Shown: in pieces, positions 1-64,000 of the stretch
How the letters are laid out: the number at the start of each line of letters is the position of its first letter
Position numbering within the stretch: the stretch's first letter is position 1
Source of the DNA: Escherichia coli
GTDB taxonomy: Bacteria > Pseudomonadota > Gammaproteobacteria > Enterobacterales > Enterobacteriaceae
Assembly (NCBI RefSeq): GCF_044647545.1
Contig: NZ_CP172818.1
DNA length: 64,000 nucleotides
Direction: 5' to 3' (one strand)
Made by a program: the position numbers and the translations under genes
The notes under the pieces: generated by a model
Told to the model about the DNA's origin: nothing
What the model saw: only the letters and a program-made list of their open reading frames with translations
Database searches by the model: none

Positions 1-449
<449 letters not shown>

Positions 450-454
450 CTACC

Positions 455-736
<282 letters not shown>

Positions 737-749
737 TTATCCTCTAAAA

Positions 750-3145
<2,396 letters not shown>

Positions 3146-3165
3146 TCAATCGCTCAATGACCTGA

Positions 3166-3648
<483 letters not shown>

Positions 3649-3654
3649 CCGCGC

Positions 3655-3660
3655 ATTATA
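3655..3660 (-). promoter_or_regulatory. Candidate -10 hexamer of the S10 operon promoter
   Basis: Minus strand reads TATAAT followed by a GC-rich discriminator (gcgcggg); no recognisable -35 lies upstream, where the sequence is an anomalous GC-rich tract. Confidence 0.45.
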
Positions 3661-3848
3661 CTGGGGGGGCGGGCCGCGCCGCGCGGGGGCGCTTGTTCGC
3701 CCTCTCTGCACGGCTGGTGTCCGGCAGTTCGGCCCGTCTCTGGTCGGTTTTTCTGGGTGAAAGGTGGCGGCCGCGCGATTTACGCGTGCCCGCCCCCCCC
3801 CCCTTACTCTGGTCAGGTCTTTTGTTCTATCATGGGAGTTTGGGCTAA

Positions 3849-4170
3849 TCGATTCCCCTGATCGGTTTAGCCGATGCGTTATGGGGGGCGATTATTGGTT
3901 ACGGCACATTCGCTGTCATTTACTGGGGGTATCGCATTCTGCGTCATAAAGAAGGATTAGGCTATGGTGATGTGAAGTTTCTCGCCGCCCCCTTGGTGCC
4001 TGGCATACATCCTATCGACTGGTTTTCCTTGCTGCCTTCATTGCTTGCCGAGCCGTAGTTCATTGGTCTGCTCATGAGAGGAAAAGAGTCATTAAAAAAT
4101 CTCCCGCTGCCGTTGTGGGAGCATCTTCTGCGCGAACTGACGGGTTTCGTTGTAGGCTGGGATAGTTATG
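3849..4170 (+). pseudogene. gspO: Decayed 3' remnant of a prepilin peptidase (GspO/PilD family) gene; no start codon, frameshifted
   Basis: Open frame 3849..4058 translates ...LADALWGAIIGYGTFAVIYWGYRILRHKEGLGYGDVKFLAA, containing the conserved GxGDVKxLAA motif; the expected following LGAW is encoded 2 nt out of frame after a C5 run at 3987..3991. Confidence 0.55.
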
Positions 4171-4181
4171 CTGGCAGGCCG

Positions 4182-4658
4182 TTAATCTTTAACTTTTATT
4201 TGTGATTGCAGGTAATTTTGTAGACCGATTTTACCGATGAGATCCAGCTCAGTTTCGAGCCAGTCAATATGACCTTCTTCATCGGCAAGGATCTCGATCA
4301 TCATATCACGGCTAACATAGTCATGAACGCTGTCGGCATACGCGATAGCCTCACGGAGATCCTTAGCGCCTTCCAGTTCTAATCGCAGGTCGGATTGCAG
4401 CATCTCCTCGACATCTTCACCAATCCCCAGTTTGCCTAAATCCTGTAAGTTGGGGATTCCTTCTAAAAACAAAATACGCTCGATATATTTATCAGCGTGT
4501 TTCATCTCATCGATAGATTCATGGTATTCGACGTCATTGAGACGCATCAGGCCCCAGTTTTTAAACATCCGGGCATGGAGAAAATACTGATTGATTGCGA
4601 CAAGCTCATTTCCCAATAGTTTATTGAGATAATTTATGATTTTAACATCACCTTTCAT
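4182..4658 (-). CDS. bfr: Bacterioferritin
   Basis: ORF contains [37 protein letters not shown]...; start set at the internal Met for a 158-aa product. Confidence 0.9.
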
Positions 4659-4729
4659 TTTTAGTCCCTCCGCTTCCACTATTAGAGCGTAGATGGGGCT
4701 AGCGGGATGTCAAAAAATAAGCGTGGGCT

Positions 4730-4924
4730 TCAGGCAATCTCTTTAAATTCTGGCATCTGCATCAACTCGTCCTGCATCACTTCGCGCGCGGCGCGAATGC
4801 ACTTACCGCATTGATTTCCCACAGGAATAAACTTACGCAATTGTTGGAAAGATTGCGGATGAAACTGACGTACTGCCTGGCGAATTTTTTTGTCACTTAC
4901 ACCATTACACAAACAAACGTACAT
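4730..4924 (-). CDS. bfd: Bacterioferritin-associated ferredoxin
   Basis: 64 aa ORF MYVCLCNGVSDKKIRQAVRQ... with Cys pattern of a 2Fe-2S BFD-like domain. Confidence 0.9.
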   Translation of the reverse strand: MYVCLCNGVSDKKIRQAVRQFHPQSFQQLRKFIPVGNQCGKCIRAAREVMQDELMQMPEFKEIA

Positions 4925-5034
4925 GATTGCTCCCGTTCAAATTCTGCGCAAAGTGTAAATGAGAATGGTTATGATTACAATAGCACAATTTTATTTGCGC
5001 CATAGTTCAGCGAGGAACGACAAAACGGGCAAAA

Positions 5035-5052
5035 AGGGCGCCGAAGCGCCCT
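5035..5052 (-). terminator. Rho-independent terminator at the end of the str operon (after tufA)
   Basis: GC hairpin agggcgccgaagcgccct; on the minus strand it is followed by a T-run, 30-45 nt downstream of the tufA stop. Confidence 0.7.
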
Positions 5053-5080
5053 TTTCAATTCAAAACTAATTAACGAGTAA

Positions 5081-6322
<1,242 letters not shown>

Positions 6323-6335
6323 TTAACCCTTAGGC

Positions 6336-8462
<2,127 letters not shown>

Positions 8463-8546
8463 TTATCTTTTAGGCGTTCAATTTAAGTAGCCCAAAGCGG
8501 GCTGCTTACTGGAAGCGCCCGCCTGGTGACTAAAACTCCGAAGGGA

Positions 8547-9032
<486 letters not shown>

Positions 9033-9113
9033 TTAATTCAGGATTGTCCAAAACTCTACGAGTTTAGTTTGACATTTAAGTTAAAACGTTTGGCCTTACT
9101 TAACGGAGAACCA

Positions 9114-9591
<478 letters not shown>

Positions 9592-9613
9592 GAAATATAC
9601 AACGATCCCGCCA

Positions 9614-9901
9614 TCACCAGGCCATCTGGCTGGAGTGCTTAACCGTAAGTCTGACGAAATCAGTATAGTCAATGGGAATGATGTCGTTCGAAATTCGACC
9701 AGTCAAACCGCGGGCAATAAGGTCTTCGTTCAGGGCATAGACCTTAATGGGGGCATTACGCAGACTTTCAAGGTAGCAGTTACCGTCAACTCCGGCAGTT
9801 ACGCCATCTTGCAATAATAGCAGTTCGTCGCCTTCACTGAGCAGACGCAGCAGCGCAGCAAAATCCGTCAGCCAGGGTGAACGATGTAATGTATGCAGCA
9901 T
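9614..9901 (-). CDS. tusB: Sulfur-relay protein TusB
   Basis: 95 aa [24 protein letters not shown]...; position directly upstream of rpsL. Confidence 0.85.
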
Positions 9902-9908
9902 AAACGCC

Positions 9909-10267
9909 TCAAAACCTCAAAATAACATCGTAGTTGGCGAGTTCGCGGCGTAAGGCATCTGCTTCGAGCGGCGTGGCTTCGACAACAAAGGGTGTCTGCG
10001 GATCTAACCCGCGTTCGCGCAGTGAAGCCGCACAAACCCAGCACTGTTCAATGTCGTACAGACCCAACAATTTAAAAGTGGCAATGTAATCACGCGCCAG
10101 CACTGCATCGGGCTTTTGTCCTGGCAGCAGCTGAAAAACGCCATCAGCTATAAAGAAGACAGCCAGATCGTCAGTTAATGCGGAAGTTGCCAGTAAAGCA
10201 TCTAAACCTTCCCGGCCTGCAGCTGTACCATGAGGCGCAGTAGAAAAAACAAACGCAATTCGTTTCA

Positions 10268-10268
<1 letters not shown>
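9909..10268 (-). CDS. tusC: Sulfur-relay protein TusC
   Basis: 119 aa DsrF-like ORF; synteny tusD-tusC-tusB. Confidence 0.85.
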
Positions 10269-11376
<1,108 letters not shown>

Positions 11377-11502
11377 GAAAAAAAACACTCCTTTTCAGGA
11401 GCCTGTCGTTAACTTTTCAGGGCAGGCTCATTAATGATGCGGGTAACTAAATTAATACAGCGGAGGTTCCGCTTTCCAGCACTAATTATATCCGGCCTGT
11501 AA

Positions 11503-11534
11503 TAAAAAAACCGCCGCCTGGTCAGGCGGCGGTT
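11503..11534 (-). terminator. Rho-independent terminator of fkpA
   Basis: Hairpin accgccgcctggtcaggcggcggtt preceded on the plus strand by an A7 run (a T-run after the hairpin on the minus strand), just past the fkpA stop. Confidence 0.7.
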
Positions 11535-11542
11535 CTTAATGC

Positions 11543-12355
11543 TTATTTTTTAGCAGAATCTGCGGCTTTCGCATCAGCTTCCGGCTTTGCATCAGCCTTC
11601 GGCGCTGGTTTCACATCCAGCAGCTCTACGTCAAACACCAGGGTAGAATTCGGTGGAATCCCCGGAACACCCGCTTTGCCGTAAGCCAGTTCTGGTGGAA
11701 TAACCAGTTTGATCTTACCGCCTTTCTTGATGTTCTTCAGACCTTCTGTCCAACCCGGGATAACACCGTCCAGACGGAAAGAGAGCGGTTCACCACGGGT
11801 GTAAGAGTTGTCGAACTCTTTACCGTCGATCAGCGTACCTTTGTAGTTCACGACAACAGTATCGCTGTCTTTCGGTGCTTCGCCTTTACCGGCTTCTACT
11901 ACCTGATAAACCAGACCAGTTGAAGAGGTTTTCACACCTTTCTCTTTGGCAAATTTCTCGCGGTACTCTTTACCTTTCGCTTCGTTATCTGCCGCGTCTT
12001 TTTCCATCTTCGCCTGAGCAGAAGACTTCACGCGAGCTTCGAATGCTTGCAGTGTCTGTTCGATCTCTTGGTCGGAGAGTTTGCTCTTATCAGCAAATGC
12101 ATCCTGAACACCAGCGATCAGCTGATCTTTATCCAGTTTGATGCCCAGTTTTTCTTGTTCTTTAAGAGAGTTTTCCATGTAACGACCCAGCGAAGCACCC
12201 AATGCATAAGCTGATTTCTGATCGTCATTTTTGAACGCTGCTTTGCTGTCAGCAGTTGTAGCAGGTTTTGCAGCTTCAGCAGCAAAAGTGATTGGTGCAT
12301 GCAGGGCAACGGCCATTGTGGTCGCCAGCAGCGTTACTTTAAACAGTGATTTCAT
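11543..12355 (-). CDS. fkpA: Periplasmic FKBP-type peptidyl-prolyl isomerase FkpA
   Basis: 270 aa ORF with signal peptide MKSLFKVTLLATTMAVALHAPITFA and C-terminal FKBP domain. Confidence 0.9.
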   Translation of the reverse strand: MKSLFKVTLLATTMAVALHAPITFAAEAAKPATTADSKAAFKNDDQKSAYALGASLGRYMENSLKEQEKLGIKLDKDQLIAGVQDAFADKSKLSDQEIEQTLQAFEARVKSSAQAKMEKDAADNEAKGKEYREKFAKEKGVKTSSTGLVYQVVEAGKGEAPKDSDTVVVNYKGTLIDGKEFDNSYTRGEPLSFRLDGVIPGWTEGLKNIKKGGKIKLVIPPELAYGKAGVPGIPPNSTLVFDVELLDVKPAPKADAKPEADAKAADSAKK

Positions 12356-12575
12356 CCATATCTCCAGGATCGGGGCATCTCACCCCAGGGTTAACTATTA
12401 TCAGAAGGGTACTATAAAGCGTTGTCGAACAAATCTACATACAGACACGCCCTATTATCATCTATTTTCAGACTCTTTTTGTTTAAATTAGTTTCGATGA
12501 CCGCGAAATGAGTGCTGTCTCGGGCAGCAAAGTTAAGTAGAATCCGCGGCGACCATTCGACAAAAGAGGTGAATC

Positions 12576-12794
12576 ATGCAGGATTTATCATTGGAAGCAC
12601 GCCTGGCAGAGCTGGAGAGCCGATTGGCTTTTCAGGAAATCACCATTGAAGAACTGAACGTCACGGTGACCGCTCATGAAATGGAGATGGCGAAACTGCG
12701 CGATCATCTGCGTCTGCTGACCGAGAAGCTAAAAGCCAGCCAGCCGTCGAACATCGCGTCGCAGGCTGAAGAAACGCCACCGCCACATTATTGA
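12576..12794 (+). CDS. slyX: Protein SlyX
   Basis: 72 aa [31 protein letters not shown]... Confidence 0.85.
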
Positions 12795-12820
12795 GGCGTA
12801 AAAAAAGCGGGGATTCCCCC
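12790..12820. terminator. Bidirectional rho-independent terminator between convergent slyX and slyD
   Basis: aaaaaaagcggggattcccccgcttttttg: perfect hairpin flanked by an A-run and a T-run. Confidence 0.75.
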
Positions 12821-12843
12821 GCTTTTTTGTCACTTTTTCGGTA

Positions 12844-13434
12844 TTAGTGGCAACCGCAACCGCCGTTACCTTTACCGCCGCAGCAGCCTTCGCCACCGTG
12901 TTCATGACCGTGATCGTGGCCATGACCACCGCAGCAACCGTCGTGGTCGTGATCGTGGTGATGATCGTGTGCACCGTGAACGTGGCCATGAGCCAGTTCT
13001 TCTTCAGTCGCTTCGCGAATCGCCACAACTTCAACGTTGAATTTCAGGTTCTGACCGGCCAGCATGTGGTTACCATCAACCACGACGTGATCGTCTTCAA
13101 CCGCAGTGATTTCAACCGGTACCGGACCCTGGTCGGTTTCAGCCAGGAAACGCATACCTACCTGCAGTTCATCAACGCCCATAAATACGTCTTTAGGAAC
13201 GCGTTGCACCAGGTTTTCGTCGTACTGACCGTAAGCGTCGTTCGCGCCAACAGCGACATCAAATTTGTCGCCAACTTCGTGACCTTCCAGCGCCGTTTCC
13301 AGGCCAGAGATCAGGGAACCGTGACCATGCAGGTAGTCCAGCGGCGCACTCACCGGAGACTCATCAACCAACACACCGTCTTCTGTACGTACCTGATAGG
13401 CCAGGCTGACCACCAGGTCTTTTGCTACTTTCAT
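12844..13434 (-). CDS. slyD: FKBP-type peptidyl-prolyl isomerase SlyD with His/Cys-rich metal-binding tail
   Basis: 196 aa ORF MKVAKDLVVSLAYQVRTEDGVLVDESP... ending ...HDHHHDHDHDGCCGGHGHDHGHEHGGEGCCGG... Confidence 0.9.
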   Translation of the reverse strand: MKVAKDLVVSLAYQVRTEDGVLVDESPVSAPLDYLHGHGSLISGLETALEGHEVGDKFDVAVGANDAYGQYDENLVQRVPKDVFMGVDELQVGMRFLAETDQGPVPVEITAVEDDHVVVDGNHMLAGQNLKFNVEVVAIREATEEELAHGHVHGAHDHHHDHDHDGCCGGHGHDHGHEHGGEGCCGGKGNGGCGCH

Positions 13435-13528
13435 GATATCTCCTGAGCATGGGAAGAATAGTGGCGCAGATTGTAGCGGAATTCTGCAGCCGTGTACTCA
13501 CTAGCTTAAAAAAACTCGGCGCATATCG

Positions 13529-13729
13529 CTAGTCCGGATGAAAAATCCCGATCACTTGCTCATCTTTGCGAACGTGATCGCGGGCTTCTTTGTCTGCTTC
13601 TCGCATCTGATGTCCGCACTTAACACATTCAACAATATCAATATTATTTTCGCGCCACATCGCCATTGAATCCTGCGCCTGACAGGCCGGGCATTTTGCC
13701 CCCGCAATAAAACGTTTTCGGATTGCCAT
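13529..13729 (-). CDS. yheV: Small zinc-ribbon-like protein YheV
   Basis: 66 aa ORF with CPAC...CVKCGH motifs; synteny. Confidence 0.8.
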   Translation of the reverse strand: MAIRKRFIAGAKCPACQAQDSMAMWRENNIDIVECVKCGHQMREADKEARDHVRKDEQVIGIFHPD

Positions 13730-13738
13730 CTTTACCCT

Positions 13739-15544
13739 CTACTCAAATTCATCCCAGCCGTCCAGCTGGCGTCGTTCTTGTTGCATTTCACGCTGGAAAA
13801 TCTCTTCCAGTTCGCGTCGGGCTTCCCTGGCGCGAGAAATTTGTACGGTATCGGCATGCATTGGGATGAGCTCTCGCAACATCCGCATATCCAGGCGACG
13901 AAAATGCAGCTGCGCCCGCTGTGCCTGATGCGGATGCATGCCAAGCGTGACCAGCGTCTTGCGTCCCAGCTCTAACGCACTGGAGAATGTCTCACGAGAA
14001 AACTGCGTCACCCCTGCCTGTAATAACTCATGCGCCTCCACACGTCCGCGCGCTCGCGCAAGAATATGTAAATGCGGAAAGTGCTGCTGGCATATTTCCA
14101 CCAGTTTCATGGTGTCTTCCGGCTCGTTACAGGTAATGACGATAGACTCAGCGGCCTCTGCACCCGCAGAACGTAAAAGATCTACCTGCGTGGCGTCGCC
14201 GTAATAAACTTTGTAGCCATATTTACGCATCAGGTTAACGGCGCTGATATCCCGCTCCAGCACGGTAATGCGCATTTTATTTGCCATCAGCAAACGACCA
14301 ATCACCTGACCAAAACGCCCAAAGCCCACGACAATGACCTGCGGTTTATCATCGTTGACCCATGGTTTTTCGTCTTCTTCTTCCGGTCCGTTAAACTGGC
14401 GGGATAGCCATTTATCTACCAGCTTCATCAGCAGCGGCGTGGTCATCATGGAAAGCGTCACCGTCACCAGCAACAGCGCCATCTGGTCGCCCTGAAATAA
14501 GCGTTGTGAAGAAGCGGTAGAAAAGAGCACAAAGGCAAACTCACCGCCCTGACTCAACACGCCAGCAAACTGCATCCGCTCTGAGCTACGCACGCCATAC
14601 AATCGCGCCAGCAGATACAGCACGAGAATTTTCACCGCCACCAGCACAACCACACTTATCACTACCCACAACAGATGGGTATAAAGCACCCCGAGGTTGA
14701 GTGACATGCCGACAGAGATAAAGAACAAACCGAGCAGCAAGCCTTTGAAGGGATCGATAGCCGTTTCCAGTTCATGGCGATATTCACTTTCCGCCAGTAG
14801 CACACCCGCAATAAACGTACCGAGCGCCATCGACAACCCCAGCGCATCCATAAACAATGCGGAACCCAACACCAGCAGCAGCGTCGCGGCGGTGAACACT
14901 TCCCGCACACCAGAAGCTGCAATAAAACGGAATACCGGACGCAGTAAATAGCGCCCGCCAATCAGCATGCCGACAAACGCCAGCACCTTCATGCCGATCT
15001 TCATCCAGTCGAAATGTTCGTCTGCCGAACCCGCCAACAACGGCACTAACGCCAGTGCCGGGATCACCGCCAGATCCTGAAACAGCAGAACCGAAAAACC
15101 TAGCTGCCCGGATTCGCTGCGATTCATCCCTTTCTCACGCATCAGTTGCAACGCCATTGCGGTTGAGGACATCGCAAGGCCAATACCACCGACCACCGCC
15201 GCCTGCCATGAGAAATGGGTCAGCATCAATAATCCCGCCAGCAACGCCGCGCTTAACAGCACCTGTGCCGCACCTACGCCAAAAATCGAACGCCGCAATT
15301 GCCAAAGCTTGGAGGGATTCAACTCCAGGCCGATGATAAACATCAGGAACACCACGCCGAGTTCCGAAAAGTGGAGGATCTCATCGACGTCGCTAATAAA
15401 ACCCAGCCCCCACGGGCCAATAGCAATCCCTGCCAGCAAATATCCCAACACAGCGCCAATCCCCAGCCGCGATGCCAGCGGCACCGCAGCCACCGCCGCG
15501 AAGAGAAACAGCACTCCTGCGAGTAAAAAATCGGAACCTTCCAT
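13739..15544 (-). CDS. kefB: Glutathione-regulated potassium-efflux system protein KefB
   Basis: 601 aa ORF with N-terminal multi-TM Na/H-exchanger-like domain and C-terminal KTN/Rossmann domain ([11 protein letters not shown]). Confidence 0.9.
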
Positions 15545-16098
15545 CAGCGGCCTCCTGGAGACAGCGGATTTGCCAGCCAGTCACCGTAGGCTCTGGCGTG
15601 GCTCGCCAGCTCCTGTGCGCTTTGCCGTCTCGCCCAGTAAATAATGATGGGACTTAACCAATGCATCCGGCACATGCCCGCCGCCAGTTCAAAGGGGCGC
15701 AGCACATCGCTCATCGGGTAGCGATTCAAGGCGTCATAACGGTAAGCACTTTCCGGCTCGCCGGTGGTAATCACGCTACGCCAGTACTTTCCCGCCAGTT
15801 GGTTTCCTCCCGGCCCGCTGGCAAAACCACGGCTTAATACCCGGTCCAGCCACTCTTTCAGTAGCGCCGGGCAGCTATAGGTATAAAGAGGATGCTGAAA
15901 GACAATCACCTCGTGCTCGCGCAGTAATGCCTGCTCTCGGGGGATATCAATAAAAAAATCGGGATAGTGCGCGTAAAGGTCGTGCACGGTAACATTGCTG
16001 AGCTGCGTAGCCGGTTTAAGCAGTACCCGGTTTGCCACCGAGTCCTGAGATTCCGGATGGGCATACAGCAGCAAAACTTTCGCTGGCTGAGACATCAT
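15544..16098 (-). CDS. kefG: KefB ancillary protein KefG (flavodoxin-like oxidoreductase fold)
   Basis: 184 aa [30 protein letters not shown]...; 1-nt overlap with kefB. Confidence 0.9.
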
Positions 16099-16225
16099 CC
16101 CCCTCCCGGTATGGTTTTTGTGTATAGTCGCTGTTTTGGGCTACCATTGCGCCCGGTGCGGCAGCTCGCCCATACATTACATTATCATAATGATAAGTTA
16201 ACATAGTCTGAACATACGGCGCCTT

Positions 16226-18139
16226 ATGATTGTTTTCTCCTCGTTACAAATTCGTCGCGGCGTGCGCGTCCTGCTGGATAATGCCACCGCCACCATCAAC
16301 CCCGGGCAGAAAGTCGGCCTGGTGGGTAAAAACGGCTGTGGTAAATCTACCCTGCTGGCATTGCTGAAAAATGAAATCAGCGCCGACGGCGGCAGCTACA
16401 CCTTTCCGGGAAGCTGGCAACTGGCGTGGGTGAATCAGGAAACACCAGCGCTACCGCAAGCGGCGCTGGAATATGTCATTGACGGCGACCGTGAATATCG
16501 TCAACTGGAAGCGCAGCTACACGACGCCAACGAACGTAACGACGGGCACGCCATCGCCACTATTCATGGCAAGCTGGATGCTATTGACGCATGGAGTATT
16601 CGCTCCCGTGCCGCCAGCCTGCTGCACGGCCTCGGTTTCAGCAATGAACAACTGGAGCGCCCGGTAAGTGATTTCTCCGGTGGCTGGCGTATGCGTCTTA
16701 ACCTTGCCCAGGCGCTGATTTGCCGTTCAGACTTGCTGCTGCTCGACGAACCGACTAACCACCTCGATCTCGATGCCGTTATCTGGCTGGAAAAATGGCT
16801 GAAGAGCTATCAGGGCACGCTGATCCTGATCTCTCACGACCGCGACTTCCTCGATCCGATCGTTGATAAAATTATTCATATCGAACAACAAAGCATGTTC
16901 GAGTACACCGGCAACTACAGTTCGTTTGAAGTACAGCGCGCCACCCGTTTGGCGCAGCAACAAGCGATGTATGAAAGCCAGCAGGAACGCGTGGCGCATC
17001 TGCAAAGTTATATCGACCGTTTCCGTGCCAAAGCCACCAAAGCGAAGCAGGCCCAGAGCCGTATTAAGATGCTGGAGCGTATGGAGCTGATTGCCCCGGC
17101 GCACGTCGACAACCCGTTCCGCTTTAGCTTCCGCGCGCCGGAAAGCCTGCCTAATCCGTTATTAAAGATGGAAAAAGTCAGCGCAGGCTATGGTGATCGC
17201 ATTATTCTCGACTCGATTAAACTGAATCTGGTCCCCGGCTCGCGCATTGGTCTGCTAGGCCGCAACGGCGCGGGTAAATCGACATTAATCAAACTGTTAG
17301 CCGGTGAACTTGCGCCAGTCAGCGGTGAAATTGGTCTGGCGAAAGGGATCAAGCTCGGCTACTTCGCCCAGCATCAACTTGAATACCTGCGCGCCGACGA
17401 ATCGCCTATTCAACATCTGGCACGTTTAGCGCCGCAGGAGCTGGAACAAAAACTGCGTGATTACCTCGGCGGCTTTGGTTTCCAGGGCGATAAAGTAACC
17501 GAAGAAACGCGCCGCTTTTCCGGTGGGGAAAAAGCCCGCCTGGTGCTGGCATTAATCGTCTGGCAGCGTCCGAATCTGCTGCTGCTCGACGAACCGACTA
17601 ACCACCTTGACCTCGACATGCGTCAGGCACTCACTGAAGCATTAATCGAGTTCGAAGGCGCGCTGGTTGTCGTTTCGCACGACCGTCATTTGCTGCGTTC
17701 CACCACTGACGATCTCTACCTGGTTCACGATCGTAAAGTCGAACCGTTCGACGGCGATCTGGAAGATTATCAACAGTGGTTGAGCGACGTACAAAAGCAG
17801 GAAAACCAGGCCGACGAAGCGCCAAAAGAGAACGCGAACAGCGCCCAGGCACGTAAAGATCAGAAACGTCGGGAAGCGGAGCTGCGTGCGCAAACCCAGC
17901 CACTGCGTAAAGAGATTGCCCGTCTGGAAAAAGAGATGGAGAAGCTGAACGCGCAACTGGCGCAGGCGGAAGAGAAACTCGGCGACAGCGAACTGTACGA
18001 TCAAAGCCGTAAAGCGGAGTTGACCGCCTGCCTGCAACAGCAAGCCAGCGCCAAATCCGGCCTGGAAGAGTGCGAAATGGCGTGGCTGGAAGCCCAGGAG
18101 CAGCTTGAGCAGATGCTGCTGGAAGGCCAAAGCAACTGA
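16226..18139 (+). CDS. yheS: ABC-F family ATPase YheS (two ABC domains, no transmembrane domain)
   Basis: 637 aa ORF with two Walker A motifs (GKNGCGKST, GRNGAGKST) and two LSGGE-type signatures. Confidence 0.9.
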   Translation: MIVFSSLQIRRGVRVLLDNATATINPGQKVGLVGKNGCGKSTLLALLKNEISADGGSYTFPGSWQLAWVNQETPALPQAALEYVIDGDREYRQLEAQLHDANERNDGHAIATIHGKLDAIDAWSIRSRAASLLHGLGFSNEQLERPVSDFSGGWRMRLNLAQALICRSDLLLLDEPTNHLDLDAVIWLEKWLKSYQGTLILISHDRDFLDPIVDKIIHIEQQSMFEYTGNYSSFEVQRATRLAQQQAMYESQQERVAHLQSYIDRFRAKATKAKQAQSRIKMLERMELIAPAHVDNPFRFSFRAPESLPNPLLKMEKVSAGYGDRIILDSIKLNLVPGSRIGLLGRNGAGKSTLIKLLAGELAPVSGEIGLAKGIKLGYFAQHQLEYLRADESPIQHLARLAPQELEQKLRDYLGGFGFQGDKVTEETRRFSGGEKARLVLALIVWQRPNLLLLDEPTNHLDLDMRQALTEALIEFEGALVVVSHDRHLLRSTTDDLYLVHDRKVEPFDGDLEDYQQWLSDVQKQENQADEAPKENANSAQARKDQKRREAELRAQTQPLRKEIARLEKEMEKLNAQLAQAEEKLGDSELYDQSRKAELTACLQQQASAKSGLEECEMAWLEAQEQLEQMLLEGQSN

Positions 18140-19161
18140 TGGCGCAGATAACAACGACCGATGCCAATGAATTTAGCAGCAGTGCTGAATTCTCCCCTAT
18201 GCGCGGCTTTAGCAATTGTCATCTACAAACCATGCTGCCGCGTCTGTTCCGTCGCAAGGTGAAATTCACCCCGTACTGGCAGCGGCTGGAGTTGCCCGAC
18301 GGCGATTTTGTCGATCTCGCGTGGAGTGAAGATCCTGCACAGGCGCGGCATAAACCGCGTTTAGTCGTGTTTCACGGGCTCGAAGGCAGTCTCAATAGCC
18401 CTTACGCCCACGGTCTGGTTGAGGCGGCGCAAAAGCGTGGCTGGCTGGGCGTGGTGATGCATTTTCGCGGATGCAGCGGTGAACCAAACCGTATGAACCG
18501 CATTTACCATTCGGGCGAAACCGAAGACGCTAGCTGGTTTTTACGCTGGCTGCAACGCGAATTTGGTCATGCGCCAACGGCTGCCGTCGGCTATTCGCTC
18601 GGCGGTAATATGCTGGCCTGTTTGCTGGCAAAAGAAGGTACTGATCTCCCGATTGATGCGGCGGTGATTGTCTCTGCGCCGTTTATGCTGGAGGCCTGTA
18701 GTTACCATATGGAAAAGGGCTTTTCCCGCATTTATCAGCGTTACTTGCTGAACCTGTTAAAAGCCAATGCCGCGCGCAAGCTGGCAGCCTACCCCGGAAC
18801 ACTGCCGATTAATCTCGCGCAGTTAAAATCGGTACGTCGCATCCGTGAATTTGACGATCTCATCACCGCCAGAATTCACGGCTACGCTGACGCTATCGAC
18901 TATTATCGTCAGTGTAGCGCCATGCCGATGCTGAACCAGATCGCCAAACCGACGCTGATTATTCACGCCAAAGACGATCCGTTTATGGATCATCAGGTGA
19001 TCCCGAAACCGGAAAGTCTCCCCCCGCAGGTGGAGTATCAACTGACTGAACATGGCGGTCATGTTGGCTTTATTGGCGGTACGTTACTTCATCCGCAAAT
19101 GTGGCTGGAGTCACGCATTCCTGACTGGTTAACAACGTATCTGGAGGCGAAATCATGTTGA
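18139..19161 (+). CDS. yheT: Alpha/beta-hydrolase family protein YheT
   Basis: 340 aa ORF containing the GYSLGG nucleophile-elbow motif. Confidence 0.85.
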
Positions 19162-19373
19162 TTCCGTGGCAAGACCTCTCCCCCGAAACGCTGGAAAATT
19201 TAATTGAAAGCTTTGTGTTACGTGAAGGCACCGATTATGGTGAACATGAGCGTACACTTGAACAGAAAGTCGCCGACGTCAAACGCCAGCTACAGTGCGG
19301 AGAAGCGGTGCTGGTATGGTCGGAGCTGCACGAAACGGTCAATATCATGCCGCGCAGTCAGTTTCGCGAATAA
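19155..19373 (+). CDS. yheU: UPF0270 family protein YheU
   Basis: 72 aa [32 protein letters not shown]...; overlaps yheT end. Confidence 0.8.
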
Positions 19374-19426
19374 CCTGCAACCGTCGGCGGACGAGATAAT
19401 AATGATAGCTAAGTCATGGAGTTACT

Positions 19427-20296
19427 ATGTCTGCCAAACATCCGGTCATTGCGGTAACAGGATCCAGCGGCGCGGGGACCACCACCACCAGCCTCGCGTT
19501 TCGTAAAATATTCGCGCAGTTAAATCTGCATGCAGCCGAGGTGGAAGGTGACAGTTTTCACCGTTACACCCGCCCGGAAATGGACATGGCGATCCGCAAA
19601 GCGCGCGACGCCGGGCGGCATATCAGCTACTTCGGCCCCGAAGCGAACGACTTCGGCCTGCTGGAACAAACCTTCATTGAATACGGTCAGAGCGGCAAAG
19701 GGAAATCTCGCAAATATCTGCATACCTACGACGAAGCCGTACCGTGGAATCAGGTACCGGGGACATTCACCCCATGGCAACCTTTACCGGAACCCACTGA
19801 TGTACTGTTTTATGAAGGTTTACACGGCGGCGTCGTCACGCCACAGCATAACGTTGCGCAGCATGTGGATTTACTGGTCGGCGTGGTGCCTATCGTTAAC
19901 CTTGAGTGGATTCAAAAATTGATCCGCGACACCAGCGAGCGCGGGCACTCACGAGAAGCAGTGATGGACTCAGTAGTGCGCTCAATGGAAGACTATATCA
20001 ACTACATCACACCGCAGTTTTCCCGCACCCATCTTAACTTCCAGCGCGTTCCCACCGTCGACACCTCAAACCCGTTCGCGGCAAAAGGTATCCCGTCGCT
20101 GGATGAAAGCTTTGTGGTGATCCATTTTCGTAATCTGGAAGGGATCGATTTCCCCTGGCTGCTGGCGATGTTGCAGGGCTCATTCATTTCCCACATCAAT
20201 ACGTTAGTGGTGCCCGGCGGCAAAATGGGTCTGGCAATGGAATTAATTATGCTGCCGCTGGTGCAACGATTGATGGAAGGAAAGAAAATCGAGTAA
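19427..20296 (+). CDS. prkB: Phosphoribulokinase homologue
   Basis: 289 aa ORF MSAKHPVIAVTGSSGAGTTTTSLAF... (P-loop). Confidence 0.85.
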   Translation: MSAKHPVIAVTGSSGAGTTTTSLAFRKIFAQLNLHAAEVEGDSFHRYTRPEMDMAIRKARDAGRHISYFGPEANDFGLLEQTFIEYGQSGKGKSRKYLHTYDEAVPWNQVPGTFTPWQPLPEPTDVLFYEGLHGGVVTPQHNVAQHVDLLVGVVPIVNLEWIQKLIRDTSERGHSREAVMDSVVRSMEDYINYITPQFSRTHLNFQRVPTVDTSNPFAAKGIPSLDESFVVIHFRNLEGIDFPWLLAMLQGSFISHINTLVVPGGKMGLAMELIMLPLVQRLMEGKKIE

Positions 20297-20350
20297 CTCT
20301 GCTATTACGCCGGATAAAATACTATCCGGCTTCACAACGGGATAGTTAAA

Positions 20351-20755
20351 TCACGCGGCAACCACTTCATACGAGTGAGTAATATTCACCGCTTTTTCCA
20401 GCATCAACGCCACTGAACAATATTTCTCAGCAGAGAGATCAACCGCACGCGCAACCGCTGCGTCTTTCAGGTCGCGACCGGTGACGATAAAATGCAGATT
20501 AATGTGCGTAAACAGGCGTGGTGCCTCTTCGCGGCGTTCAGAGGTCAATTTTACTTCACAATCGACCACATCCTGACGCCCTTTTTGCAGGATAGAAACC
20601 ACATCGATGGCACTGCAACCCCCCGCCGCCATCAACACCATTTCCATCGGACTTGGTGCTTTATCGCCTGAGTTGCCGTCCATTAAAATCTGGTGACCAG
20701 AGGCGGATTCGCCCAGAAAAGTTAACCCTTCGACCCACTTCACTCGCGCTTGCAT
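20351..20755 (-). CDS. yhfA: OsmC/Ohr family protein YhfA
   Basis: 134 aa ORF; divergent from crp. Confidence 0.8.
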   Translation of the reverse strand: MQARVKWVEGLTFLGESASGHQILMDGNSGDKAPSPMEMVLMAAGGCSAIDVVSILQKGRQDVVDCEVKLTSERREEAPRLFTHINLHFIVTGRDLKDAAVARAVDLSAEKYCSVALMLEKAVNITHSYEVVAA

Positions 20756-21056
20756 TTTTGCTACTCCACTGCGTCAATTTTCCTGACAGAGTACGCGTAC
20801 TAACCAAATCGCGCAACGGAAGGCGACCTGGGTCATGCTGAAGCGAGACACCAGGAGACACAAAGCGAAAGCTATGCTAAAACAGTCAGGATGCTACAGT
20901 AATACATTGATGTACTGCATGTATGCAAAGGACGTCACATTACCGTGCAGTACAGTTGATAGCCCCTTCCCAGGTAGCGGGAAGCATATTTCGGCAATCC
21001 AGAGACAGCGGCGTTATCTGGCTCTGGAGAAAGCTTATAACAGAGGATAACCGCGC
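20756..21056 (+). promoter_or_regulatory. crp promoter and long 5' leader region (divergent from yhfA)
   Basis: About 300 bp non-coding region immediately upstream of crp; individual sites not resolved by eye. Confidence 0.5.
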
Positions 21057-21689
21057 ATGGTGCTTGGCAAACCGCAAACAGACCCGACTCTCGAATGGTT
21101 CTTGTCTCATTGCCACATTCATAAGTACCCATCCAAGAGCACGCTTATTCACCAGGGTGAAAAAGCGGAAACGCTGTACTACATCGTTAAAGGCTCTGTG
21201 GCAGTGCTGATCAAAGACGAAGAGGGTAAAGAAATGATCCTCTCCTATCTGAATCAGGGTGATTTTATTGGCGAACTGGGCCTGTTTGAAGAGGGCCAGG
21301 AACGTAGCGCATGGGTACGTGCGAAAACCGCCTGTGAAGTGGCTGAAATTTCGTACAAAAAATTTCGCCAATTGATTCAGGTAAACCCGGACATTCTGAT
21401 GCGTCTGTCTGCACAGATGGCGCGTCGTCTGCAAGTCACTTCAGAGAAAGTGGGCAACCTGGCGTTCCTCGACGTGACGGGCCGCATTGCACAGACTCTG
21501 CTGAACCTGGCAAAACAACCAGATGCTATGACTCACCCGGACGGTATGCAAATCAAAATTACCCGTCAGGAAATCGGTCAGATTGTCGGCTGTTCTCGTG
21601 AAACCGTGGGACGCATTCTGAAGATGCTGGAAGATCAGAACCTGATCTCCGCACACGGTAAAACCATCGTCGTTTACGGCACTCGTTAA
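21057..21689 (+). CDS. crp: cAMP receptor protein (global transcription factor CRP)
   Basis: 210 aa [53 protein letters not shown]... with C-terminal [15 protein letters not shown]. Confidence 0.97.
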
Positions 21690-21701
21690 TCCCGTCGGAG
21701 T

Positions 21702-21730
21702 GGCGCGTTACCTGGTAGCGCGCCATTTTG
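21702..21730 (+). terminator. Rho-independent terminator of crp
   Basis: Hairpin ggcgcgttacctggtagcgcgcc followed by attttgttt. Confidence 0.65.
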
Positions 21731-23830
21731 TTTCCCCCGATGTGGCGCAGACTGATTTATCACCCCGATATTAACTATGCACTGCGACAAACGCTGGTGC
21801 TATGTTTGCCCGTGGCCGTTGGGTTAATGCTTGGCGAATTACGATTCGGTCTGCTCTTCTCCCTCGTTCCTGCCTGTTGCAATATTGCGGGCCTTGATAC
21901 GCCTCATAAACGTTTTTTCAAACGCTTAATCATTGGTGCGTCGCTGTTTGCCACCTGTAGCTTGCTGACACAGCTACTACTGGCAAGAGATGTTCCTCTG
22001 CCCTTTTTGCTGACCGGATTAACGCTGGTACTTGGCGTCACTGCTGAGCTGGGGCCATTGCACGCAAAATTGCTTCCCGCATCGCTGCTCGCCGCCATTT
22101 TTACCCTCAGTCTGGCGGGATACATGCCGGTCTGGGAACCGTTGCTCATCTATGCGCTGGGCACTTTGTGGTACGGATTGTTTAACTGGTTTTGGTTCTG
22201 GATCTGGCGCGAACAACCGCTACGCGAGTCACTAAGTCTGCTGTACCGTGAACTGGCAGATTACTGTGAAGCCAAATACAGCCTGCTTACCCAGCACACC
22301 GACCCTGAAAAAGCGCTGCCACCGCTGCTGGTGCGCCAGCAAAAAGCGGTCGATTTAATTACTCAGTGCTATCAGCAAATGCATATGCTTTCCGCGCAAA
22401 ATAATACCGATTACAAGCGGATGCTGCGTATTTTCCAGGAGGCGCTGGATTTGCAGGAACATATTTCGGTCAGTTTGCATCAGCCGGAAGAGGTGCAAAA
22501 GCTGGTCGAGCGTAGCCATGCGGAAGAAGTTATCCGCTGGAATGCGCAAACCGTCGCCGCTCGCCTGCGCGTGCTGGCTGATGACATTCTTTACCATCGC
22601 CTGCCAACGCGTTTTACGATGGAAAAGCAAATTGGCGCACTGGAAAAAATCGCCCGCCAACACCCGGATAATCCGGTTGGGCAATTCTGCTACTGGCATT
22701 TCAGCCGCATTGCCCGCGTGCTGCGCACCCAAAAACCGCTCTATGCCCGTGACTTACTGGCCGATAAACAGCGGCGAATGCCGTTACTTCCGGCGCTGAA
22801 AAGTTATCTGTCACTAAAGTCTCCGGCGCTACGCAATGCCGGACGACTCAGTGTGATGTTAAGCGTTGCCAGCCTGATGGGCACCGCACTGCATCTGCCG
22901 AAGTCGTACTGGATCCTGATGACGGTATTGCTGGTGACGCAAAATGGCTATGGCGCAACCCGTCTGAGGATTGTGAATCGCTCCGTGGGAACCGTGGTCG
23001 GGTTAATCATTGCGGGCGTGGCGCTGCACTTTAAAATTCCCGAAGGTTACACCCTGACCTTGATGCTGATTACCACCCTCGCCAGCTACCTGATATTGCG
23101 CAAAAACTACGGCTGGGCGACGGTCGGTTTTACCATTACCGCAGTGTATACCCTGCAACTGTTGTGGCTGAACGGTGAGCAGTACATCCTTCCGCGTCTT
23201 ATCGATACCATTATTGGTTGTTTAATTGCTTTCGGTGGTACTGTCTGGCTGTGGCCGCAGTGGCAGAGCGGGTTATTGCGTAAGAACGCCCATGACGCTT
23301 TAGAAGCCTATCAGGACGCGATTCGCTTGATTCTGAGCGAGGACCCGCAACCTACGCCACTGGCCTGGCAGCGAATGCGGGTAAATCAGGCGCATAATAC
23401 TCTGTATAACTCATTGAATCAGGCGATGCAGGAACCGGCGTTTAACAGCCATTATCTGGCAGATATGAAACTGTGGGTAACGCACAGCCAGTTTATTGTT
23501 GAGCATATTAATGCCATGACCACGCTGGCGCGGGAACACCGGGCATTGCCACCGGAACTGGCACAAGAGTATTTACAGTCTTGTGAAATCGCCATTCAGC
23601 GTTGTCAGCAGCGACTGGAGTATGATGAACCGGGTAGTTCTGGCGATGCCAATATCATGGATGCGCCGGAGATGCAGCCGCACGAAGGCGCGGCAGGTAC
23701 GCTGGAGCAGCATTTACAGCGGGTTATTGGTCATCTGAACACCATGCACACCATTTCGTCGATGGCATGGCGTCAGCGACCGCATCACGGGATTTGGCTG
23801 AGTCGCAAGTTGCGGGATTCGAAGGCGTAA
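21728..23830 (+). CDS. yhfK: Inner-membrane protein YhfK (FUSC-like family)
   Basis: 700 aa ORF with many hydrophobic segments; true start may be the Met 4 codons downstream. Confidence 0.8.
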   Translation: MFPPMWRRLIYHPDINYALRQTLVLCLPVAVGLMLGELRFGLLFSLVPACCNIAGLDTPHKRFFKRLIIGASLFATCSLLTQLLLARDVPLPFLLTGLTLVLGVTAELGPLHAKLLPASLLAAIFTLSLAGYMPVWEPLLIYALGTLWYGLFNWFWFWIWREQPLRESLSLLYRELADYCEAKYSLLTQHTDPEKALPPLLVRQQKAVDLITQCYQQMHMLSAQNNTDYKRMLRIFQEALDLQEHISVSLHQPEEVQKLVERSHAEEVIRWNAQTVAARLRVLADDILYHRLPTRFTMEKQIGALEKIARQHPDNPVGQFCYWHFSRIARVLRTQKPLYARDLLADKQRRMPLLPALKSYLSLKSPALRNAGRLSVMLSVASLMGTALHLPKSYWILMTVLLVTQNGYGATRLRIVNRSVGTVVGLIIAGVALHFKIPEGYTLTLMLITTLASYLILRKNYGWATVGFTITAVYTLQLLWLNGEQYILPRLIDTIIGCLIAFGGTVWLWPQWQSGLLRKNAHDALEAYQDAIRLILSEDPQPTPLAWQRMRVNQAHNTLYNSLNQAMQEPAFNSHYLADMKLWVTHSQFIVEHINAMTTLAREHRALPPELAQEYLQSCEIAIQRCQQRLEYDEPGSSGDANIMDAPEMQPHEGAAGTLEQHLQRVIGHLNTMHTISSMAWRQRPHHGIWLSRKLRDSKA

Positions 23831-23852
23831 TGCAGGCTAAACCATCGGATAC

Positions 23853-23892
23853 AGCGTTCACGCCGCATCCGACATCTTTTGCCTGATGCGTC
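23853..23892. repeat. REP (repetitive extragenic palindromic) element pair
   Basis: gcgttcacgccgcatccg is the reverse complement of the REP core CGGATGCGGCGTGAACGC; gcctgatgcg follows. Confidence 0.6.
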
Positions 23893-25131
<1,239 letters not shown>

Positions 25132-25201
25132 TTACGCATAAACCAATGTGAAATTATAATCACAAAATATGCATAAAAAATCACTTAATAGCAATCAGAA
25201 A

Positions 25202-25765
25202 TCAGCGATGCAGGAAATTAGCCAGCAGTTGATGTCCTTGTTCGCTGAGAATACTTTCTGGATGGAACTGCACACCTTCCAGATCCCACTGGCGATGGCG
25301 AATCCCCATAATCTCGCGGGTTTCGCTCCAGGCCGTCACTTCAAAGCACGCTGGTAATGAGTTAGGTTCCACCACCAGCGAATGGTAGCGTGTCACGGTA
25401 AGTGGATTTGCCAGCCCCCGAAATACGCCCTCACCGCTATGTGTAATCGGCGAGGTTTTGCCGTGCATGACCTTTGCGGCGCGCACAACTTTGCCACCAA
25501 ATGCCTGCGCCATTGCCTGATGACCGAGGCAAACGCCAAGAATCGGCAAGCACCCGACATAGTGGCGAATAACGTCAAGGGAGATCCCGGCTTCATCTGG
25601 CGTACAGGGGCCGGGTGAGATGACAATTTTTTGTGGTTTAAGGGCGTCGATATCCGCCAGCGTCAACGCATCGTTGCGCTTAACCAGCACATCCGCCCCC
25701 AGTTCACAAAAGTACTGGTAGAGGTTCCAGGTAAAAGAATCGTAGTTATCAATAAGCAGGATCAT
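25202..25765 (-). CDS. pabA: Aminodeoxychorismate synthase glutamine amidotransferase subunit
   Basis: 187 aa [31 protein letters not shown]... with GVCLGHQ catalytic Cys motif. Confidence 0.92.
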
Positions 25766-25796
25766 GGCGGCTCCGGTACGAAAGAACCGCGCTATT

Positions 25797-26399
25797 TTAC
25801 TCAGATTCCCCGGCTTCGCTTACCACTTTGCTAAATATCATCTGCAGTGCGGTGAGATCCCCCATTGCCCCACTCTGATTTGCCTGATTCCAGGCCTCTT
25901 TTTCGATACCCTGCCAGCTCAGTTGGTAGCCCGCATGAATCGCTAGTTGCTCGAAGAAGATCCGCTGTGCCAGACCACTTCCCACCCGGAAGGGATGCAG
26001 CACGTTGATTTCACAATAGTAATGCGCCAGCCGCTCGACGAACTTCGCTTTCTTCAGGCCAACCAGATAACCTTCTTCCTCCAGATCCTGCATCAGGGCA
26101 TTGCCCTCTTTTTCGATATAAGCAAAGTGGCAGAACGGCGTATCTCCCTGATAAATATCGACTTCGCGCAGTTGCCCCGCCCAGTCGAAAATATCCTGAT
26201 ACAGCTGGCGATGGATAGTGCGCAAATGCGGTAAACCGCGCACCAGCGGACCAAGCTCAATGGTCGCAGCACGTAGCGCCGTCATTTCGTAAGCGGCCTG
26301 TTCCAGCCGCTGCTGCTGGCGGATGTTCAGCCGGTTACGCATGATATCAAGGCCTGGATAAAGATACGGATCGCGCCCTTCGCCGAATTTATCGCTCAT
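25797..26399 (-). CDS. fic: Fic-family protein (cell filamentation protein Fic)
   Basis: 200 aa [32 protein letters not shown]...; Fic-motif region reads [12 protein letters not shown]. Confidence 0.85.
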
Positions 26400-26556
26400 A
26401 GTGCCCCCTCAGCGCTTCAAGACGCGCTAAAGCCTCTGCGGCAGTAAGAGTGACTAAAGGCATCTCGACGCCTTCAAGACGGCGACTGGCCTGGAAATTA
26501 CGATTACGCTGAAGCTCCCAGAGACGGGACTTTTGCTTATCGGTGAGTTTCTTCAC
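26389..26556 (-). CDS. yhfG: Small protein YhfG (Fic partner / putative antitoxin-like protein)
   Basis: 55-codon ORF from GTG with GGAGG-like RBS; stop overlaps the fic start; absent from the ORF track because under 60 aa. Confidence 0.65.
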
Positions 26557-26660
26557 TTGATGCCTCCCTGAACGTGTCCATTTGCCACAAGTATAAGCGG
26601 CAAATCCGGGTTACGCCGGGAGAGCAGAAGCGCGGGCAAGATTGCCCGCGCGAGAAATCA

Positions 26661-27242
<582 letters not shown>

Positions 27243-27503
27243 TTAACAAACAGAGCAGAAAAAAAGCAAGTGAAGAGATTCTAAATAGCCTTCAAGAACA
27301 AGGCCATCCCTTTACCTAATTTTACGTATCTGAAATATATGTAACCTGACGGTCACTTTTTATTCCGTGATCAAAATCACCTCTTAAAATGCAATTTAGC
27401 AACCGATTGCAATAAAACATTTAATCAGATCACAAAATCGCCTAAAATCGCCCGCTCGCGGCATAGCCCGCTATGCCATTTTATTTTTGAACGCAGGCCA
27501 ATC

Positions 27504-28685
27504 ATGACTAACAGCAATCGCATCAAGCTCACATGGATTAGCTTTCTTTCCTACGCACTGACCGGTGCGTTGGTTATTGTCACCGGGATGGTGATGGGAA
27601 ATATCGCCGATTATTTCAATCTGCCTGTTTCCAGTATGAGTAATACCTTCACCTTCCTCAACGCCGGCATTTTAATCTCTATCTTCCTCAACGCCTGGCT
27701 GATGGAAATCGTCCCGTTGAAAACGCAGTTACGTTTTGGCTTTCTCCTGATGGTGCTGGCGGTTGCCGGTTTGATGTTCAGCCACAGCCTGGCACTGTTC
27801 TCGGCGGCGATGTTCATTCTCGGGGTGGTCAGCGGCATCACCATGTCGATTGGTACATTCCTGGTAACACAAATGTATGAAGGACGTCAGCGCGGTTCAC
27901 GCCTGTTATTTACCGACTCCTTCTTCAGTATGGCCGGGATGATTTTCCCAATGATCGCCGCGTTTCTGCTGGCGCGCAGCATTGAGTGGTACTGGGTTTA
28001 TGCCTGCATCGGGCTGGTGTACGTCGCTATCTTTATTCTGACCTTCGGCTGTGAGTTCCCGGCGCTGGGTAAACATGCGCCAAAAACGGACGCTCCGGTA
28101 GCGAAAGAAAAATGGGGGATCGGCGTGCTGTTTCTCTCCATTGCGGCACTGTGCTACATCCTCGGTCAGTTAGGTTTTATCTCCTGGGTGCCTGAGTATG
28201 CCAAAGGCCTGGGCATGAGCCTGAACGACGCGGGCACGCTGGTGAGTAACTTCTGGATGTCATACATGGTCGGCATGTGGGCGTTCAGCTTTATTCTTCG
28301 CTTCTTTGATTTGCAACGCATTCTGACCGTACTGGCTGGTCTGGCTGCGATTCTGATGTACGTCTTTAACACCGGAACACCGGCACATATGGCGTGGTCA
28401 ATTCTCGCCCTGGGCTTCTTCTCCAGCGCGATCTATACCACCATCATCACTTTGGGTTCACAGCAGACAAAAGTACCGTCGCCAAAACTGGTTAACTTTG
28501 TCCTGACCTGCGGGACCATCGGTACTATGTTGACCTTTGTGGTTACCGGCCCGATTGTTGAACATAGCGGTCCGCAGGCGGCGCTGCTGACGGCAAACGG
28601 TCTGTACGCTGTCGTCTTTGTGATGTGCTTCCTGTTAGGTTTCGTCAGCCGTCACCGTCAGCATAACACCCTGACCTCTCATTAA
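27504..28685 (+). CDS. tsgA: MFS-type membrane protein TsgA
   Basis: 393 aa multi-[33 protein letters not shown]... Confidence 0.85.
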
Positions 28686-28845
28686 TTGCTCATGCCGGGC
28701 GGCACTATCGTCGTCCGGCCTTTTCCTCTCTTACCGCGCTACGTACATCTATTTCTATAAACCCGCTCAATTTGTCTGTTTTTTGTACAAACATGAAATG
28801 TCAGACAATTCCGTGACTTAAGAAAATTTATACAAATCAGCAACA

Positions 28846-28861
28846 TACCTCTTAAGGAGTA
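28846..28861 (+). promoter_or_regulatory. NarL/NarP 7-2-7 binding site of the nirB promoter
   Basis: TACCTCT-TA-AGGAGTA inverted heptamers, centred about 27 bp upstream of the FNR box, as in the characterised nirB promoter. Confidence 0.6.
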
Positions 28862-28873
28862 TATAAAGGTGAA

Positions 28874-28887
28874 TTTGATTTACATCA
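28874..28887 (+). promoter_or_regulatory. FNR binding site of the nirB promoter
   Basis: Perfect TTGAT-N4-ATCAA (TTGATTTACATCAA); TAAGGT -10 at 28909..28914; about 60 nt upstream of the nirB ATG. Confidence 0.75.
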
Positions 28888-28946
28888 ATAAGCGGGGTTG
28901 CTGAATCGTTAAGGTAGGCGGTAATAGAAAAGAAATCGAGGCAAAA

Positions 28947-31490
28947 ATGAGCAAAGTCAGACTCGCAATTATCGGTAACGGTATGGTCGGCCATCGCTTT
29001 ATCGAAGATCTTCTTGATAAATCTGATGCGGCCAACTTTGATATTACCGTTTTCTGTGAAGAACCGCGCATCGCTTATGACCGCGTACACCTCTCGTCTT
29101 ACTTCTCTCACCACACCGCCGAAGAGCTGTCGCTGGTGCGCGAAGGCTTCTACGAGAAACACGGCATCAAAGTTCTGGTCGGCGAACGCGCTATCACCAT
29201 CAACCGTCAGGAGAAGGTGATTCACTCCAGCGCCGGGCGCACCGTTTTTTATGACAAGCTGATCATGGCGACCGGTTCCTACCCGTGGATCCCGCCAATC
29301 AAAGGTTCTGATACTCAGGACTGCTTTGTCTATCGCACTATTGAAGACCTCAACGCCATTGAATCCTGCGCCCGTCGCAGCAAACGCGGTGCCGTTGTTG
29401 GTGGCGGCCTGTTAGGTCTGGAAGCCGCTGGCGCGCTGAAAAACTTAGGTATTGAAACCCACGTTATCGAATTTGCCCCTATGCTGATGGCGGAACAGCT
29501 TGATCAGATGGGTGGCGAGCAGCTGCGTCGCAAAATCGAAAGTATGGGCGTGCGCGTTCACACCAGCAAAAACACCCTTGAGATTGTGCAGGAAGGTGTC
29601 GAAGCGCGTAAAACCATGCGTTTTGCCGACGGCAGCGAGCTGGAAGTCGACTTTATCGTCTTCTCAACCGGTATCCGTCCGCGCGATAAGCTGGCAACCC
29701 AGTGTGGTCTGGACGTTGCTCCGCGTGGGGGTATTGTCATCAATGATTCCTGCCAGACTTCCGATCCGGATATCTACGCCATCGGTGAATGCGCAAGCTG
29801 GAACAACCGTGTATTTGGTCTGGTAGCACCTGGCTACAAAATGGCGCAGGTCGCCGTTGACCATATTCTTGGTAGCGAAAACGCCTTTGAAGGTGCTGAC
29901 CTTAGCGCCAAGTTGAAACTGCTGGGCGTAGACGTAGGTGGTATTGGTGATGCGCACGGTCGCACGCCTGGCGCACGTAGCTACGTTTACCTCGACGAAA
30001 GCAAAGAGATCTACAAACGCCTTATTGTCAGCGAAGACAACAAAACCCTGCTCGGTGCGGTACTGGTGGGCGATACCAGCGACTACGGCAACCTGCTGCA
30101 ACTGGTGCTGAACGCTATCGAGCTGCCGGAAAACCCGGATTCTCTGATTCTGCCGGCGCACTCTGGTAGCGGTAAGCCGTCTATCGGTGTTGATAAACTG
30201 CCGGACAGCGCGCAAATCTGCTCCTGCTTCGACGTCACCAAAGGCGACCTGATTGCTGCTATCAACAAAGGCTGCCACACCGTTGCGGCGCTGAAAGCTG
30301 AAACCAAAGCGGGTACTGGCTGCGGTGGCTGTATCCCGCTGGTCACTCAGGTACTGAACGCGGAACTGGCGAAGCAGGGCATCGAAGTTAACAACAACCT
30401 GTGCGAACACTTTGCTTATTCGCGTCAGGAACTGTTCCATTTAATCCGCGTTGAAGGCATTAAAACCTTCGAAGAACTGCTGGCGAAACACGGCAAAGGC
30501 TACGGTTGTGAAGTTTGTAAACCGACCGTCGGTTCGCTGCTGGCCTCCTGCTGGAACGAATACATTCTGAAGCCGGAACATACTCCGCTGCAGGATTCAA
30601 ACGACAACTTCCTCGCTAACATCCAGAAAGACGGCACCTACTCGGTGATCCCGCGTTCTCCGGGCGGTGAAATCACCCCGGAAGGGCTGATGGCAGTAGG
30701 TCGTATCGCGCGTGAATTTAATCTCTACACCAAAATCACCGGCTCCCAGCGCCTGGCGATGTTTGGCGCACAGAAAGACGATCTGCCGGAGATCTGGCGT
30801 CAGCTGATTGAAGCCGGCTTCGAAACCGGTCATGCCTATGCGAAAGCACTGCGTATGGCGAAAACCTGCGTGGGTAGCACCTGGTGCCGCTACGGCGTTG
30901 GCGATAGCGTCGGCCTCGGCGTGGAACTGGAAAACCGCTACAAAGGCATCCGTACTCCGCACAAAATGAAGTTTGGTGTCTCCGGCTGTACCCGTGAATG
31001 TTCAGAAGCTCAGGGTAAGGACGTGGGTATCATCGCCACCGAAAAAGGCTGGAACCTCTACGTTTGTGGTAACGGCGGCATGAAACCGCGTCATGCGGAT
31101 CTGCTGGCGGCGGATATCGATCGCGAAACGCTGATCAAATATCTCGACCGCTTCATGATGTTCTACATCCGTACTGCCGACAAACTGACGCGTACCGCGC
31201 CGTGGTTAGAAAACCTTGAAGGCGGCATCGATTACCTGAAAGCGGTGATCATTGACGACAAACTGGGGCTGAACGCACATCTGGAAGAAGAGATGGCGCG
31301 CCTGCGTGAAGCGGTAGTATGTGAGTGGACTGAGACGGTCAATACACCGTCCGCGCAGACTCGCTTCAAACACTTCATCAACAGCGACAAGCGTGACCCG
31401 AACGTGCAGATGGTGCCAGAGCGCGAACAGCACCGTCCGGCAACGCCGTATGAACGTATCCCGGTAACTCTGGTGGAGGACAACGCATGA
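28947..31490 (+). CDS. nirB: NADH-dependent nitrite reductase large subunit
   Basis: 847 aa ORF MSKVRLAIIGNGMVGHRFIEDLL... with FAD/NAD Rossmann motifs and sirohaem/Fe-S Cys motifs. Confidence 0.95.
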   Translation: MSKVRLAIIGNGMVGHRFIEDLLDKSDAANFDITVFCEEPRIAYDRVHLSSYFSHHTAEELSLVREGFYEKHGIKVLVGERAITINRQEKVIHSSAGRTVFYDKLIMATGSYPWIPPIKGSDTQDCFVYRTIEDLNAIESCARRSKRGAVVGGGLLGLEAAGALKNLGIETHVIEFAPMLMAEQLDQMGGEQLRRKIESMGVRVHTSKNTLEIVQEGVEARKTMRFADGSELEVDFIVFSTGIRPRDKLATQCGLDVAPRGGIVINDSCQTSDPDIYAIGECASWNNRVFGLVAPGYKMAQVAVDHILGSENAFEGADLSAKLKLLGVDVGGIGDAHGRTPGARSYVYLDESKEIYKRLIVSEDNKTLLGAVLVGDTSDYGNLLQLVLNAIELPENPDSLILPAHSGSGKPSIGVDKLPDSAQICSCFDVTKGDLIAAINKGCHTVAALKAETKAGTGCGGCIPLVTQVLNAELAKQGIEVNNNLCEHFAYSRQELFHLIRVEGIKTFEELLAKHGKGYGCEVCKPTVGSLLASCWNEYILKPEHTPLQDSNDNFLANIQKDGTYSVIPRSPGGEITPEGLMAVGRIAREFNLYTKITGSQRLAMFGAQKDDLPEIWRQLIEAGFETGHAYAKALRMAKTCVGSTWCRYGVGDSVGLGVELENRYKGIRTPHKMKFGVSGCTRECSEAQGKDVGIIATEKGWNLYVCGNGGMKPRHADLLAADIDRETLIKYLDRFMMFYIRTADKLTRTAPWLENLEGGIDYLKAVIIDDKLGLNAHLEEEMARLREAVVCEWTETVNTPSAQTRFKHFINSDKRDPNVQMVPEREQHRPATPYERIPVTLVEDNA

Positions 31491-31813
31491 GCCAGTGGAA
31501 AGACATCTGCAAAATCGATGACATCCTGCCTGAAACCGGCGTCTGCGCGCTGTTAGGTGACGAGCAGGTAGCAATTTTCCGCCCGTATCACAGCGACCAG
31601 GTGTTTGCGATCAGCAACATCGACCCGTTCTTCGAGTCCAGCGTGCTGTCACGCGGGCTGATTGCGGAACACCAGGGCGAGCTGTGGGTCGCCAGCCCGC
31701 TGAAAAAACAGCGTTTTCGCTTAAGCGACGGCTTGTGCATGGAAGACGAACAGTTTTCCGTCAAGCATTACGACGCGCGAGTGAAAGACGGCGTGGTGCA
31801 GCTACGCGGTTAA
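31487..31813 (+). CDS. nirD: Nitrite reductase small subunit
   Basis: 108 aa ORF MSQWKDICKIDDILPETGVCALLGDEQVAIFRP...; 4-nt overlap with nirB. Confidence 0.92.
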   Translation: MSQWKDICKIDDILPETGVCALLGDEQVAIFRPYHSDQVFAISNIDPFFESSVLSRGLIAEHQGELWVASPLKKQRFRLSDGLCMEDEQFSVKHYDARVKDGVVQLRG

Positions 31814-31937
31814 TGTTTTAACGGGAGGCACAATGCCTCCCCTTTTTGCATGGTCCTGTAATAACCTTGGTATATTGCAGGACATTTTTTAAACTTTTTG
31901 TTTTATTTTTTGTTTTTATTTTTTAAAGGATAATCAA

Positions 31938-32744
31938 ATGTTTACAGACACTATTAATAAGTGTGCGGCTAACGCTGCGCGCATTGCACGCCTGTCGGCA
32001 AATAACCCGCTCGGCTTCTGGGTCAGCTCCGCAATGGCGGGGGCGTATGTGGGTCTTGGGATCATCCTGATTTTCACGCTCGGTAATTTGCTCGACCCGT
32101 CCGTACGTCCTCTGGTGATGGGCGCGACCTTTGGTATCGCCTTAACGCTGGTCATTATTGCTGGTTCTGAACTGTTCACCGGACACACCATGTTCCTCAC
32201 CTTTGGAGTGAAAGCGGGCACTATCAGCCACGGGCAAATGTGGGCAATCCTGCCGCAAACCTGGCTGGGTAACCTGGTTGGTTCCGTCTTTGTTGCCATG
32301 CTCTATAGCTGGGGCGGCGGTAGCCTGCTGCCGGTAGATACCAGCATCGTTCACTCCGTCGCGCTGGCTAAAACCACTGCACCGGCAATGGTACTGTTCT
32401 TCAAAGGTGCATTGTGTAACTGGCTGGTTTGCCTGGCTATCTGGATGGCGCTGCGCACTGAAGGGGCGGCGAAATTTATCGCTATCTGGTGGTGTCTGCT
32501 GGCATTTATCGCGTCCGGCTACGAGCACTCCATCGCGAACATGACGCTGTTCGCCCTCTCCTGGTTTGGCAACCACAGCGAAGCCTACACGCTGGCGGGT
32601 ATTGGTCATAACCTGCTGTGGGTGACGCTGGGTAATACTTTATCAGGTGCCGTATTCATGGGATTGGGTTATTGGTATGCTACGCCGAAAGCGAATCGTC
32701 CGGTTGCGGACAAATTTAATCAAACTGAAACAGCTGCCGGTTAA
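31938..32744 (+). CDS. nirC: Nitrite transporter NirC (formate/nitrite transporter family)
   Basis: 268 aa multi-TM ORF MFTDTINKCAANAARIARLSANNPLGFWVSSAMAG... Confidence 0.92.
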   Translation: MFTDTINKCAANAARIARLSANNPLGFWVSSAMAGAYVGLGIILIFTLGNLLDPSVRPLVMGATFGIALTLVIIAGSELFTGHTMFLTFGVKAGTISHGQMWAILPQTWLGNLVGSVFVAMLYSWGGGSLLPVDTSIVHSVALAKTTAPAMVLFFKGALCNWLVCLAIWMALRTEGAAKFIAIWWCLLAFIASGYEHSIANMTLFALSWFGNHSEAYTLAGIGHNLLWVTLGNTLSGAVFMGLGYWYATPKANRPVADKFNQTETAAG

Positions 32745-32762
32745 TTACTAAGGGGTTTTTAC

Positions 32763-34136
32763 GTGGATCATTTGCCTATATTTTGCCAATTACGCGATCG
32801 CGACTGTCTGATTGTCGGCGGTGGTGATGTCGCGGAACGCAAAGCAAGGTTGCTGTTAGACGCAGGCGCTCGCTTAACGGTGAATGCATTAGCGTTTATT
32901 CCACAGTTCACCGCATGGGCAGATGCAGGCATGTTAACCCTCGTCGAAGGGCCATTTGATGAAAGCCTTCTCGACACCTGCTGGCTGGCGATTGCAGCGA
33001 CAGATGATGACGCGCTTAACCAGCGCGTCAGTGAAGCCGCTGAAGCTCGTCGCATCTTCTGTAACGTGGTCGATGCGCCGAAAGCCGCCAGCTTTATTAT
33101 GCCGTCAATTATTGACCGCTCACCGCTCATGGTCGCGGTCTCCTCTGGCGGCACCTCTCCGGTTCTGGCACGCCTGTTGCGTGAAAAACTTGAATCACTG
33201 CTGCCGTTGCATCTGGGCCAGGTAGCGAAATACGCCGGGCAATTACGCGGTCGAGTGAAACAACAGTTCGCCACAATGGGTGAACGTCGCCGTTTCTGGG
33301 AAAAACTGTTCGTTAATGACCGTCTGGCGCAGTCGCTGGCAAACAACGATCAGAAAGCCATTACTGAAACGACCGAACAATTAATCAACGAACCGCTCGA
33401 CCATCGCGGTGAAGTGGTGCTGGTTGGCGCAGGTCCGGGCGATGCCGGGCTGCTGACACTGAAAGGACTGCAACAAATTCAGCAGGCAGATGTGGTGGTC
33501 TACGACCGTCTGGTTTCTGACGATATTATGAATCTGGTACGCCGCGATGCTGATCGCGTTTTCGTCGGCAAACGCGCGGGATACCACTGCGTACCGCAGG
33601 AAGAGATTAACCAGATCCTGCTGCGGGAAGCGCAAAAAGGCAAACGCGTGGTGCGACTGAAAGGCGGCGATCCGTTTATTTTTGGCCGTGGTGGCGAAGA
33701 GCTGGAAACACTGTGCAATGCAGGCATTCCGTTCTCGGTGGTTCCGGGTATTACCGCAGCTTCTGGTTGCTCTGCCTATTCGGGTATTCCGCTCACGCAT
33801 CGCGATTATGCCCAGAGCGTACGCTTAATTACCGGACACTTAAAAACCGGTGGCAAACTGGACTGGGAAAACCTGGCGGCAGAAAAACAGACGCTGGTGT
33901 TCTATATGGGGTTGAATCAGGCCGCGACTATTCAGCAAAAGCTGATTGAACACGGTATGCCTGGCGAAATGCCGGTGGCAATTGTCGAAAACGGAACGGC
34001 AGTCACGCAGCGCGTGATTGACGGTACGCTCACGCAGCTGGGCGAACTGGCGCAGCAAATGAACAGTCCATCGCTAATTATTATTGGTCGGGTTGTTGGC
34101 CTGCGCGATAAATTGAACTGGTTCTCTAACCATTAA
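32763..34136 (+). CDS. cysG: Sirohaem synthase (uroporphyrinogen-III methyltransferase / dehydrogenase / ferrochelatase)
   Basis: 457 aa [35 protein letters not shown]... with C-terminal [15 protein letters not shown] methylase motif. Confidence 0.95.
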
Positions 34137-34144
34137 TTTAACCA

Positions 34145-34168
34145 GGGCCAGAGAATTCTGGCCTTTTT
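34145..34168 (+). terminator. Rho-independent terminator of the nirBDC-cysG operon
   Basis: Hairpin gggccagagaattctggcc followed by ttttt, immediately after the cysG stop. Confidence 0.7.
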
Positions 34169-34386
34169 CGTTTACAACTCTCTTTATATATTCAGCAGAT
34201 AAAAATACCCCCCTTAATAAATATTATCTGCTAATGGGTTATATTCACCGTTACAGCGACTTACAAAATTAAGTCATTCGTTCACTGACGCCAATTAAAT
34301 ATTCCTGTATCATTCTTAATGAGCAGTCTGCTTATATTCATATAATCAATGAATATTAATCAATATATAATACATAGGGAATGTAA

Positions 34387-34554
34387 ATGAACAAATTTAT
34401 TAAAGTTGCACTGGTAGGTGCGGTACTGGCTACGTTAACTGCATGTACTGGTCATATTGAAAACCGTGATAAGAACTGCTCTTACGACTACCTGCTGCAC
34501 CCAGCTATTTCTATTTCTAAAATCATTGGCGGTTGCGGTCCTACTGCACAGTAA
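34387..34554 (+). CDS. yhfL: Small lipoprotein YhfL
   Basis: 55-codon ORF MNKFIKVALVGAVLATLTACTGHIENRDKNCSYDYLLHPAISISKIIGGCGPTAQ with lipobox LTAC; below the ORF-track size cut-off. Confidence 0.7.
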   Translation: MNKFIKVALVGAVLATLTACTGHIENRDKNCSYDYLLHPAISISKIIGGCGPTAQ

Positions 34555-34619
34555 GTCTCTGACAGAAATTGGCTGATGCTGATTTATTGCCTGCGCCCTC
34601 GGGTTTCCGGGGTCCAGAA

Positions 34620-35705
34620 TTAAACGTCGGCAATACTCTCGCGCAAAATCCGCAATACCGTCTCTTCACCGCTGCGATTTGGGTTAATACGAATCGCGTA
34701 ATGTTCGAGTTGCGGATTCGCCTGGCGAAACGTTCCGGAAAGTCGATAAAAAAGTGGCGGAATTTCATATTTCGACTCCGCGCCCACCGGATACGGCAAC
34801 GCGCCGCGTTTCTGCGCCTCCTCCAGCACCCTGGCGGCAATCGGCTGATGAAACTCGACAATCAACACCTTCGACTGTGCATTGGCAATGACGGCGCTTT
34901 TCACTTCCGGAACTGCACCACCGTTGAGCAAGGCCAGCAACCGCTCAGATACCCCCGCCTGCACCGCGTGCATCACTGGCGCAAACACCAGCCCACGCAA
35001 GACTTCCAGCGCCTGAGCGCCCTGAATCTGGCTGCCGCCGGAATAGAGCGTGGCGCGAATACGGTTAATAACATCAGCATCGCCTACCACCGCGCCAACA
35101 CCCTCTGGCCCAAATAGCTTGAAGCAGGAAAATGTCGAGACATTCGCCCCGCATTCACAGCCAATGCTCGCCACCTTCATCACCGCATAGTTGTCATCGG
35201 TTAAGACTGGAACCCCTGCCGCGCACAACGTTGCCAGCACATCTGCCAGTACATAGCTGTCCTGCGGCTGCTGGCGCGTATGCTGCACCAGCGCCGCATC
35301 CGGTTGTTGCTCGTCGACGACCTGCTTAAGTGCCGACAGGTCATTGAAATTAGCAGTAATAAGCGTCAGCCCCATCTGCTCAATAATGACCTGAGTCGTC
35401 GGGTAAACCGGCGCGTCATGCACCAGAAGACGCTGCCCCGGTTTGAGCAAAGCCGCCAACGCCGCACGGATCGCGCCAGTACCCGCGCCCTGTACCAGCG
35501 CCGCAGCCTGTGCGTGAAACGCGTCAGCCAGCACCTGTTCCACACGCTGGGTAATGCGCGGTTGATTCAGTCCCGGCGTTAATCCCAAATCACCGCAGGT
35601 AAGAAATTCGCTACCAGGAAAATGGCGACAAATGCTATCCACCAGCGCAAACTGCTTTTGCTGCGCCTCAATAATCGTCAGGCTTTGCAGAGGAAACGTC
35701 TTCAT
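34620..35705 (-). CDS. yhfS: PLP-dependent enzyme YhfS (uncharacterised)
   Basis: 361 aa ORF; last gene of the yhfZ-yhfS same-strand block. Confidence 0.8.
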   Translation of the reverse strand: MKTFPLQSLTIIEAQQKQFALVDSICRHFPGSEFLTCGDLGLTPGLNQPRITQRVEQVLADAFHAQAAALVQGAGTGAIRAALAALLKPGQRLLVHDAPVYPTTQVIIEQMGLTLITANFNDLSALKQVVDEQQPDAALVQHTRQQPQDSYVLADVLATLCAAGVPVLTDDNYAVMKVASIGCECGANVSTFSCFKLFGPEGVGAVVGDADVINRIRATLYSGGSQIQGAQALEVLRGLVFAPVMHAVQAGVSERLLALLNGGAVPEVKSAVIANAQSKVLIVEFHQPIAARVLEEAQKRGALPYPVGAESKYEIPPLFYRLSGTFRQANPQLEHYAIRINPNRSGEETVLRILRESIADV

Positions 35706-35716
35706 AGGTGCCTTCC

Positions 35717-37021
35717 TTAAGCCGGAACGAACAGGCCAAGCCAGTAAAGAACATTCAGCAGAATACCGGTGATCATTACTGCCACGACCGGTGCCGCCAT
35801 TTTCTGTACCGGACGGCCCAGGGATTCGTTGAGGAAGTAAATGGCAACTGCGATAGAGAATCCGGTATAACCCGCCATTTTAATTGCTGCGAAAATCGAA
35901 CCGACCAGCAACGCCACTTCCATCAGCATATTCATGGCGTTACGGATGTTATCCGACGCATTACGCACCGACGGGTAGCGCCCCAGCCATTTGCCGATCG
36001 AACGAAGCAGCAAGACTTCCGCCGAAATAACCACTGCGCCTAATACCGCTGCAACCATCGGATTCGGCGAGAGATAGCCCACCGCATAAACAAAGGTAAA
36101 GCCCGCAACTGCATATACGCCGGTGGCTAACGCGGTGGTGGCAATCAACGGCACAAAACCCAGTCCGCGCATAAATTCCGCCAGAGCTGCCTGGTTGATT
36201 AGTGTTTGCGATTGTTCCGGCGTTACGCCTGCGGAGTACGCTTTCTCCAGAGTGAAGATCGACACTTCACTACCGGCGAAAATCTTCATGCTGGCAACGG
36301 CGGCAATCAATGCTCCCACGATGGCGATATACGGTAAGTTTTTGATAATCCGTGACGTGCGTTCTTCAAACACCGAAAGCCCGCTGGCATCAATGTCATT
36401 TTCATCACGATGACGCAGGTCGTGAGTTATCGCGATCCCCAGCAGCATCACCATACCAATAAAGATTTCGATGGATTCAGGGTTAAGATGTGGGAAATAG
36501 TGCACGACGACCACACGGGTCATCAGTACCACCACGGCGGCGATCAGACTTTGCTTCCAGCCAAACTGGTAGAAAATCGCCACCAGCGGGAAGAGTGCAA
36601 AAGCTGAAACCACCGGCGAGCTTAATTCCCCGAGGCTACCTAATACATCCACCGGTAGCGCGGTCAGCAGCTGGTTTACTGGCAACAGACAGGTGAGGAT
36701 CAACACGCCCCAGATAGCGCCAAGACCAAACGCCATCAGGCTGTTTATCGCCAGTACGCCGAGGATATCGGTAGGAAGAAAGAGTAACCATGCGTTGAGC
36801 AGCCCGGTTTTCAGGGTAAAAGAGATCCCCACCGAGGCCACAAAACCAATGCTCAGACCAAAAGCGATACTCCCCGCCTCGCGACGGTTCATATAGCCTT
36901 CAATCAGTTGTGGCAGGATCGGGCGGATACCGTCATGAAAAACGGCCGCCGAGCGATGCGCCAGAAGCGATGTCATACCCGTCAGGCACGCCACCACGAT
37001 AATCTGAATATACAGATCCAT
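35717..37021 (-). CDS. yhfT: Multi-pass membrane protein YhfT (putative transporter)
   Basis: 434 aa ORF, strongly hydrophobic throughout. Confidence 0.8.
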   Translation of the reverse strand: MDLYIQIIVVACLTGMTSLLAHRSAAVFHDGIRPILPQLIEGYMNRREAGSIAFGLSIGFVASVGISFTLKTGLLNAWLLFLPTDILGVLAINSLMAFGLGAIWGVLILTCLLPVNQLLTALPVDVLGSLGELSSPVVSAFALFPLVAIFYQFGWKQSLIAAVVVLMTRVVVVHYFPHLNPESIEIFIGMVMLLGIAITHDLRHRDENDIDASGLSVFEERTSRIIKNLPYIAIVGALIAAVASMKIFAGSEVSIFTLEKAYSAGVTPEQSQTLINQAALAEFMRGLGFVPLIATTALATGVYAVAGFTFVYAVGYLSPNPMVAAVLGAVVISAEVLLLRSIGKWLGRYPSVRNASDNIRNAMNMLMEVALLVGSIFAAIKMAGYTGFSIAVAIYFLNESLGRPVQKMAAPVVAVMITGILLNVLYWLGLFVPA

Positions 37022-37032
37022 AGTCGTGCCTT

Positions 37033-37386
37033 TTATTTCAGATGGTTAATCAGCATCGGAATCGCGTGTTCAACGTGCTCAACGGAAAGGCCAAACGCCA
37101 CTTTTCCTTCAGCGATCATTTTGGCGATATGTTCGTCTTTCGCTTTAATGCCCGGTTTGGCAATGGTGCAACTTTTGTTATAGCCAATCACCGCGATGGC
37201 AATCGACAATGCCGCGCCCGCACCGGTATTACACGCACCGATGTAGTAATCCAGTTGCCCGGATTTCACTTTCATTGCCGCTTCCATGTCGTTGTGAATG
37301 AAAACTTCGAAACAGCCAGGAGCCGTCGCTTCAATGGTTTTTTTAATCTGCTCACGCTGTAAGCCTGCAACACCAATCTTTTTCAT
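37033..37386 (-). CDS. yhfU: Small uncharacterised protein YhfU
   Basis: ORF ...MKKIGVAGLQREQIKKTIEATAPGCFEVFIHNDMEAAMK...; start placed at the internal Met (117 aa). Confidence 0.75.
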   Translation of the reverse strand: MKKIGVAGLQREQIKKTIEATAPGCFEVFIHNDMEAAMKVKSGQLDYYIGACNTGAGAALSIAIAVIGYNKSCTIAKPGIKAKDEHIAKMIAEGKVAFGLSVEHVEHAIPMLINHLK

Positions 37387-37396
37387 GAGTCTGTCC

Positions 37397-38275
37397 TTAT
37401 TGGAAAAATTGAGAGGGATTTTCACGTAACATCACATCCACATCGGCCTGACTGAATCCTGACTGGCGCAATTGCGGAATAAAGGTGGTCAATAAAAAGT
37501 CATAGCCATAACCACCGTTGGCTTTTAAATGAGAGCGCCGCGTAATATCCATCGACAGCATGACGCGGTTCAGCAACCCACGGTCACGTAGCGCATGGAG
37601 CATCGCAATCCGCTTTTCGTCCGGGTAGTAACTGTTCTTGCCGATGGTGTCGAACTGCACATACGCGCCGAGATCGATCATCTTCAAAATGTTGTCGAGA
37701 TTGTCTTTCAGATCGCAGTGGCCGACGGTGACGCGCGAAAGATCAACTCCGTGGGCTTGCAACAGAGCCAGTTGCTCCAGCCCCATGGTGCTAAAAGAGG
37801 TATGCGTGGAGATCGGACGTCCGGTCTGGTTATGTGCCAGCGCGGCGGCAATAAACACCTTCTCTTCCAGCGGCGTAATCTTCCCTTCGCTGGAGCCGAT
37901 CTCCGCGATGATCCCGGCTTTCAGCTCCGTGCCATCGATACCCTGCTCAATTTCATCGACCATCTCCTGCGCCAGTTCCTGCACGCTGCGGGTCGCCACA
38001 TGTTCCGGGAAAAACGCGTCCTGGTAATAACCGGTACAGGCCACCACGTTGATCCCGGTTTCGCGCATTACATCGAGCATAAATTGTGCATTGCGCCCCA
38101 TGTAACGGTTGGTCATCTCAATCACATTACGCACACCCAGTGCCATCAGGTCGTTCATCTCCTGGCAAATGAACGCATACTGATCAAGGCGGCAGTCCAC
38201 GTTGTTTTTAAAGCCGGAGAGATCAATATGCAGATGCTCATGGGCCAGGGTGTAGCCCGTTGAATCAAAACTCAT
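37397..38275 (-). CDS. php: Phosphotriesterase-homology protein (amidohydrolase superfamily, binuclear metal centre)
   Basis: 292 aa [25 protein letters not shown]... with HxH motif. Confidence 0.85.
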
Positions 38276-39498
38276 AGGGTGTCTCCTGCAAACCGGAGGG
38301 AGGAAAGAAAAGAGCGACCATTTTGTGGCGGTGGCGCACGGAAAAATTCACACACGGTAGCGCCCACATCGGAGAGCGTGGTGCGAACACCAAGCTGCGT
38401 GGCAGCCAGGCCTTGCTGATAAACCAGCACCGGCACGACTTCGCGGGTATGGTGGCTGTGACCGATTGTCGGATCGTTACCGTGATCCGCCATCACGACC
38501 AGGCAATCATCTGGCTGCATCGTCTCAACCAGGAGAGCAAGATTACGGTCAACGACCTGCAAACGTTCGGCATAACGTGCGACGTCTTCTGCGTGACCAG
38601 CGAGGTCGGTTTCCTGAATGTTGGTGCAAATAAACGCTGTCTGATGGGTGATAAATTCGTCGAGGGTGATATCCATAATCCGCTGGCTATCCACCAGGTT
38701 TTGCCAGCTCACGCCATAAGGATTGTTGACGATATCTGCCACCTTACCCACCAGCACGGTTGGCACGCCTGCTTCATACAGTTTTTGTGGCACCTGCACT
38801 TTTTCATCGACGCCATAGCCCATATGCACGACCTGGAAACCGTTGTCATAAGCGCCAGAACGCGGCGCGTTGATGCCAATAAAGCGCCCTTCTTTGCTTT
38901 CTGCGGCATCGAGAATGCGTTGACTGTCGGTTAACAGGCCGCCAAATGTAATGACCCGCCCGACCGGTACCTGCTCACGCACGATACGACCAATTTTGAT
39001 TGCGTCGTCAAAAGAGACCACAGAGAGATTGGCGGTGATGTTATAGACCTGGCCTAAATCCGCCTCGAGATTATCGCCAATCGCAACCGCCTGATTGACC
39101 CACAGAAATTGCAACTCTTCGCCACGGCGCTCCACCTGCCAAGCGGCGGAAACTAATGCCTGCTCAACACGGTCAATCACATCGCGAAAAGGCATCCGCA
39201 GCGGCGGTAACGGGCGCGTGCCTAAAATTTCCTGATGCCCCATAAAGGTATCGCCACCTTCATGTTGCAGCTCTGCCACACCCCAGGTTGCGGAGTCTGA
39301 CGGCTGCATATCACCTGGCGCATAACCCAATGCGTTGATTAGCCCCAACTTCTCCAGCGTTGGTAGCTGCAAATGCGGCAGCTGGCTCAGGATGTGACCA
39401 CAAGTATTCGCCCCGGCATCCTGTGGACGCACCAGCGTGACATCTTTCATTGCGCCTACGCCAAAGCTATCAATCACTAACACCACAAATCGCGCCAT
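38272..39498 (-). CDS. yhfW: Phosphopentomutase-like metalloenzyme YhfW
   Basis: 408 aa ORF with [16 protein letters not shown] metal-binding motif typical of DeoB-like mutases; 4-nt overlap with php. Confidence 0.8.
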
Positions 39499-40661
39499 TA
39501 CGCCCCCAGAGAGTTTCCAAGACTGTCATAACGACCGACGATTTCCGGTTCGCCACGGTGAATACCGGACAGCAACACCACATCGCTACGGGTGACAAAA
39601 ATCTGCGTGCGAAAACAGAGCACTACTGCACTGCTTACCGGAAACTCGCCTGCCAGCGGCAGGGTGTAGTCGATACTGCTGTCATCCACAGTTTTGAGAT
39701 TGGTTTCAGTAATCTTTTGATTTTCTGGCGTAAACACCAGCGCATGTTGCGCGTGACCACGACGGTAGTAACCGCCGCCGTAGCAGTAGCTGTCGCCACG
39801 GAAATGATGGGAGATTTCACTTAACCAGAGCATCGCGATACGTTCAGGCTGATCGCCCTGCTGGTTTGCCGGAATAGTGCCCGTCAGCGCATGACCGGGT
39901 TCGGCATGAGTCACACCGTATTCCGCCAGCAATGGCAGCGAAGTGCAGCTGGTCGCTGAAGGCGCGTTCAGTTGCTCAATCGCAATACCAGATTTCGCCA
40001 GTTGATCCCGTGCTTGTACCAGCGTGTGAAGATTCGGTGTCGGCAAAACTTTCCCGACAGCTTCATCCCAAAGCAGGCAAGGGAAATGGGTAAGTCCAGC
40101 TAAATGCAGCCCCGGCAGTTTCTTAATTTCAGCAACCACCTCGTGCAGCGAATGCTGTACAAAACCGCTCTCCTGCCCCGGATAAAGAAAATCATCGTCG
40201 CTATAAACTTTGAGCAGCACAGACTGCACACGTCCGGCCTTCACCGCTGCCGCAGAAACTTCCCGCGCTTTGTCGAGAGTAAACACGGTGATGACGTCGG
40301 TTCCCTGTGCAACGGCGTCAACCACCTGATGACAAGGGATTTGTACCAAATGCCCCTGATGCGCCACCGGCAAACCAGCGCGGCGCATGACTCGCGCCTC
40401 TTTGTAATCCACCGCCACAATGCCGCTGTAGCCTAATGCCAGCAGTTTTTCCGCCAGCCACGGATTACGACCAAACTGCTTGGTCATCAGATACAGTTCA
40501 ATGCCGTAAAGCCGCGCCGTCTCAATCAGCCGCTTACCGTTTTCCAGTATCTGATCCACGTCGATCACCCAGCTGTCCGGGGCGATCTTGCCCTTTTGCC
40601 ACAAACTTAGTGCGGCGGAAATTAGCGCCGGGTTCTGGCGTTTCAATGCTTCTACAAACAT
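39498..40661 (-). CDS. yhfX: Alanine-racemase-fold PLP-dependent protein YhfX
   Basis: 387 aa ORF; 1-nt overlap with yhfW. Confidence 0.8.
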
Positions 40662-40744
40662 CTTGTTGCCTCGTTTCTGTTCCTTGAATTAAATATTCAT
40701 TTTTTTGAATATTTAGGTTGTGCGACGTGGATTTGTCGGGAGCT

Positions 40745-41107
40745 TCAAACCTCTTCGTTAGCAGCCATCCATAATCCATAAAGGTTGGCCAGCAAATAGC
40801 CTTCTTCACACGGGTTAACTTCCAGTGCAAATTCCTTCAACAACACCTGATGCAATTGCACAACGGCTTGCCAGTGGCTGGATTGCGCCAGTTCTGCCAG
40901 CAATTCGTTATCCAGCGGCTCTATTTCTTCACCGCGGCGACTGCGCATCAGTGCGCTCGCCATATGTGTCATCGCCATCGTTCCTTGCTCACTGCGCACT
41001 GGCAGATGGAACTCTGTTTCCAGTACGTTGACGACCTGCATCATGCCTTTGCAGATGTCCTTATCAATAACGCCTGCCTCGCAAAGCAGGTTGAGTCTGG
41101 TTTCCAT
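40745..41107 (-). CDS. yhfY: Small PRD-like protein YhfY
   Basis: 120 aa ORF METRLNLLCEAGVIDKDICKGMMQVVNVLETEFHL... Confidence 0.75.
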   Translation of the reverse strand: METRLNLLCEAGVIDKDICKGMMQVVNVLETEFHLPVRSEQGTMAMTHMASALMRSRRGEEIEPLDNELLAELAQSSHWQAVVQLHQVLLKEFALEVNPCEEGYLLANLYGLWMAANEEV

Positions 41108-41123
41108 TTCAGATGCCTTTCAT

Positions 41124-42029
41124 TTAATAACTGGGTTCCTGTTCCCCACTCACCACTCGTTGTTGATGGGCAAGCAGGGCCTGTTTATCAACCACTGCAC
41201 GCAGCAGTTGTTGCATTGGGTAATCATCGACTCGCGTCAGGACCACGGCTTCGGTGGCCTGTAAAAATCGCGGATCGTCTGTGAGCGGCGTCGCTTCTAA
41301 TCCCAGCATGGTCAGTTCGTTTTCCGCCACCACGTTCCAGATCACCGCATCGACATCGCCTTTAACAATGCGTTGTAAACTCTCGTGATAAGAGAGATCG
41401 ACACGTTCCACATCACTATCGCCAAAAAAGACATCGGTCATGATTTTCTGATCCGCCGAACGGTTATCCAGCCCCACGCGCTTCACGTTTGCGGACTCGC
41501 CTTTACGGCAAATCAACTGGTGCTCGCCAACGTAGGTGTGCGGCCCCAACTCCAGCGCGAGGCATAAGCCTTTTTGCGTGAGATAACTTTCCGCCGCCAG
41601 TCGGGAAACAACCGCCATGTCATACACGCCGTTAAGTAAACACTCCACGCGAATATCCGCGCCGCGCATATGCGCATAGTAAAAAGGAATACCATCAAAC
41701 TGAGCTTTCAATCCGCTCGCCAGGCCTTCGTACAAACGGGTATAGGGCAAGGGCATCGCGCACACCACATTGTTGATATCTACATGAGTCAGCAATGCTT
41801 TGTTATCCATCTCGACCAGATAACTGCCATTGCGCCCACGGCGTTCAATCCGTATCGCTCCGCTTGATTCCAGCGTTTTCAACGCGGCCTGCGTCAGGCC
41901 AACCGATGAACGGCATTCAGTTGCCAGCTCATCTATGGTTTTCAGTCGATTACCGCACTTTTCACCCAACAAATAACGGGCCAGTGTCGTGATAACGACG
42001 CCTTCTTTTTTGATAAACGTTCGACGCAT
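41124..42029 (-). CDS. yhfZ: Putative transcriptional regulator YhfZ (N-terminal wHTH plus ligand-binding-like domain)
   Basis: 301 aa ORF MRRTFIKKEGVVITTLARYLLGEKCGNRLKTIDELATECRSSVGLTQAALKTLESSGAIRIERRGRNGSYL... Confidence 0.75.
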   Translation of the reverse strand: MRRTFIKKEGVVITTLARYLLGEKCGNRLKTIDELATECRSSVGLTQAALKTLESSGAIRIERRGRNGSYLVEMDNKALLTHVDINNVVCAMPLPYTRLYEGLASGLKAQFDGIPFYYAHMRGADIRVECLLNGVYDMAVVSRLAAESYLTQKGLCLALELGPHTYVGEHQLICRKGESANVKRVGLDNRSADQKIMTDVFFGDSDVERVDLSYHESLQRIVKGDVDAVIWNVVAENELTMLGLEATPLTDDPRFLQATEAVVLTRVDDYPMQQLLRAVVDKQALLAHQQRVVSGEQEPSY

Positions 42030-42147
42030 AATATATTTTCAATAAAATGAATGTTTATATCTTCATTAAAATGAAGATAAGTGGCAACTGTGAGATGTGG
42101 AAACGGCGAGGTGCTTCACATTTTTTCGGATTATTGCAAATGAGGAT

Positions 42148-42173
42148 AAAAAAACCGGGTTTCCCCGGTTTTT
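42148..42173 (-). terminator. Rho-independent terminator of trpS
   Basis: aaaaaaccgggtttccccggttttt hairpin with flanking A and T runs, between the trpS stop and the yhfZ start. Confidence 0.7.
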
Positions 42174-42188
42174 GGCATTAATGTTAAA

Positions 42189-43193
42189 TTACGGCTTCGC
42201 CACAAAACCAATCGCTTCGTACACCGCTTTCAGCGTACGAGAAGCGTGTGCACTGGCTTTTTCCGCGCCGTCTTTCATCACCTGTTGCAGGAAGGCTTCA
42301 TCGTTGCGGAAACGGTGATAACGTTCCTGCAATTCAGTCAGCATACCGGAAACGGCATCAGCCACTTCGCCTTTGAGATGACCATACATCTTGCCTTCGA
42401 ACTGTTTTTCCAGTTCCGGGATGCTCTGGCCCGTTACCGCAGAAAGGATATCCAGCAGGTTGGAAACGCCCGCTTTGTTCTGCACATCGTAGCGAACTAC
42501 CGGCGGCTCGTCGGAGTCAGTGACCGCACGTTTGATTTTCTTCACTACCGATTTCGGATCTTCCAGCAGGCCGATAACGTTATTGCGGTTATCGTCAGAC
42601 TTGGACATCTTTTTGGTCGGCTCCAGCAGCGACATTACGCGCGCGCCGGATTTCGGAATAAACGGCTCCGGCACTTTAAAGATCTCGCCATACAGCGCGT
42701 TGAAACGCTGGGCGATATCGCGGCTCAGTTCCAGGTGCTGTTTCTGGTCTTCACCCACCGGTACCAGATTAGTTTGATACAGCAGGATGTCCGCAGCCAT
42801 CAGCACCGGATAGTCAAACAGACCAGCATTGATGTTCTCGGCATAACGCGCAGATTTATCTTTAAACTGCGTCATGCGGCTCAGTTCGCCGAAGTAGGTA
42901 TAGCAGTTCAGTGCCCAGCCTAACTGTGCATGTTCCGGCACGTGGGACTGAACAAAAATGGTGCTTTTCTCAGGATCGATACCACAAGCCAGATACAAGG
43001 CCAGCGTATCCAGCGTCGCTTTACGCAGCTTCTGTGCATCCTGGCGCACGGTGATCGCGTGTTGGTCAACGATACAGTAAATGCAATGGTAGTCATCCTG
43101 CATGTTTACCCACTGACGCAGCGCACCCATGTAGTTACCAATGGTCAATTCACCTGAGGGCTGTGCGCCACTAAAAACGATGGGCTTAGTCAT
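42189..43193 (-). CDS. trpS: Tryptophan--tRNA ligase
   Basis: 334 aa [32 protein letters not shown]... with KMSKS motif. Confidence 0.95.
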
Positions 43194-43944
43194 TTTTCGA
43201 TTCCTGATTTTCGCTATGCGGAAGCCCTAATGCGGGCAGAAGGTCATTTATAGACTGATAAATTACATCAGGCTGGCTGAGATCGATAGCCTCGCCGTAG
43301 TTATATCCGTAGGTTAAGCCAACTGATGGGCAACCTGCCGCTTTTGCTGCCTGAATATCATTGCGTGAGTCGCCAACAAACAGCATCTGTTGTGGAGCAA
43401 TTCCCATCCGCTCAGCCACCAGTAACAGCGGGTCCGGATGCGGTTTTTTGTTTTGCACATCATCACCACCAATTACCACGCTGAAGTATTTGGCGATATC
43501 TAAGGCTTCGAGCAGCGGCGCGACGAACGGCGTCGGTTTGTTGGTGACCAGACCTAGCGGCAGGCCTTTAGCCTGCAATGCGCCCAGCGTATCGGCAACG
43601 TGCGGGAACAAAAACGTCCCCTCTTCGGCAACCTCGCCATAGTAGCGATCGAACAGTTTACGCAGAATACGTACTTGTTCTTCTGCCGGAATGTCGTCAT
43701 CAACGGGCGGTTTACCCATTGTTTTACGCAGAGTCGCACGTTCCTGACGCGCCCAGGTCAATGCGCGCTCCATCAGAACATCTGCGCCGTTACCAATCCA
43801 GGTTATAACGCGTTCTTCACCTGCGACGGGCAACTCCAGCGCATACAGCGCCATATCTACTGCGGTAGCCAAGCCAGGAGCACTGTCCACCAGCGTACCG
43901 TCGAGATCAAAAGCGACGCCGCGAATATCTTCAAACTTATTCAT
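43186..43944 (-). CDS. gph: Phosphoglycolate phosphatase (HAD family)
   Basis: 252 aa [27 protein letters not shown]... Confidence 0.92.
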
Positions 43945-44614
43945 GACTTACCTTTGCCAGTTCACTGCGCATTTCATCAATGACTTTTTTGTAGTCTGGC
44001 TGGTCGAAGATTGCCGAACCAGCAACAAACATATCCGCGCCCGCCGCAGCGATTTCGCCAATGTTGTTCACCTTCACGCCACCGTCCACTTCCAGTCGAA
44101 TGTCAAAGCCAGACTCGTCGATACGACGACGTACTTCGCGCAGTTTATCCAGTGTTTGAGGAATGAAAGACTGACCGCCGAAACCAGGATTAACGGACAT
44201 CAGCAGGATCACATCCAGCTTATCCATCACGTAATCCAGATAGCTCAGCGGTGTCGCCGGGTTAAATACCAGCCCCGCTTTACAGCCATTTTCTTTAATC
44301 AGTTGCAGCGTGCGGTCAACATGCTCGGAGGCTTCTGGATGAAAGGTAATGATGCTGGCACCAGCGGCAGCGAAATCAGGCACAATGCGATCGACGGGTT
44401 TCACCATCAGATGTACGTCGATAGGGGCGGTAATGCCGTAGTTACGCAAGGATTTCAGCACCATTGGCCCAATCGTCAGATTGGGAACATAGTGGTTATC
44501 CATGACGTCAAAATGCACGACATCAGCGCCAGCTGCCAGGGCTTTTGCGGTATCTTCACCCAGGCGGGCAAAATCAGCCGACAGAATTGAGGGGGCAATC
44601 AAATACTGTTTCAT
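43937..44614 (-). CDS. rpe: Ribulose-phosphate 3-epimerase
   Basis: 225 aa [50 protein letters not shown]... Confidence 0.95.
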
Positions 44615-44631
44615 CCGCTTCTCCTTGAGAA

Positions 44632-45468
44632 TTATTTTTTCGCGGGTGAAACGACTCCTGGTTTGTACAAAGCCAGCAGTTCGTCCACCTTTTTACGTGT
44701 GCCGCCGTTGCTGCTTATACTGCGTCGAACTTTGACGACATGCAATTTTGCGCGCTGATACCACTCACGCGTTAACATCGTATCGTGATTGGAGATCAGC
44801 ACAGGAATATGGCGATCAACCAGACCTTCGGCGATCTCCGCCAGATGCGCTTGTTGTTCAAGCGTAAAACTGTTTGTGTGATACGCCGTAAAGTTGGCGG
44901 TCGCAGACAGCGGTGCATAAGGCGGATCGCAATAGACGACGGATGCATCATCTGCGCGTGCCATGCTATCGGCGTAAGACTCACAATAGAAAAAGGCATT
45001 CTGCGCTTTTTCAGCGAAGTGATACAACTCTGCTTCCGGGAAATAGGGTTTTTTGTAGCGGCCAAACGGCACGTTAAACTCACCGCGCAGATTGTAACGA
45101 CACAGGCCGTTGTAACCGTAGCGGTTCAAATATAAAAACAGTACCGCCCGACGGAACGGATCCTGGCTTTTGTTGAACTCTTCGCGGAACTGATAGTAAA
45201 CCTCGGCGCAATTTGTTTCGGGAACAAACAGCTCGCGTGCGGCCTGTACGTACTCATCAGTACGCATTTTCACAATGTTATAGAGACTGATCAGGTCGCT
45301 ATTGATATCGGCAAGGATATAACGAGAAAAGTCGGTGTTGAGAAACACCGACCCGGCACCTACAAAAGGCTCAACCAGACATTCGCCCTTGGGCAAATGC
45401 CGTTTAATATCATCAAGCAGGGGATACTTGCCCCCTGCCCACTTCAAAAAAGCGCGATTTTTCTTCAT
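44632..45468 (-). CDS. dam: DNA adenine methyltransferase (GATC)
   Basis: 278 aa [29 protein letters not shown]... with DPPY catalytic motif. Confidence 0.95.
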
Positions 45469-45574
45469 GCTGACTAACTAATTACACCTTCTCCGGCTGT
45501 GGAGAAAGCTCCGACAGCATCCAGCGCTTCAGGCAACTCCCGCGATGATAAACCATTGCGGGAGATAACCTTGA

Positions 45575-46861
45575 TTACTTCAGATCGGCCTGTACCTGAC
45601 GCAGCGGTTTCGCCCACGGGTTTTTGGCCTGGACATCGGCTGGCAATGTAGATACCGCTTTTTTCGCCTCTTCTTTCGAAGCGTACACGCCAGAAACCAG
45701 GACATACCACGGCTGACCATTACGCGTCGTTTCATAGACAACGTAGTTTTTCAGATTCTCTTTCTTCGCCCAACCGTTCAGGTTGTCGTAGTTAGAGGAA
45801 CTGCTCAGCTGCAGAGTGTAATGGCTGGACGGTGCCGATTTCAACGAACCCACATTACCTGCGGTCTTCCCTCCAGCGGCTGGTGTTGCCGTGGTTTGCG
45901 CCGGGGATGCCGTCTGTACTGGAGCCGTAGTTGCGGTCTCTTTTGGTGCTGGCGTAGAGGTCGCAGCCGGTGCCTTCGTGCTTGCCACAGGAGCAGCTGG
46001 TTCAGTACGCTTCGGCGTCTGTGCTACCGGCTTCGGCTCCGTTTTCACGGTTGCTTGCGGTTTTTTCGGTTCAATCACCGCCTGCTGGCGAGCTGGACGC
46101 GTAGTGGCCGGACGTTCAGCGGTTTGCGTTTTCGCCGTGTCACGCGATGCATTGCCATTGCGAACAGGCGCGACCGTCGCGGGTTCAGTCGGCAACGTGG
46201 AATTGACCGCCACATTATTCAACTGTTGCTGATTTTGTGGCTGGGTCAGCGCATTGTTCAGGTCACCCTGCACTTCAACACGTTGTTGACCATCCGTTGC
46301 CGCCGGGGTTTGCCCTTGAGTCGGCGTAGAAGAGATCGGCGGCAGAGAAACATCCTGCTGAGTATTTTCCGCAGACGTGGTTCCCGGCGCTGGCTGCACA
46401 CCATTCGCCTGATCGGTCGCATTGCCTGCAAGATCAATACTCTTCTCGCCAGACGCGGTTTGATCGCTGGAAGAGGTCGAGGGGGCTTTTAGCGCAGAAC
46501 CGATACCGATGATCAACAGTAGGAGAACCAGAATGCCGACCCCCATCATCATATACTGACGAGAAGCGGGTTTACTGGCTGCTTTTTTGCGCTTACGCGG
46601 ACGACGCTCTACGCGCTCTTCATCCACGATTTCATCTTCGGATTCGTCAATTTCTTCTTCGATTTCCGGCTCATCATTGCGCTCTTTTTGCGCACGAGTC
46701 GGACGGCGATCGTCAGTGTCATCAAGTTCAATATCATCAAAATTGATCTGCGGTTCGCCACGTTCAGTACGCTCAGAACGTTCAGAAGATTGACGAGAAC
46801 GACCAGTACGACGATCGCTGGGATCGGGTTTCAGCTCGTCTTCTGGTTTGAATTCATCCAT
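45575..46861 (-). CDS. damX: Cell-division protein DamX (SPOR domain, low-complexity periplasmic linker)
   Basis: 428 aa [30 protein letters not shown]...; Gln/Pro/Thr/Ala-rich middle; C-terminal SPOR-like domain. Confidence 0.9.
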
Positions 46862-46952
46862 TTAACACCCCACTAAAAGGTTAATGCTTACCACGTTGCA
46901 ATTAACCTGAAGCTAATAGACCGCTTGATAAGCGGCCTGACCTTTCTTGTTG

Positions 46953-48041
46953 TTACGCTGATTGACAATCGGCAATGGCGTTAAGAACAAGCTCGTGCGA
47001 AACGCCGCTGCGAACTTCACTCTTACCAATTGCCAACGGAAGAATTAAGCGCATCTCTCCCGCAAGGACTTTCTTGTCACGCAGCATATGCGGTAAATAC
47101 GCCTGCGCAGACATTTCGCGCGGCCCATTGACCGGTAACCCAGCCCGCGTGAGCAGGGTTATAATACGCTGCGTTTCGGCAGAACTAAACTGCCCGAGAC
47201 GTTCCGACGTCCGCGCCGCCATCACCATACCCGCAGCAACCGCTTCACCGTGTAACCAATTGCCATACCCCATTTCAGCTTCAATGGCATGACCAAAGGT
47301 GTGTCCCAGATTCAGTAAAGCACGTAACCCGGTTTCGCGCTCGTCGGCGGCGACAACTTCTGCCTTCAGTTCACAACAACGGCGAATACAGTACGCCATT
47401 GCCGGACCGTCCAGACGCAACAACGCATCCAGATTCTCTTCCAGCCAGTTAAAAAACGCACCGTCAAGAATAATGCCGTATTTGATGACTTCTGCCAGCC
47501 CCGACGCTAACTCACGCGGGGGAAGCGTTTTCAGACAGTCGAGATCCACCACCACTGAAGCAGGCTGGTAGAACGCGCCAATCATGTTTTTACCGAGGGG
47601 ATGGTTGACCGCAGTTTTGCCGCCAACGGAGGAATCGACCTGCGACAGTAACGTCGTCGGGACTTGAATGAAACGTACACCGCGCTGATAACTCGCCGCC
47701 GCAAAGCCGGTCAGATCGCCCACTACGCCGCCGCCAAGCGCCACCAGCGTAGTATCGCGACCATGCGGCTTTTGTAACAACGCCGTAAAGACGGTATCGA
47801 GTACAGCCAGGCTTTTATACTGCTCGCCGTCAGGGAGGATAACGCTATCGACGTTAACACCCGCCTGTTCAAGTACGCCGCGGACCTTATCGAGATACAG
47901 AGGAGCCAGGGTTTCGTTGGTAACCAACATGACCTGCTCGCCCGATTTCAGCGGTAAGAATGAAGCTGGTTCATTAAACAAACCAGATGCGATGGTAATT
48001 GGGTAACTACGTTCCCCGAGAGTAACGACAATCCTCTCCAT
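46953..48041 (-). CDS. aroB: 3-dehydroquinate synthase
   Basis: 362 aa [34 protein letters not shown]... Confidence 0.95.
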
Positions 48042-48097
48042 AACGCGACATCCACCTTAATTACTGTACCCGCAGACGAGTGTATATAAAGCCAGAA

Positions 48098-48619
48098 TTA
48101 GTTGCTTTCCAGCATGTGAATAATCTGGTTTGCGACCACTTTAGCGCTTTGATCATCAGTACGAATGGTCACGTCGGCAATCTCTTCATACAGCGGATTG
48201 CGTTCATTGGCCAACGCTTCCAGAACTTCACGCGGCGGTGTTTCAACGTGCAGCAACGGGCGTTTTTTATCACGCTGCGTGCGTGCAAGTTGCTTTTCGA
48301 TGGTCGTTTCAAGATAAACGACAACGCCACGTGCGGAAAGACGGTTACGCGTTTCGCGGGATTTCACAGAGCCGCCGCCAGTAGCCAGCACAATACCCTG
48401 TTTCTCGGTCAACTCATTGATGACCTTTTCTTCGCGATCGCGGAAGCCTTCTTCGCCTTCTAAATCGAAAACCCAGCCCACATCAGCTCCGGTTCGTTTC
48501 TCAATCTCTTGATCGGAATCGTAAAATTCCATATTGAGTTGTTGAGCTAACTGGCGCCCAATAGTGCTTTTTCCGGCACCCATAGGCCCAACCAGAAAGA
48601 TATTGCGTTTCTCTGCCAT
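48098..48619 (-). CDS. aroK: Shikimate kinase 1
   Basis: ORF contains [36 protein letters not shown]...; start set at this Met (173 aa). Confidence 0.92.
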
Positions 48620-49019
48620 TTTTTCGGTACTACTAAGACTATTCGTTAATGATAAACCCGCTTCGCTCAGAGAGCGCCGCAGGACATGAACTGAAACCTC
48701 ATAAGATATTGCGAGAGTCAGACTGAAAATTATCTCAATACTCCAGCGGGTTTGGCAACTGAATAAATCACCCATCCCTCTGCATATCTGGTCGCTGCAA
48801 GCGCGCTGCCTTGCTACCACCGCTCTGGCGATAAATCACCGGGTAAGATTAGCGTAAAAAAGACAGCAAAATGCCGCCTGAATGATAAATCATCATCATG
48901 GAACGCAGGCAGCGAAGAGCACCAACTCTCAAATCGGTACTCCTTGTATGCTAAATACCTGCGCGCGTCAAATAGATGAAACACGTTCAGCGTAAAAACA
49001 TTACCGCTTTTACGGCTGT

Positions 49020-50258
49020 TTACTCACTGGAAACCAGTCGTGGCGTGATAAACACCACTAACTCGCGTCGTTCATCTTCTTTTCCGTCATGACGAAATAA
49101 TTGCCCGAACCAGGGAATGTCGCCAAGCAACGGTACGCTATCCTGACCCGATTTATTTTTACGGGTAAAAATGCCGCCCAGCGCCAACGTTTCTCCGCTT
49201 TTGACCTCGACCTGCGTTTCGATCTCCTGCTTATCAATCGCCAGCACTTCGCCATCTGCCTGCTGTAGCACCTGCCCCGGAACGTTCTGGCTGATGTGTA
49301 ATTTCAGCCGGATGCGACCTTTTTGTAACACCGTGGGCGTGACCTCCATCCCCAGGACGGCCTCTTTAAATTCCACCGACGTCGCGCCACTTTCCCCGCT
49401 GGAAACCTGATATGGAATTTCGCTCCCCTGTTTAATGCTGGCAGGCTGAAGATGTGAGGCCAGCAGACGCGGACTGGCGATAATATCCAGCTGCTGTTTT
49501 TGTTCGAGCGCGGAAAGCTCAAGATCCAGTAAACGTCCGTTGATGCGTCCAATGTTAAAACCGACATGCGTTGTCGCCGTCGCTACGGAGAGGTCGCTGC
49601 CAAGCGTGGTGACTTGCCCAACGCCACCAGCTTGTTGCGCATCAGCCAACGTCCATTTCACGCCTAACTCACGCAAACTTTTTTCATTAATGGTGACAAT
49701 ATGCGCCGAGAGCTCAACCTGCCCGACCGGCAGATCCATTTGCGCTACCCACTGTTCAAGCGTGCTTAACGCCGTTTTGTTATCTCGCAGCAAAAGGCGA
49801 TTGGTGCGTTTATCGACGGTCATACTCCCTTTGGCACTCAGTAGCTTCTCCCCAGCTTTCGCCAGCTCTCCGGCGTCGGCGTATTGCAGAGTAATATTGC
49901 GATTTTCCAGCGGCAGATTTGCCTGCGCCCGCGCCTGCTCCGCTTCCTGACGGGCGATATTGTCATTCTGCCAGGCAATGGAATGCACTGAGAGAATGTT
50001 GCCCTCCTGGCGCGTTATCAGTCCGGCGCTTTTCACTACAGTTTGTAGTGCCTGCTTCCAGGGAACATCTGTTAGATGTAACGACACCGTACCGCTGACG
50101 TCTGGCGACACCACCAGGTTCAACTTCTCCTGTTCAGCCAGCGCCTGCAACACCTGAGCTACCGGAACGTCATCCACCATCAGTGTCACTTTTTGCGGCT
50201 TTGCCGCCTGTACGCCGGGTATCAGCATCAACAGTAGTGCGGCTATCCATTGCTTCAT
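49020..50258 (-). CDS. hofQ: Secretin-family outer-membrane protein HofQ (competence / type IV pilus-like DNA uptake)
   Basis: 412 aa ORF with signal peptide and C-terminal secretin domain (...VVFITPRLV). Confidence 0.88.
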   Translation of the reverse strand: MKQWIAALLLMLIPGVQAAKPQKVTLMVDDVPVAQVLQALAEQEKLNLVVSPDVSGTVSLHLTDVPWKQALQTVVKSAGLITRQEGNILSVHSIAWQNDNIARQEAEQARAQANLPLENRNITLQYADAGELAKAGEKLLSAKGSMTVDKRTNRLLLRDNKTALSTLEQWVAQMDLPVGQVELSAHIVTINEKSLRELGVKWTLADAQQAGGVGQVTTLGSDLSVATATTHVGFNIGRINGRLLDLELSALEQKQQLDIIASPRLLASHLQPASIKQGSEIPYQVSSGESGATSVEFKEAVLGMEVTPTVLQKGRIRLKLHISQNVPGQVLQQADGEVLAIDKQEIETQVEVKSGETLALGGIFTRKNKSGQDSVPLLGDIPWFGQLFRHDGKEDERRELVVFITPRLVSSE

Positions 50259-50574
50259 TTGTATCTCCTTGCCGTTGCCACAACCATTGTGGCGGTTCGC
50301 AGTTTGTCCCGGTACCCAGCGTTAGTACGTCTGGCGTCAGCTGTAAAATTGTCCAGCCGTTTTCCAGCACATCGTTTTGCTGCACCCGTCGCCATTTCTT
50401 TTGCCCGTCTTTTATTACACCGATGATGCGCTCGCCTCGCCCTACTATCCCCTGATAGCGCCACTGGCTAAGTTCGCTAATCCGGCATAGATCTTCCGGC
50501 GGTTTAAAAGGGTCACGCATACCGGTTAAAAGGCACAATGCAATACCTGCCAACAACCAGCGTTTACCCCTCAT
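50170..50574 (-). CDS. hofP: DNA utilisation protein HofP (pilus-assembly PilP-like lipoprotein)
   Basis: ORF ...MRGKRWLLAGIALCLLTGMRDPF...; start at internal Met; overlaps hofQ start. Confidence 0.75.
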   Translation of the reverse strand: MRGKRWLLAGIALCLLTGMRDPFKPPEDLCRISELSQWRYQGIVGRGERIIGVIKDGQKKWRRVQQNDVLENGWTILQLTPDVLTLGTGTNCEPPQWLWQRQGDTNEAMDSRTTVDADTRRTGGKAAKSDTDGG

Positions 50575-51004
50575 GCGGCGTCTCCAGTTGTAGCGTGAAC
50601 AAAAGATCATCACCTTCCACGCTTAACGAAAAACGGCTCACGCTGACGTTGCGCTCTGCCAGCCGTGTAAATGCCGACGGCACTGCTTCCCACAGCGTTT
50701 TCAACGCCAACTCACCTCCCTGCGCGGATGGATGCCAGGAAACCAGTTGCGCGCCGGGCAACTGAAAATCCAGTGGCGAAAAGGGCAGCGTTTTTTCTTC
50801 GCTGAAGGGAGTGGTGTCTACCAGGCGATACAGTGCGGCCCACTGCTGGTGATGACTCGCCCGTAGTCGAATTAATGCGTCGCTCTCTTCCTGGTGTGTC
50901 GATGACAGAAAAATGAGCGTAACTAACATCATCAACCAGAATGCCCAGCAAAGCTGGCGGAGGCGGGGTGATGCGGCGAACCACCAGTCAAAGAGCATGT
51001 CCAT
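50564..51004 (-). CDS. hofO: DNA utilisation protein HofO (PilO-like)
   Basis: 146 aa ORF with N-terminal TM helix; synteny. Confidence 0.75.
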   Translation of the reverse strand: MDMLFDWWFAASPRLRQLCWAFWLMMLVTLIFLSSTHQEESDALIRLRASHHQQWAALYRLVDTTPFSEEKTLPFSPLDFQLPGAQLVSWHPSAQGGELALKTLWEAVPSAFTRLAERNVSVSRFSLSVEGDDLLFTLQLETPHEG

Positions 51005-51527
51005 CGCTAACCTTCCTTGTTAACTGATACTCAAATTGCCAGCGTCCCTGCGCATCCTGCTGCGTGCCCCCCCGCTGATTGAGATGAAAAAAAGCATCCT
51101 GACAGAGTGACGTTTCCAGCGCGTTTAACGCGGTAATGCTTGTTGTCAGCCCCTTGATCTCCAGCGTTCCCTGCTGCCAGCTTATCGTTGTCAGCCAGGC
51201 GTGCTCGGGTAAAAGCGCCGCCAGTGCTTCCAGCGCAGATTGCCAGTCGCGGGTAAATTGTCGCTGGCGCTGCCTTTGCAAACGCTGTTCGCGTAACTGC
51301 TGTTGCTCCAGCAAACGTGGTTTCGTTATCTGTAAGCTGTGGGCAAGTTGTTGTTCCGCCTGAAGCAAAACGGCGTTTACGCGTGCTTCGGCGTTGCTTG
51401 TCAGACGCAGTATTAGCGTAATCCCGACGGCCAGCAGCAGAGGCGCAACGAACATCAGCAACCAGAAACGCAGAAAAGCGGTCCGGCGTTGCTGTCGCCA
51501 GGGCAAAAAATTAATTGGCGGGTTCAT
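50988..51527 (-). CDS. hofN: DNA utilisation protein HofN (PilN-like)
   Basis: 179 aa ORF with N-terminal TM helix and coiled-coil; synteny. Confidence 0.75.
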   Translation of the reverse strand: MNPPINFLPWRQQRRTAFLRFWLLMFVAPLLLAVGITLILRLTSNAEARVNAVLLQAEQQLAHSLQITKPRLLEQQQLREQRLQRQRQRQFTRDWQSALEALAALLPEHAWLTTISWQQGTLEIKGLTTSITALNALETSLCQDAFFHLNQRGGTQQDAQGRWQFEYQLTRKVSDGHAL

Positions 51528-52306
51528 CAGTTCGCCTTCCCTAGCGCCAGCCCCAGCGCGATGGCAAAGTCTCCACCTGGCGGCGGTAGCGGCGGCTGAC
51601 GAACAGAAACGGCCTCCCAGGGATCAAATCCGCCTTCGCCACATAGCGCGACGCTTTCGGGATCAACGGATAACGCTGCCGCCAGCTCCTTCGCGCTAGT
51701 CATCCCCACCGCCAGTTTGCGCCCCCAGCGATAGCGCGTCGCCCACAGCCACTGTTCGTTATCACGCCAGGCCAGACATTGCTGATGAGAAGGTAAAAAA
51801 GGCAGGAATCGCTGTAATGCACTGGCATCCGGGGTGATCGCGCTAACATGAACACGCAACCTTTCTGCCAGAGTAAGCAGCGTTGCCAGCTCTTTGCTTT
51901 GCGCGGCAGTCACGTTATAGGCGGGACTGAGTGAGTCTTCGCTGTAATCGAAGCGCAGGGAGTCCGGATCCATATCCAGTTCACGGGCCATCGTCCCGGA
52001 CAGCCAGGCCGTTTGCTCCCGCTCACCAAGGGACATCGACGGGCGCGGAAATGACCGCTGTAATGTGCGACTGGCGGGAAACGCCAACATAATGTGATGA
52101 CGCTGCGGCAGTTCGCGGCTCCACGGTAACAACGTGTTAGCCAGCCGCTGCGCATCAACAATCCGCCCATCTTTGATAATGTCATTCTCCAGCGGCAACC
52201 GCCACCAGCGTTGCAAAAAGCATTCTTTTGCGCCCCGCACGATCGCAACCGCTACCGCTTCTTGCTGTTGTAAATGCAAACCAATTTGCCAGATCTTAAA
52301 TGCCAT
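51527..52306 (-). CDS. hofM: DNA utilisation protein HofM (PilM-like actin-fold ATPase)
   Basis: ORF ...MAFKIWQIGLHLQQQEAVAVAIV...; start at internal Met (259 aa); divergent from mrcA. Confidence 0.8.
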   Translation of the reverse strand: MAFKIWQIGLHLQQQEAVAVAIVRGAKECFLQRWWRLPLENDIIKDGRIVDAQRLANTLLPWSRELPQRHHIMLAFPASRTLQRSFPRPSMSLGEREQTAWLSGTMARELDMDPDSLRFDYSEDSLSPAYNVTAAQSKELATLLTLAERLRVHVSAITPDASALQRFLPFLPSHQQCLAWRDNEQWLWATRYRWGRKLAVGMTSAKELAAALSVDPESVALCGEGGFDPWEAVSVRQPPLPPPGGDFAIALGLALGKAN

Positions 52307-52401
52307 TGTGATGATCTCCTTATCACCCGTCACTCTGACGGGTATATCAATGCGTCTGGCTTGCCTTTATACTACCGCGCGTTTGTTTATAAACTGCCCA
52401 A

Positions 52402-54978
52402 ATGAAACTAAATGGGAAATTTCCAGTGAAGTTCGTAAAGTATTTTTTGATCCTTGCAGTCTGTTGCATTCTGCTGGGAGCAGGCTCGATTTATGGCCTA
52501 TACCGCTACATCGAGCCACAACTGCCGGATGTGGCGACATTAAAAGATGTTCGCCTGCAAATTCCGATGCAGATTTACAGCGCCGATGGCGAGCTGATTG
52601 CTCAATACGGTGAGAAACGTCGTATTCCGGTTACGTTGGATCAAATCCCGCCGGAGATGGTGAAAGCCTTTATCGCGACGGAAGACAGCCGCTTCTACGA
52701 GCATCACGGCGTTGACCCGGTGGGGATCTTCCGTGCGGCAAGTGTGGCGCTGTTCTCCGGCCACGCGTCACAAGGGGCGAGTACCATTACCCAGCAGCTG
52801 GCGAGAAACTTCTTCCTCAGTCCAGAACGCACGCTGATGCGTAAGATTAAGGAAGTCTTCCTCGCGATTCGCATTGAACAGTTGCTGACGAAAGACGAGA
52901 TCCTCGAGCTTTATCTGAACAAGATTTACCTCGGTTACCGCGCCTATGGTGTCGGTGCTGCGGCACAAGTCTATTTCGGTAAAACGGTCGACCAACTGAC
53001 GCTGAACGAAATGGCGGTGATAGCCGGGCTGCCGAAAGCGCCTTCCACCTTTAATCCGCTCTACTCAATGGATCGTGCCGTCGCGCGGCGTAACGTCGTA
53101 CTGTCGCGGATGCTGGATGAAGGGTATATCACCCAACAACAGTTCGATCAGACACGCACTGAGGCGATTAACGCTAACTATCACGCGCCGGAGATTGCTT
53201 TCTCTGCGCCGTACCTGAGCGAAATGGTGCGCCAGGAGATGTATAACCGTTATGGCGAAAGTGCCTATGAAGACGGTTATCGCATTTACACCACCATCAC
53301 CCGCAAAGTACAGCAGGCCGCACAGCAGGCAGTACGTAATAACGTGCTGGACTACGACATGCGCCACGGCTATCGCGGCCCGGCAAATGTGCTGTGGAAA
53401 GTGGGCGAATCGGCGTGGGATAACAACAAGATTACCGATACGTTGAAGGCGCTGCCGACCTATGGTCCGCTGCTGCCTGCCGCAGTCACCAGCGCCAATC
53501 CTCAGGAAGCGACGGCGATGCTGGCGGACGGGTCGACCGTCGCATTGAGTATGGAAGGCGTTCGCTGGGCGCGTCCTTACCGTTCGGATACTCAGCAGGG
53601 ACCGACGCCGCGTAAAGTGACCGATGTTTTGCAAACGGGTCAGCAAATCTGGGTTCGTCAGGTTGGCGATGCATGGTGGCTGGCACAAGTGCCGGAAGTG
53701 AACTCGGCGCTGGTGTCGATCAATCCGCAAAACGGTGCCGTTATGGCGCTGGTCGGTGGCTTTGATTTCAATCAGAGCAAGTTTAACCGCGCCACCCAGG
53801 CACTGCGTCAGGTGGGTTCCAACATCAAACCGTTCCTCTACACCGCGGCGATGGATAAAGGTCTGACGCTGGCAAGTATGTTGAACGATGTGCCAATTTC
53901 CCGCTGGGATGCAGGTGCCGGTTCTGACTGGCAGCCGAAGAACTCACCACCGCAGTATGCCGGTCCAATTCGCTTACGTCAGGGACTGGGCCAGTCGAAA
54001 AACGTGGTGATGGTACGCGCAATGCGGGCGATGGGCGTCGACTACGCTGCAGAATATCTGCAACGCTTCGGCTTCCCGGCGCAAAACATTGTCCACACCG
54101 AATCGCTGGCGCTGGGTTCAGCGTCCTTCACCCCAATGCAGGTGGCGCGCGGCTACGCGGTAATGGCGAACGGCGGCTTCCTGGTGGACCCGTGGTTTAT
54201 CAGCAAAATTGAAAACGATCAGGGCGGCGTGATTTTCGAAGCGAAACCGAAAGTAGCCTGCCCGGAATGCGATATTCCGGTGATTTACGGTGATACGCAG
54301 AAATCGAACGTGCTGGAAAATAACGATGTTGAAGATGTCGCTATCTCCCGCGAGCAGCAGAATGTTTCTGTGCCAATGCCGCAGCTGGAGCAGGCAAATC
54401 AGGCGTTAGTGGCGAAGACTGGCGCGCAGGAGTACGCACCGCACGTCATCAACACACCGCTGGCATTCCTGATTAAGAGTGCCTTGAACACCAATATTTT
54501 TGGTGAACCAGGCTGGCAGGGTACTGGCTGGCGAGCAGGTCGTGATTTACAACGGCATGATATAGGCGGAAAAACGGGTACCACTAACAGTTCGAAAGAT
54601 GCGTGGTTCTCGGGTTACGGTCCGGGCGTTGTGACCTCGGTCTGGATTGGCTTTGATGATCACCGTCGTAATCTCGGTCATACAACGGCTTCCGGAGCGA
54701 TTAAAGATCAGATCTCAGGTTACGAAGGCGGTGCCAAGAGTGCCCAACCTGCATGGGACGCTTATATGAAAGCCGTTCTTGAAGGTGTGCCGGAGCAGCC
54801 GCTGACGCCGCCGCCGGGTATTGTGACGGTGAATATCGATCGCAGCACCGGGCAGTTAGCTAATGGTGGCAACAGCCGCGAAGAGTATTTCATCGAAGGT
54901 ACGCAGCCGACACAACAGGCGGTGCACGAGGTGGGAACGACCATTATCGATAATGGCGAGGCACAGGAATTGTTCTGA
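52402..54978 (+). CDS. mrcA: Penicillin-binding protein 1A (bifunctional glycosyltransferase/transpeptidase)
   Basis: 858 aa ORF (true start may be the GTG 8 codons in, giving 850 aa) with EDSRFYEHHG glycosyltransferase motif and SxxK, SxN, KTG transpeptidase motifs. Confidence 0.93.
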   Translation: MKLNGKFPVKFVKYFLILAVCCILLGAGSIYGLYRYIEPQLPDVATLKDVRLQIPMQIYSADGELIAQYGEKRRIPVTLDQIPPEMVKAFIATEDSRFYEHHGVDPVGIFRAASVALFSGHASQGASTITQQLARNFFLSPERTLMRKIKEVFLAIRIEQLLTKDEILELYLNKIYLGYRAYGVGAAAQVYFGKTVDQLTLNEMAVIAGLPKAPSTFNPLYSMDRAVARRNVVLSRMLDEGYITQQQFDQTRTEAINANYHAPEIAFSAPYLSEMVRQEMYNRYGESAYEDGYRIYTTITRKVQQAAQQAVRNNVLDYDMRHGYRGPANVLWKVGESAWDNNKITDTLKALPTYGPLLPAAVTSANPQEATAMLADGSTVALSMEGVRWARPYRSDTQQGPTPRKVTDVLQTGQQIWVRQVGDAWWLAQVPEVNSALVSINPQNGAVMALVGGFDFNQSKFNRATQALRQVGSNIKPFLYTAAMDKGLTLASMLNDVPISRWDAGAGSDWQPKNSPPQYAGPIRLRQGLGQSKNVVMVRAMRAMGVDYAAEYLQRFGFPAQNIVHTESLALGSASFTPMQVARGYAVMANGGFLVDPWFISKIENDQGGVIFEAKPKVACPECDIPVIYGDTQKSNVLENNDVEDVAISREQQNVSVPMPQLEQANQALVAKTGAQEYAPHVINTPLAFLIKSALNTNIFGEPGWQGTGWRAGRDLQRHDIGGKTGTTNSSKDAWFSGYGPGVVTSVWIGFDDHRRNLGHTTASGAIKDQISGYEGGAKSAQPAWDAYMKAVLEGVPEQPLTPPPGIVTVNIDRSTGQLANGGNSREEYFIEGTQPTQQAVHEVGTTIIDNGEAQELF

Positions 54979-54984
54979 TTAAAA

Positions 54985-55005
54985 AGGCGCTTCGGCGCCT
55001 TTTTC
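54985..55005. terminator. Rho-independent terminator after mrcA (A-run/hairpin/T-run, potentially bidirectional)
   Basis: aaaaaggcgcttcggcgcctttttc immediately after the mrcA stop. Confidence 0.75.
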
Positions 55006-55146
55006 TGTTTGCTGACAAAGTGTCACTTTATTTATACCGGATACGGCGTGAACACGTTACCCGTCTGGCAACATCTAGAAAAATCAATATATTGCAGGAG
55101 CCGCACAGGCCTGATAAGCATTGTGCATCAGGCAAAGTTCACGCAT

Positions 55147-55707
55147 TTACAACCGCCCCTGCCCCTTCAACCATTCGCGCACGAGGAAAAGCGCGCTGAC
55201 ATTACGCGCTTCGTTGAAGTCAGGGTCTTCCAGCAAATCCATCATATGCGCCAGCGGCCAGCGCACCTGTGGTAGCGGCTCTGGCTCATCGCCTTCCAGC
55301 GATTCCGGATAGAGATCTTGCGCTACCACGATATTCATTTTGCTGGAAAAGTAAGACGGCGCCATGCTGAGCTTCTTCAAAAAAGTCAGATCGTTCGCAC
55401 CACATCCCACTTCTTCTTTTAGCTCGCGGTTAGCGGCTTCGTAGACGCTTTCACCCGGATCAATTAATCCTTTCGAAAAACCTAATTCGTAGGATTCCGT
55501 TCCCACTGCGTATTCGCGGATCAGGATCAGGTGATCGTCCACAATCGGCACAATCATCACTGCTTCCCGGTTAGTTGGACGCATTCGTTCATAAACACGC
55601 CGCACGCCATTGCTGAACTCCAGATCCACGCTTTCGACGGTAAACAGTCGGGAACGGGCTACAGTTTCAACATTCAGAATGGTGGGTTTTTGTAATGATT
55701 TGCTCAT
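55147..55707 (-). CDS. nudE: ADP compounds hydrolase NudE (Nudix)
   Basis: 186 aa ORF with Nudix box GLIDPGESVYEAANRELKEEVG. Confidence 0.9.
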   Translation of the reverse strand: MSKSLQKPTILNVETVARSRLFTVESVDLEFSNGVRRVYERMRPTNREAVMIVPIVDDHLILIREYAVGTESYELGFSKGLIDPGESVYEAANRELKEEVGCGANDLTFLKKLSMAPSYFSSKMNIVVAQDLYPESLEGDEPEPLPQVRWPLAHMMDLLEDPDFNEARNVSALFLVREWLKGQGRL

Positions 55708-56026
55708 CGTGGGATCTATGCTGTGAAATCAGCGGTTATTGTGCGATATCGGACACGCTTTCGGCAATGTGAATTGCATGTTATTTACATTTATGTAACT
55801 TATTAAATAATCATCCTCAAATCAAATTAAAAGTCAATAGGTTGAAATAACTCCAGGAATTTGCTGATATTCCGCCTTCAGAGGGTTTGCTATGATCAGC
55901 GGTTACTGTGATGTGCTTAATGATGCTCAAGTTAAACTCCACGCTTGCCGATAGCCAACCGCAGAATCATGTATTGTGTCCGGTGCGACTGACCACGCCT
56001 GACAGACTAAGTAAGATGGGGAAAGC

Positions 56027-58162
56027 ATGAGCACCATTGTGATTTTTTTAGCTGCTTTGCTGGCCTGCTCACTACTTGCGGGATGGCTGATAAAAGTGCG
56101 ATCCAGGCGGCGTCAGCTGCCCTGGACCAACGCCTTCGCGGATGCGCAAACGCGTAAACTCACACCTGAAGAACGTAGCGCCGTTGAAAATTATCTTGAG
56201 AGCCTGACGCAGGTATTACAGGTGCCTGGCCCAACGGGAGCCAGCGCGGCACCGATCTCTCTGGCGCTGAATGCCGAAAGCAACAACGTCATGATGCTGA
56301 CACACGCTATCACGCGTTACGGCATCTCTACCGACGATCCGAATAAATGGCGTTACTACCTCGATTCGGTAGAAGTCCACTTGCCCCCTTTCTGGGAGCA
56401 GTACATCAACGATGAGAATACCGTTGAACTGATTCATACCGATTCGCTGCCGCTGGTTATTTCACTCAACGGTCATACGCTGCAGGAGTACATGCAGGAA
56501 ACGCGCGGCTATGCCTTGCAACCTGTTCCGTCAACACAGGCGTCGATTCGCGGGGAAGAGAGTGAGCAAATCGAGCTACTCAATATTCGCAAAGAAACGC
56601 ATGAAGAATATGCGCTAAGTCGTCCGCGCGGGCTGCGCGAAGCGTTGCTGATTGTCGCCTCCTTCCTGATGTTCTTTTTCTGCCTGATTACCCCGGATGT
56701 ATTTGTTCCGTGGCTGGCAGGCGGCGCGTTACTGCTGCTGGGCGCAGGACTGTGGGGGCTATTCGCGCCCCCGGCAAAATCCTCCCTGCGGGAAATTCAT
56801 TGTCTACGCGGCACACCCCGTCGTTGGGGATTGTTTGGCGAAAACGATCAGGAACAGATCAACAATATTTCACTCGGTATTATCGACCTGGTCTATCCCG
56901 CACACTGGCAGCCCTACATTGCTCAGGATCTTGGTCAACAAACCGATATCGATATCTATCTCGACCGCCACGTAGTGCGTCAGGGGCGATATCTTTCGCT
57001 GCATGATGAAGTAAAAAACTTTCCGTTACAGCACTGGCTGCGCAGTACGATTATCGCTGCGGGCTCGCTACTGGTGCTGTTTATGCTGTTATTCTGGATC
57101 CCGCTGGATATGCCGCTGAAATTCACCCTCTCGTGGATGAAAGGCGCGCAGACCATTGAAGCCACCAGCGTGAAACAACTGGCTGACGCTGGCGTGCGGG
57201 TTGGCGATACATTGCGTATTAGCGGTACGGGAATGTGTAATATTCGCACTTCCGGTACCTGGAGCGCGAAAACCAACTCACCTTTTTTACCGTTTGACTG
57301 CTCGCAGATCATATGGAATGACGCCCGCTCATTGCCATTACCAGAATCTGAACTGGTCAACAAAGCGACGGCATTGACCGAAGCAGTTAATCGCCAGCTG
57401 CACCCTAAACCGGAAGATGAATCTCGCGTCAGCGCCTCATTACGTTCAGCAATTCAAAAATCCGGCATGGTATTGCTTGATGATTTTGGCGACATAGTAC
57501 TGAAGACAGCGGATTTATGTTCTGCCAAAGATGACTGTGTGCGACTGAAAAATGCGCTGGTCAATCTCGGCAACAGTAAAGACTGGGACGCGCTGGTAAA
57601 ACGCGCCAACGCCGGGAAACTCGATGGCGTGAATGTGTTATTACGCCCGGTGAGTGCGGAATCACTGGATAACCTGGTGGCAACCTCCACCGCGCCGTTT
57701 ATCACGCATGAAACGGCGCGAGCGGCACAATCACTAAACAGTCCGGCCCCCGGTGGATTCCTGATTGTCAGCGACGAAGGCAGCGATTTTGTTGATCAGC
57801 CCTGGCCTTCGGCATCACTTTACGACTACCCGCCGCAAGAACAGTGGAACGCTTTCCAGAAACTGGCACAAATGCTGATGCATACGCCGTTTAACGCCGA
57901 AGGTATCGTCACAAAAATCTTCACTGACGCCAATGGTACGCAGCATATTGGCCTTCATCCGATCCCGGATCGTTCCGGTCTGTGGCGCTATCTCAGCACC
58001 ACTCTGCTGCTACTGACGATGCTGGGTAGCGCCATTTATAATGGCGTACAGGCCTGGCGTCGTTACCAGCGTCATCGTACTCGCATGATGAAGATTCAGG
58101 CCTATTATGAAAGCTGCCTGAACCCACAACTGATCACCCCTTCAGAAAGCCTTATCGAATAA
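56027..58162 (+). CDS. igaA: Inner-membrane protein IgaA (YrfF), negative regulator of the Rcs phosphorelay
   Basis: 711 aa ORF MSTIVIFLAALLACSLLAGWLIKVRSRRRQ... with several TM segments. Confidence 0.88.
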   Translation: MSTIVIFLAALLACSLLAGWLIKVRSRRRQLPWTNAFADAQTRKLTPEERSAVENYLESLTQVLQVPGPTGASAAPISLALNAESNNVMMLTHAITRYGISTDDPNKWRYYLDSVEVHLPPFWEQYINDENTVELIHTDSLPLVISLNGHTLQEYMQETRGYALQPVPSTQASIRGEESEQIELLNIRKETHEEYALSRPRGLREALLIVASFLMFFFCLITPDVFVPWLAGGALLLLGAGLWGLFAPPAKSSLREIHCLRGTPRRWGLFGENDQEQINNISLGIIDLVYPAHWQPYIAQDLGQQTDIDIYLDRHVVRQGRYLSLHDEVKNFPLQHWLRSTIIAAGSLLVLFMLLFWIPLDMPLKFTLSWMKGAQTIEATSVKQLADAGVRVGDTLRISGTGMCNIRTSGTWSAKTNSPFLPFDCSQIIWNDARSLPLPESELVNKATALTEAVNRQLHPKPEDESRVSASLRSAIQKSGMVLLDDFGDIVLKTADLCSAKDDCVRLKNALVNLGNSKDWDALVKRANAGKLDGVNVLLRPVSAESLDNLVATSTAPFITHETARAAQSLNSPAPGGFLIVSDEGSDFVDQPWPSASLYDYPPQEQWNAFQKLAQMLMHTPFNAEGIVTKIFTDANGTQHIGLHPIPDRSGLWRYLSTTLLLLTMLGSAIYNGVQAWRRYQRHRTRMMKIQAYYESCLNPQLITPSESLIE

Positions 58163-58226
58163 CACGTTTGCGCGGCAGGTTATGCTACCCTGTCGCGCAA
58201 ATTGCTTCACTCTGGAGATTTCCCTC

Positions 58227-58895
58227 ATGCATATCAACATTGCCTGGCAGGACGTAGATACCGTTCTGCTGGATATGGACGGCACGTTGCTCGACCTCGC
58301 CTTCGATAACTATTTCTGGCAAAAGCTGGTGCCTGAAACATGGGGCGCGAAAAACGGGGTTACGCCACAGGAAGCGATGGAATATATGCGCCAGCAATAT
58401 CACGACGTACAGCATACGCTAAACTGGTACTGTCTTGATTACTGGAGTGAGCAACTGGGTCTGGATATCTGTGCGATGACCACCGAGATGGGACCGCGTG
58501 CCGTACTGCGTGAAGATACCATTCCGTTTCTTGAGGCACTGAAAGCCAGCGGTAAGCAGCGAATTTTGCTCACCAATGCGCATCCGCACAACCTGGCGGT
58601 AAAACTTGAGCATACCGGTCTGGACGCACACCTTGATTTATTACTTTCCACCCACACATTTGGTTATCCGAAAGAGGATCAGCGGTTATGGCATGCGGTG
58701 GCCGAAGCTACGGGTCTTAAAGCTGAAAGAACACTGTTTATTGATGACAGCGAAGCGATTCTCGATGCTGCCGCGCAATTTGGTATTCGTTACTGCCTCG
58801 GTGTGACTAATCCTGACTCCGGGATTGCCGAGAAACAGTATCAACGCCATCCGTCACTGAATGACTACCGCCGCCTGATCCCCTCGCTAATGTGA
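58227..58895 (+). CDS. yrfG: HAD-family nucleotidase YrfG
   Basis: ORF ...MHINIAWQDVDTVLLDMDGTLLD...; start at internal Met (222 aa); HAD DxDGT motif. Confidence 0.88.
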   Translation: MHINIAWQDVDTVLLDMDGTLLDLAFDNYFWQKLVPETWGAKNGVTPQEAMEYMRQQYHDVQHTLNWYCLDYWSEQLGLDICAMTTEMGPRAVLREDTIPFLEALKASGKQRILLTNAHPHNLAVKLEHTGLDAHLDLLLSTHTFGYPKEDQRLWHAVAEATGLKAERTLFIDDSEAILDAAAQFGIRYCLGVTNPDSGIAEKQYQRHPSLNDYRRLIPSLM

Positions 58896-58905
58896 AGGAG
58901 ACGCC

Positions 58906-59307
58906 ATGAAAGAAAAACCTGCTGTTGAGGTTCGACTGGATAAATGGCTATGGGCTGCCCGTTTTTATAAAACCCGCGCGCTGGCCCGTGAAATGATTGA
59001 AGGCGGTAAGGTGCATTACAACGGGCAGCGCAGCAAGCCGAGCAAAATCGTCGAGCTGAATGCCACGCTCACTCTGCGCCAGGGAAATGACGAACGCACG
59101 GTGATTGTAAAGGCGATTACTGAACAGCGTCGCCCCGCCAGCGAGGCAGCCTTGCTGTATGAAGAGACTGCGGAAAGTGTAGAGAAACGCGAAAAAATGG
59201 CGCTGGCACGTAAACTTAATGCCTTAACCATGCCACACCCGGACCGACGCCCGGACAAAAAAGAGCGCCGCGACCTGTTACGATTTAAACACGGCGACAG
59301 TGAATAA
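58906..59307 (+). CDS. hslR: Heat-shock protein Hsp15 (ribosome-associated, S4-like RNA-binding)
   Basis: 133 aa ORF MKEKPAVEVRLDKWLWAARFYKTRALAREMIEGGKVHYNGQR... Confidence 0.9.
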   Translation: MKEKPAVEVRLDKWLWAARFYKTRALAREMIEGGKVHYNGQRSKPSKIVELNATLTLRQGNDERTVIVKAITEQRRPASEAALLYEETAESVEKREKMALARKLNALTMPHPDRRPDKKERRDLLRFKHGDSE

Positions 59308-59325
59308 CTGTCACCTGCAAGAGAG

Positions 59326-60210
59326 ATGATTATGCCGCAACATGACCAATTACATCGCTATCTGTTTGAAAACTTTGCCGTTCGCGGCGAACTGGTAACC
59401 GTTTCGGAAACCCTGCAACAGATCCTTGAGAATCACGATTATCCGCAGCCCGTTAAAAACGTGCTGGCAGAACTGCTGGTTGCGACCAGCCTGTTAACCG
59501 CTACGCTGAAGTTTGATGGTGATATCACCGTACAGCTGCAAGGCGACGGTCCGATGAATCTGGCGGTTATTAACGGTAACAACAACCAGCAGATGCGCGG
59601 TGTAGCGCGCGTGCAGGGAGAAATTCCAGAAAATGCCGACCTGAAAACGCTGGTCGGCAATGGTTACGTGGTGATCACCATCACCCCGAGCGAAGGCGAA
59701 CGCTATCAGGGCGTGGTGGGTCTGGAAGGTGATACCCTGGCGGCCTGCCTGGAAGATTACTTTATGCGTTCTGAACAGCTGCCGACGCGCCTGTTTATTC
59801 GCACCGGCGACGTAGACGGCAAACCGGCTGCAGGCGGTATGTTGTTGCAGGTAATGCCTGCGCAAAATGCCCAGCAGGACGACTTTGACCACCTGGCGAC
59901 GCTAACCGAAACCATCAAAACCGAAGAACTGCTGACTTTACCGGCAAACGAAGTGTTGTGGCGTTTGTATCACGAAGAAGAGGTGACGGTTTACGATCCG
60001 CAGGATGTGGAGTTCAAATGCACCTGCTCGCGTGAACGTTGCGCCGACGCGCTAAAAACGCTGCCGGATGAAGAAGTCGATAGCATCCTGGCGGAAGATG
60101 GCGAAATTGACATGCATTGTGATTACTGCGGTAACCACTATCTGTTCAATGCGATGGATATTGCTGAAATCCGCAACAACGCGTCTCCGGCAGATCCGCA
60201 AGTTCATTAA
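59326..60210 (+). CDS. hslO: Redox-regulated chaperone Hsp33
   Basis: [20 protein letters not shown]... with C-terminal zinc centre CTCSRERC...CDYCGNHY; true start probably the Met 2 codons in. Confidence 0.92.
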
Positions 60211-60218
60211 TGAGTATG

Positions 60219-60246
60219 TCCGGCAGAGAGGGCTCTGCCGGATTTT
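60219..60246 (+). terminator. Rho-independent terminator of hslO
   Basis: Hairpin tccggcagagagggctctgccgga followed by ttttacg. Confidence 0.65.
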
Positions 60247-60257
60247 ACGACGTAATG

Positions 60258-60286
60258 GCCTGATGCGCTGCGCTTACCAGGCCTAT
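60258..60286. repeat. REP element
   Basis: gcctgatgcgctgcgcttaccaggcctat matches the REP consensus family GCCTGATGCG...AGGCCTAC. Confidence 0.6.
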
Positions 60287-60343
60287 GAAATAAATCGCAA
60301 GTTATTTTGGTCAGATACAGCGTCGTATCCGTTAAAAGCGTTG

Positions 60344-62068
60344 TCACTTACTTAAGTTTATTTCCAGCGTTTCACCATCTACCGTCAGATCGCGCCACGC
60401 TTTAGGCCTCGTCCCCAGCTTTCCATCCTTCGCAGCAGCGAGTAATTTTTCTTTCGTTATTTGGCGCGGAAGTAAACTCATATCAAGCGCGTCCCATTCT
60501 TTTCTGGCTGAGTCAAAGCCATAGACAATGACTCTGTCATCATTAAAAGCAAACAGGATCCGCTCCGCCTGACCATCACTATTCAGATCTTGCTCGACCA
60601 GTACGCAGGCGTCTTTTTCAATACAGGTCATCACGTTATAGCGATCCTGGATTAAGGCCGACCAGAATGTCGCATCCGGTTTACCAGAACCTGGGGCAAT
60701 TAACACATTATCGGCTAATACTTTTTCCGATACCTGTTCCTGAAGATGTTGCTCTCCATCTAACGCCATCAGCAGATCCCGCGCGCGTTTCGGGTCTTTC
60801 ATAAACCCGGCATCGCTTTTCAGCGACTCAAGCGCCGCACGTCCATAGCGACCGCTCTGTTCGAGCATGTAGATAGTTACCTGGTCTGGCGTGTTTTTGC
60901 CGCTCTGATAACGCGCCATATGACTGTTCACGCTAATGCGCATACTGTCCAGCACCGGCGAATTAAGAAGCACCAGCATTACCAACACCAATAACGAAAC
61001 CGCAAAGTTCACTTTGCCCTGAAGATCAAGGGGATTTTGCCCTTTACGCCAGACGATACTGACAAAATACCCCAGTGACCATACCAGTAACACCAGCACC
61101 GCCAGCGCGCCCTGCAAGCGGTCGACAGTCCAGCCGTACTGAGCGACCCGCAGCCATAACGCCCAGGCGGCGACGAACACATACAGCGGAGCAACCAGCA
61201 AAGCGGTTTTAATCAGGCAACGCAACGGCCCCGTCCAGGGAAGAGACGCTTTTTGCGGATCGCGGACAATAGCCATTAAGATCAATTGCAAAAAGGCCAG
61301 CGTTAACAGCAACCCAGCGGCGGAGATGTGGCGAGAAATCGCGCTCAGGCCCGTAAACGGCAGGGTGATAATAAACATCAGGGTTAGCAATGATACTAAC
61401 GGCAGCAACCCCGTGGCGATTAACGTGAACAACTTTTGAATAGAGTCGATTAAACGTGACTGTGTACGCGCGAGGATCACCGCCAGTGCGGTAACCAGAC
61501 CTAACGTGAGATAAATAAACCAGTCGGTTGCAAAAAAGAGCGTTTTGAAAAACGTGATGCCAACAAGTTTAAACAACTCACTCCACAGTAAAAGCACCAG
61601 CCACGTCAGGCCATTGGCGAGAAAAATCACCAGTAATATAAGTACATTATGCCATACTGACTGGTAAAAATAGCGATAGCGGCTACTGTCATTGCGGATG
61701 CGAAGGCTTTGTTGTATCCACGGTAGCAACAACATTGCCATCAGCAGCAGATAGCAGCCAAAATCCCAAAGCGCCTTTTCAGCTCTCCAGGGGTTCATGC
61801 CATCAATTTGCCACTTTAGCCAACCGCTCATCCCTAGCGTGGCAATAAACACCAGCGCCAGCCATCCCCAAAGGCGCTTCTGTTTAAAGGAGATCACGGA
61901 GAAGAGTAAAACGGATGAAAACGCGACGGTCGCAGGCACGCCATAAACAATCCAACTGAGATTTTTTCCTGCAAGCCAAGCGATCAGCAGGTAGCAAACC
62001 AGACCCTGAAGTAATCCGGTAGCAATCATCCCCCAACGTGTTGCGGGTGAAAGTTCAACGCTATCCAT
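60344..62068 (-). CDS. yhgE: Large inner-membrane protein YhgE (DUF4153-type)
   Basis: 574 aa ORF with many TM segments followed by a soluble C-terminal region. Confidence 0.85.
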
Positions 62069-62312
62069 GTTAGTTATCCAGAATCAAAAAGTGGGTTAAT
62101 TATCGCATCCGGGCCGTAGTATTTTGCTTTTTTCAGAAAATAATCAAAAAAAGTTAGCGTGGTGAATCGATACTTTACCGATTGAATTTGCATCAATTTC
62201 ATTCAGGAATGCGATTCCACTCACAATATTCCCGCCATATAAACCAAGATTTAACCTTTTAAGAACATTTTCCACACCTAAAATGCTATTTCTGCGATAA
62301 TAGCAACCGTTT

Positions 62313-62328
62313 CGTGACAGGAATCACG
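62313..62328 (+). promoter_or_regulatory. Candidate cAMP-CRP binding site in the pckA promoter region
   Basis: cGTGAcaggaaTCACg resembles TGTGA-N6-TCACA; about 120 nt upstream of the pckA ATG; pckA is a known CRP-activated gene. Confidence 0.3.
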
Positions 62329-62446
62329 GAGTTTTTTGTCAAATATGAATTTCTCCAGATACGTAAATCTATGAGCCTTGTCGCGGTTAACACCCCCAAA
62401 AAGACTTTACTATTCAGGCAATACATATTGGCTAAGGAGCAGTGAA

Positions 62447-64000
62447 ATGCGCGTTAACAATGGTTTGACCCCGCAAGAACTCGAGGCTTATGGTATCAGT
62501 GACGTACATGATATCGTTTACAACCCAAGCTACGACCTGCTGTATCAGGAAGAGCTCGATCCGAGCCTGACAGGTTATGAGCGCGGGGTGTTAACTAATC
62601 TGGGTGCCGTTGCCGTCGATACCGGGATCTTCACCGGTCGTTCACCAAAAGATAAGTATATCGTCCGTGACGATACCACTCGCGATACTTTCTGGTGGGC
62701 AGACAAAGGCAAAGGTAAGAACGACAACAAACCTCTCTCTCCGGAAACCTGGCAGCATCTTAAAGGCCTGGTGACCAAACAGCTTTCCGGCAAACGTCTG
62801 TTCGTTGTCGACGCTTTCTGTGGTGCGAACCCGGATACTCGTCTTTCCGTCCGTTTCATCACCGAAGTGGCCTGGCAGGCGCATTTTGTCAAAAACATGT
62901 TTATTCGCCCGAGCGATGAAGAGCTGGCAGGTTTCAAACCAGACTTTATCGTTATGAACGGCGCGAAGTGCACTAACCCGCAGTGGAAAGAACAGGGTCT
63001 GAACTCCGAAAACTTCGTGGCGTTTAACCTGACCGAGCGCATGCAGCTGATTGGCGGCACCTGGTACGGCGGCGAAATGAAGAAAGGGATGTTCTCAATG
63101 ATGAACTACCTGCTGCCGCTGAAAGGTATCGCTTCTATGCACTGCTCCGCCAACGTTGGTGAGAAAGGCGATGTTGCGGTGTTCTTCGGCCTTTCCGGCA
63201 CCGGTAAAACCACCCTTTCCACCGACCCGAAACGTCGCCTGATTGGCGATGACGAACACGGCTGGGACGATGACGGCGTGTTTAACTTTGAAGGCGGCTG
63301 CTACGCAAAAACTATCAAGCTGTCGAAAGAAGCGGAACCTGAAATCTACAACGCTATCCGTCGTGATGCGCTGCTGGAAAACGTCACCGTGCGTGAAGAT
63401 GGCACTATCGACTTTGATGATGGTTCAAAAACCGAGAACACCCGCGTTTCTTATCCGATCTATCACATCGAAAACATCGTTAAGCCGGTGTCCAAAGCGG
63501 GCCACGCAACTAAGGTTATCTTCCTGACTGCTGATGCTTTCGGCGTGCTGCCGCCGGTTTCTCGTCTGACTGCCGATCAAACCCAGTACCACTTCCTCTC
63601 TGGCTTCACCGCCAAACTGGCTGGTACAGAGCGCGGCATCACCGAACCGACGCCAACCTTCTCCGCCTGCTTCGGCGCGGCATTCCTGTCGCTGCACCCA
63701 ACTCAGTACGCAGAAGTGCTGGTGAAACGTATGCAGGCGGCAGGCGCGCAGGCGTATCTGGTTAACACCGGCTGGAACGGCACTGGCAAACGTATCTCGA
63801 TTAAAGATACCCGCGCCATTATCGACGCCATCCTCAACGGTTCGCTGGATAACGCAGAAACCTTCACTTTGCCGATGTTTAACCTGGCGATCCCAACTGA
63901 ACTGCCGGGCGTAGACACGAAGATTCTCGATCCGCGTAACACCTACGCTTCCCCGGAACAGTGGCAGGAAAAAGCTGAAACGCTGGCGAAACTGTTTATC
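62447..64000 (+). CDS. pckA: Phosphoenolpyruvate carboxykinase (ATP), 5' 518 codons (gene continues beyond window end)
   Basis: ATG at 62447 with AGGAG RBS; translation [36 protein letters not shown]...; frame open to the window end, so not in the ORF track. Confidence 0.92.

Follow-up and report, generated by a model that had tools for sequence, protein, structure and literature searches.

A 142-nt segment of strikingly high GC content lies one base upstream of the -10 hexamer of the S10 (rpsJ) promoter in the stretch of Escherichia coli DNA analysed here (64,000 nt of contig NZ_CP172818.1, hereafter the window), which raises the question of what this tract is and whether it belongs to the chromosome at all. 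We compared it with complete E. coli genomes, with natural S10 promoters and with shuffled sequence. From these sequence comparisons, and not from direct observation, we infer that the tract is very probably a reconstruction artefact, a corrupted rendering of normal E. coli sequence, and that it is almost certainly not a functional or biological element. The features of the locus are listed in Table 1.

The tract contained 55 G, 51 C, 29 T and 7 A residues, so that A made up 5% of the bases. Among all 142-nt segments of the window it ranked highest in GC content (74.6%; maximum elsewhere, 68.3%; mean, 52.1%, sd 5.3). The initial annotation had described a minus-strand TATAAT at 3655-3660, a G7 run at 3663-3669 and an 11-nt C run at 3793-3803, and had called runs of this length unusual; the hexamer and both runs were present as described, and the C11 run was the sole homopolymer of at least 9 nt, of any base, within the 64 kb, in a tract that is itself a GC outlier. 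The NotI and MluI sites that it had reported were likewise found, with NotI (GCGGCCGC) occupying 3767-3774 and thus beginning one base before the reported 3768, and MluI (ACGCGT) occupying 3782-3787, 8 nt away. NotI occurs once in the window, and MluI is common there (23 sites). In dinucleotide shuffles the tract showed both sites together in 0.085% of cases, a frequency that refers to two sites picked post hoc. The end point of 3848 had been set too far: the tract proper stops at 3803, positions 3804-3832 are unaltered wild-type hopD, and positions 3833-3862 form a separate insertion-rich patch.

Table 1. Features of the S10-hopD locus, further altered patches in the window, and segments specific to the ECONIH1 layout
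Feature	Position or extent	Strand	Basis or remark
rpsJ (ribosomal protein S10), first gene of the S10 operon, intact	3166..3477	-	ORF; 100% identity to rpsJ of ECONIH1 and FDAARGOS_497
S10 leader and core promoter to -13, with -10 TATAAT at 3655-3660	3478..3661	-	Wild type; 100% identical to ECONIH1 and K-12
Anomalous GC-rich tract	3662..3803	.	142 nt, 74.6% GC
Left arm of the degenerate fold-back, containing G7	3663..3703	.	Inverted, more degraded copy of the right arm
Right arm, garbled hopD copy, codons ~16-35 (ECONIH1 stretch 4516-4567)	3740..3803	+	Colinearity and local alignment
Rest of the hopD-like prepilin peptidase gene	3804..4168	+	Perfect-identity blocks broken by indel bursts
bfr (bacterioferritin), intact	4182..4658	-	Comparison with ECONIH1
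Second garbled patch, bfd-tufA intergenic	5015..5029	.	26 mostly A/T bases missing relative to ECONIH1
Third garbled patch, after yhfL	34587..34613	.	Five single A/T dropouts in the terminator hairpin and a 37-nt deletion
ECONIH1-specific segment 1	hopD region		Replaces gsp
ECONIH1-specific segment 2	73 nt		Replaces chiA
ECONIH1-specific segment 3	25 nt		Replaces the frl operon
ECONIH1-specific segment 4	68 nt; window about 60270-60337		Simple insertion, hslO-yhgE intergenic; intact in the window, absent in K-12

The promoter was compared with a set of 21 natural sequences, comprising 19 contigs of species-representative Enterobacterales with the same core promoter and leader start, together with the two E. 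coli layouts. The results showed that TATAATGCGCGGGCTTGTC was kept across the 19 species contigs, and that the -10 TATAAT of the window stood at the conserved distance from the leader in a context identical to that of all 21 natural sequences. Judging from this hexamer, S10 transcription would start near 3648; the S10 leader is given as ~172 nt in the older literature, consistent with the -10 position here. A -35 TTGC, a 16-nt spacer and a G at -13 were each found in 21/21 natural sequences. The wild-type promoter, as in ECONIH1, consists of GCTTGCGT, 16 nt and TATAAT, and the K-12 layout, with a different spacer and different upstream sequence, has the same GCTTGCGT at an equal distance. In the window, the corresponding position (16-nt spacer) reads GCGGCG, which matches TTGACA at 2 of 6 bases, bearing out the earlier remark that a -35 hexamer is missing. 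The 70 nt upstream had a GC content of 79% in the window versus 43-56% across all natural sequences; no extended -10 TG was found in the window promoter (CAGTATAAT), which also lacked the upstream A/T-rich block around -43 to -56. A scan for consensus promoters was unusable at this locus, as it missed the wild-type S10 promoter itself because TTGCGT matches TTGACA at 3/6 positions only.

Several side observations were made on these promoters and on the records retrieved with them. An A/T-rich block, TTAATTT(C/A)TA(A/C)AC, is common to many natural S10 promoters at about -43 to -56, and in ECONIH1, where this region upstream of the -35 spans 4290-4330 of the stretch, a terminator-like hairpin lies just upstream. 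The appearance of the two together is that of an upstream promoter element combined with a hairpin that insulates the promoter from bfr read-through. An S10 promoter and gspB flank of the E. coli K-12 type, with one base deleted, were seen around 1119-1137 of the 12.4-kb contig NZ_JAUFQN010000012.1 ('Flavobacterium paronense CECT 8460' tig00000213), which has the look of E. coli contamination in a species-representative Flavobacterium assembly. In the K-12 derivative NZ_CP152467.1 (retrieved stretch 24795-25262), rpsG (S7) is annotated as an incomplete pseudogene missing its C-terminus, an annotation that could stem from the S7 length variant known in K-12 or from engineering of the strain.

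Next to the promoter, the gene order of the window is rpsJ, hopD-like prepilin peptidase, bfr, bfd, tufA. Among the 5,426 complete E. coli genomes, about 2,250 share this gsp-less order, and all others have the K-12 layout with the gsp cluster and chiA. The closest genomes were ST648-type strains such as ECONIH1, to which the window was 100.000% identical over 1-3661 and 34614-64000; between these two blocks there were 4 mismatches only and 38 gap openings. All differences were confined to 3662-4168, 4662, 5015-5029 and 34587-34613, leaving ~63 kb identical. The 142-nt tract occupies the place of 299 nt in ECONIH1 and its relatives, and these 299 nt comprise the S10 -35, the A/T-rich block, the terminator-like hairpin, and the beginning of the hopD-like gene from its start codon to about codon 35. 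The wild-type promoter region was kept in all 2,253 E. coli genomes with the rpsJ-hopD-bfr layout. The initial annotation had named the same tract in related high-quality genomes as a finding that would refute it; the tract was present in 0/5,426 complete E. coli genomes, with the near-identical ST648 genomes carrying the normal 299 nt. It had also suggested a deletion junction of natural origin in which gsp sequence had decayed. The locus is indeed the gsp/hopD junction, but the natural gsp-less junction is well conserved, unlike the tract.

The alterations continue into hopD. Indel bursts were located at 3833-3862, 3988-3989, 4011-4016, 4038-4061, 4100-4102, 4115-4140 and 4168, introducing many frameshifts and stops. 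The part of the gene corresponding to 3804-4168 measures 358 nt in all 2,255 E. coli genomes that have the gene, and substitutions are the sole differences among them; none of the 2,255 shares the indels of the window. Motifs conserved in the peptidase family, such as PFGPFLA, were destroyed (PLPFGPFLATAG became LPLPLWEHLLRELTG), and the direction of the hopD changes is from wild type to window. At 3833-3862, 15 bases were inserted in about 30 nt, equivalent to 5 additional codons in a loop that has equal length in wild-type HopD and K-12 GspO. A separate proposal, that the extra bases restore an ancestral sequence, was rejected: the 'GLID' likeness to GspO is out of frame, and the wild-type HopD loop already has the GspO length. 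Beyond hopD, one base was deleted at 4662, in the spacer between the ribosome-binding site and the ATG of bfr. As an observation on the natural sequences, the bfr-bfd block of the ST648/ECONIH1 type (window about 4182-4924) has 77% identity to K-12 between flanks of 98-99.9%, and this deeply divergent allele appears to travel with the gsp-less, hopD-containing layout.

The tract also has an internal structure. Its right arm was colinear with wild-type hopD (longest-common-subsequence z = 4.1-4.8, reached by 0/500 shuffles) and aligned locally with it at a score of 35, compared with 17.8 +/- 2.8 for shuffled sequence (0/500 reaching). In this alignment the window row is TTTTTCTGGG-TG-AAAG-GTGGC..G..GCC.GCGCGATTTACGCGTGCCCG and the wild-type row is TTTTTCTGGGATGCAAAGCATGGCTTGTTACCTGACAGATTTA--CGTGCCCG. 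A/T bases were lost or had turned into G/C, the C run was inserted ahead of TTACTCTGG, and the MluI site was created by a CG insertion within recognisable hopD sequence. The left arm matched the reverse complement of 3755-3800 with a score of 35 versus 20.1 +/- 3.7 (0/500 shuffles reaching); applied to the left part of the tract, the longest-common-subsequence test was uninformative, as the statistic saturates at such unequal lengths. The two arms were 76% complementary, and they include a perfect 12-bp inverted repeat, GGGGGGGCGGGC/GCCCGCCCCCCC, at 3663-3674 and 3788-3799, in which the G run pairs with the C run. As DNA, the tract folds with unusual stability (z = -3.4). On these alignments, the tract is a degenerate fold-back, with both arms degraded copies of one local sequence, which explains the perfect 12-bp repeat and the stable fold.

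To find the tract elsewhere, we searched genome, metagenome, plasmid and phage sequences. Exact-pattern scans found neither a 23-mer of the tract among 100,044 species-representative genomes nor a 28-mer in metagenome contigs. With blastn, no tract match was obtained in plasmids or phages at E <= 1, and the matches to E. coli genomes fell solely on the intact hopD flank of the query, none on the tract. A second copy in the window was sought, with only chance-level matches. The products of nine ORFs across the region were absent (0/9) from 15 billion proteins, and no known RNA family was found over 3300-4300. No match to FRT, loxP, pKD P1/P2, I-SceI, M13, T7, universal primer or adapter motifs was detected in the tract region.

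Two further places in the window are altered in a similar manner. The patch between bfd and tufA sits in the segment that stands in for chiA of K-12-type genomes, and the patch after yhfL lies at the junction occupied there by the frl operon; the intrinsic terminator after yhfL is destroyed in the window. Compared with E. coli genomes, both patches, like the missing base at 4662, were seen in the window only. Alignment of ECONIH1 with K-12 over the same 64-kb stretch revealed four ECONIH1-specific segments, amounting to about 1.3% of the stretch, and the garbled patches lie within or next to those three of the four that stand in place of K-12 islands (gsp, chiA and frl). In three cases, identity stops or resumes exactly at the K-12 homology boundary (3661|3662, 5193|5194 and 34819|34820 in ECONIH1-stretch coordinates). 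The fourth segment, which may be a small repeat element, is ungarbled. Across all patches the changes were clustered, indels greatly outnumbered substitutions, and A/T was lost and G/C gained. Other dispensable genes in the window, and intergenic regions far more AT-rich than these, were unaltered.

The S10 operon is essential, and its leader-mediated control is well studied (PMC10578931). If the tract were real, the operon deprived of its -35 and upstream A/T block would be this 11-gene unit. One reading that accepts such a loss is a strain-specific complex mutation, in which template switching or fold-back repair produced a ~230-bp deletion with an inverted duplication where S10 and hopD meet, followed by decay; the S10 operon would then depend on the orphan -10 or on transcripts reading through from bfd-bfr. 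The fold-back architecture of the tract fits such an event, bfr and bfd lie upstream on the S10-operon strand so that read-through is conceivable, and hopD is probably dispensable. However, template switching copies exactly, and the arms here are degraded relative to both the wild type and each other (76% complementarity). The mutation would also have to be accompanied by about 20 more indel events in 370 bp of hopD and by the garbling of two distant intergenic patches in a sequence with otherwise no difference over ~63 kb, and an essential 11-gene operon would lose an invariant -35 together with its A/T block. We regard this mutation as very unlikely. Switching by a natural phase-variable (contingency) homopolymer, which would turn S10 or hopD on and off through slipped-strand mispairing, can draw on a G7 in the promoter spacer region and a C11 in the 5' region of hopD, both of a kind prone to slippage. 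No homopolymer was found at this site in any related E. coli genome, and hence there is no length variation; on/off switching of an essential ribosomal-protein operon is implausible, and hopD is destroyed by many further frameshifts. The tract was found in 0/5,426 E. coli genomes, and contingency switching, which takes up the slippage-prone tract suggested in the initial annotation, is scarcely credible.

Two further readings bring in outside DNA. An engineered scar or synthetic promoter replacement, for example a cloning remnant with NotI and MluI, would agree with a lone NotI site 8 nt from MluI (joint occurrence in 0.085% of shuffles) and with a replacement that begins exactly at the edge of the core promoter. 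Yet MluI arises by a CG insertion in degraded hopD, and the hopD indel bursts and the changes at 4662, 5015 and 34587 are left unexplained. The surrounding backbone belongs to a clinical ST648 isolate; no FRT, loxP, pKD primer, I-SceI, universal primer or adapter sequence and no plasmid match were found, and the scar option raised at the outset, for which no scar, vector or adapter sequence turned up, is extremely unlikely. Had a small mobile element, or foreign high-GC DNA, bounded by 12-bp inverted repeats entered the chromosome ahead of the S10 promoter, one would expect the perfect inverted repeat at both ends and a GC content far above the host level, as the tract shows. But 299 bp were replaced, which is no simple insertion, there is no target-site duplication (flanks ...TATACT / CCCCTTACTC), the right arm derives from local hopD, and no copy exists in the window, E. 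coli, the species-representative genomes, metagenomes, plasmids or phages. Such an insertion hardly merits belief.

The sequencing or assembly artefact, also among the options first listed, is strongly favoured: the tract is unique to one record, and near-identical genomes are normal at the locus. When a clone is otherwise identical, natural divergence shows up as substitutions and does not bring indels in bursts. Dozens of indels with almost no substitutions, and a degraded fold-back, in a clone identical over ~63 kb do not represent natural accumulation, all the less so as the changes keep to three junction segments. The patches coincide with structural breakpoints, which suggests either a step that depended on a reference or on homology or the filling of gaps from poor data; the G/C runs and the fold-back suggest a junction of good flanks through junk. 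The course proposed here is that strain-specific segments were rebuilt from poor-quality data during assembly or finishing, perhaps in a reference- or homology-guided step or by filling gaps with error-rich reads, and that two good flanks were then joined via low-complexity, self-folding G/C junk. The artefact reading is qualified by several points: exact coincidence with homology boundaries would also be expected for a genuine third haplotype, one ECONIH1-specific segment (68 nt, hslO-yhgE) is ungarbled, and NotI and MluI seldom occur together in shuffles of the tract. Two specific forms of error were considered and rejected. Coverage dropout in AT-rich DNA is at odds with the wild-type versions of the garbled segments, which have 45-50% GC, and with the many intact intergenic stretches of 12-30% GC. 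A chimera with K-12 reference alleles is contradicted by the variants of the window, which match K-12 at no patch. Most likely, the promoter on the real chromosome is the ordinary one (TTGCGT, 16 nt, TATAAT), and the hopD-like gene there is intact.

The locus is biologically ordinary, and the finding is of value for quality control: the record is probably corrupted at every place where the structure of this strain departs from that of a K-12-type genome. Such corruption would yield a false hopD pseudogene, false losses of the S10 promoter and the yhfL terminator, and false strain-specific sequence, and these false calls would reach analyses based on genome comparison or machine learning. A real tract would mean that an essential ribosomal-protein operon can run without a universally conserved -35, a surprising outcome against which the evidence stands strongly. 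In that event, a clinical ST648 strain would have lost the S10 -35, A/T block and hairpin by fold-back rearrangement, its operon would run from an orphan -10 or by iron-regulated bfd-bfr read-through, and G7 and C11 would make expression prone to slippage; we hold this chain of events to be highly improbable.

Set beside known systems, the tract resembles each in part. Contingency loci with poly-G/C promoter tracts are known from Neisseria, Haemophilus and Campylobacter, and the tract shares with them long G/C runs beside or inside promoter elements; it differs in that there is no population length variation, relatives have no homologous tract, and the controlled gene is essential. Relative to the canonical Enterobacterales S10 promoter, the leader, start region, -10 TATAAT and G at -13 of the window are identical, whereas the -35 TTGC(G/T/A)N at its 16-nt spacing, the A/T block and the hairpin have given way to sequence of 79% GC. 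The natural gsp-less junction of ECONIH1 and FDAARGOS_497 occupies the same locus with 100% identical flanks and the same hopD blocks; over window 3400-4300, however, it is 138 nt longer, has about 45% GC, contains an intact 155-aa gene and is found in 2,253 genomes. Assembly and consensus artefacts include error-rich consensus of low support, fold-back (palindromic) chimeras, and homopolymer junk joining contig ends. The tract departs from these in that no adapter was found and the flanks are perfect right to the boundary, and it is like them in its indel bursts, near-absence of A, G/C runs, degenerate fold-back, uniqueness to a single record and confinement to segments without a reference counterpart.

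Follow-up and report, generated by a model that had tools for sequence, protein, structure and literature searches.

Between rpsJ and bfr, this Escherichia coli sequence carries the broken end of a prepilin peptidase gene. The locus raises the question of which gene the fragment derives from and how it came to be broken. In E. coli K-12, gspB, gspA and gspC-O lie between rpsJ and bfr, and chiA lies between bfd and tufA. The initial annotation had described the gsp arrangement correctly (the K-12 cluster spans 12,978 bp) and read the fragment as a decaying gspO tail, left behind when the rest of the cluster was lost. We compared the window, the whole 64,000-nucleotide stretch of DNA analysed here, with complete E. 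coli genomes, protein families and wider sequence collections.

A broken prepilin peptidase gene between rpsJ and bfr

The genes around the locus are all encoded on the minus strand:

3166-3477, minus strand: rpsJ, the end gene of the S10 operon in the window
4182-4658, minus strand: bfr
4730-4924, minus strand: bfd
from 5081, minus strand: tufA

The rpsJ-bfr spacer measures 704 bp. Inspection of its open reading frames revealed no intact gene, in agreement with the initial annotation. Mechanically called ORFs of 103, 79 and 61 residues in the GC-rich part of the spacer have no homologues in the protein collections searched. The frame from 3849 reads SIPLIGLADALWGAIIGYGTFAVIYWGYRILRHKEGLGYGDVKFLAAPLVPG...AEP and ends at a TAG stop codon (4056-4058). 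A prepilin-peptidase motif had been recognised in this frame, and the motif is genuine: the fragment encoded by 3849-4055 matches the Pfam family Peptidase_A24 (PF01478) with an E-value of 8.7e-7 over model positions 40-78 of 104, and GxGD is present. The frame also lacks a start codon, as had been noted, with no ATG, GTG or TTG before the GTG at 3972. The sequence LGAWHT is picked up in the +2 frame, 3' of a run of five cytosines. The reported offset of 2 nt after this run is correct, and the run itself occupies 3988-3992 instead of 3987-3991.

The family assignment relies on Pfam, since an NCBIfam search returned no family for the window fragment, for the intact 155-residue protein described below or for K-12 GspO. 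A tblastn search of the rpsJ-bfr interval with the intact protein aligns its residues 35-155 with an E-value of 1e-45, which places the homology far beyond chance. The homology begins at 3801 (codon 35, PLLWSGLLFY) and extends to the original stop codon at 4183-4185, a wider range than the 3849-4170 first reported. The remnant is therefore delimited as 3801-4185 on the plus strand, a startless A24 prepilin-peptidase gene with several frameshifts. We refer to it as hopD.

A stand-alone hopD gene occupies the interval in many E. coli genomes

The window belongs to an ST648-like lineage. Its sequence and that of E. coli FDAARGOS_497 agree fully (100%) over 1-3661, 34614-49072 and 48072-64000. A dozen other complete genomes score equally well, and CP008697 ("strain ST648") is among the equal best matches. 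These genomes are referred to as clone-mates.

In FDAARGOS_497, the gsp genes and chiA are absent, and the rpsJ-bfr interval contains a 155-residue ORF (WP_022646190.1) whose last 4 nt are shared with the end of bfr. A megablast search of 5,426 complete E. coli genomes showed that in 2,247 of them rpsJ and bfr are 842 bp apart, with this gene as the sole occupant of the interval. The protein is named "prepilin peptidase" or "leader peptidase HopD" at source. The exact 155-residue protein occurs on at least 1000 contigs in a collection of 15 billion proteins. Its 90% protein cluster also includes members from E. marmotae, Shigella dysenteriae and unclassified Escherichia, and 14 of the 15 cluster members listed are 155 residues long. 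The hopD locus and its small peptidase gene are already known and routinely annotated.

The intact clone-mate protein contains a complete A24 domain, matching PF01478 at model positions 2-103 with an E-value of 4.4e-22, and consists of this domain alone. Its alignment with GspO covers residues 80-215 of the latter, whose first ~75 residues have no counterpart in it. The N-terminal domain that characterises the bifunctional PilD/GspO-type class is accordingly missing even from the intact allele. Four natural hopD alleles, each from a different lineage, are separated by 3-31 substitutions and no indels over the 842 bp, and all encode 155 residues.

The window copy shares its position, strand, 4-nt overlap with bfr and PF01478 membership with stand-alone HopD. 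The locus displays the same rpsJ - hopD - bfr - bfd - tufA synteny, and window segments 3801-3832, 3863-3987, 4062-4099 and 4141-4167 are identical to the 155-residue allele except for a substitution at 3803. The window copy differs in that it lacks codons 1-34, contains two in-frame stop codons and several frameshifts, and lies in a shorter interval (704 bp, compared with 842 bp for the intact allele).

Damage to hopD in the window

Alignment to the intact allele divides the remnant into undamaged blocks and scrambled patches; the longest undamaged block is also supported by PF01478.

3801-3832, plus strand: codons 35-44 of hopD (PLLWSGLLFY), matching the clone-mates but for the substitution at 3803
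3833-3862, plus strand: scrambled patch 1, with eight small insertions (net +15 nt) that create an in-frame TAA at 3846-3848
3863-3987, plus strand: undamaged block of 125 nt, 100% identical, codons 51-92, including GLGYGDVKFLAA with GxGD and the second catalytic Asp
3988-4061, plus strand: scrambled patch 2 (net -6 nt), with TAG 4056-4058 in the main frame
4062-4099, plus strand: undamaged block (IGLLMRGKESLKN)
4100-4140, plus strand: scrambled patches 3 and 4, with +3 nt (TCT) followed by six 1-base insertions (+6 nt)
4141-4185, plus strand: last hopD block (GFVVGWDS...), which, like the intact allele, has 4 nt in common with the 3' end of bfr

Patch 2 is composed of a CC insertion, a net deletion of 9 nt around 4011-4019, a +1/-1 pair at 4038/4043 and an added base at 4061. 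The CC insertion extends three cytosines of the intact allele to five and gives rise to the run at 3988-3992. The +6 nt patch spans 4115-4140. In the last block, an A inserted at 4168 (+1) shifts the frame, and the original TAA stop codon (4183-4185) is no longer in register. Summed over the hopD part, 30 bases are inserted, 15 are deleted and 3 are substituted, and the indels number more than 20. The alignment thus bears out the frameshifted state that the initial annotation had described.

An active A24 enzyme contains two catalytic Asp residues, one close to where the domain begins and one in GxGD. The second is encoded in the window (GYGDVK, ~3963-3980). The first corresponds to D22 in the intact protein and to D94 in GspO, and falls within the replaced codons 1-34. 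The reading frame is interrupted by stop codons at 3846-3848 and 4056-4058 and by frameshifts at 3988, 4061, 4168 and other positions. Because the first catalytic Asp is missing and the frame is untranslatable, hopD as written is unable to make a peptidase and is non-functional.

Among the 5,426 E. coli genomes, the hopD allele of the window is a singleton. The variant was likewise missing from metagenomes scanned with a 32-mer, and exact protein queries with five ORFs returned nothing. Describing the gene as decaying is doubtful: nearly all changes are indels, they are unique to the window, and the backbone is otherwise 100% identical to that of the clone-mates.

A GC-rich block replaces the S10 -35 region and the 5' end of hopD

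Upstream of the first hopD block, the spacer is composed of two parts. The boundary between them was found by three-way alignment of the window, FDAARGOS_497 and K-12.

3478-3661, minus strand: leader of S10 (rpsJ) and the -10 element TATAAT (reverse complement, 3655-3660)
3662-3803, no strand assigned: orphan GC-rich block of 142 bp, beginning with G7 and ending with C11, ~70-73% G+C, delimited by alignment

The segment 3478-3661 is the last stretch identical in the three sequences, and all three diverge from one another after 3661. The divergence point falls between the -35 and -10 elements of the S10 promoter, immediately 5' of TATAAT. A promoter consensus scan missed the S10 promoter in both the window and the reference, and the promoter was placed by alignment and by the length of the S10 leader, presumably ~172 nt, which agrees with the position of the -10 element. 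The -35 element is TTGCGT in both FDAARGOS_497 and K-12 despite their differing spacers. At the corresponding position of the window (3662-3690, minus strand), the sequence is GC-rich filler.

The block takes the place of ~295 bp. Lost with them are the S10 -35 box, the region of the hopD promoter and hopD codons 1-34, which include the start codon and the first Asp. Loss of the -35 box ahead of eleven essential ribosomal-protein genes would be hard to reconcile with a healthy isolate. Some transcription of S10 is conceivable, as a perfect TATAAT is retained.

A perfect 12-bp inverted repeat is present at the ends of the block (3663-3674, GGGGGGGCGGGC; 3788-3799, GCCCGCCCCCCC). The block forms a hairpin of -88.8 kcal/mol and folds better than its shuffles (z -3.5). 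Sensitive blastn gave no match to it in the 5,426 E. coli genomes or in PLSDB. Exact scans with a 27-mer of the block (TTCGCCCTCTCTGCACGGCTGGTGTCC) likewise gave none in GTDB representatives, JGI metagenomes and IMG/VR. A protein search with its 69-residue ORF was empty, an Rfam scan of 3400-5200 returned nothing at E <= 1, and no second copy was found within the window. When the block was aligned locally with the DNA it replaces and with the K-12 flanks, z-scores reached at most ~3.7, not above the best shuffle. Judged by copies and by curated families, 3662-3803 corresponds to no known repeat, mobile element or structured RNA. A NotI site (GCGGCCGC) and a MluI site (ACGCGT) lie close together at 3766-3786, which may be due to chance at 70% G+C.

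Changes at other junctions with the K-12 haplotype

Between 3800 and 34612, the window differs from FDAARGOS_497 by 5 mismatches and 38 gap openings. These are concentrated in three patches, located in the hopD interval, the bfd-tufA spacer and the yhfL-yhfS spacer. Alignment delimits the two patches outside hopD and a separate single-base change as follows:

4662, minus strand: deletion of one base relative to the clone-mates, 4 nt upstream of the bfr start codon
5015-5030, no strand assigned: patch (b) in the bfd-tufA spacer, with a net loss of 26 nt and scattered small differences, at the site of chiA in K-12
34587-34613, no strand assigned: patch (c) in the yhfL-yhfS spacer, with scattered 1-nt deletions and a loss of ~37 nt, at the site of frlABCDR in K-12

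The loss in patch (c) takes out the T-tract of a terminator hairpin. The window's versions of patches (b) and (c) are found in none of the 5,426 complete E. coli genomes and, like that of the hopD patch, have no match in JGI metagenomes, GTDB representatives, IMG/VR or PLSDB. The coding regions of bfr and bfd, situated between patches, are untouched. Beyond the patches, the window differs from FDAARGOS_497 by the deletion at 4662 and a SNP at 28844. This SNP (C in the window, T in FDAARGOS_497) is the sole substitution beyond the patches and lies ~100 bp upstream of nirB.

The patches coincide with three of the four structural junctions between the window and the K-12 haplotype (gsp/hopD, chiA and frl), and none is located elsewhere. 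At the fourth junction (42171), the yhfZ-trpS spacer of K-12 includes 130 bp that are absent from this lineage; this site is clean, and the window equals FDAARGOS_497.

Origin of the scrambled sequence

The homology of hopD, its damage, its uniqueness and the location of its changes are matters of observation. As to their cause, we infer that the scrambling of hopD and the two spacer patches are most likely of non-biological origin. They would have been introduced by assembly, gap closing, polishing, consensus calling or another non-biological edit at sites where haplotypes vary structurally. The real isolate would most likely possess a normal 842-bp interval with an intact hopD. The indel-heavy spectrum is the opposite of natural hopD variation, which disfavours evolutionary damage. 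The location of the patches at structural junctions suggests a process that is sensitive to population-level structural polymorphism and is not mutational. A block bounded by poly-G and poly-C, such as that at 3662-3803, is a possible trace of low-quality read tails or gap filling.

Two deposited assemblies may provide a precedent for such an artefact, one with a scrambled hopD and the other with many frameshift flags. In E. coli HH97 (NZ_CP116409.1), RefSeq annotates hopD (PL329_RS03325) as a pseudogene, "frameshifted; incomplete; missing N-terminus". The 5' part of the gene is replaced by a noisy tandem duplication of ~75 bp, and the bfd-tufA spacer has a 32-bp deletion where patch (b) lies in the window. 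Like the window copy, HH97 hopD has lost its N-terminal part, contains small changes in overlapping sub-regions and is confined to one record. It differs in its B1-like backbone and in the other changes, and it retains the S10 -35 element and lacks the GC-rich block. A sister assembly, HH45 (NZ_CP116411.1), carries frameshift flags on rpsE, rplF, rpsS, tuf, fkpA, slyD and other genes, many of them essential, and the HH97/HH45 series is evidently error-prone. A literature search on HH97 found nothing relevant.

Several features do not fit an artefact easily. Technical error should reach coding DNA too, and the changes are restricted to non-coding or dispensable DNA, as would be expected under purifying selection. 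Four of the five hopD patches have a net length change divisible by three (+15, -6, +3 and +6), which would not be expected of simple read noise. The damage of HH97 at overlapping sub-regions could reflect a real, locus-specific instability. The idea that HH97 marks a natural hot spot was considered and is weakened, as its hopD allele is a singleton and its sister HH45 is full of frameshift flags.

The same features would be accommodated by a genuine and very recent destruction of hopD through a complex event in one isolate, the main alternative explanation, which we consider possible but unlikely. A small GC-rich palindromic element would have inserted into or replaced the 5' region, followed by error-prone repair, with related events in two nearby spacers. 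The perfect 12-bp terminal inverted repeats and the fold z-score of -3.5 are consistent with such an element. Since hopD is dispensable, its damage would be tolerated, and RefSeq does annotate hopD pseudogenes, that of HH97 among them. The density and direction of the changes argue against this course of events. More than 20 indels and 3 substitutions are packed into ~380 bp, whereas the remaining ~63 kb contain a single SNP, and insertions outnumber deletions in hopD. Bacterial pseudogenes are usually deletion-biased. Further, the event would have removed the -35 box of an essential promoter, the GC-rich block is without relatives in any collection searched and is not a mobile or repeat element seen before, and the resulting allele is found once among 5,426 genomes.

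It is improbable, in our assessment, that the sequence is faithful as it stands, the 142-bp block being a real, new palindromic insertion or scar and the scrambling the product of an unknown, localised mutational process. If so, the block would have replaced the S10 -35 region and the 5' end of hopD, and indel-only, mostly in-frame changes would have occurred at three junctions.

Under the preferred reading, in which the changes are non-biological, surveys of pseudogenes or of the pan-genome should not score the damage in the window as gene decay. Indel-only patches at junctions of structural polymorphism, together with poly-G/poly-C filler, may offer a quality flag for other records.

Relation to K-12 gspO and the age of the haplotype

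The fragment had been taken for what is left of a K-12-type gsp cluster, which would have lost ~12 kb by deletion and kept the decaying 3' end of gspO. This history has some points in its favour. K-12 GspO (HofD/HopD, b3335), which belongs to the cryptic gsp-alpha type II secretion cluster, is an A24 protein with GxGD, of the same Pfam family as the remnant, and its gene lies in the same position and orientation, abutting the 3' end of bfr. The absence of gsp in non-K-12 strains has been described as a "gspO-rpsJ deletion", with the cluster lacking in group B1 (PMC3032704), and pan-genome work treats the gsp cluster as an accessory trait (PMC11390585).

The sequences themselves point elsewhere. 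GspO is a protein of 225 residues, with ~75 extra residues at the N terminus, encoded by the last gene of a 13-kb cluster. The intact 155-residue protein is 41% identical to it. An orthologue of gspO would be expected to be nearly identical, at ~98% of the DNA as in genes shared among E. coli, and the DNA flanking the locus in the window is indeed 95.6-99.9% identical to K-12, mostly ~98%. In the megablast search of the interval against the 5,426 complete genomes, K-12-type genomes match bases 1-184 only (the S10 leader, 100%), and no match to K-12 DNA is found in the hopD part. The undamaged blocks of the remnant are, by comparison, 100% identical to the hopD-type gene of the clone-mates. Judged by these comparisons, the gene remaining at the locus is no truncated form of K-12 gspO, and loss of a gsp cluster as its history is highly improbable. 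Of the initial interpretation, the A24 family and the broken state stand and the descent from a gsp cluster does not; the alignment to K-12 and other E. coli genomes that it had proposed as a check confirmed homology to an A24 gene and gave no support to an origin from K-12 gspO.

The scrambled copy does resemble K-12 gspO more closely than the intact allele does, with an alignment score of 51 compared with 31, a value reached by 2 of 500 controls with random inserts. A consensus or blend with K-12 gspO sequence was examined as a source and rejected: the copy is statistically more gspO-like, though the inserted bases are not those of K-12.

Patchy ectopic conversion of hopD by another A24 gene (gspO, pppA or a hofD-like gene) would explain this likeness and the alternation of short changed tracts with identical blocks, and is the least credible of the explanations weighed here, since an exact donor would be expected and each E. 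coli genome contains one match, the hopD locus itself, and since the GC-rich block and the two spacer patches would be left unexplained. The greater likeness to gspO, combined with the lack of a donor in E. coli genomes, argues for a blend and not for a conversion tract.

The difference between the two haplotypes extends beyond the peptidase gene. In E. coli, the rpsJ-tufA segment (window 3662-5028) exists as two deeply diverged haplotypes, which share 77% identity in their bfr-bfd DNA, compared with ~98% in the flanks. The window Bfr and Bfd proteins share 93.7% and 92.2% identity with those of Silvania hatchlandensis, and 88.0% and 87.5% with those of K-12. Silvania also displays the order rpsJ - A24 peptidase (55% identity) - bfr - bfd - tufA. 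Because it relied on exact-match peptide patterns, a scan of GTDB representatives for the locus returned two loci only. The closer resemblance of bfr-bfd to another genus with the same hopD synteny is a further point against simple loss of gsp. By these comparisons, the hopD-bfr-bfd haplotype is old and has its synteny in common with the genus Silvania.

The presence or absence of gsp-alpha at rpsJ-bfr is a documented polymorphism of E. coli, and the broken gene in the window is of little biological consequence. The gsp-free genomes possess a distinct and old hopD-bfr-bfd haplotype at this site, so that "loss of gsp" is an oversimplified description. The divergence suggests that the rpsJ-tufA segment was exchanged by replacement of the whole block, and not by a simple deletion of gsp and chiA.

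Follow-up and report, generated by a model that had tools for sequence, protein, structure and literature searches.

The stretch of Escherichia coli DNA analysed here (the window; 64,000 nucleotides in full) very probably carries a widespread short type of cassette between the str and S10 operons, one that never held chiA. On this reading, the absence of chiA and of the gsp secretion genes reflects a different cassette type rather than two deletions, and the shortfall in the length of the bfd-tufA spacer is most likely a sequence or assembly error. The short form would run, in order, through the tufA terminator, the bfd promoter, bfd, bfr, a hopD-like peptidase gene and the S10 promoter, and the form found in K-12 (gspB-A, gspC-O, bfr, bfd, chiA; ~16.6 kb) would be a deeply diverged alternative in the same slot. 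Both forms appear to be bounded by the −10 element of the S10 promoter and by the tufA terminator. Homologous recombination, acting on the near-invariant ribosomal sequences on either side, presumably swaps the two cassette forms; the sharpness of the cassette edges is the one observation that points to recombination through these flanks.

Organization of the str-S10 interval

The features of the interval are listed in Table 1. The distance between the str and S10 operons is ~1.4 kb in the window versus ~16.6 kb in K-12, and the gap between rpsJ and bfr is only 704 bp. The bfd-tufA spacer occupies positions 4925-5080 and is exactly 156 bp long, as a reading made from the sequence alone (the sequence-only reading) had given it; the hairpin of the str-operon terminator, which the same reading placed inside this spacer, was found there on the tufA strand.

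Positions 1-3661 and 34614-64000 of the window are 100% identical to E. coli FDAARGOS_497, whose annotation lists rpsJ, a "prepilin peptidase" of 155 aa, bfr, bfd and tuf in that order. The coding sequences of bfr and bfd in the window are also identical to those of FDAARGOS_497. Over a 4.2-kb test segment, identity is also 100% to a group of genomes, among them strains named ST648.

Table 1. Features of the str-S10 interval of the window, with the patches of suspect sequence
Feature	Position	Strand	Remarks
rpsJ (S10; heads the S10 operon; left conserved flank)	3166-3477	-	103 aa, 100% identical to K-12 RpsJ
S10 leader and −10 hexamer TATAAT (3655-3660)	3478-3661	-	three-way alignment; left cassette edge
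Anomalous patch	3662-3800	.	139 bp of 74% GC (TGGGGGGGCGGGCCGCGCCGCGCGGGGGCGC...) in place of 296 bp of 44% GC in the nearest genomes; suspected sequence error
hopD-like short prepilin-peptidase gene (Peptidase_A24)	3801-4178	+	located by tblastn; without start, indel-riddled
Patch in the peptidase gene	3803-4168		dispersed insertions of G/C plus small deletions; breaks the peptidase ORF
bfr (bacterioferritin)	4182-4658	-	158 aa; allele of the gsp-less haplotype
Patch before bfr	4662		one A lost 4 nt before the bfr ATG (GGAGGGACTATAAAATG to GGAGGGACTAAAAATG)
bfd (bacterioferritin-associated ferredoxin)	4730-4924	-	ORF, 64 aa; allele of the gsp-less haplotype
bfd 5′ region, kept across genera	4925-4988	-	near-invariant block in an 11-sequence alignment
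Non-conserved spacer linker	4989-5029	.	no trace of chiA; 26 nt short versus the 182-bp spacer
Patch in the linker	~5005-5029		about five small separate deletions within 50 bp, no substitutions; 26 nt lost
str-operon intrinsic terminator (predicted), after tufA	5030-5057	-	hairpin and T-run; right cassette edge
tufA (EF-Tu; ends the str operon; right conserved flank)	5081-6265	-	394 aa, 100% identical to K-12 TufA
fusA	6336-8450	-	
Patch in the yhfL/yhfS convergent intergenic region	34587-34612		~42 nt lost

Absence of chiA and the gsp genes

In RP437, a derivative of K-12, the genes are annotated in the order rpsJ-gspB-gspA-gspC..O-bfr-bfd-chiA-tuf, with a chiA gene of 2694 bp. The statement of the sequence-only reading that chiA lies between bfd and tufA in K-12 is therefore correct; K-12 does not show bfd adjoining tufA, the finding that would have overturned that reading, as chiA intervenes. 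K-12 ChiA is a protein of 897 aa with GH18 and CBM5/12 domains.

In the window, gspAB and gspC-O are lacking from the rpsJ-bfr gap, and chiA from the bfd-tufA spacer. A tblastn search of the whole 64-kb window with ChiA returned chance matches only (best E 0.16), and searches with the K-12 Gsp proteins over the same 64 kb recovered only the prepilin-peptidase fragment listed in Table 1 and the paralogue HofQ. Between rpsJ and bfr, GspA, B, C, D, E, L and M gave nothing but chance matches in tblastn. Neither an ORF nor any similarity to ChiA was found within the 156-bp spacer. Compared with the bfd-chiA and chiA-tuf spacers of K-12 for a scar of chiA, this spacer has nothing in common with them beyond the 5′ region of bfd and the terminator of tufA. 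chiA and the secretion machinery are truly absent from the window.

Conserved elements of the bfd-tufA spacer

In the cross-genus alignment, the spacer consists of two conserved modules, the terminator and the bfd 5′ region, around a variable linker. Both modules are intact in the window. On the tufA strand (5057..5030), the predicted terminator reads AAAAGGGCGC-TTCG-GCGCCCTTTTT, with 12 pairs followed by a T-run; as RNA, this is AAAAGGGCGC-UUCG-GCGCCCUUUUU, again with 12 pairs, starting 23 nt after the tufA stop codon. The hairpin is invariant across genera in the 11-sequence alignment, and the 71-nt fold that holds it has a dG of −22.7 kcal/mol, with a z of −3.7 versus shuffled sequences.

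The bfd 5′ region contains a ribosome-binding site, GGGAG (4930-4934), and a candidate bfd promoter, TTGTAA-N17-TACACT (4980..4952), which scores 8/12 and was assigned by its conservation only; a sigma-70 promoter scan of positions 4600-5300 returned none at threshold. Strong conservation across genera also extends to a Fur-box-like site, TGTAATCATAACCATTCTC (4961-4979), which agrees with the consensus at 14 of 19 positions (5 mismatches); a search of the window for the Fur-box consensus with ≤3 mismatches found no site. The roles of bfd promoter and Fur operator are thus putative ones, read from conservation. An Rfam scan of positions 3000-6500 with E values up to 1 gave no match to an RNA family. 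The spacer would end transcription of the str operon at the hairpin and then start that of bfd-bfr from a conserved promoter that looks Fur-controlled.

On the other side of the cassette, the S10 promoter would consist of the TATAAT hexamer (Table 1) and, in K-12 and FDAARGOS_497, TTGCGT 17 nt upstream. This assignment is based in part on the length of the S10 leader, which we take to be ~172 nt.

Patches of suspect sequence

Over ~63 kb, the window differs from FDAARGOS_497 by one SNP (28844), yet more than 100 indel positions are concentrated in five patches (Table 1). All conserved coding sequence is untouched by them. The GC-rich patch next to the left cassette edge removes the −35 element of the S10 promoter (TTGCGT) together with the 5′ end of the peptidase gene, and the patch in the linker accounts for a spacer of 156 bp versus 182 bp in most other chiA-less E. 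coli genomes listed. The exact spacer of the window occurs in none of 5426 complete genomes, the best match being one of 92% (HH97). The exact linker was found in none of 241 million metagenome records, which is a weak null, as the canonical linker used as a control was found only 4 times. To judge from this pattern, the 26-nt shortfall and the other patches are most likely sequence or assembly errors, or otherwise non-native sequence.

Real strain-specific mutations, e.g., decay of non-essential non-coding DNA, offer an unlikely but still arguable account of the shorter linker and the altered patches. In favour of this account, no conserved coding sequence is hit, the terminator after tufA and the promoter block of bfd are both intact, and HH97 is a case of a linker of another length. 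However, about five deletions within 50 bp without a single substitution are set against 1 SNP in 63 kb, the 139-bp patch of 74% GC removes the −35 of a ribosomal-protein promoter, and no second occurrence was seen in 5426 genomes or in metagenome contigs. Error therefore remains the preferred reading of the patches. It does not affect the main conclusion, since many independent complete genomes with identical flanks show bfd adjoining tufA; the fine-scale features of this assembly are nevertheless untrustworthy without reads.

Three smaller observations concern the same patches. The loss at 4662 shortens the spacing between the bfr ribosome-binding site and the start codon by one. The loss in the yhfL/yhfS region is deletion-only, like that in the bfd-tufA linker, and destroys a terminator hairpin (GACGCCCTCGGG...CCGAGGGCGT, then a T-run). 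E. coli HH97 (locus L005, NZ_CP116409.1, 1691-3236) has a frameshifted hopD-like pseudogene and its own linker deletion of ~31 bp; either the linker and hopD vary naturally or the region is error-prone in more than one assembly.

Cassette edges and divergence of bfr and bfd

The window is 99.9% identical to K-12 over positions 1-3661. In the three-way alignment, this identity stops exactly at 3661, i.e., at the −10 of the S10 promoter. It resumes at the tufA terminator (~5029-5030), and from 5029 rightward it amounts to 98.5% over 14.9 kb (~99.7% in the first 4.5 kb). Between these near-identical flanks, the bfr-bfd DNA shares only 79% identity with K-12, and the encoded proteins 90% (Bfr) and 88% (Bfd). 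On these sequence comparisons, bfr and bfd are themselves part of the swapped cassette. The two alleles are diverged enough to cluster as separate genes, which explains their "accessory" status in a published pan-genome (PMC11390585). The alleles compared were positions 4182-4924 of the window and 17985-18727 of the RP437 locus (L002), and their linkage with the gsp/chiA state is complete.

Recent deletions in a K-12-like ancestor, one of which took gspB through the 5′ part of gspO and a second chiA, leaving bfr-bfd in place, are a very improbable origin of the window. Two such deletions would have left bfr-bfd near-identical to K-12, and the two alleles differ as described above, between flanks of 99.9% (left) and 98.5% (right) identity. 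It is true that a prepilin-peptidase fragment adjoins bfr where K-12 has gspO, and that a deletion has been invoked in the literature for E. coli W, as a "gspO-rpsJ deletion" (PMC3032704). The short peptidase, however, is only 41% identical to K-12 GspO at the protein level (41-48% to GspO of the gsp-positive loci described below) and has its orthologue in the short gene found in Citrobacter, Silvania, Pluralibacter and Kluyvera, at 50-65% amino acid identity. The spacer aligns end to end with those of other genera and has no chiA scar, and the gene order in Salmonella is identical.

Alignment of the window with K-12, part of the check that the sequence-only reading had proposed, confirms that chiA and gsp are lacking; what it delineates is a sharply bounded, diverged cassette, not a deletion. 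That reading had supposed that the machinery and its cargo were "lost or never gained" as one. The framing as a loss is not supported, given 79% identity in bfr-bfd, 41% in the peptidase and a chiA-less, gsp-less order in Salmonella and in 37 of 51 readable Enterobacterales loci. The comparisons argue for the gsp-less state as a different, older allele rather than the gspO-rpsJ deletion of PMC3032704.

The interval in other Enterobacterales

A scan with Bfr was carried out over one genome per bacterial species. The best 80 loci, all from Enterobacterales, were retained, and K-12 proteins were mapped onto them by tblastn. These 80 loci include no Escherichia, Shigella or Salmonella (no E. albertii, E. 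fergusonii or cryptic clades), and with no Escherichia outgroup among them the polarity within the genus rests on Salmonella (PMC6735719) and on more distant genera.

Both sides of bfd-bfr were readable in 51 loci. Eighteen of them have tufA-bfd-bfr-rpsJ and nothing more, and 19 add a short peptidase gene of the hopD type, as in the window. The gsp genes are present without chiA in seven loci and together with chiA in another seven; chiA without gsp was found in none of the 51. bfd thus directly adjoins tufA in 44/51 loci, and 37 of the 51 lack both chiA and gsp. chiA occurs only with gsp, in 7/14 gsp-positive versus 0/37 gsp-less loci (Fisher p = 3e-5, phylogeny ignored). Cassettes with the secretion system apparently came first, and the cargo gene chiA joined them later. 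The loci that have gsp beside bfr but tufA adjoining bfd, with no chiA, are L016, L022, L041, L043, L072, L076 and L079, from Citrobacter, Chimaeribacter and Rahnella.

The bfd-bfr DNA of the window type is 82-88% identical to that of Citrobacter, Silvania, Phytobacter and Enterobacter, which is about the value that we estimate for vertically inherited E. coli genes. The Bfr protein is 94-98% identical to those of Phytobacter, Pluralibacter, Raoultella, Citrobacter and Enterobacter. The K-12-type bfd-bfr, among the loci retrieved, reaches no more than 82% with any species, bar one locus (L045, 98.8%), and the best true match of this allele among them is an uncultured enterobacterium MAG that has both gsp and chiA. 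Over its whole length, the spacer found in chiA-less E. coli can be aligned with those of Citrobacter, Silvania, Kluyvera and Enterobacter. For Salmonella, Brandis, Cao and Hughes (2019, PMC6735719) list "bfd, bfr, and hopD" as the insert between str and S10.

By these alignments, chiA was most likely never part of the window allele. The divergent arrival is most likely the gsp-chiA block found in K-12, and the window form is an old, widespread and ancestral-looking one. The long form is itself old within E. coli. Its chiA-gsp cassette is 96.5-97% identical between A and B2 strains, and with a difference of ~3-3.5% between these copies a lineage could have switched type by recombination, in either direction; the present lineage could have carried the long form and then converted back.

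Locus L045, from a MAG labelled Citrobacter sp. HRGM_Genome_0066, matches K-12 over gsp-bfr-bfd-chiA at 97-100% in protein and 98.8% in DNA. Its contig is probably E. coli DNA that was binned or labelled as Citrobacter. A strict co-divergence of bfr-bfd with gsp was also considered and was dropped, as the gsp-positive and gsp-negative loci of Citrobacter are equally close to the window allele.

Distribution of the two forms in E. coli

Of 5426 complete E. coli genomes, 2254-2255 (about 42%) have the window-type arrangement. Examples of the short form are O157:H7 and ST648, and of the long form ST131 and K-12. In the same 5426 genomes, chiA was found in 3163 and gspD-gspE of the K-12 system in 3134. 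The counts of chiA and of the window-type junction are complementary (3163 + 2255 = 5418 of the 5426), which means that chiA and gsp travel together in E. coli and that chiA at another site is at most very rare. Accordingly, the notion that chiA and gsp form one functional unit stands within E. coli, where their co-variation is near-perfect and they lie in one sharply bounded cassette, but not across genera, where seven gsp-positive loci are without chiA.

Relocation of chiA, or of a replacement chitinase with its T2SS, to another part of the genome is highly unlikely. The view from the window is limited to 64 kb, and a second T2SS (beta; yghJ-pppA-gspC-M) is often present at another E. coli locus (PMC3707838). 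Nevertheless, 2263/5426 genomes are without megablast-detectable chiA anywhere versus 2255 with the window-type junction, which leaves about ten possible exceptions, and the window holds no similarity to ChiA. An assembly artefact, in which the strain has chiA and the assembly collapsed or dropped it, would be in keeping with five suspicious indel-laden patches, one of them inside the spacer, but is hardly credible against more than 2250 independent complete genomes with bfd adjoining tufA, at least 10 of them with flanks 100% identical to the window, against the complementary counts, and against a bfr-bfd allele of the gsp-less type, which was not seen with chiA.

The short form as an alternative cassette type, the reading preferred here, also agrees with published surveys. 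Archer et al. (2011, PMC3032704) reported that K-12, B and Crooks have gspA-O in the gap from rpsJ to bfr, and that W and every B1 strain of their study are without these genes; according to the same paper, W also has no chitinase that could be secreted. In a pan-genome study of 2024, the gsp genes and "the linked chiA" are accessory genes of identical frequencies, and bfr and bfd co-vary with gsp and chiA and are also listed as accessory and, like them, as associated with fitness (PMC11390585). The presence-absence polymorphism of chiA and gsp is already published in outline, and is ordinary, not a fresh loss. The literature search found no survey of the distribution of T2SS-alpha and T2SS-beta.

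Comparison with known loci and significance

The str-S10 interval of Salmonella enterica (tufA-bfd-bfr-hopD-rpsJ, PMC6735719) has the same gene content and order as the window, with no gsp or chiA. The likeness is drawn from the published description (PMC6735719) and from the loci of Citrobacter, Kluyvera, Silvania and Pluralibacter. The window differs in that its hopD-like gene is not an intact ORF, having indels and no start, and in a spacer linker 26 nt shorter than that of other E. coli of this type. The T2SS-alpha/ChiA locus of K-12 (Francetic et al. 2000, as cited in PMC3032704 and PMC11390585) occupies the same slot between the same flanks and has homologous bfr, bfd and peptidase genes in the same order and orientation. 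The window is without the 13 other gsp genes and chiA, and identity in the shared genes falls to 79% (bfr-bfd, DNA) and 41% (peptidase, protein). E. coli W and the B1 strains (PMC3032704) are in the same state as the window, lacking a chitinase as well as gspA-O in the rpsJ-bfr gap, but the window is ST648-like by the identity of its flanks, not B1.

A wider picture may be drawn, which we offer tentatively and hold to be somewhat less likely than not. An ancient site of swappable cassettes would lie between the tufA terminator and the S10 promoter, with at least four states in Enterobacterales (empty, hopD, gsp, gsp and chiA), swapped whole within and between species by homologous recombination via the flanks. 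E. coli would keep a long-lived dimorphism at this site (21% in bfr-bfd), bfr and bfd, usually counted as core genes, would belong to an accessory island, and chiA would have been recruited only into cassettes with a secretion system.

The absence of chiA and gsp matters little alone, being a common, published polymorphism and an ancestral-looking state. The strain of the window is unable to secrete the ChiA chitinase, and a link between ChiA and adhesion to epithelia has been reported for E. coli associated with colitis and mastitis (PMC11390585). As the difference between strains is a replacement of the whole cassette, including bfr and bfd, association signals at this locus are not assignable to chiA alone.

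The hopD-like peptidase gene

The intact homologue in FDAARGOS_497 encodes 155 aa with a complete Peptidase_A24 domain (PF01478, E 4e-22). The window has no intact Peptidase_A24 gene of ~155 aa convergent with bfr: tblastn of the 155-aa protein recovers residues 35-155 only, at 63% identity, the GC-rich patch stands in place of the start and the first 34 codons, and the remainder has many indels. A sequence error is the probable cause of this defect. The hopD-like gene is a full-length, fast-evolving ORF in Citrobacter, Silvania, Pluralibacter and Kluyvera. No T2SS partner genes accompany the peptidase at this locus, which makes it an orphan, and the short gene beside bfr could be a relic of a much older loss of gsp.

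Follow-up and report, generated by a model that had tools for sequence, protein, structure and literature searches.

The yheS locus and its gene content

The window analysed here, a stretch of 64,000 nucleotides from Escherichia coli (NZ_CP172818.1), contains an open reading frame (ORF) for 637 amino acids that starts with ATG at 16226 and stops with TGA at 18137-18139 on the plus strand, as the preliminary description had placed it. The features of the region are summarized in Table 1. The protein scored 1406.7 bits with the YheS equivalog model NF007921 (PRK10636) of NCBIfam, for which the cut-off is 917, and residues 1-636 were aligned with positions 1-637 of the 638 positions of the profile. 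YheS from E. coli K-12 (UniProt P63389; PDB 9vvi chain W and 9nlh chain H) has the same 637 amino acids in length, the same domain order and motifs and the same genomic context. By phmmer, the differences between the ORF and the deposited chains 9vvi_W and 9nlh_H were the engineered substitutions E175Q and E456Q and one natural substitution (A529 here, T529 in the deposited K-12 chain), which falls where the C-terminal extension begins, a part modelled with low confidence. At the DNA level, the gene is 100% identical to that of several E. coli chromosomes, and a match covering at least 80% of its length was found in 5425 of 5426 complete E. coli genomes, with identities from 97.6 to 100% among the sampled hits in these genomes. 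The annotation of the ORF as yheS and its presence in 5425 of the 5426 genomes mark it as a genuine gene rather than a chance reading frame. Neither a frameshift nor an internal stop was seen in the window sequence of yheS, and no evidence contradicting its identity arose among the results of the present analysis.

Table 1. Features of yheS and its surroundings in the window (Strand: +, plus)
Feature	Position	Strand	Basis
Region between the divergent genes kefG and yheS (127 bp), yheS 5' region	16099..16225	.	Near absence of Shine-Dalgarno
yheS CDS, 637 aa + TGA stop	16226..18139	+	ORF list; NCBIfam NF007921; PDB 9vvi_W match (residues 2-637); RefSeq annotation yheS
NBD1, residues 1-229	16226..16912	+	Motif scan; Pfam ABC_tran; boundaries from PMC13249984
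NBD1 Walker A GKNGCGKST, residues 34-42	16325-16351	+	Motif scan
Arm subdomain, residues 90-121	16493-16588	+	Boundaries from PMC13249984
NBD1 FSGG signature, residue 150	16673-16684	+	Motif scan
NBD1 Walker B LLLLDE, residue 170, catalytic E175	16733-16750	+	Motif scan
Interdomain linker PtIM, helix-turn-helix towards peptidyl transferase centre	16913..17161	+	Pfam ABC_tran_Xtn; boundaries from PMC13249984
NBD2, residues 313-526	17162..17803	+	Motif scan; Pfam ABC_tran at 328-459
NBD2 Walker A GRNGAGKST, residues 345-353	17258-17284	+	Motif scan
NBD2 FSGG signature, residue 431	17516-17527	+	Motif scan
NBD2 Walker B LLLLDE, residue 451, catalytic E456	17576-17593	+	Motif scan
C-terminal extension, residues 527-637 (111 aa)	17804..18136	+	AF2 model; Pfam ABC_tran_CTD; PMC11162784
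yheT, alpha/beta-hydrolase, second gene of operon	18139..19161	+	Pfam Abhydrolase_1 E=2e-41; RefSeq
yheU (UPF0270, 72 aa), third gene of operon	19155..19373	+	ORF coordinates; Pfam UPF0270 E=1e-35; RefSeq

The str operon had been said to lie about 7 kb away on the opposite strand, which is borne out by rpsL (9114-9488, minus strand), 6738 bp from the start of yheS. The accompanying claim that yheS has no operon link is correct with respect to the str operon, but yheS heads an operon of its own, yheS-yheT-yheU. The TGA of yheS and the ATG of yheT overlap by 1 nt at the junction TGATG, and yheU overlaps yheT by 7 nt. Co-transcription of the three genes has been stated, and yheT and yheU often adjoin yheS in other organisms (bioRxiv 10.1101/2023.06.11.543863). 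The synteny of kefB-kefG with yheS-yheT-yheU-prkB is conserved, and no gene for an ABC permease was found among the annotated neighbours (kefG/kefB, yheT, yheU and prkB).

The best duplex of the yheS 5' region with the anti-Shine-Dalgarno sequence has an energy of -1.7 kcal/mol, compared with -5.5 to -9.3 kcal/mol for yheT, yheU and prkB; this agrees with a low basal expression of yheS. We also considered a regulatory leader upstream of yheS, comparable to the attenuators of antibiotic-resistance (ARE) ABC-F genes, and rejected it: no Rfam match was obtained in 15900-19600 even at an E value of 1, Shine-Dalgarno support was lacking for every small ORF within the 127 bp between kefG and yheS, and promoter-like and terminator-like sites were no commoner than in shuffled sequence. 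The single promoter-like site of the intergenic region is on the minus strand and faces kefG, and one further site, on the plus strand, is located inside yheT.

Domain architecture of YheS

Both nucleotide-binding domains (NBDs) are complete, as had been claimed, with Walker A, signature, Walker B and H-switch motifs in each and no ATP-binding motif lost. The motif scan placed the SHD motifs of the H-switch at residues 203 and 484, and ABC_tran of Pfam matched the protein in two stretches (E=1.6e-50). The linker reported to join the two NBDs was recognized as ABC_tran_Xtn (PF12848), the ABC-F linker, at residues 217-299 with 102.1 bits (cut-off 25.9; E=1.7e-29), and the PtIM residues reported as functional or as contacts, including F234, R241, Y249, F266, K269, R279 and F298/300/302, are all present. 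When we checked the sequence against the structural and mutational papers, 49 of 49 published residues in contact with ATP, ribosome or tRNA or within the linker core were retained; the functional residues kept comprise H114, D118 and W123 of the Arm, Q275, Q277 and K281 of the PtIM together with those named above, and the catalytic E175 and E456.

The highest Kyte-Doolittle hydropathy in a 19-residue window was 1.22, which is below the value of about 1.6 commonly expected of a membrane helix, and no membrane domain was found by Pfam; YheS therefore has no transmembrane segment, and on this point the hydropathy scan and Pfam upheld the preliminary description. The protein shows the features that define an ABC-F factor, namely tandem NBDs, an ABC-F linker and no transmembrane domain fused to it or encoded alongside. 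The family models, the near-identity to ribosome-bound structures and the literature all support the earlier view that YheS is an ABC-F ATPase, soluble and intact, with a function on the ribosome and not in transport.

The C-terminal extension had been described as long, coiled and rich in Lys and Glu. The extension exists, but Glu, Gln, Ala and Leu predominate in its composition, with E at 17%, Q at 14%, A at 14%, L at 12% and K at only 8.5% in the last 118 residues of the protein. Its 111 residues exceed the C-terminal domain of at least 80 residues after NBD2 used as the criterion for YheS (PMC11162784), and the match to ABC_tran_CTD at residues 560-622 was just sub-threshold (30 bits, cut-off 32). 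A single-sequence AF2 model predicted an antiparallel hairpin of two helices (512-587 and 593-636, pLDDT 81). Sequence comparison of the extension with the PDB returned YheS itself and otherwise only insignificant coiled-coil matches (E>=0.78), with no solved C-terminal domain of any ABC-F paralog among them. A Foldseek search of the PDB with the hairpin model matched only antiparallel coiled coils of a generic kind, in HlyD, the arms of Smc and the tower of LSD1; no match attained an E value of 0.001 or better, and they therefore provide no functional lead. The extension was not visible in either of the two cryo-EM studies of YheS, one of which is PMC13249984, and its deletion abolished the activity of YheS (PMC11162784).

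Relationship to other ABC-F proteins

YheS did not reach the cut-offs of the NCBIfam models for its E. coli paralogs, with 337.4 bits for EttA (cut-off 599), 360.6 bits for Uup (900) and 363.8 bits for the YbiT-type model PRK15064 (762). EttA (energy-dependent translational throttle A) resembles YheS in having two NBDs and a PtIM, in its location in the E site and in touching the L1 stalk as well as the P-site tRNA. However, its PtIM is short, it is without the long C-terminal coiled coil, and it stabilises the P-site tRNA for the first peptide bond, whereas YheS displaces the P-site tRNA and favours complexes with elongator tRNA. Uup is the only other ABC-F protein of E. coli with a C-terminal domain of about 100 amino acids, which is likewise invisible in cryo-EM, and ABC_tran_CTD is common to the two proteins, with YheS just below the threshold. 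Uup has a genetic interaction with EF-P and relieves stalling at polyproline, in contrast to YheS, which releases SecM arrest.

After YheS itself, the best-scoring solved homologs were yeast Arb1 (6r84, E=9.5e-97) and ABCF1 (5zxd, E=1.1e-93), eukaryotic proteins whose N- and C-terminal extensions differ from those of YheS. In the cell, ABCF1 (ABC50) serves in initiation, and Arb1 in 60S biogenesis or quality control. In a published phylogeny, the eukaryotic ABC-Fs have YheS as their sister group on the bacterial side (PMC6723617).

Putative function of YheS in the release of translation arrest

We consider, with a probability of roughly 0.93, that the ORF represents the chromosomal yheS gene of E. 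coli, intact and of full length, for a housekeeping ABC-F translation factor, one of four in E. coli, that would release arrest from the ribosomal E site. This finding is correct but already known, since YheS has been characterised both biochemically and structurally. In the PURE system, YheS released SecM-arrested ribosomes, and the release required the linker helix, the C-terminal extension and the ATPase activity, whereas TnaC, SpeFL, ApdP and an artificial arrest peptide were minimally affected (NAR 2024, PMC11162784). SecM is the only demonstrated client of YheS. A 2.8 Å structure of ribosome-bound YheS, together with mutagenesis, gave a mechanism of release; the structure was made with an ATPase-dead mutant, and the molecular-dynamics support was called qualitative by its authors (Nat Commun 2026, PMC13249984). 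Independent cryo-EM and smFRET studies (including bioRxiv 10.1101/2023.06.11.543863) showed that YheS binds the E site and prefers elongator-tRNA complexes, so that the ribosome association for which co-sedimentation had been proposed is already in print.

The steps of this mechanism were shown by others with a protein that is identical except for A529T, and we extend them to the present copy by inference; its binding to the E site likewise probably follows from its identity, A529T apart, to the 9vvi/9nlh protein. With ATP bound, the two NBDs would close and YheS would occupy an empty E site, with the Arm holding the L1 stalk. The helix-turn-helix of the PtIM would be inserted towards the peptidyl transferase centre (PTC), with 23S rRNA helices 74, 75, 80 and 93 as its likely anchors, and the acceptor stem of the P-site tRNA would be shifted by 5-12 Å and the nascent chain drawn back by about 2 Å. 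Retraction of the nascent chain is expected to loosen the contacts in the exit tunnel that stabilise the arrest, and hydrolysis of ATP would then open the dimer, after which YheS would leave and the formation of peptide bonds could resume.

The preliminary description had regarded the role of YheS as poorly defined. This is outdated as far as the SecM-release activity and its structural mechanism are concerned (PMC11162784, PMC13249984), but it still holds for the physiological role, which is loosely defined because the knockout has almost no phenotype. ABC-F factors of the YheS type show that ribosomes need accessory ATPases to pass particular nascent-peptide sequences, and the antibiotic-resistance ABC-Fs use the same machinery. 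For the window itself, yheS matters little: it is a core gene, intact and at its customary location, and a description at atomic resolution exists already.

Alternative interpretations of YheS

The product names in RefSeq ('ABC transporter ATP-binding protein') and NCBIfam, together with weak matches below the cut-off to ZnuC, CydC and other transporter ATPases, would fit an ATP-binding subunit of a membrane ABC transporter. This interpretation is refuted in practice, and we give it almost no weight, since the NBDs are fused in a single chain through the ABC-F specific linker PF12848, YheS has no transmembrane segment, the neighbourhood has no gene for a permease or a binding protein, the structure was solved on the ribosomal E site, and all transporter ATPase models of NCBIfam scored far under their cut-offs. 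It is very unlikely, if less so than a transport function, that YheS is an ARE ABC-F shielding the ribosome from drugs that bind the PTC or the tunnel. The generic NCBIfam model for 'ribosomal protection-like ABC-F family protein' was passed (429.7, cut-off 380), and an overexpression screen listed yheS with a 3-fold higher streptomycin MIC (PMC12924614), but the models for individual ARE types (Msr, Vga, Lsa, Sal, OptrA, CplR and the producer type) all remained far under their cut-offs, among them Sal (321.7/725), OptrA (310.7/1450), Msr (263.8/680), Vga (260.3/725) and Lsa (217/750). Streptomycin binds at the decoding site of the 30S subunit and not at the PTC, and a direct mechanism of the ARE type is therefore unlikely for YheS. 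The ARE ABC-Fs (VmlR, MsrE, LsaA, VgaA, PoxtA and OptrA) have the same architecture, the same E-site mode and the same displacement of the P-site tRNA by the linker as YheS; however, their function has been ascribed to PtIMs of a length sufficient to extend into the PTC or tunnel and dislodge drugs, on ribosomes without a nascent chain, whereas YheS acts on ribosomes with a nascent chain in the tunnel, and its action was classed as distinct (PMC13249984). The comparison of the linker with those of resistance ABC-Fs that had been suggested as a check is contained in that study, and the suggested susceptibility profiling of a deletion mutant has also been published, with sensitivity to erythromycin and other inhibitors minimally altered.

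Against the importance of arrest release in the cell, deletion of yheS left SecM arrest in vivo unchanged under the conditions tested, single knockouts showed almost no change in growth, proteome or drug sensitivity, and the ΔyheS strain restarted from stationary phase without a loss of fitness (bioRxiv 10.1101/2023.06.11.543863). The physiological relevance of the SecM-release activity is weak. YheS may relieve elongation stalls broadly and with low specificity, in which case SecM would be an incidental client in vitro and the real substrates would appear only under particular stresses. The authors of the YheS study themselves suggested a 'broad and shallow rescue'; they noted that SecM is younger than YheS, that SecM release is raised by some linker mutations, which implies that YheS is not optimised for SecM, and that yheS expression is generally repressed. 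The almost missing Shine-Dalgarno sequence is consistent with low basal expression. The minimal effect on the other arrest peptides (PMC11162784) and the lack of any alternative client identified to date speak against this reading, which we regard as possible, with a chance of about one in three. Much less probable is a main role in 50S assembly or cold adaptation instead of the rescue of arrested elongation. Overexpression of YheS caused a dramatic and specific growth defect at 18 °C in a strain lacking BipA, a GTPase of 50S assembly (PMC6723617), but this interaction is overexpression toxicity and not suppression, the partner of YheS is the mature 70S ribosome with a P-site tRNA, tRNA-free 70S being bound weakly (>19 µM), and no assembly defect of ΔyheS was reported in PMC6723617, in bioRxiv 10.1101/2023.06.11.543863 or in the knockout study.

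Possible cooperation with YheT and YheU, and an internal repeat

The overlaps of 1 nt and 7 nt between the genes and their frequent adjacency in other organisms are also what would support a three-part system of YheS, YheT and YheU for the handling of stalled ribosomes, an idea that we rate as improbable, marginally more so than the assembly role. In such a system, YheS could draw the P-site tRNA out of the PTC while an esterase acts on ester-linked species such as peptidyl-tRNA, and SecM release would then be a side activity of YheS. Purified YheS alone frees SecM arrest (PMC11162784), and YheT and YheU are therefore dispensable for SecM release.

In the BLAST comparison, a second place per genome appeared for yheS, which corresponds to a 40-nt repeat that the gene's two Walker B/D-loop blocks share. 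A paralog or a mobile repeat as its source was ruled out, the repeat being internal to yheS. Intragenic gene conversion was also set aside as its origin, since codon identity was only mildly enriched: 10 of 14 positions in the repeat block had identical codons, compared with 23 of 53 at other sites with the same amino acid in NBD1 and NBD2.

Identity and conservation of the yheS gene

The ORF in the window is an intact, core and already well-known E. coli gene, yheS, and this copy shows nothing unusual. The start codon, stop codon and length were the same as in the preliminary description, whose observation is confirmed and whose interpretation is supported with the small corrections described below. 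The protein gave a score of 1406.7 bits over its full length with the NCBIfam equivalog NF007921 (YheS; cut-off 917), and scored far below the cut-offs of the NCBIfam models of the EttA, Uup and YbiT type, which represent its paralogs in E. coli. The best matches among solved structures were 9vvi chain W ('Probable ATP-binding protein YheS') and 9nlh chain H ('YheS'), and residue-by-residue comparison with 9vvi showed only the two engineered E-to-Q substitutions and A529 (T in the deposited chain) as differences. Codon 529 (window 17810-17812), the sole natural amino-acid difference, encodes Ala here and Thr in the K-12-derived PDB chain; it falls where the C-terminal extension begins, in a part modelled with low confidence, and the difference is probably neutral. 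Of the residues named in structural or mutational papers (ATP, L1-stalk, rRNA, tRNA, uS7 and linker-core residues), 49 were checked and all were present in the window copy.

Several E. coli chromosomes contain the 4-kb stretch around yheS with 100% identity. The gene was matched over at least 80% of its length in 5425 of the 5426 complete E. coli genomes, with DNA identity of 97.6-100% in a sample of matches spread down the ranking.

Coordinates of the features in the window
Feature	Position	Strand	Remarks
rpsL	9114-9488	-	coordinates carried over from the best-matching record
kefG, mechanical ORF	15544-16098	-	184 aa (MMSQ...), one codon longer at its 5' end than annotated (183 aa)
yheS ORF	16226-18139	+	ATG at 16226, TGA at 18137-18139, 637 aa
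Direct repeat within yheS, first copy	16734-16773		40 nt, 38/40 nt identical to the second copy
Direct repeat within yheS, second copy	17577-17616		843 nt from the first copy

Domain architecture and the C-terminal extension

A motif scan found both Walker A motifs quoted earlier (GKNGCGKST, residues 34-42, and GRNGAGKST, residues 345-353), together with two FSGG signature motifs (150 and 431), two LLLLDE Walker B motifs (170 and 451), whose catalytic glutamates are E175 and E456, and two SHD H-switches (203 and 484). Pfam detected two ABC_tran domains and the ABC-F linker domain ABC_tran_Xtn at residues 217-299 (102 bits), and ABC_tran_CTD at residues 560-622 was just below the threshold (30 bits, cut-off 32). 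Since the peak 19-residue Kyte-Doolittle mean was 1.22 and no membrane domain was found by Pfam, YheS has no transmembrane segment; neither such segments nor the loss of an ATP-binding motif, either of which would have spoken against the preliminary description, was seen.

The C-terminus had been called Lys/Glu-rich, but the last 118 residues are rich in Glu, Gln, Ala and Leu instead (E 17%, Q 14%, A 14%, L 12%, K 8.5%). This extension is essential (PMC11162784), yet invisible in both cryo-EM studies. A sequence search with the extension alone gave no match beyond YheS, and a Foldseek search of the PDB with its model returned no significant match, the hits being generic coiled-coil hairpins only. 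The single-sequence AF2 model (pLDDT 81) has helices at 512-587 and 593-636 with a turn at 588-592, and the extension is thus predicted to be an antiparallel helical hairpin, in agreement with its earlier description as coiled and with a figure of predicted coiled coils published by Murina et al. (PMC6723617).

Ribosomal activity and physiological role

The mechanism of YheS has already been described at atomic resolution. It was published for a protein identical to the window YheS except for A529T, and would by sequence apply to this copy. The structure of YheS-EQ2 (the E175Q and E456Q double mutant) on the 70S ribosome arrested by the SecM arrest peptide was solved at 2.8 Å, with YheS in the E site, its Arm (residues 90-121) holding uL1 and H76 of the L1 stalk, and the interdomain linker, PtIM (residues 230-312), anchored on 23S rRNA helices 74, 75, 80 and 93 (Iso et al., Nat Commun 2026, PMC13249984). 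With YheS bound, the acceptor stem of the P-tRNA shifts by 5-12 Å and A76 by about 2 Å, and most of the SecM chain is no longer visible as density in the tunnel (PMC13249984). In the model of Iso et al. (PMC13249984), YheS would act in four steps: recognition, insertion, disruption and dissociation driven by ATP hydrolysis. Cryo-EM and smFRET from another group also showed that YheS binds the E site, moves the P-tRNA out of catalytic geometry and binds complexes with an elongator tRNA far more tightly than initiation complexes (bioRxiv 10.1101/2023.06.11.543863 and a related study). YheS releases SecM arrest in the PURE system, and this activity is lost when either the linker helix or the extension at the C-terminus is removed, or with E456Q, whereas EQ2 instead stabilises the arrested peptidyl-tRNA, and the TnaC, SpeFL and ApdP arrest peptides are barely affected by YheS (Chadani et al., PMC11162784).

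The RefSeq and NCBIfam product name, 'ABC transporter ATP-binding protein', implies a transporter ATPase, but the domain architecture, the structures solved on the ribosome and the missing permease partner exclude this reading. The name, which applies to yheS in the window and at 12727-14640 of L001 (the compared stretch of the best-matching genome record), gives a wrong impression of a soluble ABC-F protein that binds the ribosome. An antibiotic-resistance (ARE) type of ABC-F is also unlikely: YheS was far under the cut-off of every specific NCBIfam model of this class, a published comparison sets its action apart from that of long-PtIM AREs (PMC13249984), and the knockout has a minimal drug phenotype. 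One overexpression screen lists yheS with a streptomycin MIC raised 3-fold (PMC12924614).

YheS had been described as still poorly defined, which no longer holds for the published biochemical activity and structure but does hold for the physiology, in which knockouts are nearly silent. Single knockouts have almost no growth, proteome or drug-sensitivity phenotype, SecM arrest in vivo is unchanged in ΔyheS under the conditions tested, and cells lacking yheS restart from stationary phase with no loss of fitness (bioRxiv 10.1101/2023.06.11.543863). The sole basis for a role in ribosome assembly is the toxicity of overexpressed YheS, specific to ΔbipA at 18 °C (Murina et al., PMC6723617). A live alternative for the physiological role, favoured as a possibility by the original authors themselves, is that YheS is a broad rescuer under specific stresses, for which SecM is an incidental client; YheS homologs are more widely distributed than SecM and are expected to be the older of the two. 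This reading would alter the client of YheS, not the mechanism.

Genomic context, internal repeat and 5' region

The gene order in the best-matching record is tufA-fusA-rpsG-rpsL (-), tusBCD, yheO, fkpA, slyX, slyD, yheV, kefB-kefG (-), yheS-yheT-yheU-prkB (+), yhfA and crp. The yheS start lies 6738 bp from rpsL, consistent with the earlier estimate of about 7 kb from the str operon on the opposite strand. The absence of an operon link is correct for the str operon but incomplete, as yheS overlaps yheT in yheS-yheT-yheU. The yheS TGA and yheT ATG share one nucleotide (TGATG, 18137-18141), yheT and yheU overlap by 7 nt (19155-19161), and these overlaps suggest translational coupling of yheS to yheT, an alpha/beta-hydrolase gene (Pfam Abhydrolase_1, E=2e-41), and to yheU, encoding a 72-aa UPF0270 protein. 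The three genes are a co-transcribed operon, often adjacent in other organisms too (bioRxiv 10.1101/2023.06.11.543863). The overlap at 15544 likewise suggests coupling of kefG and kefB, an ordinary arrangement.

In both nucleotide-binding domains (NBDs), the direct repeat codes for the same Walker B/D-loop block, LLLLDEPTNHLDLD, and it accounts for the two places per genome reported by BLAST for yheS. Codon identity between NBD1 and NBD2 was only mildly enriched (10/14 in the block versus 23/53 elsewhere), which does not argue strongly for gene conversion; amino-acid conservation and codon bias are enough to account for the repeat.

No Rfam family was matched in 15900-19600, no convincing leader ORF was found 5' of yheS, and promoter-like and terminator-like matches around the gene occurred only at background frequency. 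Virtually no Shine-Dalgarno sequence precedes the ATG (16206-16225; best anti-SD duplex -1.7 kcal/mol, versus -5.5 for yheT, -9.3 for yheU and -5.9 for prkB), consistent with the published generally low or repressed expression.

When the window was compared with the best-matching genome at one constant offset, 1141 mismatches were counted. The 40 listed, which are the first, all begin at the extreme left of the compared stretch (about window 3500), pointing to an indel or a divergent segment at about window 3500-4700 (L001 1-1200). Between the str operon and yheS, the two sequences line up.

Follow-up and report, generated by a model that had tools for sequence, protein, structure and literature searches.

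Escherichia coli Fic combines a degenerate FIC signature with a conserved active site and an overlapping partner gene, yhfG

Escherichia coli Fic is the founding member of the Fic family. The crystal structures of its complex with the small protein YhfG (EcFicT/EcFicA of strain K-12; PDB 5JFF and 5JFZ) were reported in 2016 by Stanger, Harms, Dehio and Schirmer, who classed the two proteins as a class I Fic pair and called the FIC signature of EcFicT 'somewhat degenerated' (PMC5033356). The complex is stable and of 1:1 stoichiometry, with a Tm of 63 °C and an interface of 1641 Å2; in the crystal structure, Ser24 and Glu28 of YhfG contact Arg146 of Fic, Glu28 by a salt bridge, and the E28G mutation drops the Tm of the complex by 10 °C (PMC5033356). 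That paper, drawing on Harms et al. 2015, reports neither auto- nor target-adenylylation by EcFicT at a detectable level, even with YhfG E28G. The inactivity was put down mainly to the Leu at R1 and to the hydrophobic residue that replaces the acidic Mg2+ ligand; a hydrophobic groove that is conserved (A36, T40, Y67, F71, V139) was proposed as the substrate site (PMC5033356).

Fic-1/AntF of Pseudomonas bijieensis 2P24 (PDB 8WT0; PMC13327609) is, like EcFicT/YhfG, a class I Fic with a small partner, and it is the closest solved homologue with a canonical motif (E-value 7.7e-49) of the Fic encoded in the window, by which we mean the whole stretch of 64,000 nucleotides of E. coli DNA (GCF_044647545.1 NZ_CP172818.1) that was analysed. 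Its RMSD to 5JFF is 0.898 Å (PMC13327609). The alignment of Fic-1 with EcFicT is gap-free over residues 1–196, and therefore the same numbering holds for both (H135 and R146 in Fic; S24 and E28 in the partner). In Fic-1, the signature is the canonical HPFREGNGRAQR; the protein AMPylates GyrB at Tyr111, and its complex with AntF deAMPylates (PMC13327609), whereas EcFicT has V139, S141 and L143. For the deAMPylation of GyrB by Fic-1–AntF, only His135 of Fic and Glu28 of AntF are essential (Chen et al. 2026, PMC13327609). [quoted passage not shown]

The VbhT/VbhA pair of Bartonella schoenbuchensis (PDB 3SHG, 3ZC7, 3ZCB) has the same class I architecture, with the inhibitory Glu bound to R2. Unlike EcFicT, to which it is 33% identical, VbhT has canonical AMP-transferase activity on gyrase and topoisomerase IV and carries a C-terminal secretion domain, and VbhA has three helices as opposed to the two of YhfG (PMC5033356). 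The window Fic matches the NCBIfam model of VbhT with an E-value of 6e-40, well below the model's cut-off. The ordinary toxin–antitoxin form of the family is the plasmid-borne module of FicT and a YhfG-family partner. In the single such module whose motif we read, that of the Acinetobacter baumannii conjugative plasmid p1UC20804, a YhfG-family gene encoding S..LEG lies directly 5' of a Fic of about 200 aa; this Fic is about 48% identical to the window protein but carries the canonical HPFREGNGRTQR, and the two genes are separated by a 12-nt gap instead of overlapping. Further afield, the Doc kinase, the AnkX phosphocholine transferase and the Beps with Glu at G2 are precedents for FIC chemistry shifting with the signature residues, and some Beps have been suggested to act as deAMPylases. 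AnkX, unlike EcFicT, uses R1 for CDP-choline (PMC5033356), and none of these proteins, by their descriptions, has hydrophobic residues of the EcFicT type at both the acid and R1.

The features of the window locus are collected in Table 1. By profile search, Fic matches Pfam PF02661 over residues 58–152 (52.7 bits against a cut-off of 24, E 8e-14), which by the Pfam gathering score places it in the FIC domain superfamily, and YhfG matches PF10832 (85.6 bits, E 2e-24). Both proteins also score above the curated cut-offs, at full length, of the NCBIfam equivalog models for the E. coli-type proteins, Fic with NF007672 (429.5 bits, cut-off 181, E 1.6e-129, residues 1–200 of 200) and YhfG with NF007573 (124.8 bits, cut-off 77, E 9.7e-37, residues 1–55 of 55). 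The best PDB matches are 5JFZ_A/5JFF_A for Fic (1e-133) and 5JFF_B for YhfG (1.5e-29). The Pfam, NCBIfam and PDB matches together establish that both ORFs are real genes and not chance ORFs. Compared with K-12, Fic carries one substitution (E116K) and YhfG two (E48A and S51G), all at clade-variable positions; with the motif, the overlap and the neighbours identical, this is the same gene pair, differing by alleles only. The 760-bp locus is 100% identical to that of E. coli FDAARGOS_497, where fic is annotated, and about 98% identical to K-12 at the DNA level. The gene order in the window is argD-pabA-fic-yhfG-ppiA-tsgA, as in annotated genomes, and the locus was found in 5425 of 5426 complete E. 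coli genomes, nearly always as a single chromosomal copy. It is essentially certain that the window pair is the chromosomal, core-genome yhfG-fic operon of E. coli, encoding EcFicA and EcFicT.

Table 1. Features of the yhfG-fic locus, in positions of the window
Feature	Position	Strand	Remarks
fic (EcFicT)	25797..26399	(-)	ATG start, 200 aa; class I FIC-domain protein; from the ORF list
yhfG (EcFicA)	26389..26556	(-)	GTG start, 55 aa; inhibitory-helix partner of Fic; from the ORF list
FIC signature loop codons	25962..25997	(-)	H135–R146; degenerate (V139, S141, L143); from the translation
YhfG S24–G29 codons (SRRLEG)	26470..26487	(-)	[S/T]xxxE[G/N] inhibition motif; from the sequence
Fic codon 55	26235..26237	(-)	GGT, Gly, wild type; site of the classical fic-1 mutation G55R
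yhfG stop/fic start overlap	26389..26399	(-)	11 nt, ATGAGCGATAA; from the sequence
Ribosome-binding site of yhfG	26563..26567	(-)	GGAGG, 6 nt 5' of the GTG; from the sequence
pabA	25202..25765	(-)	Co-oriented with fic, 31 nt downstream; conserved neighbour
Inferred fic promoter core	26584..26595	(-)	TATACT (-10-like) at 26595-26590, transcription start at 26584
GC-rich hairpin	26630..26652	(-)	GCGCGGGCA-atct-TGCCCGCGC, just 3' of the ppiA stop; from the sequence

An earlier note on this DNA had described a 200-aa Fic ORF and a 55-codon, yhfG-like partner ORF with a GTG start and a ribosome-binding site. Both ORFs appear in the ORF list with exactly matching coordinates, and a GGAGG precedes the GTG by 6 nt. 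The note was mistaken, however, in letting yhfG end inside the start codon of fic. The fic ATG occupies 26399-26397 and the yhfG TAA 26391-26389, and the genes therefore overlap by 11 nt. Its account of the motif was accurate. Against HxFx(D/E)GNGRxxR, the translation keeps His135, Phe137, Gly140, Gly142 and Arg146, but has Val139 for the acid, Ser141 for the Asn and Leu143 for the first Arg. The motif is identical in K-12 and in PDB 5JFF/5JFZ. The window Fic thus lacks the canonical signature of FIC AMP-transferases, namely the acidic Mg2+ ligand, the Asn and the Arg R1. That such a motif speaks against standard AMPylation agrees with work published on near-identical proteins (PMC5033356). 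As for the toxin/antitoxin-like layout seen by the note, the class I Fic pair stands (PMC5033356), and the overlap geometry was slightly off. The structure prediction of the complex that the note had proposed is superseded by the crystal structures. The degenerate motif, the YhfG partner, the structure of the complex and the conclusion that the protein does not AMPylate have been in the literature since 2016. Confirming the observation therefore changes little, as a published feature of a textbook gene has been rediscovered. The remaining interest lies in what the founding Fic protein, discovered more than 30 years ago, does biochemically.

The note had left open whether the motif is the norm of the species or peculiar to this strain. 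It is the norm, both for E. coli and for an entire clade within the Enterobacteriaceae. A strain-specific motif is ruled out by its presence in K-12, in an E. coli allele of about 95% DNA identity and in the PDB entries, and by motifs of the same class in 120 homologue clusters. All 120 nearest 90%-identity clusters, which cover Escherichia, Salmonella, Citrobacter, Klebsiella and Leclercia, have motifs of the type HPFR[V/L/I/F]G[S/N]G[L/M/I]AQR, with three single-sequence variants at other positions. The N-to-S change has been reported for about half of the close homologues (PMC5033356). Among about 150 nearest 50%-identity cluster representatives, on the other hand, 115 are canonical, and at the scale of the family the degenerate motif is limited to essentially one cluster and fragments of that cluster.

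The active sites of 113 full-length clade representatives were then compared with those of 112 canonical relatives; since the canonical set was chosen by its motif, only the positions outside 135–146 count as independent observations in this comparison. Neither set varies at H135, F137, G140, G142 or R146, and N132 is kept in 112 of the 113 clade sequences and in all 112 canonical ones. Within the motif, the same class of substitution is seen in 113/113 of the clade, with E/D at position 139 replaced by L/I/V/F, N at 141 by S or kept as N, and R at 143 by L/M/I. Beyond the motif, the pocket has changed from E36 to A, from F67 to Y and from Y71 to F, and the target-docking flap from T79 to E, from S/A83 to Y and from K84 to Q. 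The pocket residues A36/T40/Y67/F71 and the flap residues E79/Y83/Q84 are fixed or nearly fixed in the clade. G55, the residue mutated in fic-1, is invariant in the 113 clade sequences. At the same locus in Cronobacter, we found a Fic with an intermediate motif, HPFRIGTGRAQR, in which R143, E36, F67 and Y71 are canonical and the hydrophobic residue at 139 and the EcFicT-type flap are already present. In this sample, that suggests that the acid and the flap changed first and that the R1 pocket followed as a correlated block. Judged by sequence comparison, EcFicT is a vertical descendant of canonical enzymes, given that its nearest relatives outside the clade are canonical, that the Cronobacter protein is intermediate and that the plasmid relatives are less than 60% identical.

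The surroundings of the pair are conserved as well. The order ppiA-yhfG-fic-pabA-argD is identical in eight other enterobacterial loci, from Salmonella, two Klebsiella, Leclercia, Cronobacter, Pluralibacter, Kosakonia and Enterobacter, with yhfG of 55–56 codons and fic of 200 codons, and the 31-nt spacing between fic and a co-oriented pabA downstream holds in all genera that were examined. Older genetics tied fic to PABA and folate. Between genera, the pairwise dN/dS is 0.04–0.12 for fic and 0.07–0.20 for yhfG, as compared with 0.05–0.09 for pabA and 0.02–0.03 for ppiA, these ratios being approximate because dS is saturated between genera. Between E. coli and Salmonella, fic and pabA have equal dN (0.095 and 0.097). 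In addition, 89 of the 200 positions of Fic are invariant among the 113 cluster representatives, which are 79–98.5% identical to the window protein. By these estimates, fic and yhfG are still under selection, and the pabA-like dN/dS together with the 89 invariant positions rules out a decaying pseudogene. Vertical inheritance of EcFicT/EcFicA within the Enterobacteriaceae has been reported before (PMC5033356).

[quoted passage not shown] Fic is matched by 895 plasmid records, and the true plasmid-borne relatives are all below 60% identity. Residence in a mobile element or defence island was rejected, in that the plasmid and phage matches of at least 69% identity are misfiled chromosomal sequence; this verdict covers the records that were opened or could be told by their length, with two short, unannotated 'phage' records (H53 and H54) standing outside it. 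The misfiled records include entries of 4.8–5.4 Mb listed as plasmids, large contigs of Salmonella genomes listed as phage, and an 11-kb linear 'plasmid' of Klebsiella oxytoca with K-12-identical genes from nirD to crp. Two other homologues were set aside. A protein of 48% identity that had lost the His (P0129) was considered as a truly dead Fic, but its stop codons and its R to C, P to F/L and H to Y changes, spread over the whole sequence, look like an artefact of C-to-T converted reads. In the other (P0122, HPFFVGSGRAQR), known from one 2.7-kb metagenome contig, an in-frame deletion has fused yhfG with fic.

The partner is preserved along with Fic. In an alignment of the query YhfG with 120 homologue clusters, S24 and E28 are each kept with a single exception among the 121 sequences, and L27 without any; the sole E28G is in an E. 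coli cluster of two sequences, elsewhere identical to K-12. The pair therefore shows what characterizes class I FicT/FicA systems, an [S/T]xxxE[G/N] helix on a separate small protein that is encoded immediately upstream. For the allele in the window, the Glu28–R2 complex would be as in the published structures, whose proteins differ from it at variable surface positions only. The 11-nt overlap is common to Salmonella, Klebsiella, Leclercia, Cronobacter, Pluralibacter and Enterobacter, and is 8 nt in Kosakonia; the ATGAGCGATAA junction itself was read in six of those enterobacterial loci. From this arrangement we infer translational coupling of yhfG and fic.

We favor the reading that EcFicT is a diverged FIC enzyme, which would use a non-ATP substrate for phosphodiester chemistry on a new target and be gated by YhfG. 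We put this at roughly 60%, a figure that takes in Stanger's version of the same idea. The FIC fold is normal, but the signature loop has lost the Arg R1 for the β-phosphate of ATP (now Leu143) and the Asp/Glu for Mg2+ (now Val139), and EcFicT accordingly shows no detectable AMPylation in published work (PMC5033356). Fic and YhfG are most likely made together from overlapping frames under a stationary-phase (sigma-38) promoter, and they form a tight 1:1 complex wherein, in crystals of near-identical proteins, the YhfG helix puts Ser24 and Glu28 onto Arg146 of Fic. Strong purifying selection holds His135, the glycines of the anion nest, Arg146, Asn132 and Ser24/Glu28 of YhfG invariant or nearly so. 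Because these residues are conserved and new pocket and flap residues have become fixed, which is not merely loss, the active site is probably still in use. Three points weigh on the other side. That EcFicT is still an enzyme is deduced from conservation, and fic knock-outs are viable (PMC5033356); the conservation of Glu28 in YhfG could mean complex stability alone, considering the 10 °C drop in Tm with E28G; and that of His135 could be structural.

Loss of catalysis would be compatible with several of these facts, if Fic and YhfG were retained for binding or regulation, say of some partner in stationary phase or cell division. The active site has lost two charged residues, and the attempts at finding activity were negative (PMC5033356). 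Moreover, fic knock-outs are as viable as wild type, the fic-1 mutation G55R shows gain-of-function behavior from a site far from the active site, and two conserved surface patches lie outside the EcFicT active site (PMC5033356). A scaffold, however, would not need all of His135, the anion-nest glycines, Arg146, Asn132 and Ser24/Glu28 of YhfG to stay invariant or nearly so, and the newly invariant lining of A36, T40, Y67 and F71 resembles a remodelled ligand site and not decay. We therefore consider a pure scaffold unlikely. A conventional type II toxin–antitoxin pair, in which free EcFicT would be a growth-inhibiting AMP-transferase neutralised by YhfG, is highly improbable. The layout, with its small upstream partner bearing SRRLEG, the homology to VbhT/VbhA and Fic-1/AntF, the RefSeq label 'FicA/YhfG family antitoxin' on some copies and the match of Fic to the PADLOC candidate-defence model PDC-S04 (4.5e-75; a candidate Fic model only) all point that way. 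Yet R1 and the acid are missing, and the equivalent single mutations kill both AMPylation and toxicity in Fic-1 (PMC13327609); adenylylation went undetected even with YhfG E28G (PMC5033356); and the pair, unlike typical toxin–antitoxin modules, belongs to the core genome, sits at a fixed housekeeping locus and is inherited vertically.

The work on Fic-1–AntF raises a further possibility, that EcFicT–YhfG is an obligate two-subunit hydrolase, a deAMPylase or de-NMPylase that has lost the forward reaction. The complex may then be the natural equivalent of Fic-1(E139A/R143A)–AntF, and perhaps no toxin–antitoxin pair at all. EcFicT shows just this pattern, with H135 kept, V139 and L143, and with S24 and E28 kept in YhfG, so that both residues essential for a deAMPylase of the Fic-1–AntF type, H135 and E28 of YhfG, are present and conserved; and the Fic-1 mutants at 139 and 143 lose AMPylation and keep deAMPylation with AntF (PMC13327609). 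Asn132 of the adenine pocket is conserved, and the EcFicT pocket is reported to be present (PMC5033356). The stability of the complex, the conserved overlap and the vertical inheritance are also more in keeping with an obligate heterodimer than with a toxin whose antitoxin is labile. Plasmids commonly carry canonical FicT modules, which could make the substrate, as the 895 records attest, and accessory Fic groups vary among E. coli lineages (PMC10790755). On the other hand, the new hydrophobic groove (A36, Y67, F71) is left unexplained by a simple loss of the forward reaction, and the flap changes T79E, S/A83Y and K84Q speak against the same docking of GyrB. E. coli K-12 is not known to have a Fic AMPylase with a product that needs reversal. 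With the altered flap and the new groove weighing against the same-target version, we rate an obligate hydrolase as rather unlikely, and hold it correspondingly doubtful that modified proteins would lose AMP or another NMP through hydrolysis by Fic His135 and YhfG Glu28. If it were true, EcFicT–YhfG could possibly repair the damage done by incoming plasmid-borne FicT toxins, or reverse stationary-phase modifications that stem from non-Fic nucleotidyl transferases of the cell itself. Our literature search found no paper that proposes a deAMPylase role for EcFicT. The discussion in PMC13327609, which looks for proteins with Glu at the R2 position, does not make the link to EcFicT, and neither do reviews that cover both EcFicT and deAMPylation.

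The fic promoter is strictly sigma-38 dependent (PMC3089606). By its primers and its BanI site, the 256-bp promoter fragment of that paper (-157 to +99) was mapped in the window to 26741-26486, which by arithmetic gives the inferred +1 in Table 1 and puts the promoter just upstream of yhfG. A scan for the sigma-70 consensus called no promoter at this site and nothing useful upstream of yhfG. The TATACT and the transcription start lie just downstream of the GC-rich hairpin, which is probably the ppiA terminator, dividing ppiA from the yhfG-fic unit; a terminator scan that requires a T-run did not call the hairpin, and an Rfam search over the whole window returned no RNA family. The genes dps, osmY, otsA/B and wrbA are members of the RpoS regulon. 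Alongside genes such as these, fic and yhfG have been described as hubs under multiple stresses (PMC9501238).

The Fic orthologue of a Cronobacter sakazakii-type contig, which lies in the same ppiA-yhfG-fic-pabA locus as its counterpart in the window, carries an intermediate form of the signature motif, HPFRIGTGRAQR as read from the contig. The canonical state is kept at the first motif arginine (R143) and at the pocket residues E36, F67 and Y71, and the position of the motif's acidic residue is hydrophobic and the target-docking flap (E79/Y83/Q84) is EcFicT-like. From its sequence, this protein suggests an order of substitutions, by which the hydrophobic residue at the acid position and the flap would have been acquired before the changes at R143, E36, F67 and Y71.

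Features discussed, with their coordinates
Feature	Record	Coordinates	Context
rpsJ-to-tuf stretch	window	3313-5080	
yhfL/yhfS intergenic region	window	34387-34661	yhfL and yhfS neighbours
Fic orthologue	L010	2661-3263	Cronobacter sakazakii-type contig; ppiA-yhfG-fic-pabA
P0129, apparent Fic	L008	2501-3139	Logan SRR18107612
P0122, YhfG-Fic fusion	L007	1011-1613	metagenome contig, 2.7 kb; between ppiA and pabA
'plasmid unnamed8'	L016, NZ_CP069919.1		Klebsiella oxytoca FDAARGOS_1334; linear, 11.3 kb

P0129 (48% identity) has no catalytic His and might be taken for a dead Fic. It also shows systematic changes of Arg to Cys, Pro to Phe or Leu and His to Tyr, together with in-frame stops; such changes are typical of reads that have undergone bisulfite-like C-to-T conversion, and the protein is probably a database artefact, not a dead Fic. 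P0122 is an in-frame fusion of 200 residues, in which about the first 30 residues of YhfG are joined to Fic from about residue 45. Its YhfG part retains just the start of the inhibitory motif (SSRLD versus SRRLE), and its Fic part carries the motif HPFFVGSGRAQR; it arose either by deletion or through faulty assembly. The inhibitory Glu itself was lost in a single case among the 121 aligned YhfG sequences, namely P0278, an E. coli cluster of two member sequences that is identical to K-12 except for E28G, the same change as in the engineered YhfG crystallisation mutant.

The linear Klebsiella 'plasmid' contains an E. coli chromosomal segment, nirD-nirB-tsgA-ppiA-yhfG-fic-pabA-argD-yhfK-crp, on which the Fic, YhfG and PabA protein accessions are identical to those of K-12; contamination or a misassembly is the probable source. 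Among the PLSDB 'plasmids', several with lengths of 4.8-5.4 Mb are whole chromosomes.

Within E. coli, the yhfG-fic locus (25797-26556) is matched at ≥99% identity by just 62 of 5425 records, most falling at 95-99%, so the allele group of the window, marked by Fic K116 and YhfG A48/G51, is less commonly sequenced.

Elsewhere in the window, a single short prepilin-peptidase gene (3691-4158) stands between rpsJ and bfr, and the bfd-tuf interval holds no gene. K-12 has chiA and the gsp cluster for type II secretion at these places; provided that this layout is right, the window strain lacks both. An Rfam search of the full window (1-64000) returned zero families at the gathering score, despite the several ribosomal-protein operons inside it. 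A query across the yhfL-yhfS junction, where K-12 presumably carries the frl fructoselysine operon, was split into separate places in most E. coli genomes, a K-12 derivative included; the contiguous form was found in 2101 of 5426 genomes. In this region, the window differs from FDAARGOS_497, an E. coli with a 100% identical fic-yhfG locus, by an indel of ~41 bp.

Follow-up and report, generated by a model that had tools for sequence, protein, structure and literature searches.

The nirBDC-cysG locus

The stretch of DNA analysed here (64 kb, hereafter the window) is a piece of the E. coli chromosome that carries ppiA, tsgA and the nirBDC-cysG genes. The nirB promoter lies between tsgA and nirB, and is followed by nirD, nirC and cysG, in the order and with the lengths found in K-12. 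All four genes are on the plus strand and full length; nirB encodes the large subunit of the NADH-nitrite reductase (847 aa, 28947..31490), with the same coordinates in the open reading frame and in the annotation of strain ECONIH1, and the other three were also taken from the list of open reading frames and this annotation, i.e., nirD (108 aa, 31487..31813), nirC, the nitrite transporter gene (268 aa, 31938..32744), and cysG, the siroheme synthase gene (457 aa, 32763..34136). The ECONIH1 annotation is valid for the genes of the window because both sequences are identical base for base over 5030..34586 and 34614..63959; a patch at 3661..5030 differs. The neighbourhood pabA, fic, yhfG, ppiA, tsgA, nirB, nirD and nirC is found in K-12 MG1655 as well as in ECONIH1, and the 275 bp that run from the tsgA stop into nirB have a match in 5425 of 5426 complete E. 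coli genomes, in each case at the annotated nirB gene.

The nirB control region is bounded upstream by the tsgA intrinsic terminator (28694..28719, plus strand), a hairpin with 8 G-C pairs among its 10 pairs and a T-run after it, located just past the tsgA stop at 28685. In the stem of this terminator, position 28699 is a G in the window and an A in K-12, which changes an A-U pair to G-U; the hairpin prediction persists. On the minus strand, two open reading frames run over the promoter and the 5' end of nirB, one of 135 aa with a GTG start (28818..29225) and one of 63 aa (28880..29071); these are presumably spurious, because the homologous records annotate none. The genes for the regulators that are relevant to this promoter, fnr, narXL, narQP, ihfAB, fis and cra, are all located outside the window. 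Scans of the whole window for RNA genes, with Rfam at the gathering threshold and with a tRNA search, gave zero matches.

Two other intervals differ from K-12 in gene content. Between yhfL (34387..34554) and yhfS (34620..35705) there is a gap of approx. 65 bp (34555..34619) from which frlABCDR is absent, whereas K-12 carries the fructoselysine operon frlABCDR between these genes; within this gap, the positions 34587..34613 differ from ECONIH1 by small indels. Likewise, the interval from rpsJ to tuf (3480..5080) is without the gsp type II secretion operon and without chiA, both of which K-12 has between rpsJ and tufA. In ECONIH1 the annotation of this interval contains only a remnant of a prepilin peptidase of 155 aa, bfr and bfd; in the window, the region 3661..5030 shows many indels relative to ECONIH1 and has no intact open reading frame for the peptidase. 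Apart from the small indels at 34587..34613, this region is the one place in the 64 kb where the two sequences diverge.

Elements of the nirB promoter

The FNR box of the nirB promoter reads TTGAT-TTAC-ATCAA (TTGATTTACATCAA, 28875..28888), a perfect match to the consensus and identical to the box of K-12. Its centre, at 28881.5, is 65.5 bp from the nirB ATG, also as in K-12. The pattern TTGATNNNNATCAA occurs once in the 64 kb when both strands are scanned, against 0.05 occurrences expected from shuffled sequences. Upstream of this box there is a NarL/NarP site formed by the inverted heptamers TACCTCT-TA-AGGAGTA (TACCTCTTAAGGAGTA, 28846..28861), centred at 28853.5; the corresponding 7-2-7 pattern TACYYMTNNAKRRGTA is also present once in the window, with 0 mismatches, and 0.00 occurrences are expected from shuffles. 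The centres of the two sites are 28 bp apart, which corresponds to 29 bp from start to start and to a gap of 13 bp.

Previously, the start of nirB transcription was placed 23 or 24 nt upstream of the ATG, with TAAGGT as the -10 hexamer (PMC4216584). In the window this hexamer is located at 28910..28915 on the plus strand (-13..-8), without a usable -35 element. The A at 28923 (plus strand), 24 nt before the ATG, is the putative transcription start; it agrees with the published start and is the sole position that gives an FNR centre of -41.5. With this literature-derived +1, the FNR box and the 7-2-7 site are centred at -41.5 and -69.5, respectively, matching the position of FNR at nirB in a table of FNR ChIP data (PMC3688515) and that of NarL in the nir promoter (PMC10853779). 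A scan of 28500..29100 for two sigma-70 hexamers did not find a promoter-like pair, which is explained because an activator-dependent class II promoter is expected to be without a -35. Downstream of the start, a Shine-Dalgarno sequence GAGG (28938..28941, plus strand) lies 5 nt 5' of the ATG, and GAGGCA is kept in nearly all the loci of other species.

Most of these positions had been given in the earlier note on this DNA, made from the letters. Coordinates and letters of the NarL/NarP site were as described there, as was the ATG at 28947 that opens the frame of 847 aa; the proposed arrangement of FNR at -41.5 and NarL/NarP at -69.5 is reproduced with +1 at 28923, and the published start agrees with the spacings. 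The FNR box is indeed a perfect consensus and the TAAGGT hexamer is present, but both lie 1 bp to the right of where they had been placed (28874..28887 and 28909..28914, respectively). Although the FNR box does lie downstream of the NarL site, the distance of about 27 bp was a loose figure for the values indicated above. The two slips of 1 bp are harmless to the conclusion on geometry; that first reading is trustworthy for motif recognition, with a coordinate error of approx. 1 bp, and it serves as a positive control.

In addition to these sites, a Cra (FruR)-like operator, GCTGAATCGTTAAG (28900..28913, plus strand), overlaps the -10 hexamer; it is centred at -16.5 and has one mismatch to the consensus RSTGAAWCSNTHHW. 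When the window was scanned with this consensus allowing one mismatch, 17 sites were found versus 13 expected from shuffles, a result that is weak alone. However, the block GCTGAATCGTTAAGGTAGGC is conserved throughout the Enterobacteriaceae, and we take it to contain the nir Cra operator, centred at -16.5; Cra control of nir is reportedly the subject of the work of Tyson et al. in 1997. The only perfect match to RSTGAAWCSNTHHW in the window is GGTGAATCGATACT at 62161..62174, approx. 285 bp upstream of the start of pckA (near 62447, calculated by offset), which is a Cra-activated gene.

Farther upstream, an IHF core-like element, AATCAGCAACATA (28835..28847, plus strand), has one mismatch to WATCARNNNNTTR and shares 2 bp with the left NarL heptamer; it corresponds to the IHF I site, reported at -88. 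The scan of the window with WATCARNNNNTTR gave 98 matches against 80 expected from shuffles, which is not significant alone. On the other hand, the sequence AAATCA at -89..-84, which coincides with the reported IHF position, is 90-95% conserved across 102 sequences. This block adjoins the left heptamer and fits the published clash between IHF at -88 and NarL at the nir promoter (PMC10853779). The assignments of the Cra-like and IHF-like sites rest on conservation and on the literature, because the scans with their consensus sequences are weakly enriched over shuffles.

A Fis I-like site, GTCTGTTTTTTGTAC (28774..28788), is centred at -142, the position that Browning et al. in 2000 reportedly assigned to Fis I. 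The degenerate Fis consensus is GNNYRNNWNNYRNNC, and it accommodates the sequence of the window as well as its K-12 counterpart, GTCTATTTTTTGCAC, from which the window differs by two substitutions (-145 A>G and -137 C>T). Judged from the sequence, the upstream IHF and Fis sites look preserved, on a minority haplotype.

Conservation of the sites and variation among alleles

The nirB loci of other species were collected from a set of species-representative genomes with a degenerate DNA pattern that represents NirB codons 1 to 17. This gave 105 loci, i.e., relatives that keep that N-terminus, and as such a biased sample of nirB genes; statistics on spacing refer to 101 of them, which have 150 bp or more of upstream sequence. 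The genera sampled were Escherichia, Citrobacter, Salmonella, Enterobacter, Klebsiella, Kluyvera, Rahnella, Ewingella, Hafnia, Pectobacterium and Photobacterium.

The FNR box has 0 mismatches in 88 of the 101 loci; in 98 of them, a search of 300 bp for the 7-2-7 pattern gave a single best match, whose centre precedes that of the FNR box by exactly 28 bp. All Enterobacterales have 64.5 or 65.5 bp between the FNR centre and the ATG, and Photobacterium has 70.5-72.5 bp; in 80 of 103 loci, TAAGGT keeps its offset from the FNR box. From Escherichia to Photobacterium, the spacing of 28 bp between the FNR and NarL sites is thus essentially invariant, which speaks in favour of strict helical-phase or steric constraints on anti-repression. 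In ungapped column statistics, the FNR half-sites reach 1.5-2.0 bits, and the outer ends of the heptamers (T-77, A-76, C-75 and G-64, T-63, A-62) 1.6-2.0 bits; the spacer and the neighbouring columns have approx. 0.1-0.6 bits, and these low values are an internal control against conservation through mere relatedness.

Within the 7-2-7 site, positions 1-3 of the heptamers are nearly invariant in both halves. The least conserved column is -73 (C.51, A.31, T.18), and -72 (C.64, A.36) is among the least conserved as well; outside the site, the column at -79 (T.56) is unconstrained. The left heptamer TACCTCT of the window is found in 13 of the 101 loci, mostly in Citrobacter, several of them with the identical 16-mer TACCTCTTAAGGAGTA. 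A symmetric covariation of the two heptamers among species was looked for and rejected: positions 4-7 vary independently, and perfect palindromes account for only 3 of 51 distinct sites.

Several of these loci deserve a separate description. The promoters of Photobacterium spp., which belong to the Vibrionaceae, keep the 28-bp spacing; they have a weaker FNR box (TTGAT-N4-[AG]TCAT), an ATG located 5-7 bp farther away and another -10 region. Two copies, each on its own contig, are present in P. sanguinicancri. In Kluyvera genomosp. 3 YDC799, one base is missing from the right NarL heptamer (TACTCATTAAGGGTAGG versus TACTCATTAAGGGGTA in other Kluyvera), so that the 7-2-7 register is broken; this could be a natural nirB promoter blind to NarL and NarP, or possibly an assembly error. 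A promoter and N-terminus of the Enterobacteriaceae type were also found in Chryseobacterium sp. 18061 and in Prolixibacteraceae bacterium JC049 (a contig of 408 bp); the FNR box and NarL site of the former are the same as those of Citrobacter sp. 18056, from the same project, and both records are likely contaminations or mislabelled assemblies.

Within E. coli, alignment with the characterised promoter of K-12 MG1655 showed that the window is identical base for base from 28852, the last base of the left heptamer (-71), to the ATG, a segment that includes the right heptamer, the FNR box, the Cra-like block, the -10 hexamer, the leader and the Shine-Dalgarno sequence. In the 261 bp compared there are 11 substitutions, at -224, -190, -187, -178, -153, -145, -137, -123, -79, -73 and -72, i.e., all at or upstream of -72. 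Four of them (-123, -137, -145 and -153) are around the region reported for Fis I and IHF II, and the four changes farther upstream include the one in the stem of the tsgA terminator. The T>C change at -79 sits in the NNNN spacer of the IHF core-like element, and the remaining two (-73 C>T and -72 A>C) replace the left heptamer TACCCAT of K-12 with TACCTCT. The description of these sites as textbook ones in the earlier note hence holds for the geometry and for the FNR box, but not for the left heptamer.

Alleles were counted as exact matches to the 60-bp segment -99..-40 among approx. 5,400 complete E. coli genomes. The commonest left heptamer is TACCCCT with T at -79 (3806 exact 60-mers, approx. 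70%), which is carried by strains such as cq9 and O157:H7, while the K-12 spelling TACCCAT is itself a minority (1203, approx. 22%). TACCTCT was found in 62 genomes, 51 with T at -79 and 11 with C, the latter being the haplotype of the window; it differs from the majority allele at -73 (T for C) and at -79 (C for T), and shares with it the core and the geometry. The three heptamers, TACCTCT, TACCCAT and TACCCCT, fit the NarL heptamer consensus TACYYMT (PMC4886647), and natural variation in the NarL/NarP site is confined to the positions that are degenerate in this consensus. Of 5426 E. coli records, 5204 (96%) carry the 92-bp core (28855..28946) without any change; on the other hand, over the 275 bp from the tsgA stop into nirB, identity to the window reaches 99% or more in only 96 of 5427 records. 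Outside E. coli, the nirB promoters of Citrobacter (C. werkmanii, C. youngae, C. braakii, C. gillenii and C. portucalensis) share with the window the 16-mer, the spacing of 28 bp, the distance to the ATG and the TAAGGT hexamer; they differ from it in the spacer of the FNR box (TTGT or TTGC versus TTAC) and in their diverged flanks.

The rarity of the allele leaves room for a reading in which it shifts the balance between NarL/NarP and IHF, and makes the lineage different from K-12 in inducibility by nitrite or nitrate, or in the preference for NarL versus NarP. The low counts of both forms of TACCTCT relative to TACCCCT and TACCCAT agree with it, and the changes fall in the overlap of the NarL site with the IHF core-like element; moreover, a study of pnrf reports that regulation is altered by the natural sequence divergence of pathogenic strains (PMC5434802). 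Nevertheless, positions -79, -73 and -72 are all non-conserved columns across the 102 sequences, both heptamer changes remain within TACYYMT, the invariant TAC and GTA ends are unchanged, and TACCTCT is normal in Citrobacter species that keep the whole architecture, which makes this reading unlikely. A more specific form of it, namely that TACCTCT together with C at -79 retunes the competition between IHF and NarL, giving a clone-specific threshold or amplitude of the induction of the cytoplasmic nitrite reductase by nitrite and nitrate, is to be regarded as quite improbable. Most likely, the rare allele behaves like the common ones.

Identity and expected control of the promoter

Almost certainly, the promoter of the window is pnir, the promoter of the E. 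coli nir operon, which belongs to class II of the FNR-dependent promoters and is present here as a rare allele that is compatible with the consensus. It shares with pnir of K-12 the tsgA-nirBDC-cysG locus and the -41.5 / -69.5 geometry. That the motifs are a chance co-occurrence or relics and nirB is transcribed from elsewhere would agree with the empty sigma-70 scan, but the missing -35 is expected at a class II promoter, and the uniqueness of both motifs in the window with a near-zero expectation, the identity between 28852 and the ATG to the promoter characterised in K-12, the core that is exact in 96% of the E. coli records and the spacing kept in 98 of 101 loci make it extremely improbable. 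The nir promoter system is already known, and its current understanding is unchanged by this analysis.

According to what is known of pnir, its control in this strain would proceed as follows. In anaerobiosis, a dimer of FNR would bind TTGAT-N4-ATCAA at -41.5, replacing the missing -35, and would recruit and activate RNA polymerase at the TAAGGT -10 hexamer. A nucleoprotein assembly of IHF (approx. -88), Fis (approx. -142) and H-NS is expected to hold down this FNR-dependent activation. In the presence of nitrate or nitrite, phosphorylated NarL or NarP would bind the 7-2-7 site at -69.5, and would displace IHF, because this site abuts the IHF core, thereby lifting repression; the Cra operator over the -10 may add catabolite control. 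It has been shown that, at the nir promoter, NarL and NarP relieve the repression exerted by IHF (-88) and Fis, rather than acting by simple recruitment (PMC10853779). Since these regulators act by anti-repression, the upstream IHF and Fis sites matter too.

The sequence gives good support to the view that the cis elements for anaerobic and nitrate/nitrite control of nirBDC-cysG are intact, and we infer that the sites are bound and that the regulation operates in this strain. However, given that the promoter is on a minority upstream haplotype with 11 differences, of which two fall within the Fis I-like site and another within the spacer of the IHF core, its quantitative behaviour could differ from that of K-12.

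The promoter pnrf, which controls the operon of the periplasmic nitrite reductase, has its NarL/NarP site at -74.5 instead of -69.5, and its IHF and Fis sites are at positions different from those of pnir. In spite of these differences, pnrf follows the same logic, i.e., activation by FNR, a boost by NarL/NarP with nitrite, and nucleoid-associated proteins that suppress the transcription dependent on FNR (PMC5434802). The NarL-only promoters yeaR and ogt have the same 7-2-7 recognition element as nir; however, in these promoters NarL works from -43.5 or -44.5 by direct activation of RNA polymerase, in which FNR takes no part, in contrast with the anti-repression from -69.5 at nir (PMC10853779).

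Follow-up and report, generated by a model that had tools for sequence, protein, structure and literature searches.

The DNA analysed here, a stretch of 64,000 nucleotides from Escherichia coli contig NZ_CP172818.1 (hereafter the window), very probably comes from an ST648-like strain in which the site between yhfL and yhfS is ancestral and never held the fructoselysine operon frlABCDR, and in which a 41-bp shortfall at that site most likely reflects a faulty sequence record. The change then runs opposite to the K-12-centred view, in that K-12 would have gained frl and the window's lineage would not have lost it, and the same reversal applies to published statements of "loss", e.g., in O145:H28. 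The window carries the common frl-free form of the site and matters little as a discovery; its three short patches, the junction included, are unsupported by any other genome and look like record errors.

Gene content of the yhfL/yhfS junction

In E. coli K-12, frlABCDR is the fructoselysine/psicoselysine operon, credited to Wiame et al. 2002 and Wiame & Van Schaftingen 2004 in the passages of PMC5996543 and PMC3505186 that cite them. Its address is between yhfL and yhfS, downstream of nirBDC-cysG, and the gene order in MG1655 (cysG, yhfL, frlA, frlB, frlC, frlD, frlR, yhfS, yhfT) bears out an earlier note on this DNA, which had placed the K-12 operon here. The window has the same address, unoccupied: yhfL and yhfS are adjacent and convergent, flanked by cysG and yhfT-Z, and stand 65 bp apart, versus 5.3 kb in K-12. 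The features of the junction are:

32763-34136, plus strand: ORF, cysG (siroheme synthase), so annotated in identical ST648 genomes; upstream neighbour of yhfL
34387-34554, plus strand: yhfL, ATG ORF of 55 aa; small lipoprotein, DUF4223/YhfL family
34555-34619, no strand: convergent non-coding spacer (frl-free site), 65 bp between the yhfL and yhfS stops
34620-35705, minus strand: yhfS, ATG ORF of 361 aa; PLP-dependent aminotransferase-fold protein, last gene of the yhfZ-yhfS cluster
35717-42029, minus strand: yhfT, yhfU, php, yhfW, yhfX, yhfY, and yhfZ, ORFs; ECONIH1 annotation transferred by 100% identity

The names yhfL and yhfS were taken from the RefSeq annotation of near-identical genomes; yhfL is annotated as WP_001031834.1 in each of the five frl-free E. 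coli genomes whose annotation was consulted, and yhfS of the window has 100% nucleotide identity to yhfS of ST648. The genes yhfT to yhfZ form the rest of a conserved cluster that ends at the junction and keeps the same order in outgroups. Two further claims of the earlier note, that the stops converge 65 bp apart and that frl is cleanly missing between the two genes, hold on inspection: the ORF coordinates leave exactly 34555-34619 between the stops, the spacer is non-coding, and no frl gene was found in the window. A tblastn search of the whole 64-kb window with the five K-12 Frl proteins (frlA/B/C/D/R) returned a best E value of 0.04 over 34 aa, with E > 1 for the rest.

Lineage of the window

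Over positions 9100-58900, the window showed 0 mismatches to strain ECONIH1 (NZ_CP009859.1), and the differences, five gaps and a break of ~37 bp, all fell at the yhfL/yhfS junction; outside this interval, the remaining differences from ECONIH1 were confined to three other places in the window. When the full ~64 kb was aligned to an ST648 genome, four mismatches were seen, all within one garbled patch. A strain named ST648 was among the best matches, with many genomes equally close, and ST648 is assigned to phylogroup F (PMC12736214). By sequence identity, the window is thus placed as ST648-like (phylogroup F) E. coli, and its flanks are identical to those of a lineage that bears the frl-free site (ECONIH1, ST648 lineage).

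Distribution of the frl-free state among E. coli

An uninterrupted yhfL-yhfS junction, counted as a single match over at least 80% of a 1.4-kb probe spanning the junction, was present in 2107 of 5426 complete E. coli genomes. DNA of frlA-frlR was found by megablast in 3300 (61%), and a more sensitive blastn search recovered frlA-frlD DNA in the same 3300 genomes, all at ≥95% identity, with no extra genomes that might have carried divergent or relocated copies at the nucleotide level; none of the frl DNA detected by blastn in the 5426 genomes was on a plasmid. Together the two classes account for 5407 of the 5426 genomes and are essentially complementary, so that frl is either at the yhfL/yhfS site or absent. 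About 39% of complete E. coli genomes are without frl, a class that includes UTI89 (B2), ST648 (F), and RM13514 (O145:H28).

The presence or absence of frl in E. coli is an already known, phylogroup-linked metabolic polymorphism. Because B2 strains have neither the transporter nor the frl operon, genome-scale models predicted that they cannot use fructoselysine or psicoselysine (PMC5996543), and frl absence has been described as a hallmark of B2 that is frequent in extraintestinal pathogenic E. coli (ExPEC; bioRxiv 10.1101/2025.09.14.675865); the summary of Monk et al. 2013 given in the latter likewise concerns frl absence in B2/ExPEC. The window shows the same polymorphism and the same predicted phenotype, and the UTI89 site is likewise frl-free, but these papers cover B2/ExPEC and neither phylogroup F, to which the ST648-like window belongs, nor the direction of change. 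A sentence in PMC11774025 (mSphere 2024) counts fructoselysine/psicoselysine degradation among the genes exclusive to "lower phylons," and the text after it turns to B2 and D strains; the sentence appears at odds with B2 being without frl.

Direction of change at the site

Outgroup loci were gathered as relatives of YhfS, one genome per species with up to 10 kb of flank, and the K-12 neighbours were placed on them by tblastn. The genes yhfT, yhfS, and yhfL (with cysG and nirC where the contig reaches) were consecutive and without frl in E. whittamii, E. albertii, Escherichia sp. MOD1-EC7003, five Citrobacter, one Enterobacter, and four Buttiauxella, and in several further genera yhfS directly adjoined cysG. 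Among the loci returned, none of which bore the name of E. fergusonii, E. marmotae, or E. ruysiae, frl occupied the site only in the frl-bearing E. coli E69. Because all non-coli outgroup loci are without frl, parsimony over outgroup species makes the frl-free yhfL/yhfS site the probable ancestral state and frl in K-12 an insertion.

Comparison of the two alleles revealed a left limit of homology just past the terminator T-tract of yhfL and a right limit at the yhfS stop. Between these points K-12 carries a 5237-bp block (the frl promoter, the five genes, and a REP-containing tail) in place of a spacer of ~29 nt. No target-site duplication or duplicated yhfS end was detected flanking the K-12 insert, and local alignment of the K-12 left flank to the frl-free site recovered only the 10-nt T-tract, which does not stand out from shuffled sequence (15 of 500 shuffles reached the same score). 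The ~29-nt spacer is found in the frl-free sites of F, B2, O145:H28, and three other Escherichia species and is missing from frl-bearing genomes; as the frl-bearing allele does not contain it, excision of frl could not bring it about. In the ancestor shared by Escherichia and related Enterobacteriaceae, yhfL and the yhfZ-yhfS cluster would accordingly have converged over a short spacer with a yhfL intrinsic terminator; in some E. coli (K-12, O157:H7, and others), the 5.2-kb block of frlABCDR and REP tail would later have taken the place of the ~29 nt that separate the T-tract from the yhfS stop, and the window's lineage would never have received that block.

That the lineage once held frlABCDR here and lost it by clean deletion at a recurrent insertion-deletion hotspot is very unlikely. 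Such a loss has a published precedent in O145:H28, whose frl-free state was reported as a lineage-specific loss (PMC3893438), and the neighbourhood is variable, with O157:H7 lacking yhfS-yhfZ and a few genomes carrying partial frl deletions or IS1. A deletion history is, however, hard to square with the single architecture, ~29-nt spacer included, of the frl-free sites in F, B2, O145:H28, and three other Escherichia species, or with the absence of frl here from every non-coli outgroup; the operon is, moreover, less than 80% complete in just 3 of the 3300 frl-bearing genomes (megablast). We regard the loss explanation as already largely refuted. The O145:H28 case itself fits an ancestral site. 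In RM13514 (locus L092, 22876-24235) the frl-free site is intact and of the ancestral form, with a 106-bp spacer and terminator, and the left flank is 98.2% identical to that of O157:H7. The "loss" is better read as an ancestral allele either retained or re-imported by recombination. The RM13514 site resembles that of the window in having yhfL and yhfS convergent without frl, whereas the window's spacer is 65 bp and has no terminator.

The earlier note had also proposed that the yhfL/yhfS boundary is an insertion-deletion hotspot, and for this the support is weak. Within each allele a single structure is conserved; this agrees with one old insertion and later lineage sorting or recombination, and not with recurrent events at the boundary. 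What stands of the proposal is that other events have occurred in the neighbourhood. In O157:H7 NE 1169-1 (locus L090, 5644-7510), frlR directly adjoins trpS, none of yhfS-yhfZ is present, and frlD, which has an internal stop, is annotated as a pseudogene; across the 5426 genomes, 343 have no yhfS-Z cluster; and IS1 was found between cysG and yhfL in KGu016 (locus L087, 2005-2702) and within frlA in strain 3359 (NZ_CP103739.1).

The shortened spacer and the yhfL terminator

The spacer of the window is shorter than that of every other frl-free Escherichia site examined. As measured from annotated coding sequences, the frl-free gap is 106 bp in ST648, ECONIH1, KGu016, and O145:H28 and 107 bp in UTI89, and tblastn coordinates put it at roughly 104-111 bp in four further Escherichia genomes, other species included. 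In a spread sample of the 2107 genomes, the matched junction span was 36-45 bp longer than that of the window, with the exception of one genome with an upstream IS1. The window does not have the ~104-111-bp spacer with its ~29-nt segment, which is gone but for the last few bases, and we put the missing length down to a faulty record, not to a separate allele. Pairwise alignment to ST648 genomes resolved the shortfall, which takes out the terminator 3' arm, the T-tract, and the ancestral spacer, into the first of the two features below:

34585-34614, no strand: cluster of five deletions relative to ST648 genomes, 41 nt in all (-A after 34585, -A after 34593, -AT after 34603, -A after 34609, and ~-36 nt after 34612)
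34591-34617, plus strand: residual imperfect stem-loop CTGCGCCCTCGGGTTTCCGGGGTCCAG, -13.2 kcal/mol, without T-tract; remnant of the yhfL terminator

All nine other Escherichia sequences checked, frl-bearing K-12 and E69 among them, have a GC-rich hairpin with a stem of 10-11 bp, located +41 nt past the yhfL stop and with a T-rich tail behind it. Between species, changes in one arm of the stem are matched in the other (CGGG/CCGA, CAGG/CCTG, and CTG/CAG), and the hairpin with its T-tail 3' of yhfL is the yhfL intrinsic terminator. A terminator scan reported it in ST648 as an 11-bp stem followed by ATTTTTTCT; the intact 106-bp form has the hairpin ACGCCCTCGGGATTTTCCGAGGGCGT and a T-tract. The same scan found 0 intrinsic terminator sites in window positions 34200-34900. 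Compared with the Escherichia terminator, the window keeps a recognisable 5' arm and loop region, but its 3' arm is damaged and its T-tract gone, where the other sequences checked keep the 10-11-bp stem and T-rich tail; the tail of the residual stem reads AATTAAACG. The junction of the window occurs in 0 of 5426 complete E. coli genomes and had 0 exact matches in metagenome contigs, in which the intact ST648 junction, used as a positive control, had 5.

Garbled patches and the quality of the record

The 41-bp shortfall is probably an error in the sequence record and not biology, because its five gaps crowd into 30 nt of a sequence that over 50 kb does not otherwise differ from its relatives, a pattern not expected from independent mutation, and because the window holds two more patches of the same kind:

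3662-4170, no strand: patch 1, differs from ST648 genomes and matches none of 5426 complete genomes
5015-5029, no strand: patch 2, in the bfd-tufA spacer, ~15 nt in place of ~40 nt of ST648; matches no complete genome

Patch 1 opens with 139 nt at 74% GC (3662-3800), the GC maximum of the window, in place of 295 nt at 44% GC in ST648, and continues downstream of 3800 with ~30 small indels through a truncated prepilin-peptidase (gspO-like) gene. It abuts a TATAAT hexamer (minus strand, 3655-3660) upstream of rpsJ, and a patch that starts beside this hexamer would remove whatever lies upstream of it. A promoter scan called no promoter upstream of rpsJ, either in the window or in the reference genome; that patch 1 may destroy a promoter is suggested by the TATAAT hexamer that it abuts and by the location of the S10 promoter. 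Ten candidate proteins from ORFs created by the patch region (3537-4205) were all without a match in a collection of 15 billion proteins. One A is also missing at 4662, in the bfr-bfd spacer, a difference found in no other genome.

This part of the window (3478-5030) differs from K-12 in other ways as well: gspB/A and gspC-M are absent between rpsJ and bfr, with a gspO-like remnant staying, chiA is absent between bfd and tufA, and bfr-bfd is ~77-79% identical to K-12.

The placement of the patches suggests that a reference-dependent or low-coverage step lies behind the record. All three (window positions 3662-4197, 5015-5029, and 34585-34614) lie in or against ST648 segments that have no K-12 homologue, corresponding to 3917768-3918441, 3919227-3919299, and 3948901-3948925 in ECONIH1; these segments are the scars where ST648 is without the gspA-O, chiA, and frlABCDR of K-12. 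Since segments without a K-12 counterpart make up ~1.3% of the region, it is very unlikely that three patches would fall there by chance. A strict rule by which every K-12-absent segment is garbled was rejected, as the segments at 42172-42186 and 60270-60337 are intact, leaving an association of 3 of 5.

It is unlikely that the shortfall is instead real, as a strain-private complex deletion made, e.g., by slippage or template switching at the terminator hairpin. Hairpins are known deletion sites, the lesion lies in non-coding DNA with both stop codons intact, and a weaker stem-loop (-13.2 kcal/mol) is still in place. Such a deletion would nevertheless have to open five separate gaps inside 30 nt of a sequence that otherwise equals ECONIH1 throughout 9100-58900, and the resulting junction occurs in none of the 5426 genomes and in no metagenome contig, although such contigs do carry the intact form; of the two like patches in the window, the one at 74% GC that abuts the TATAAT upstream of rpsJ is unlikely to be viable biology. 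We hold the corresponding functional proposal, in which the yhfL terminator is removed and convergent transcription of yhfL and the yhfS-Z operon collides, to be just as improbable. Were the terminator lesion true, yhfL transcripts would run into antisense yhfS, but we doubt that it is real. With a record error as the preferred explanation, the fine-scale features within the patches (the 65-bp spacing, the missing terminator, and the odd ORFs at 3537-3949) should be given no biological reading without sequencing reads.

Predicted inability to use fructoselysine

As annotated in K-12, FrlA acts in transport, FrlD in phosphorylation, FrlB in cleavage to glucose-6-phosphate and lysine, and FrlC in psicoselysine epimerisation, with FrlR as the regulator. 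From its gene content, we infer, in line with the phenotype suggested in the earlier note, that the strain of the window would be unable to import or degrade fructoselysine or psicoselysine via the Frl pathway. Close relatives have no frl genome-wide, and by analogy with the 2126 frl-free complete genomes, frl elsewhere in this strain would be excluded. An frl operon relocated on the chromosome or to a plasmid, or a divergent analogue, would preserve the phenotype; this is extremely unlikely, given that tblastn found no frl-like coding potential in the 64-kb window, that frl DNA was never on a plasmid among the 5426 genomes (in a nucleotide-level search, beyond whose scope very divergent analogues lie), and that the 3300 frl-bearing genomes and the 2107 with an uninterrupted junction do not sum to more than 5426.

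Sequence divergence beside the junction and possible gene replacement in the cluster

Identity of the window to K-12 is 97.7% over the whole window and falls to 89.6% in 34501-35000 and 93.0% in 35001-35500, a divergence peak that coincides with the 3' half of yhfS. Between E. coli phylogroups yhfS differs by 6-9%, not far below the 10-13% that separate it from other Escherichia species, with E. albertii more distant at 15-16%. An old frl polymorphism in which the adjacent DNA was long kept apart, either as balanced haplotypes (through the use of diet-derived Amadori compounds) or by introgression from other Escherichia, would be a quite unlikely source of the peak. The yhfS alleles are not sorted by frl status, which counts against long-kept haplotypes: the closest cross-lineage pair joins frl-bearing K-12 and frl-free O145:H28, at 94.2%.

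Elsewhere in the cluster, some Citrobacter, Buttiauxella, Providencia, and Photorhabdus loci (L012, L014, L023, L028, and others) encode, at the yhfT/yhfU positions, proteins only ~30-45% identical to those of E. coli, while the genes neighbouring yhfT/yhfU stay at 65-85% identity. These identity values suggest replacement of yhfT/yhfU by a putative alternative transporter module inside the same cluster.
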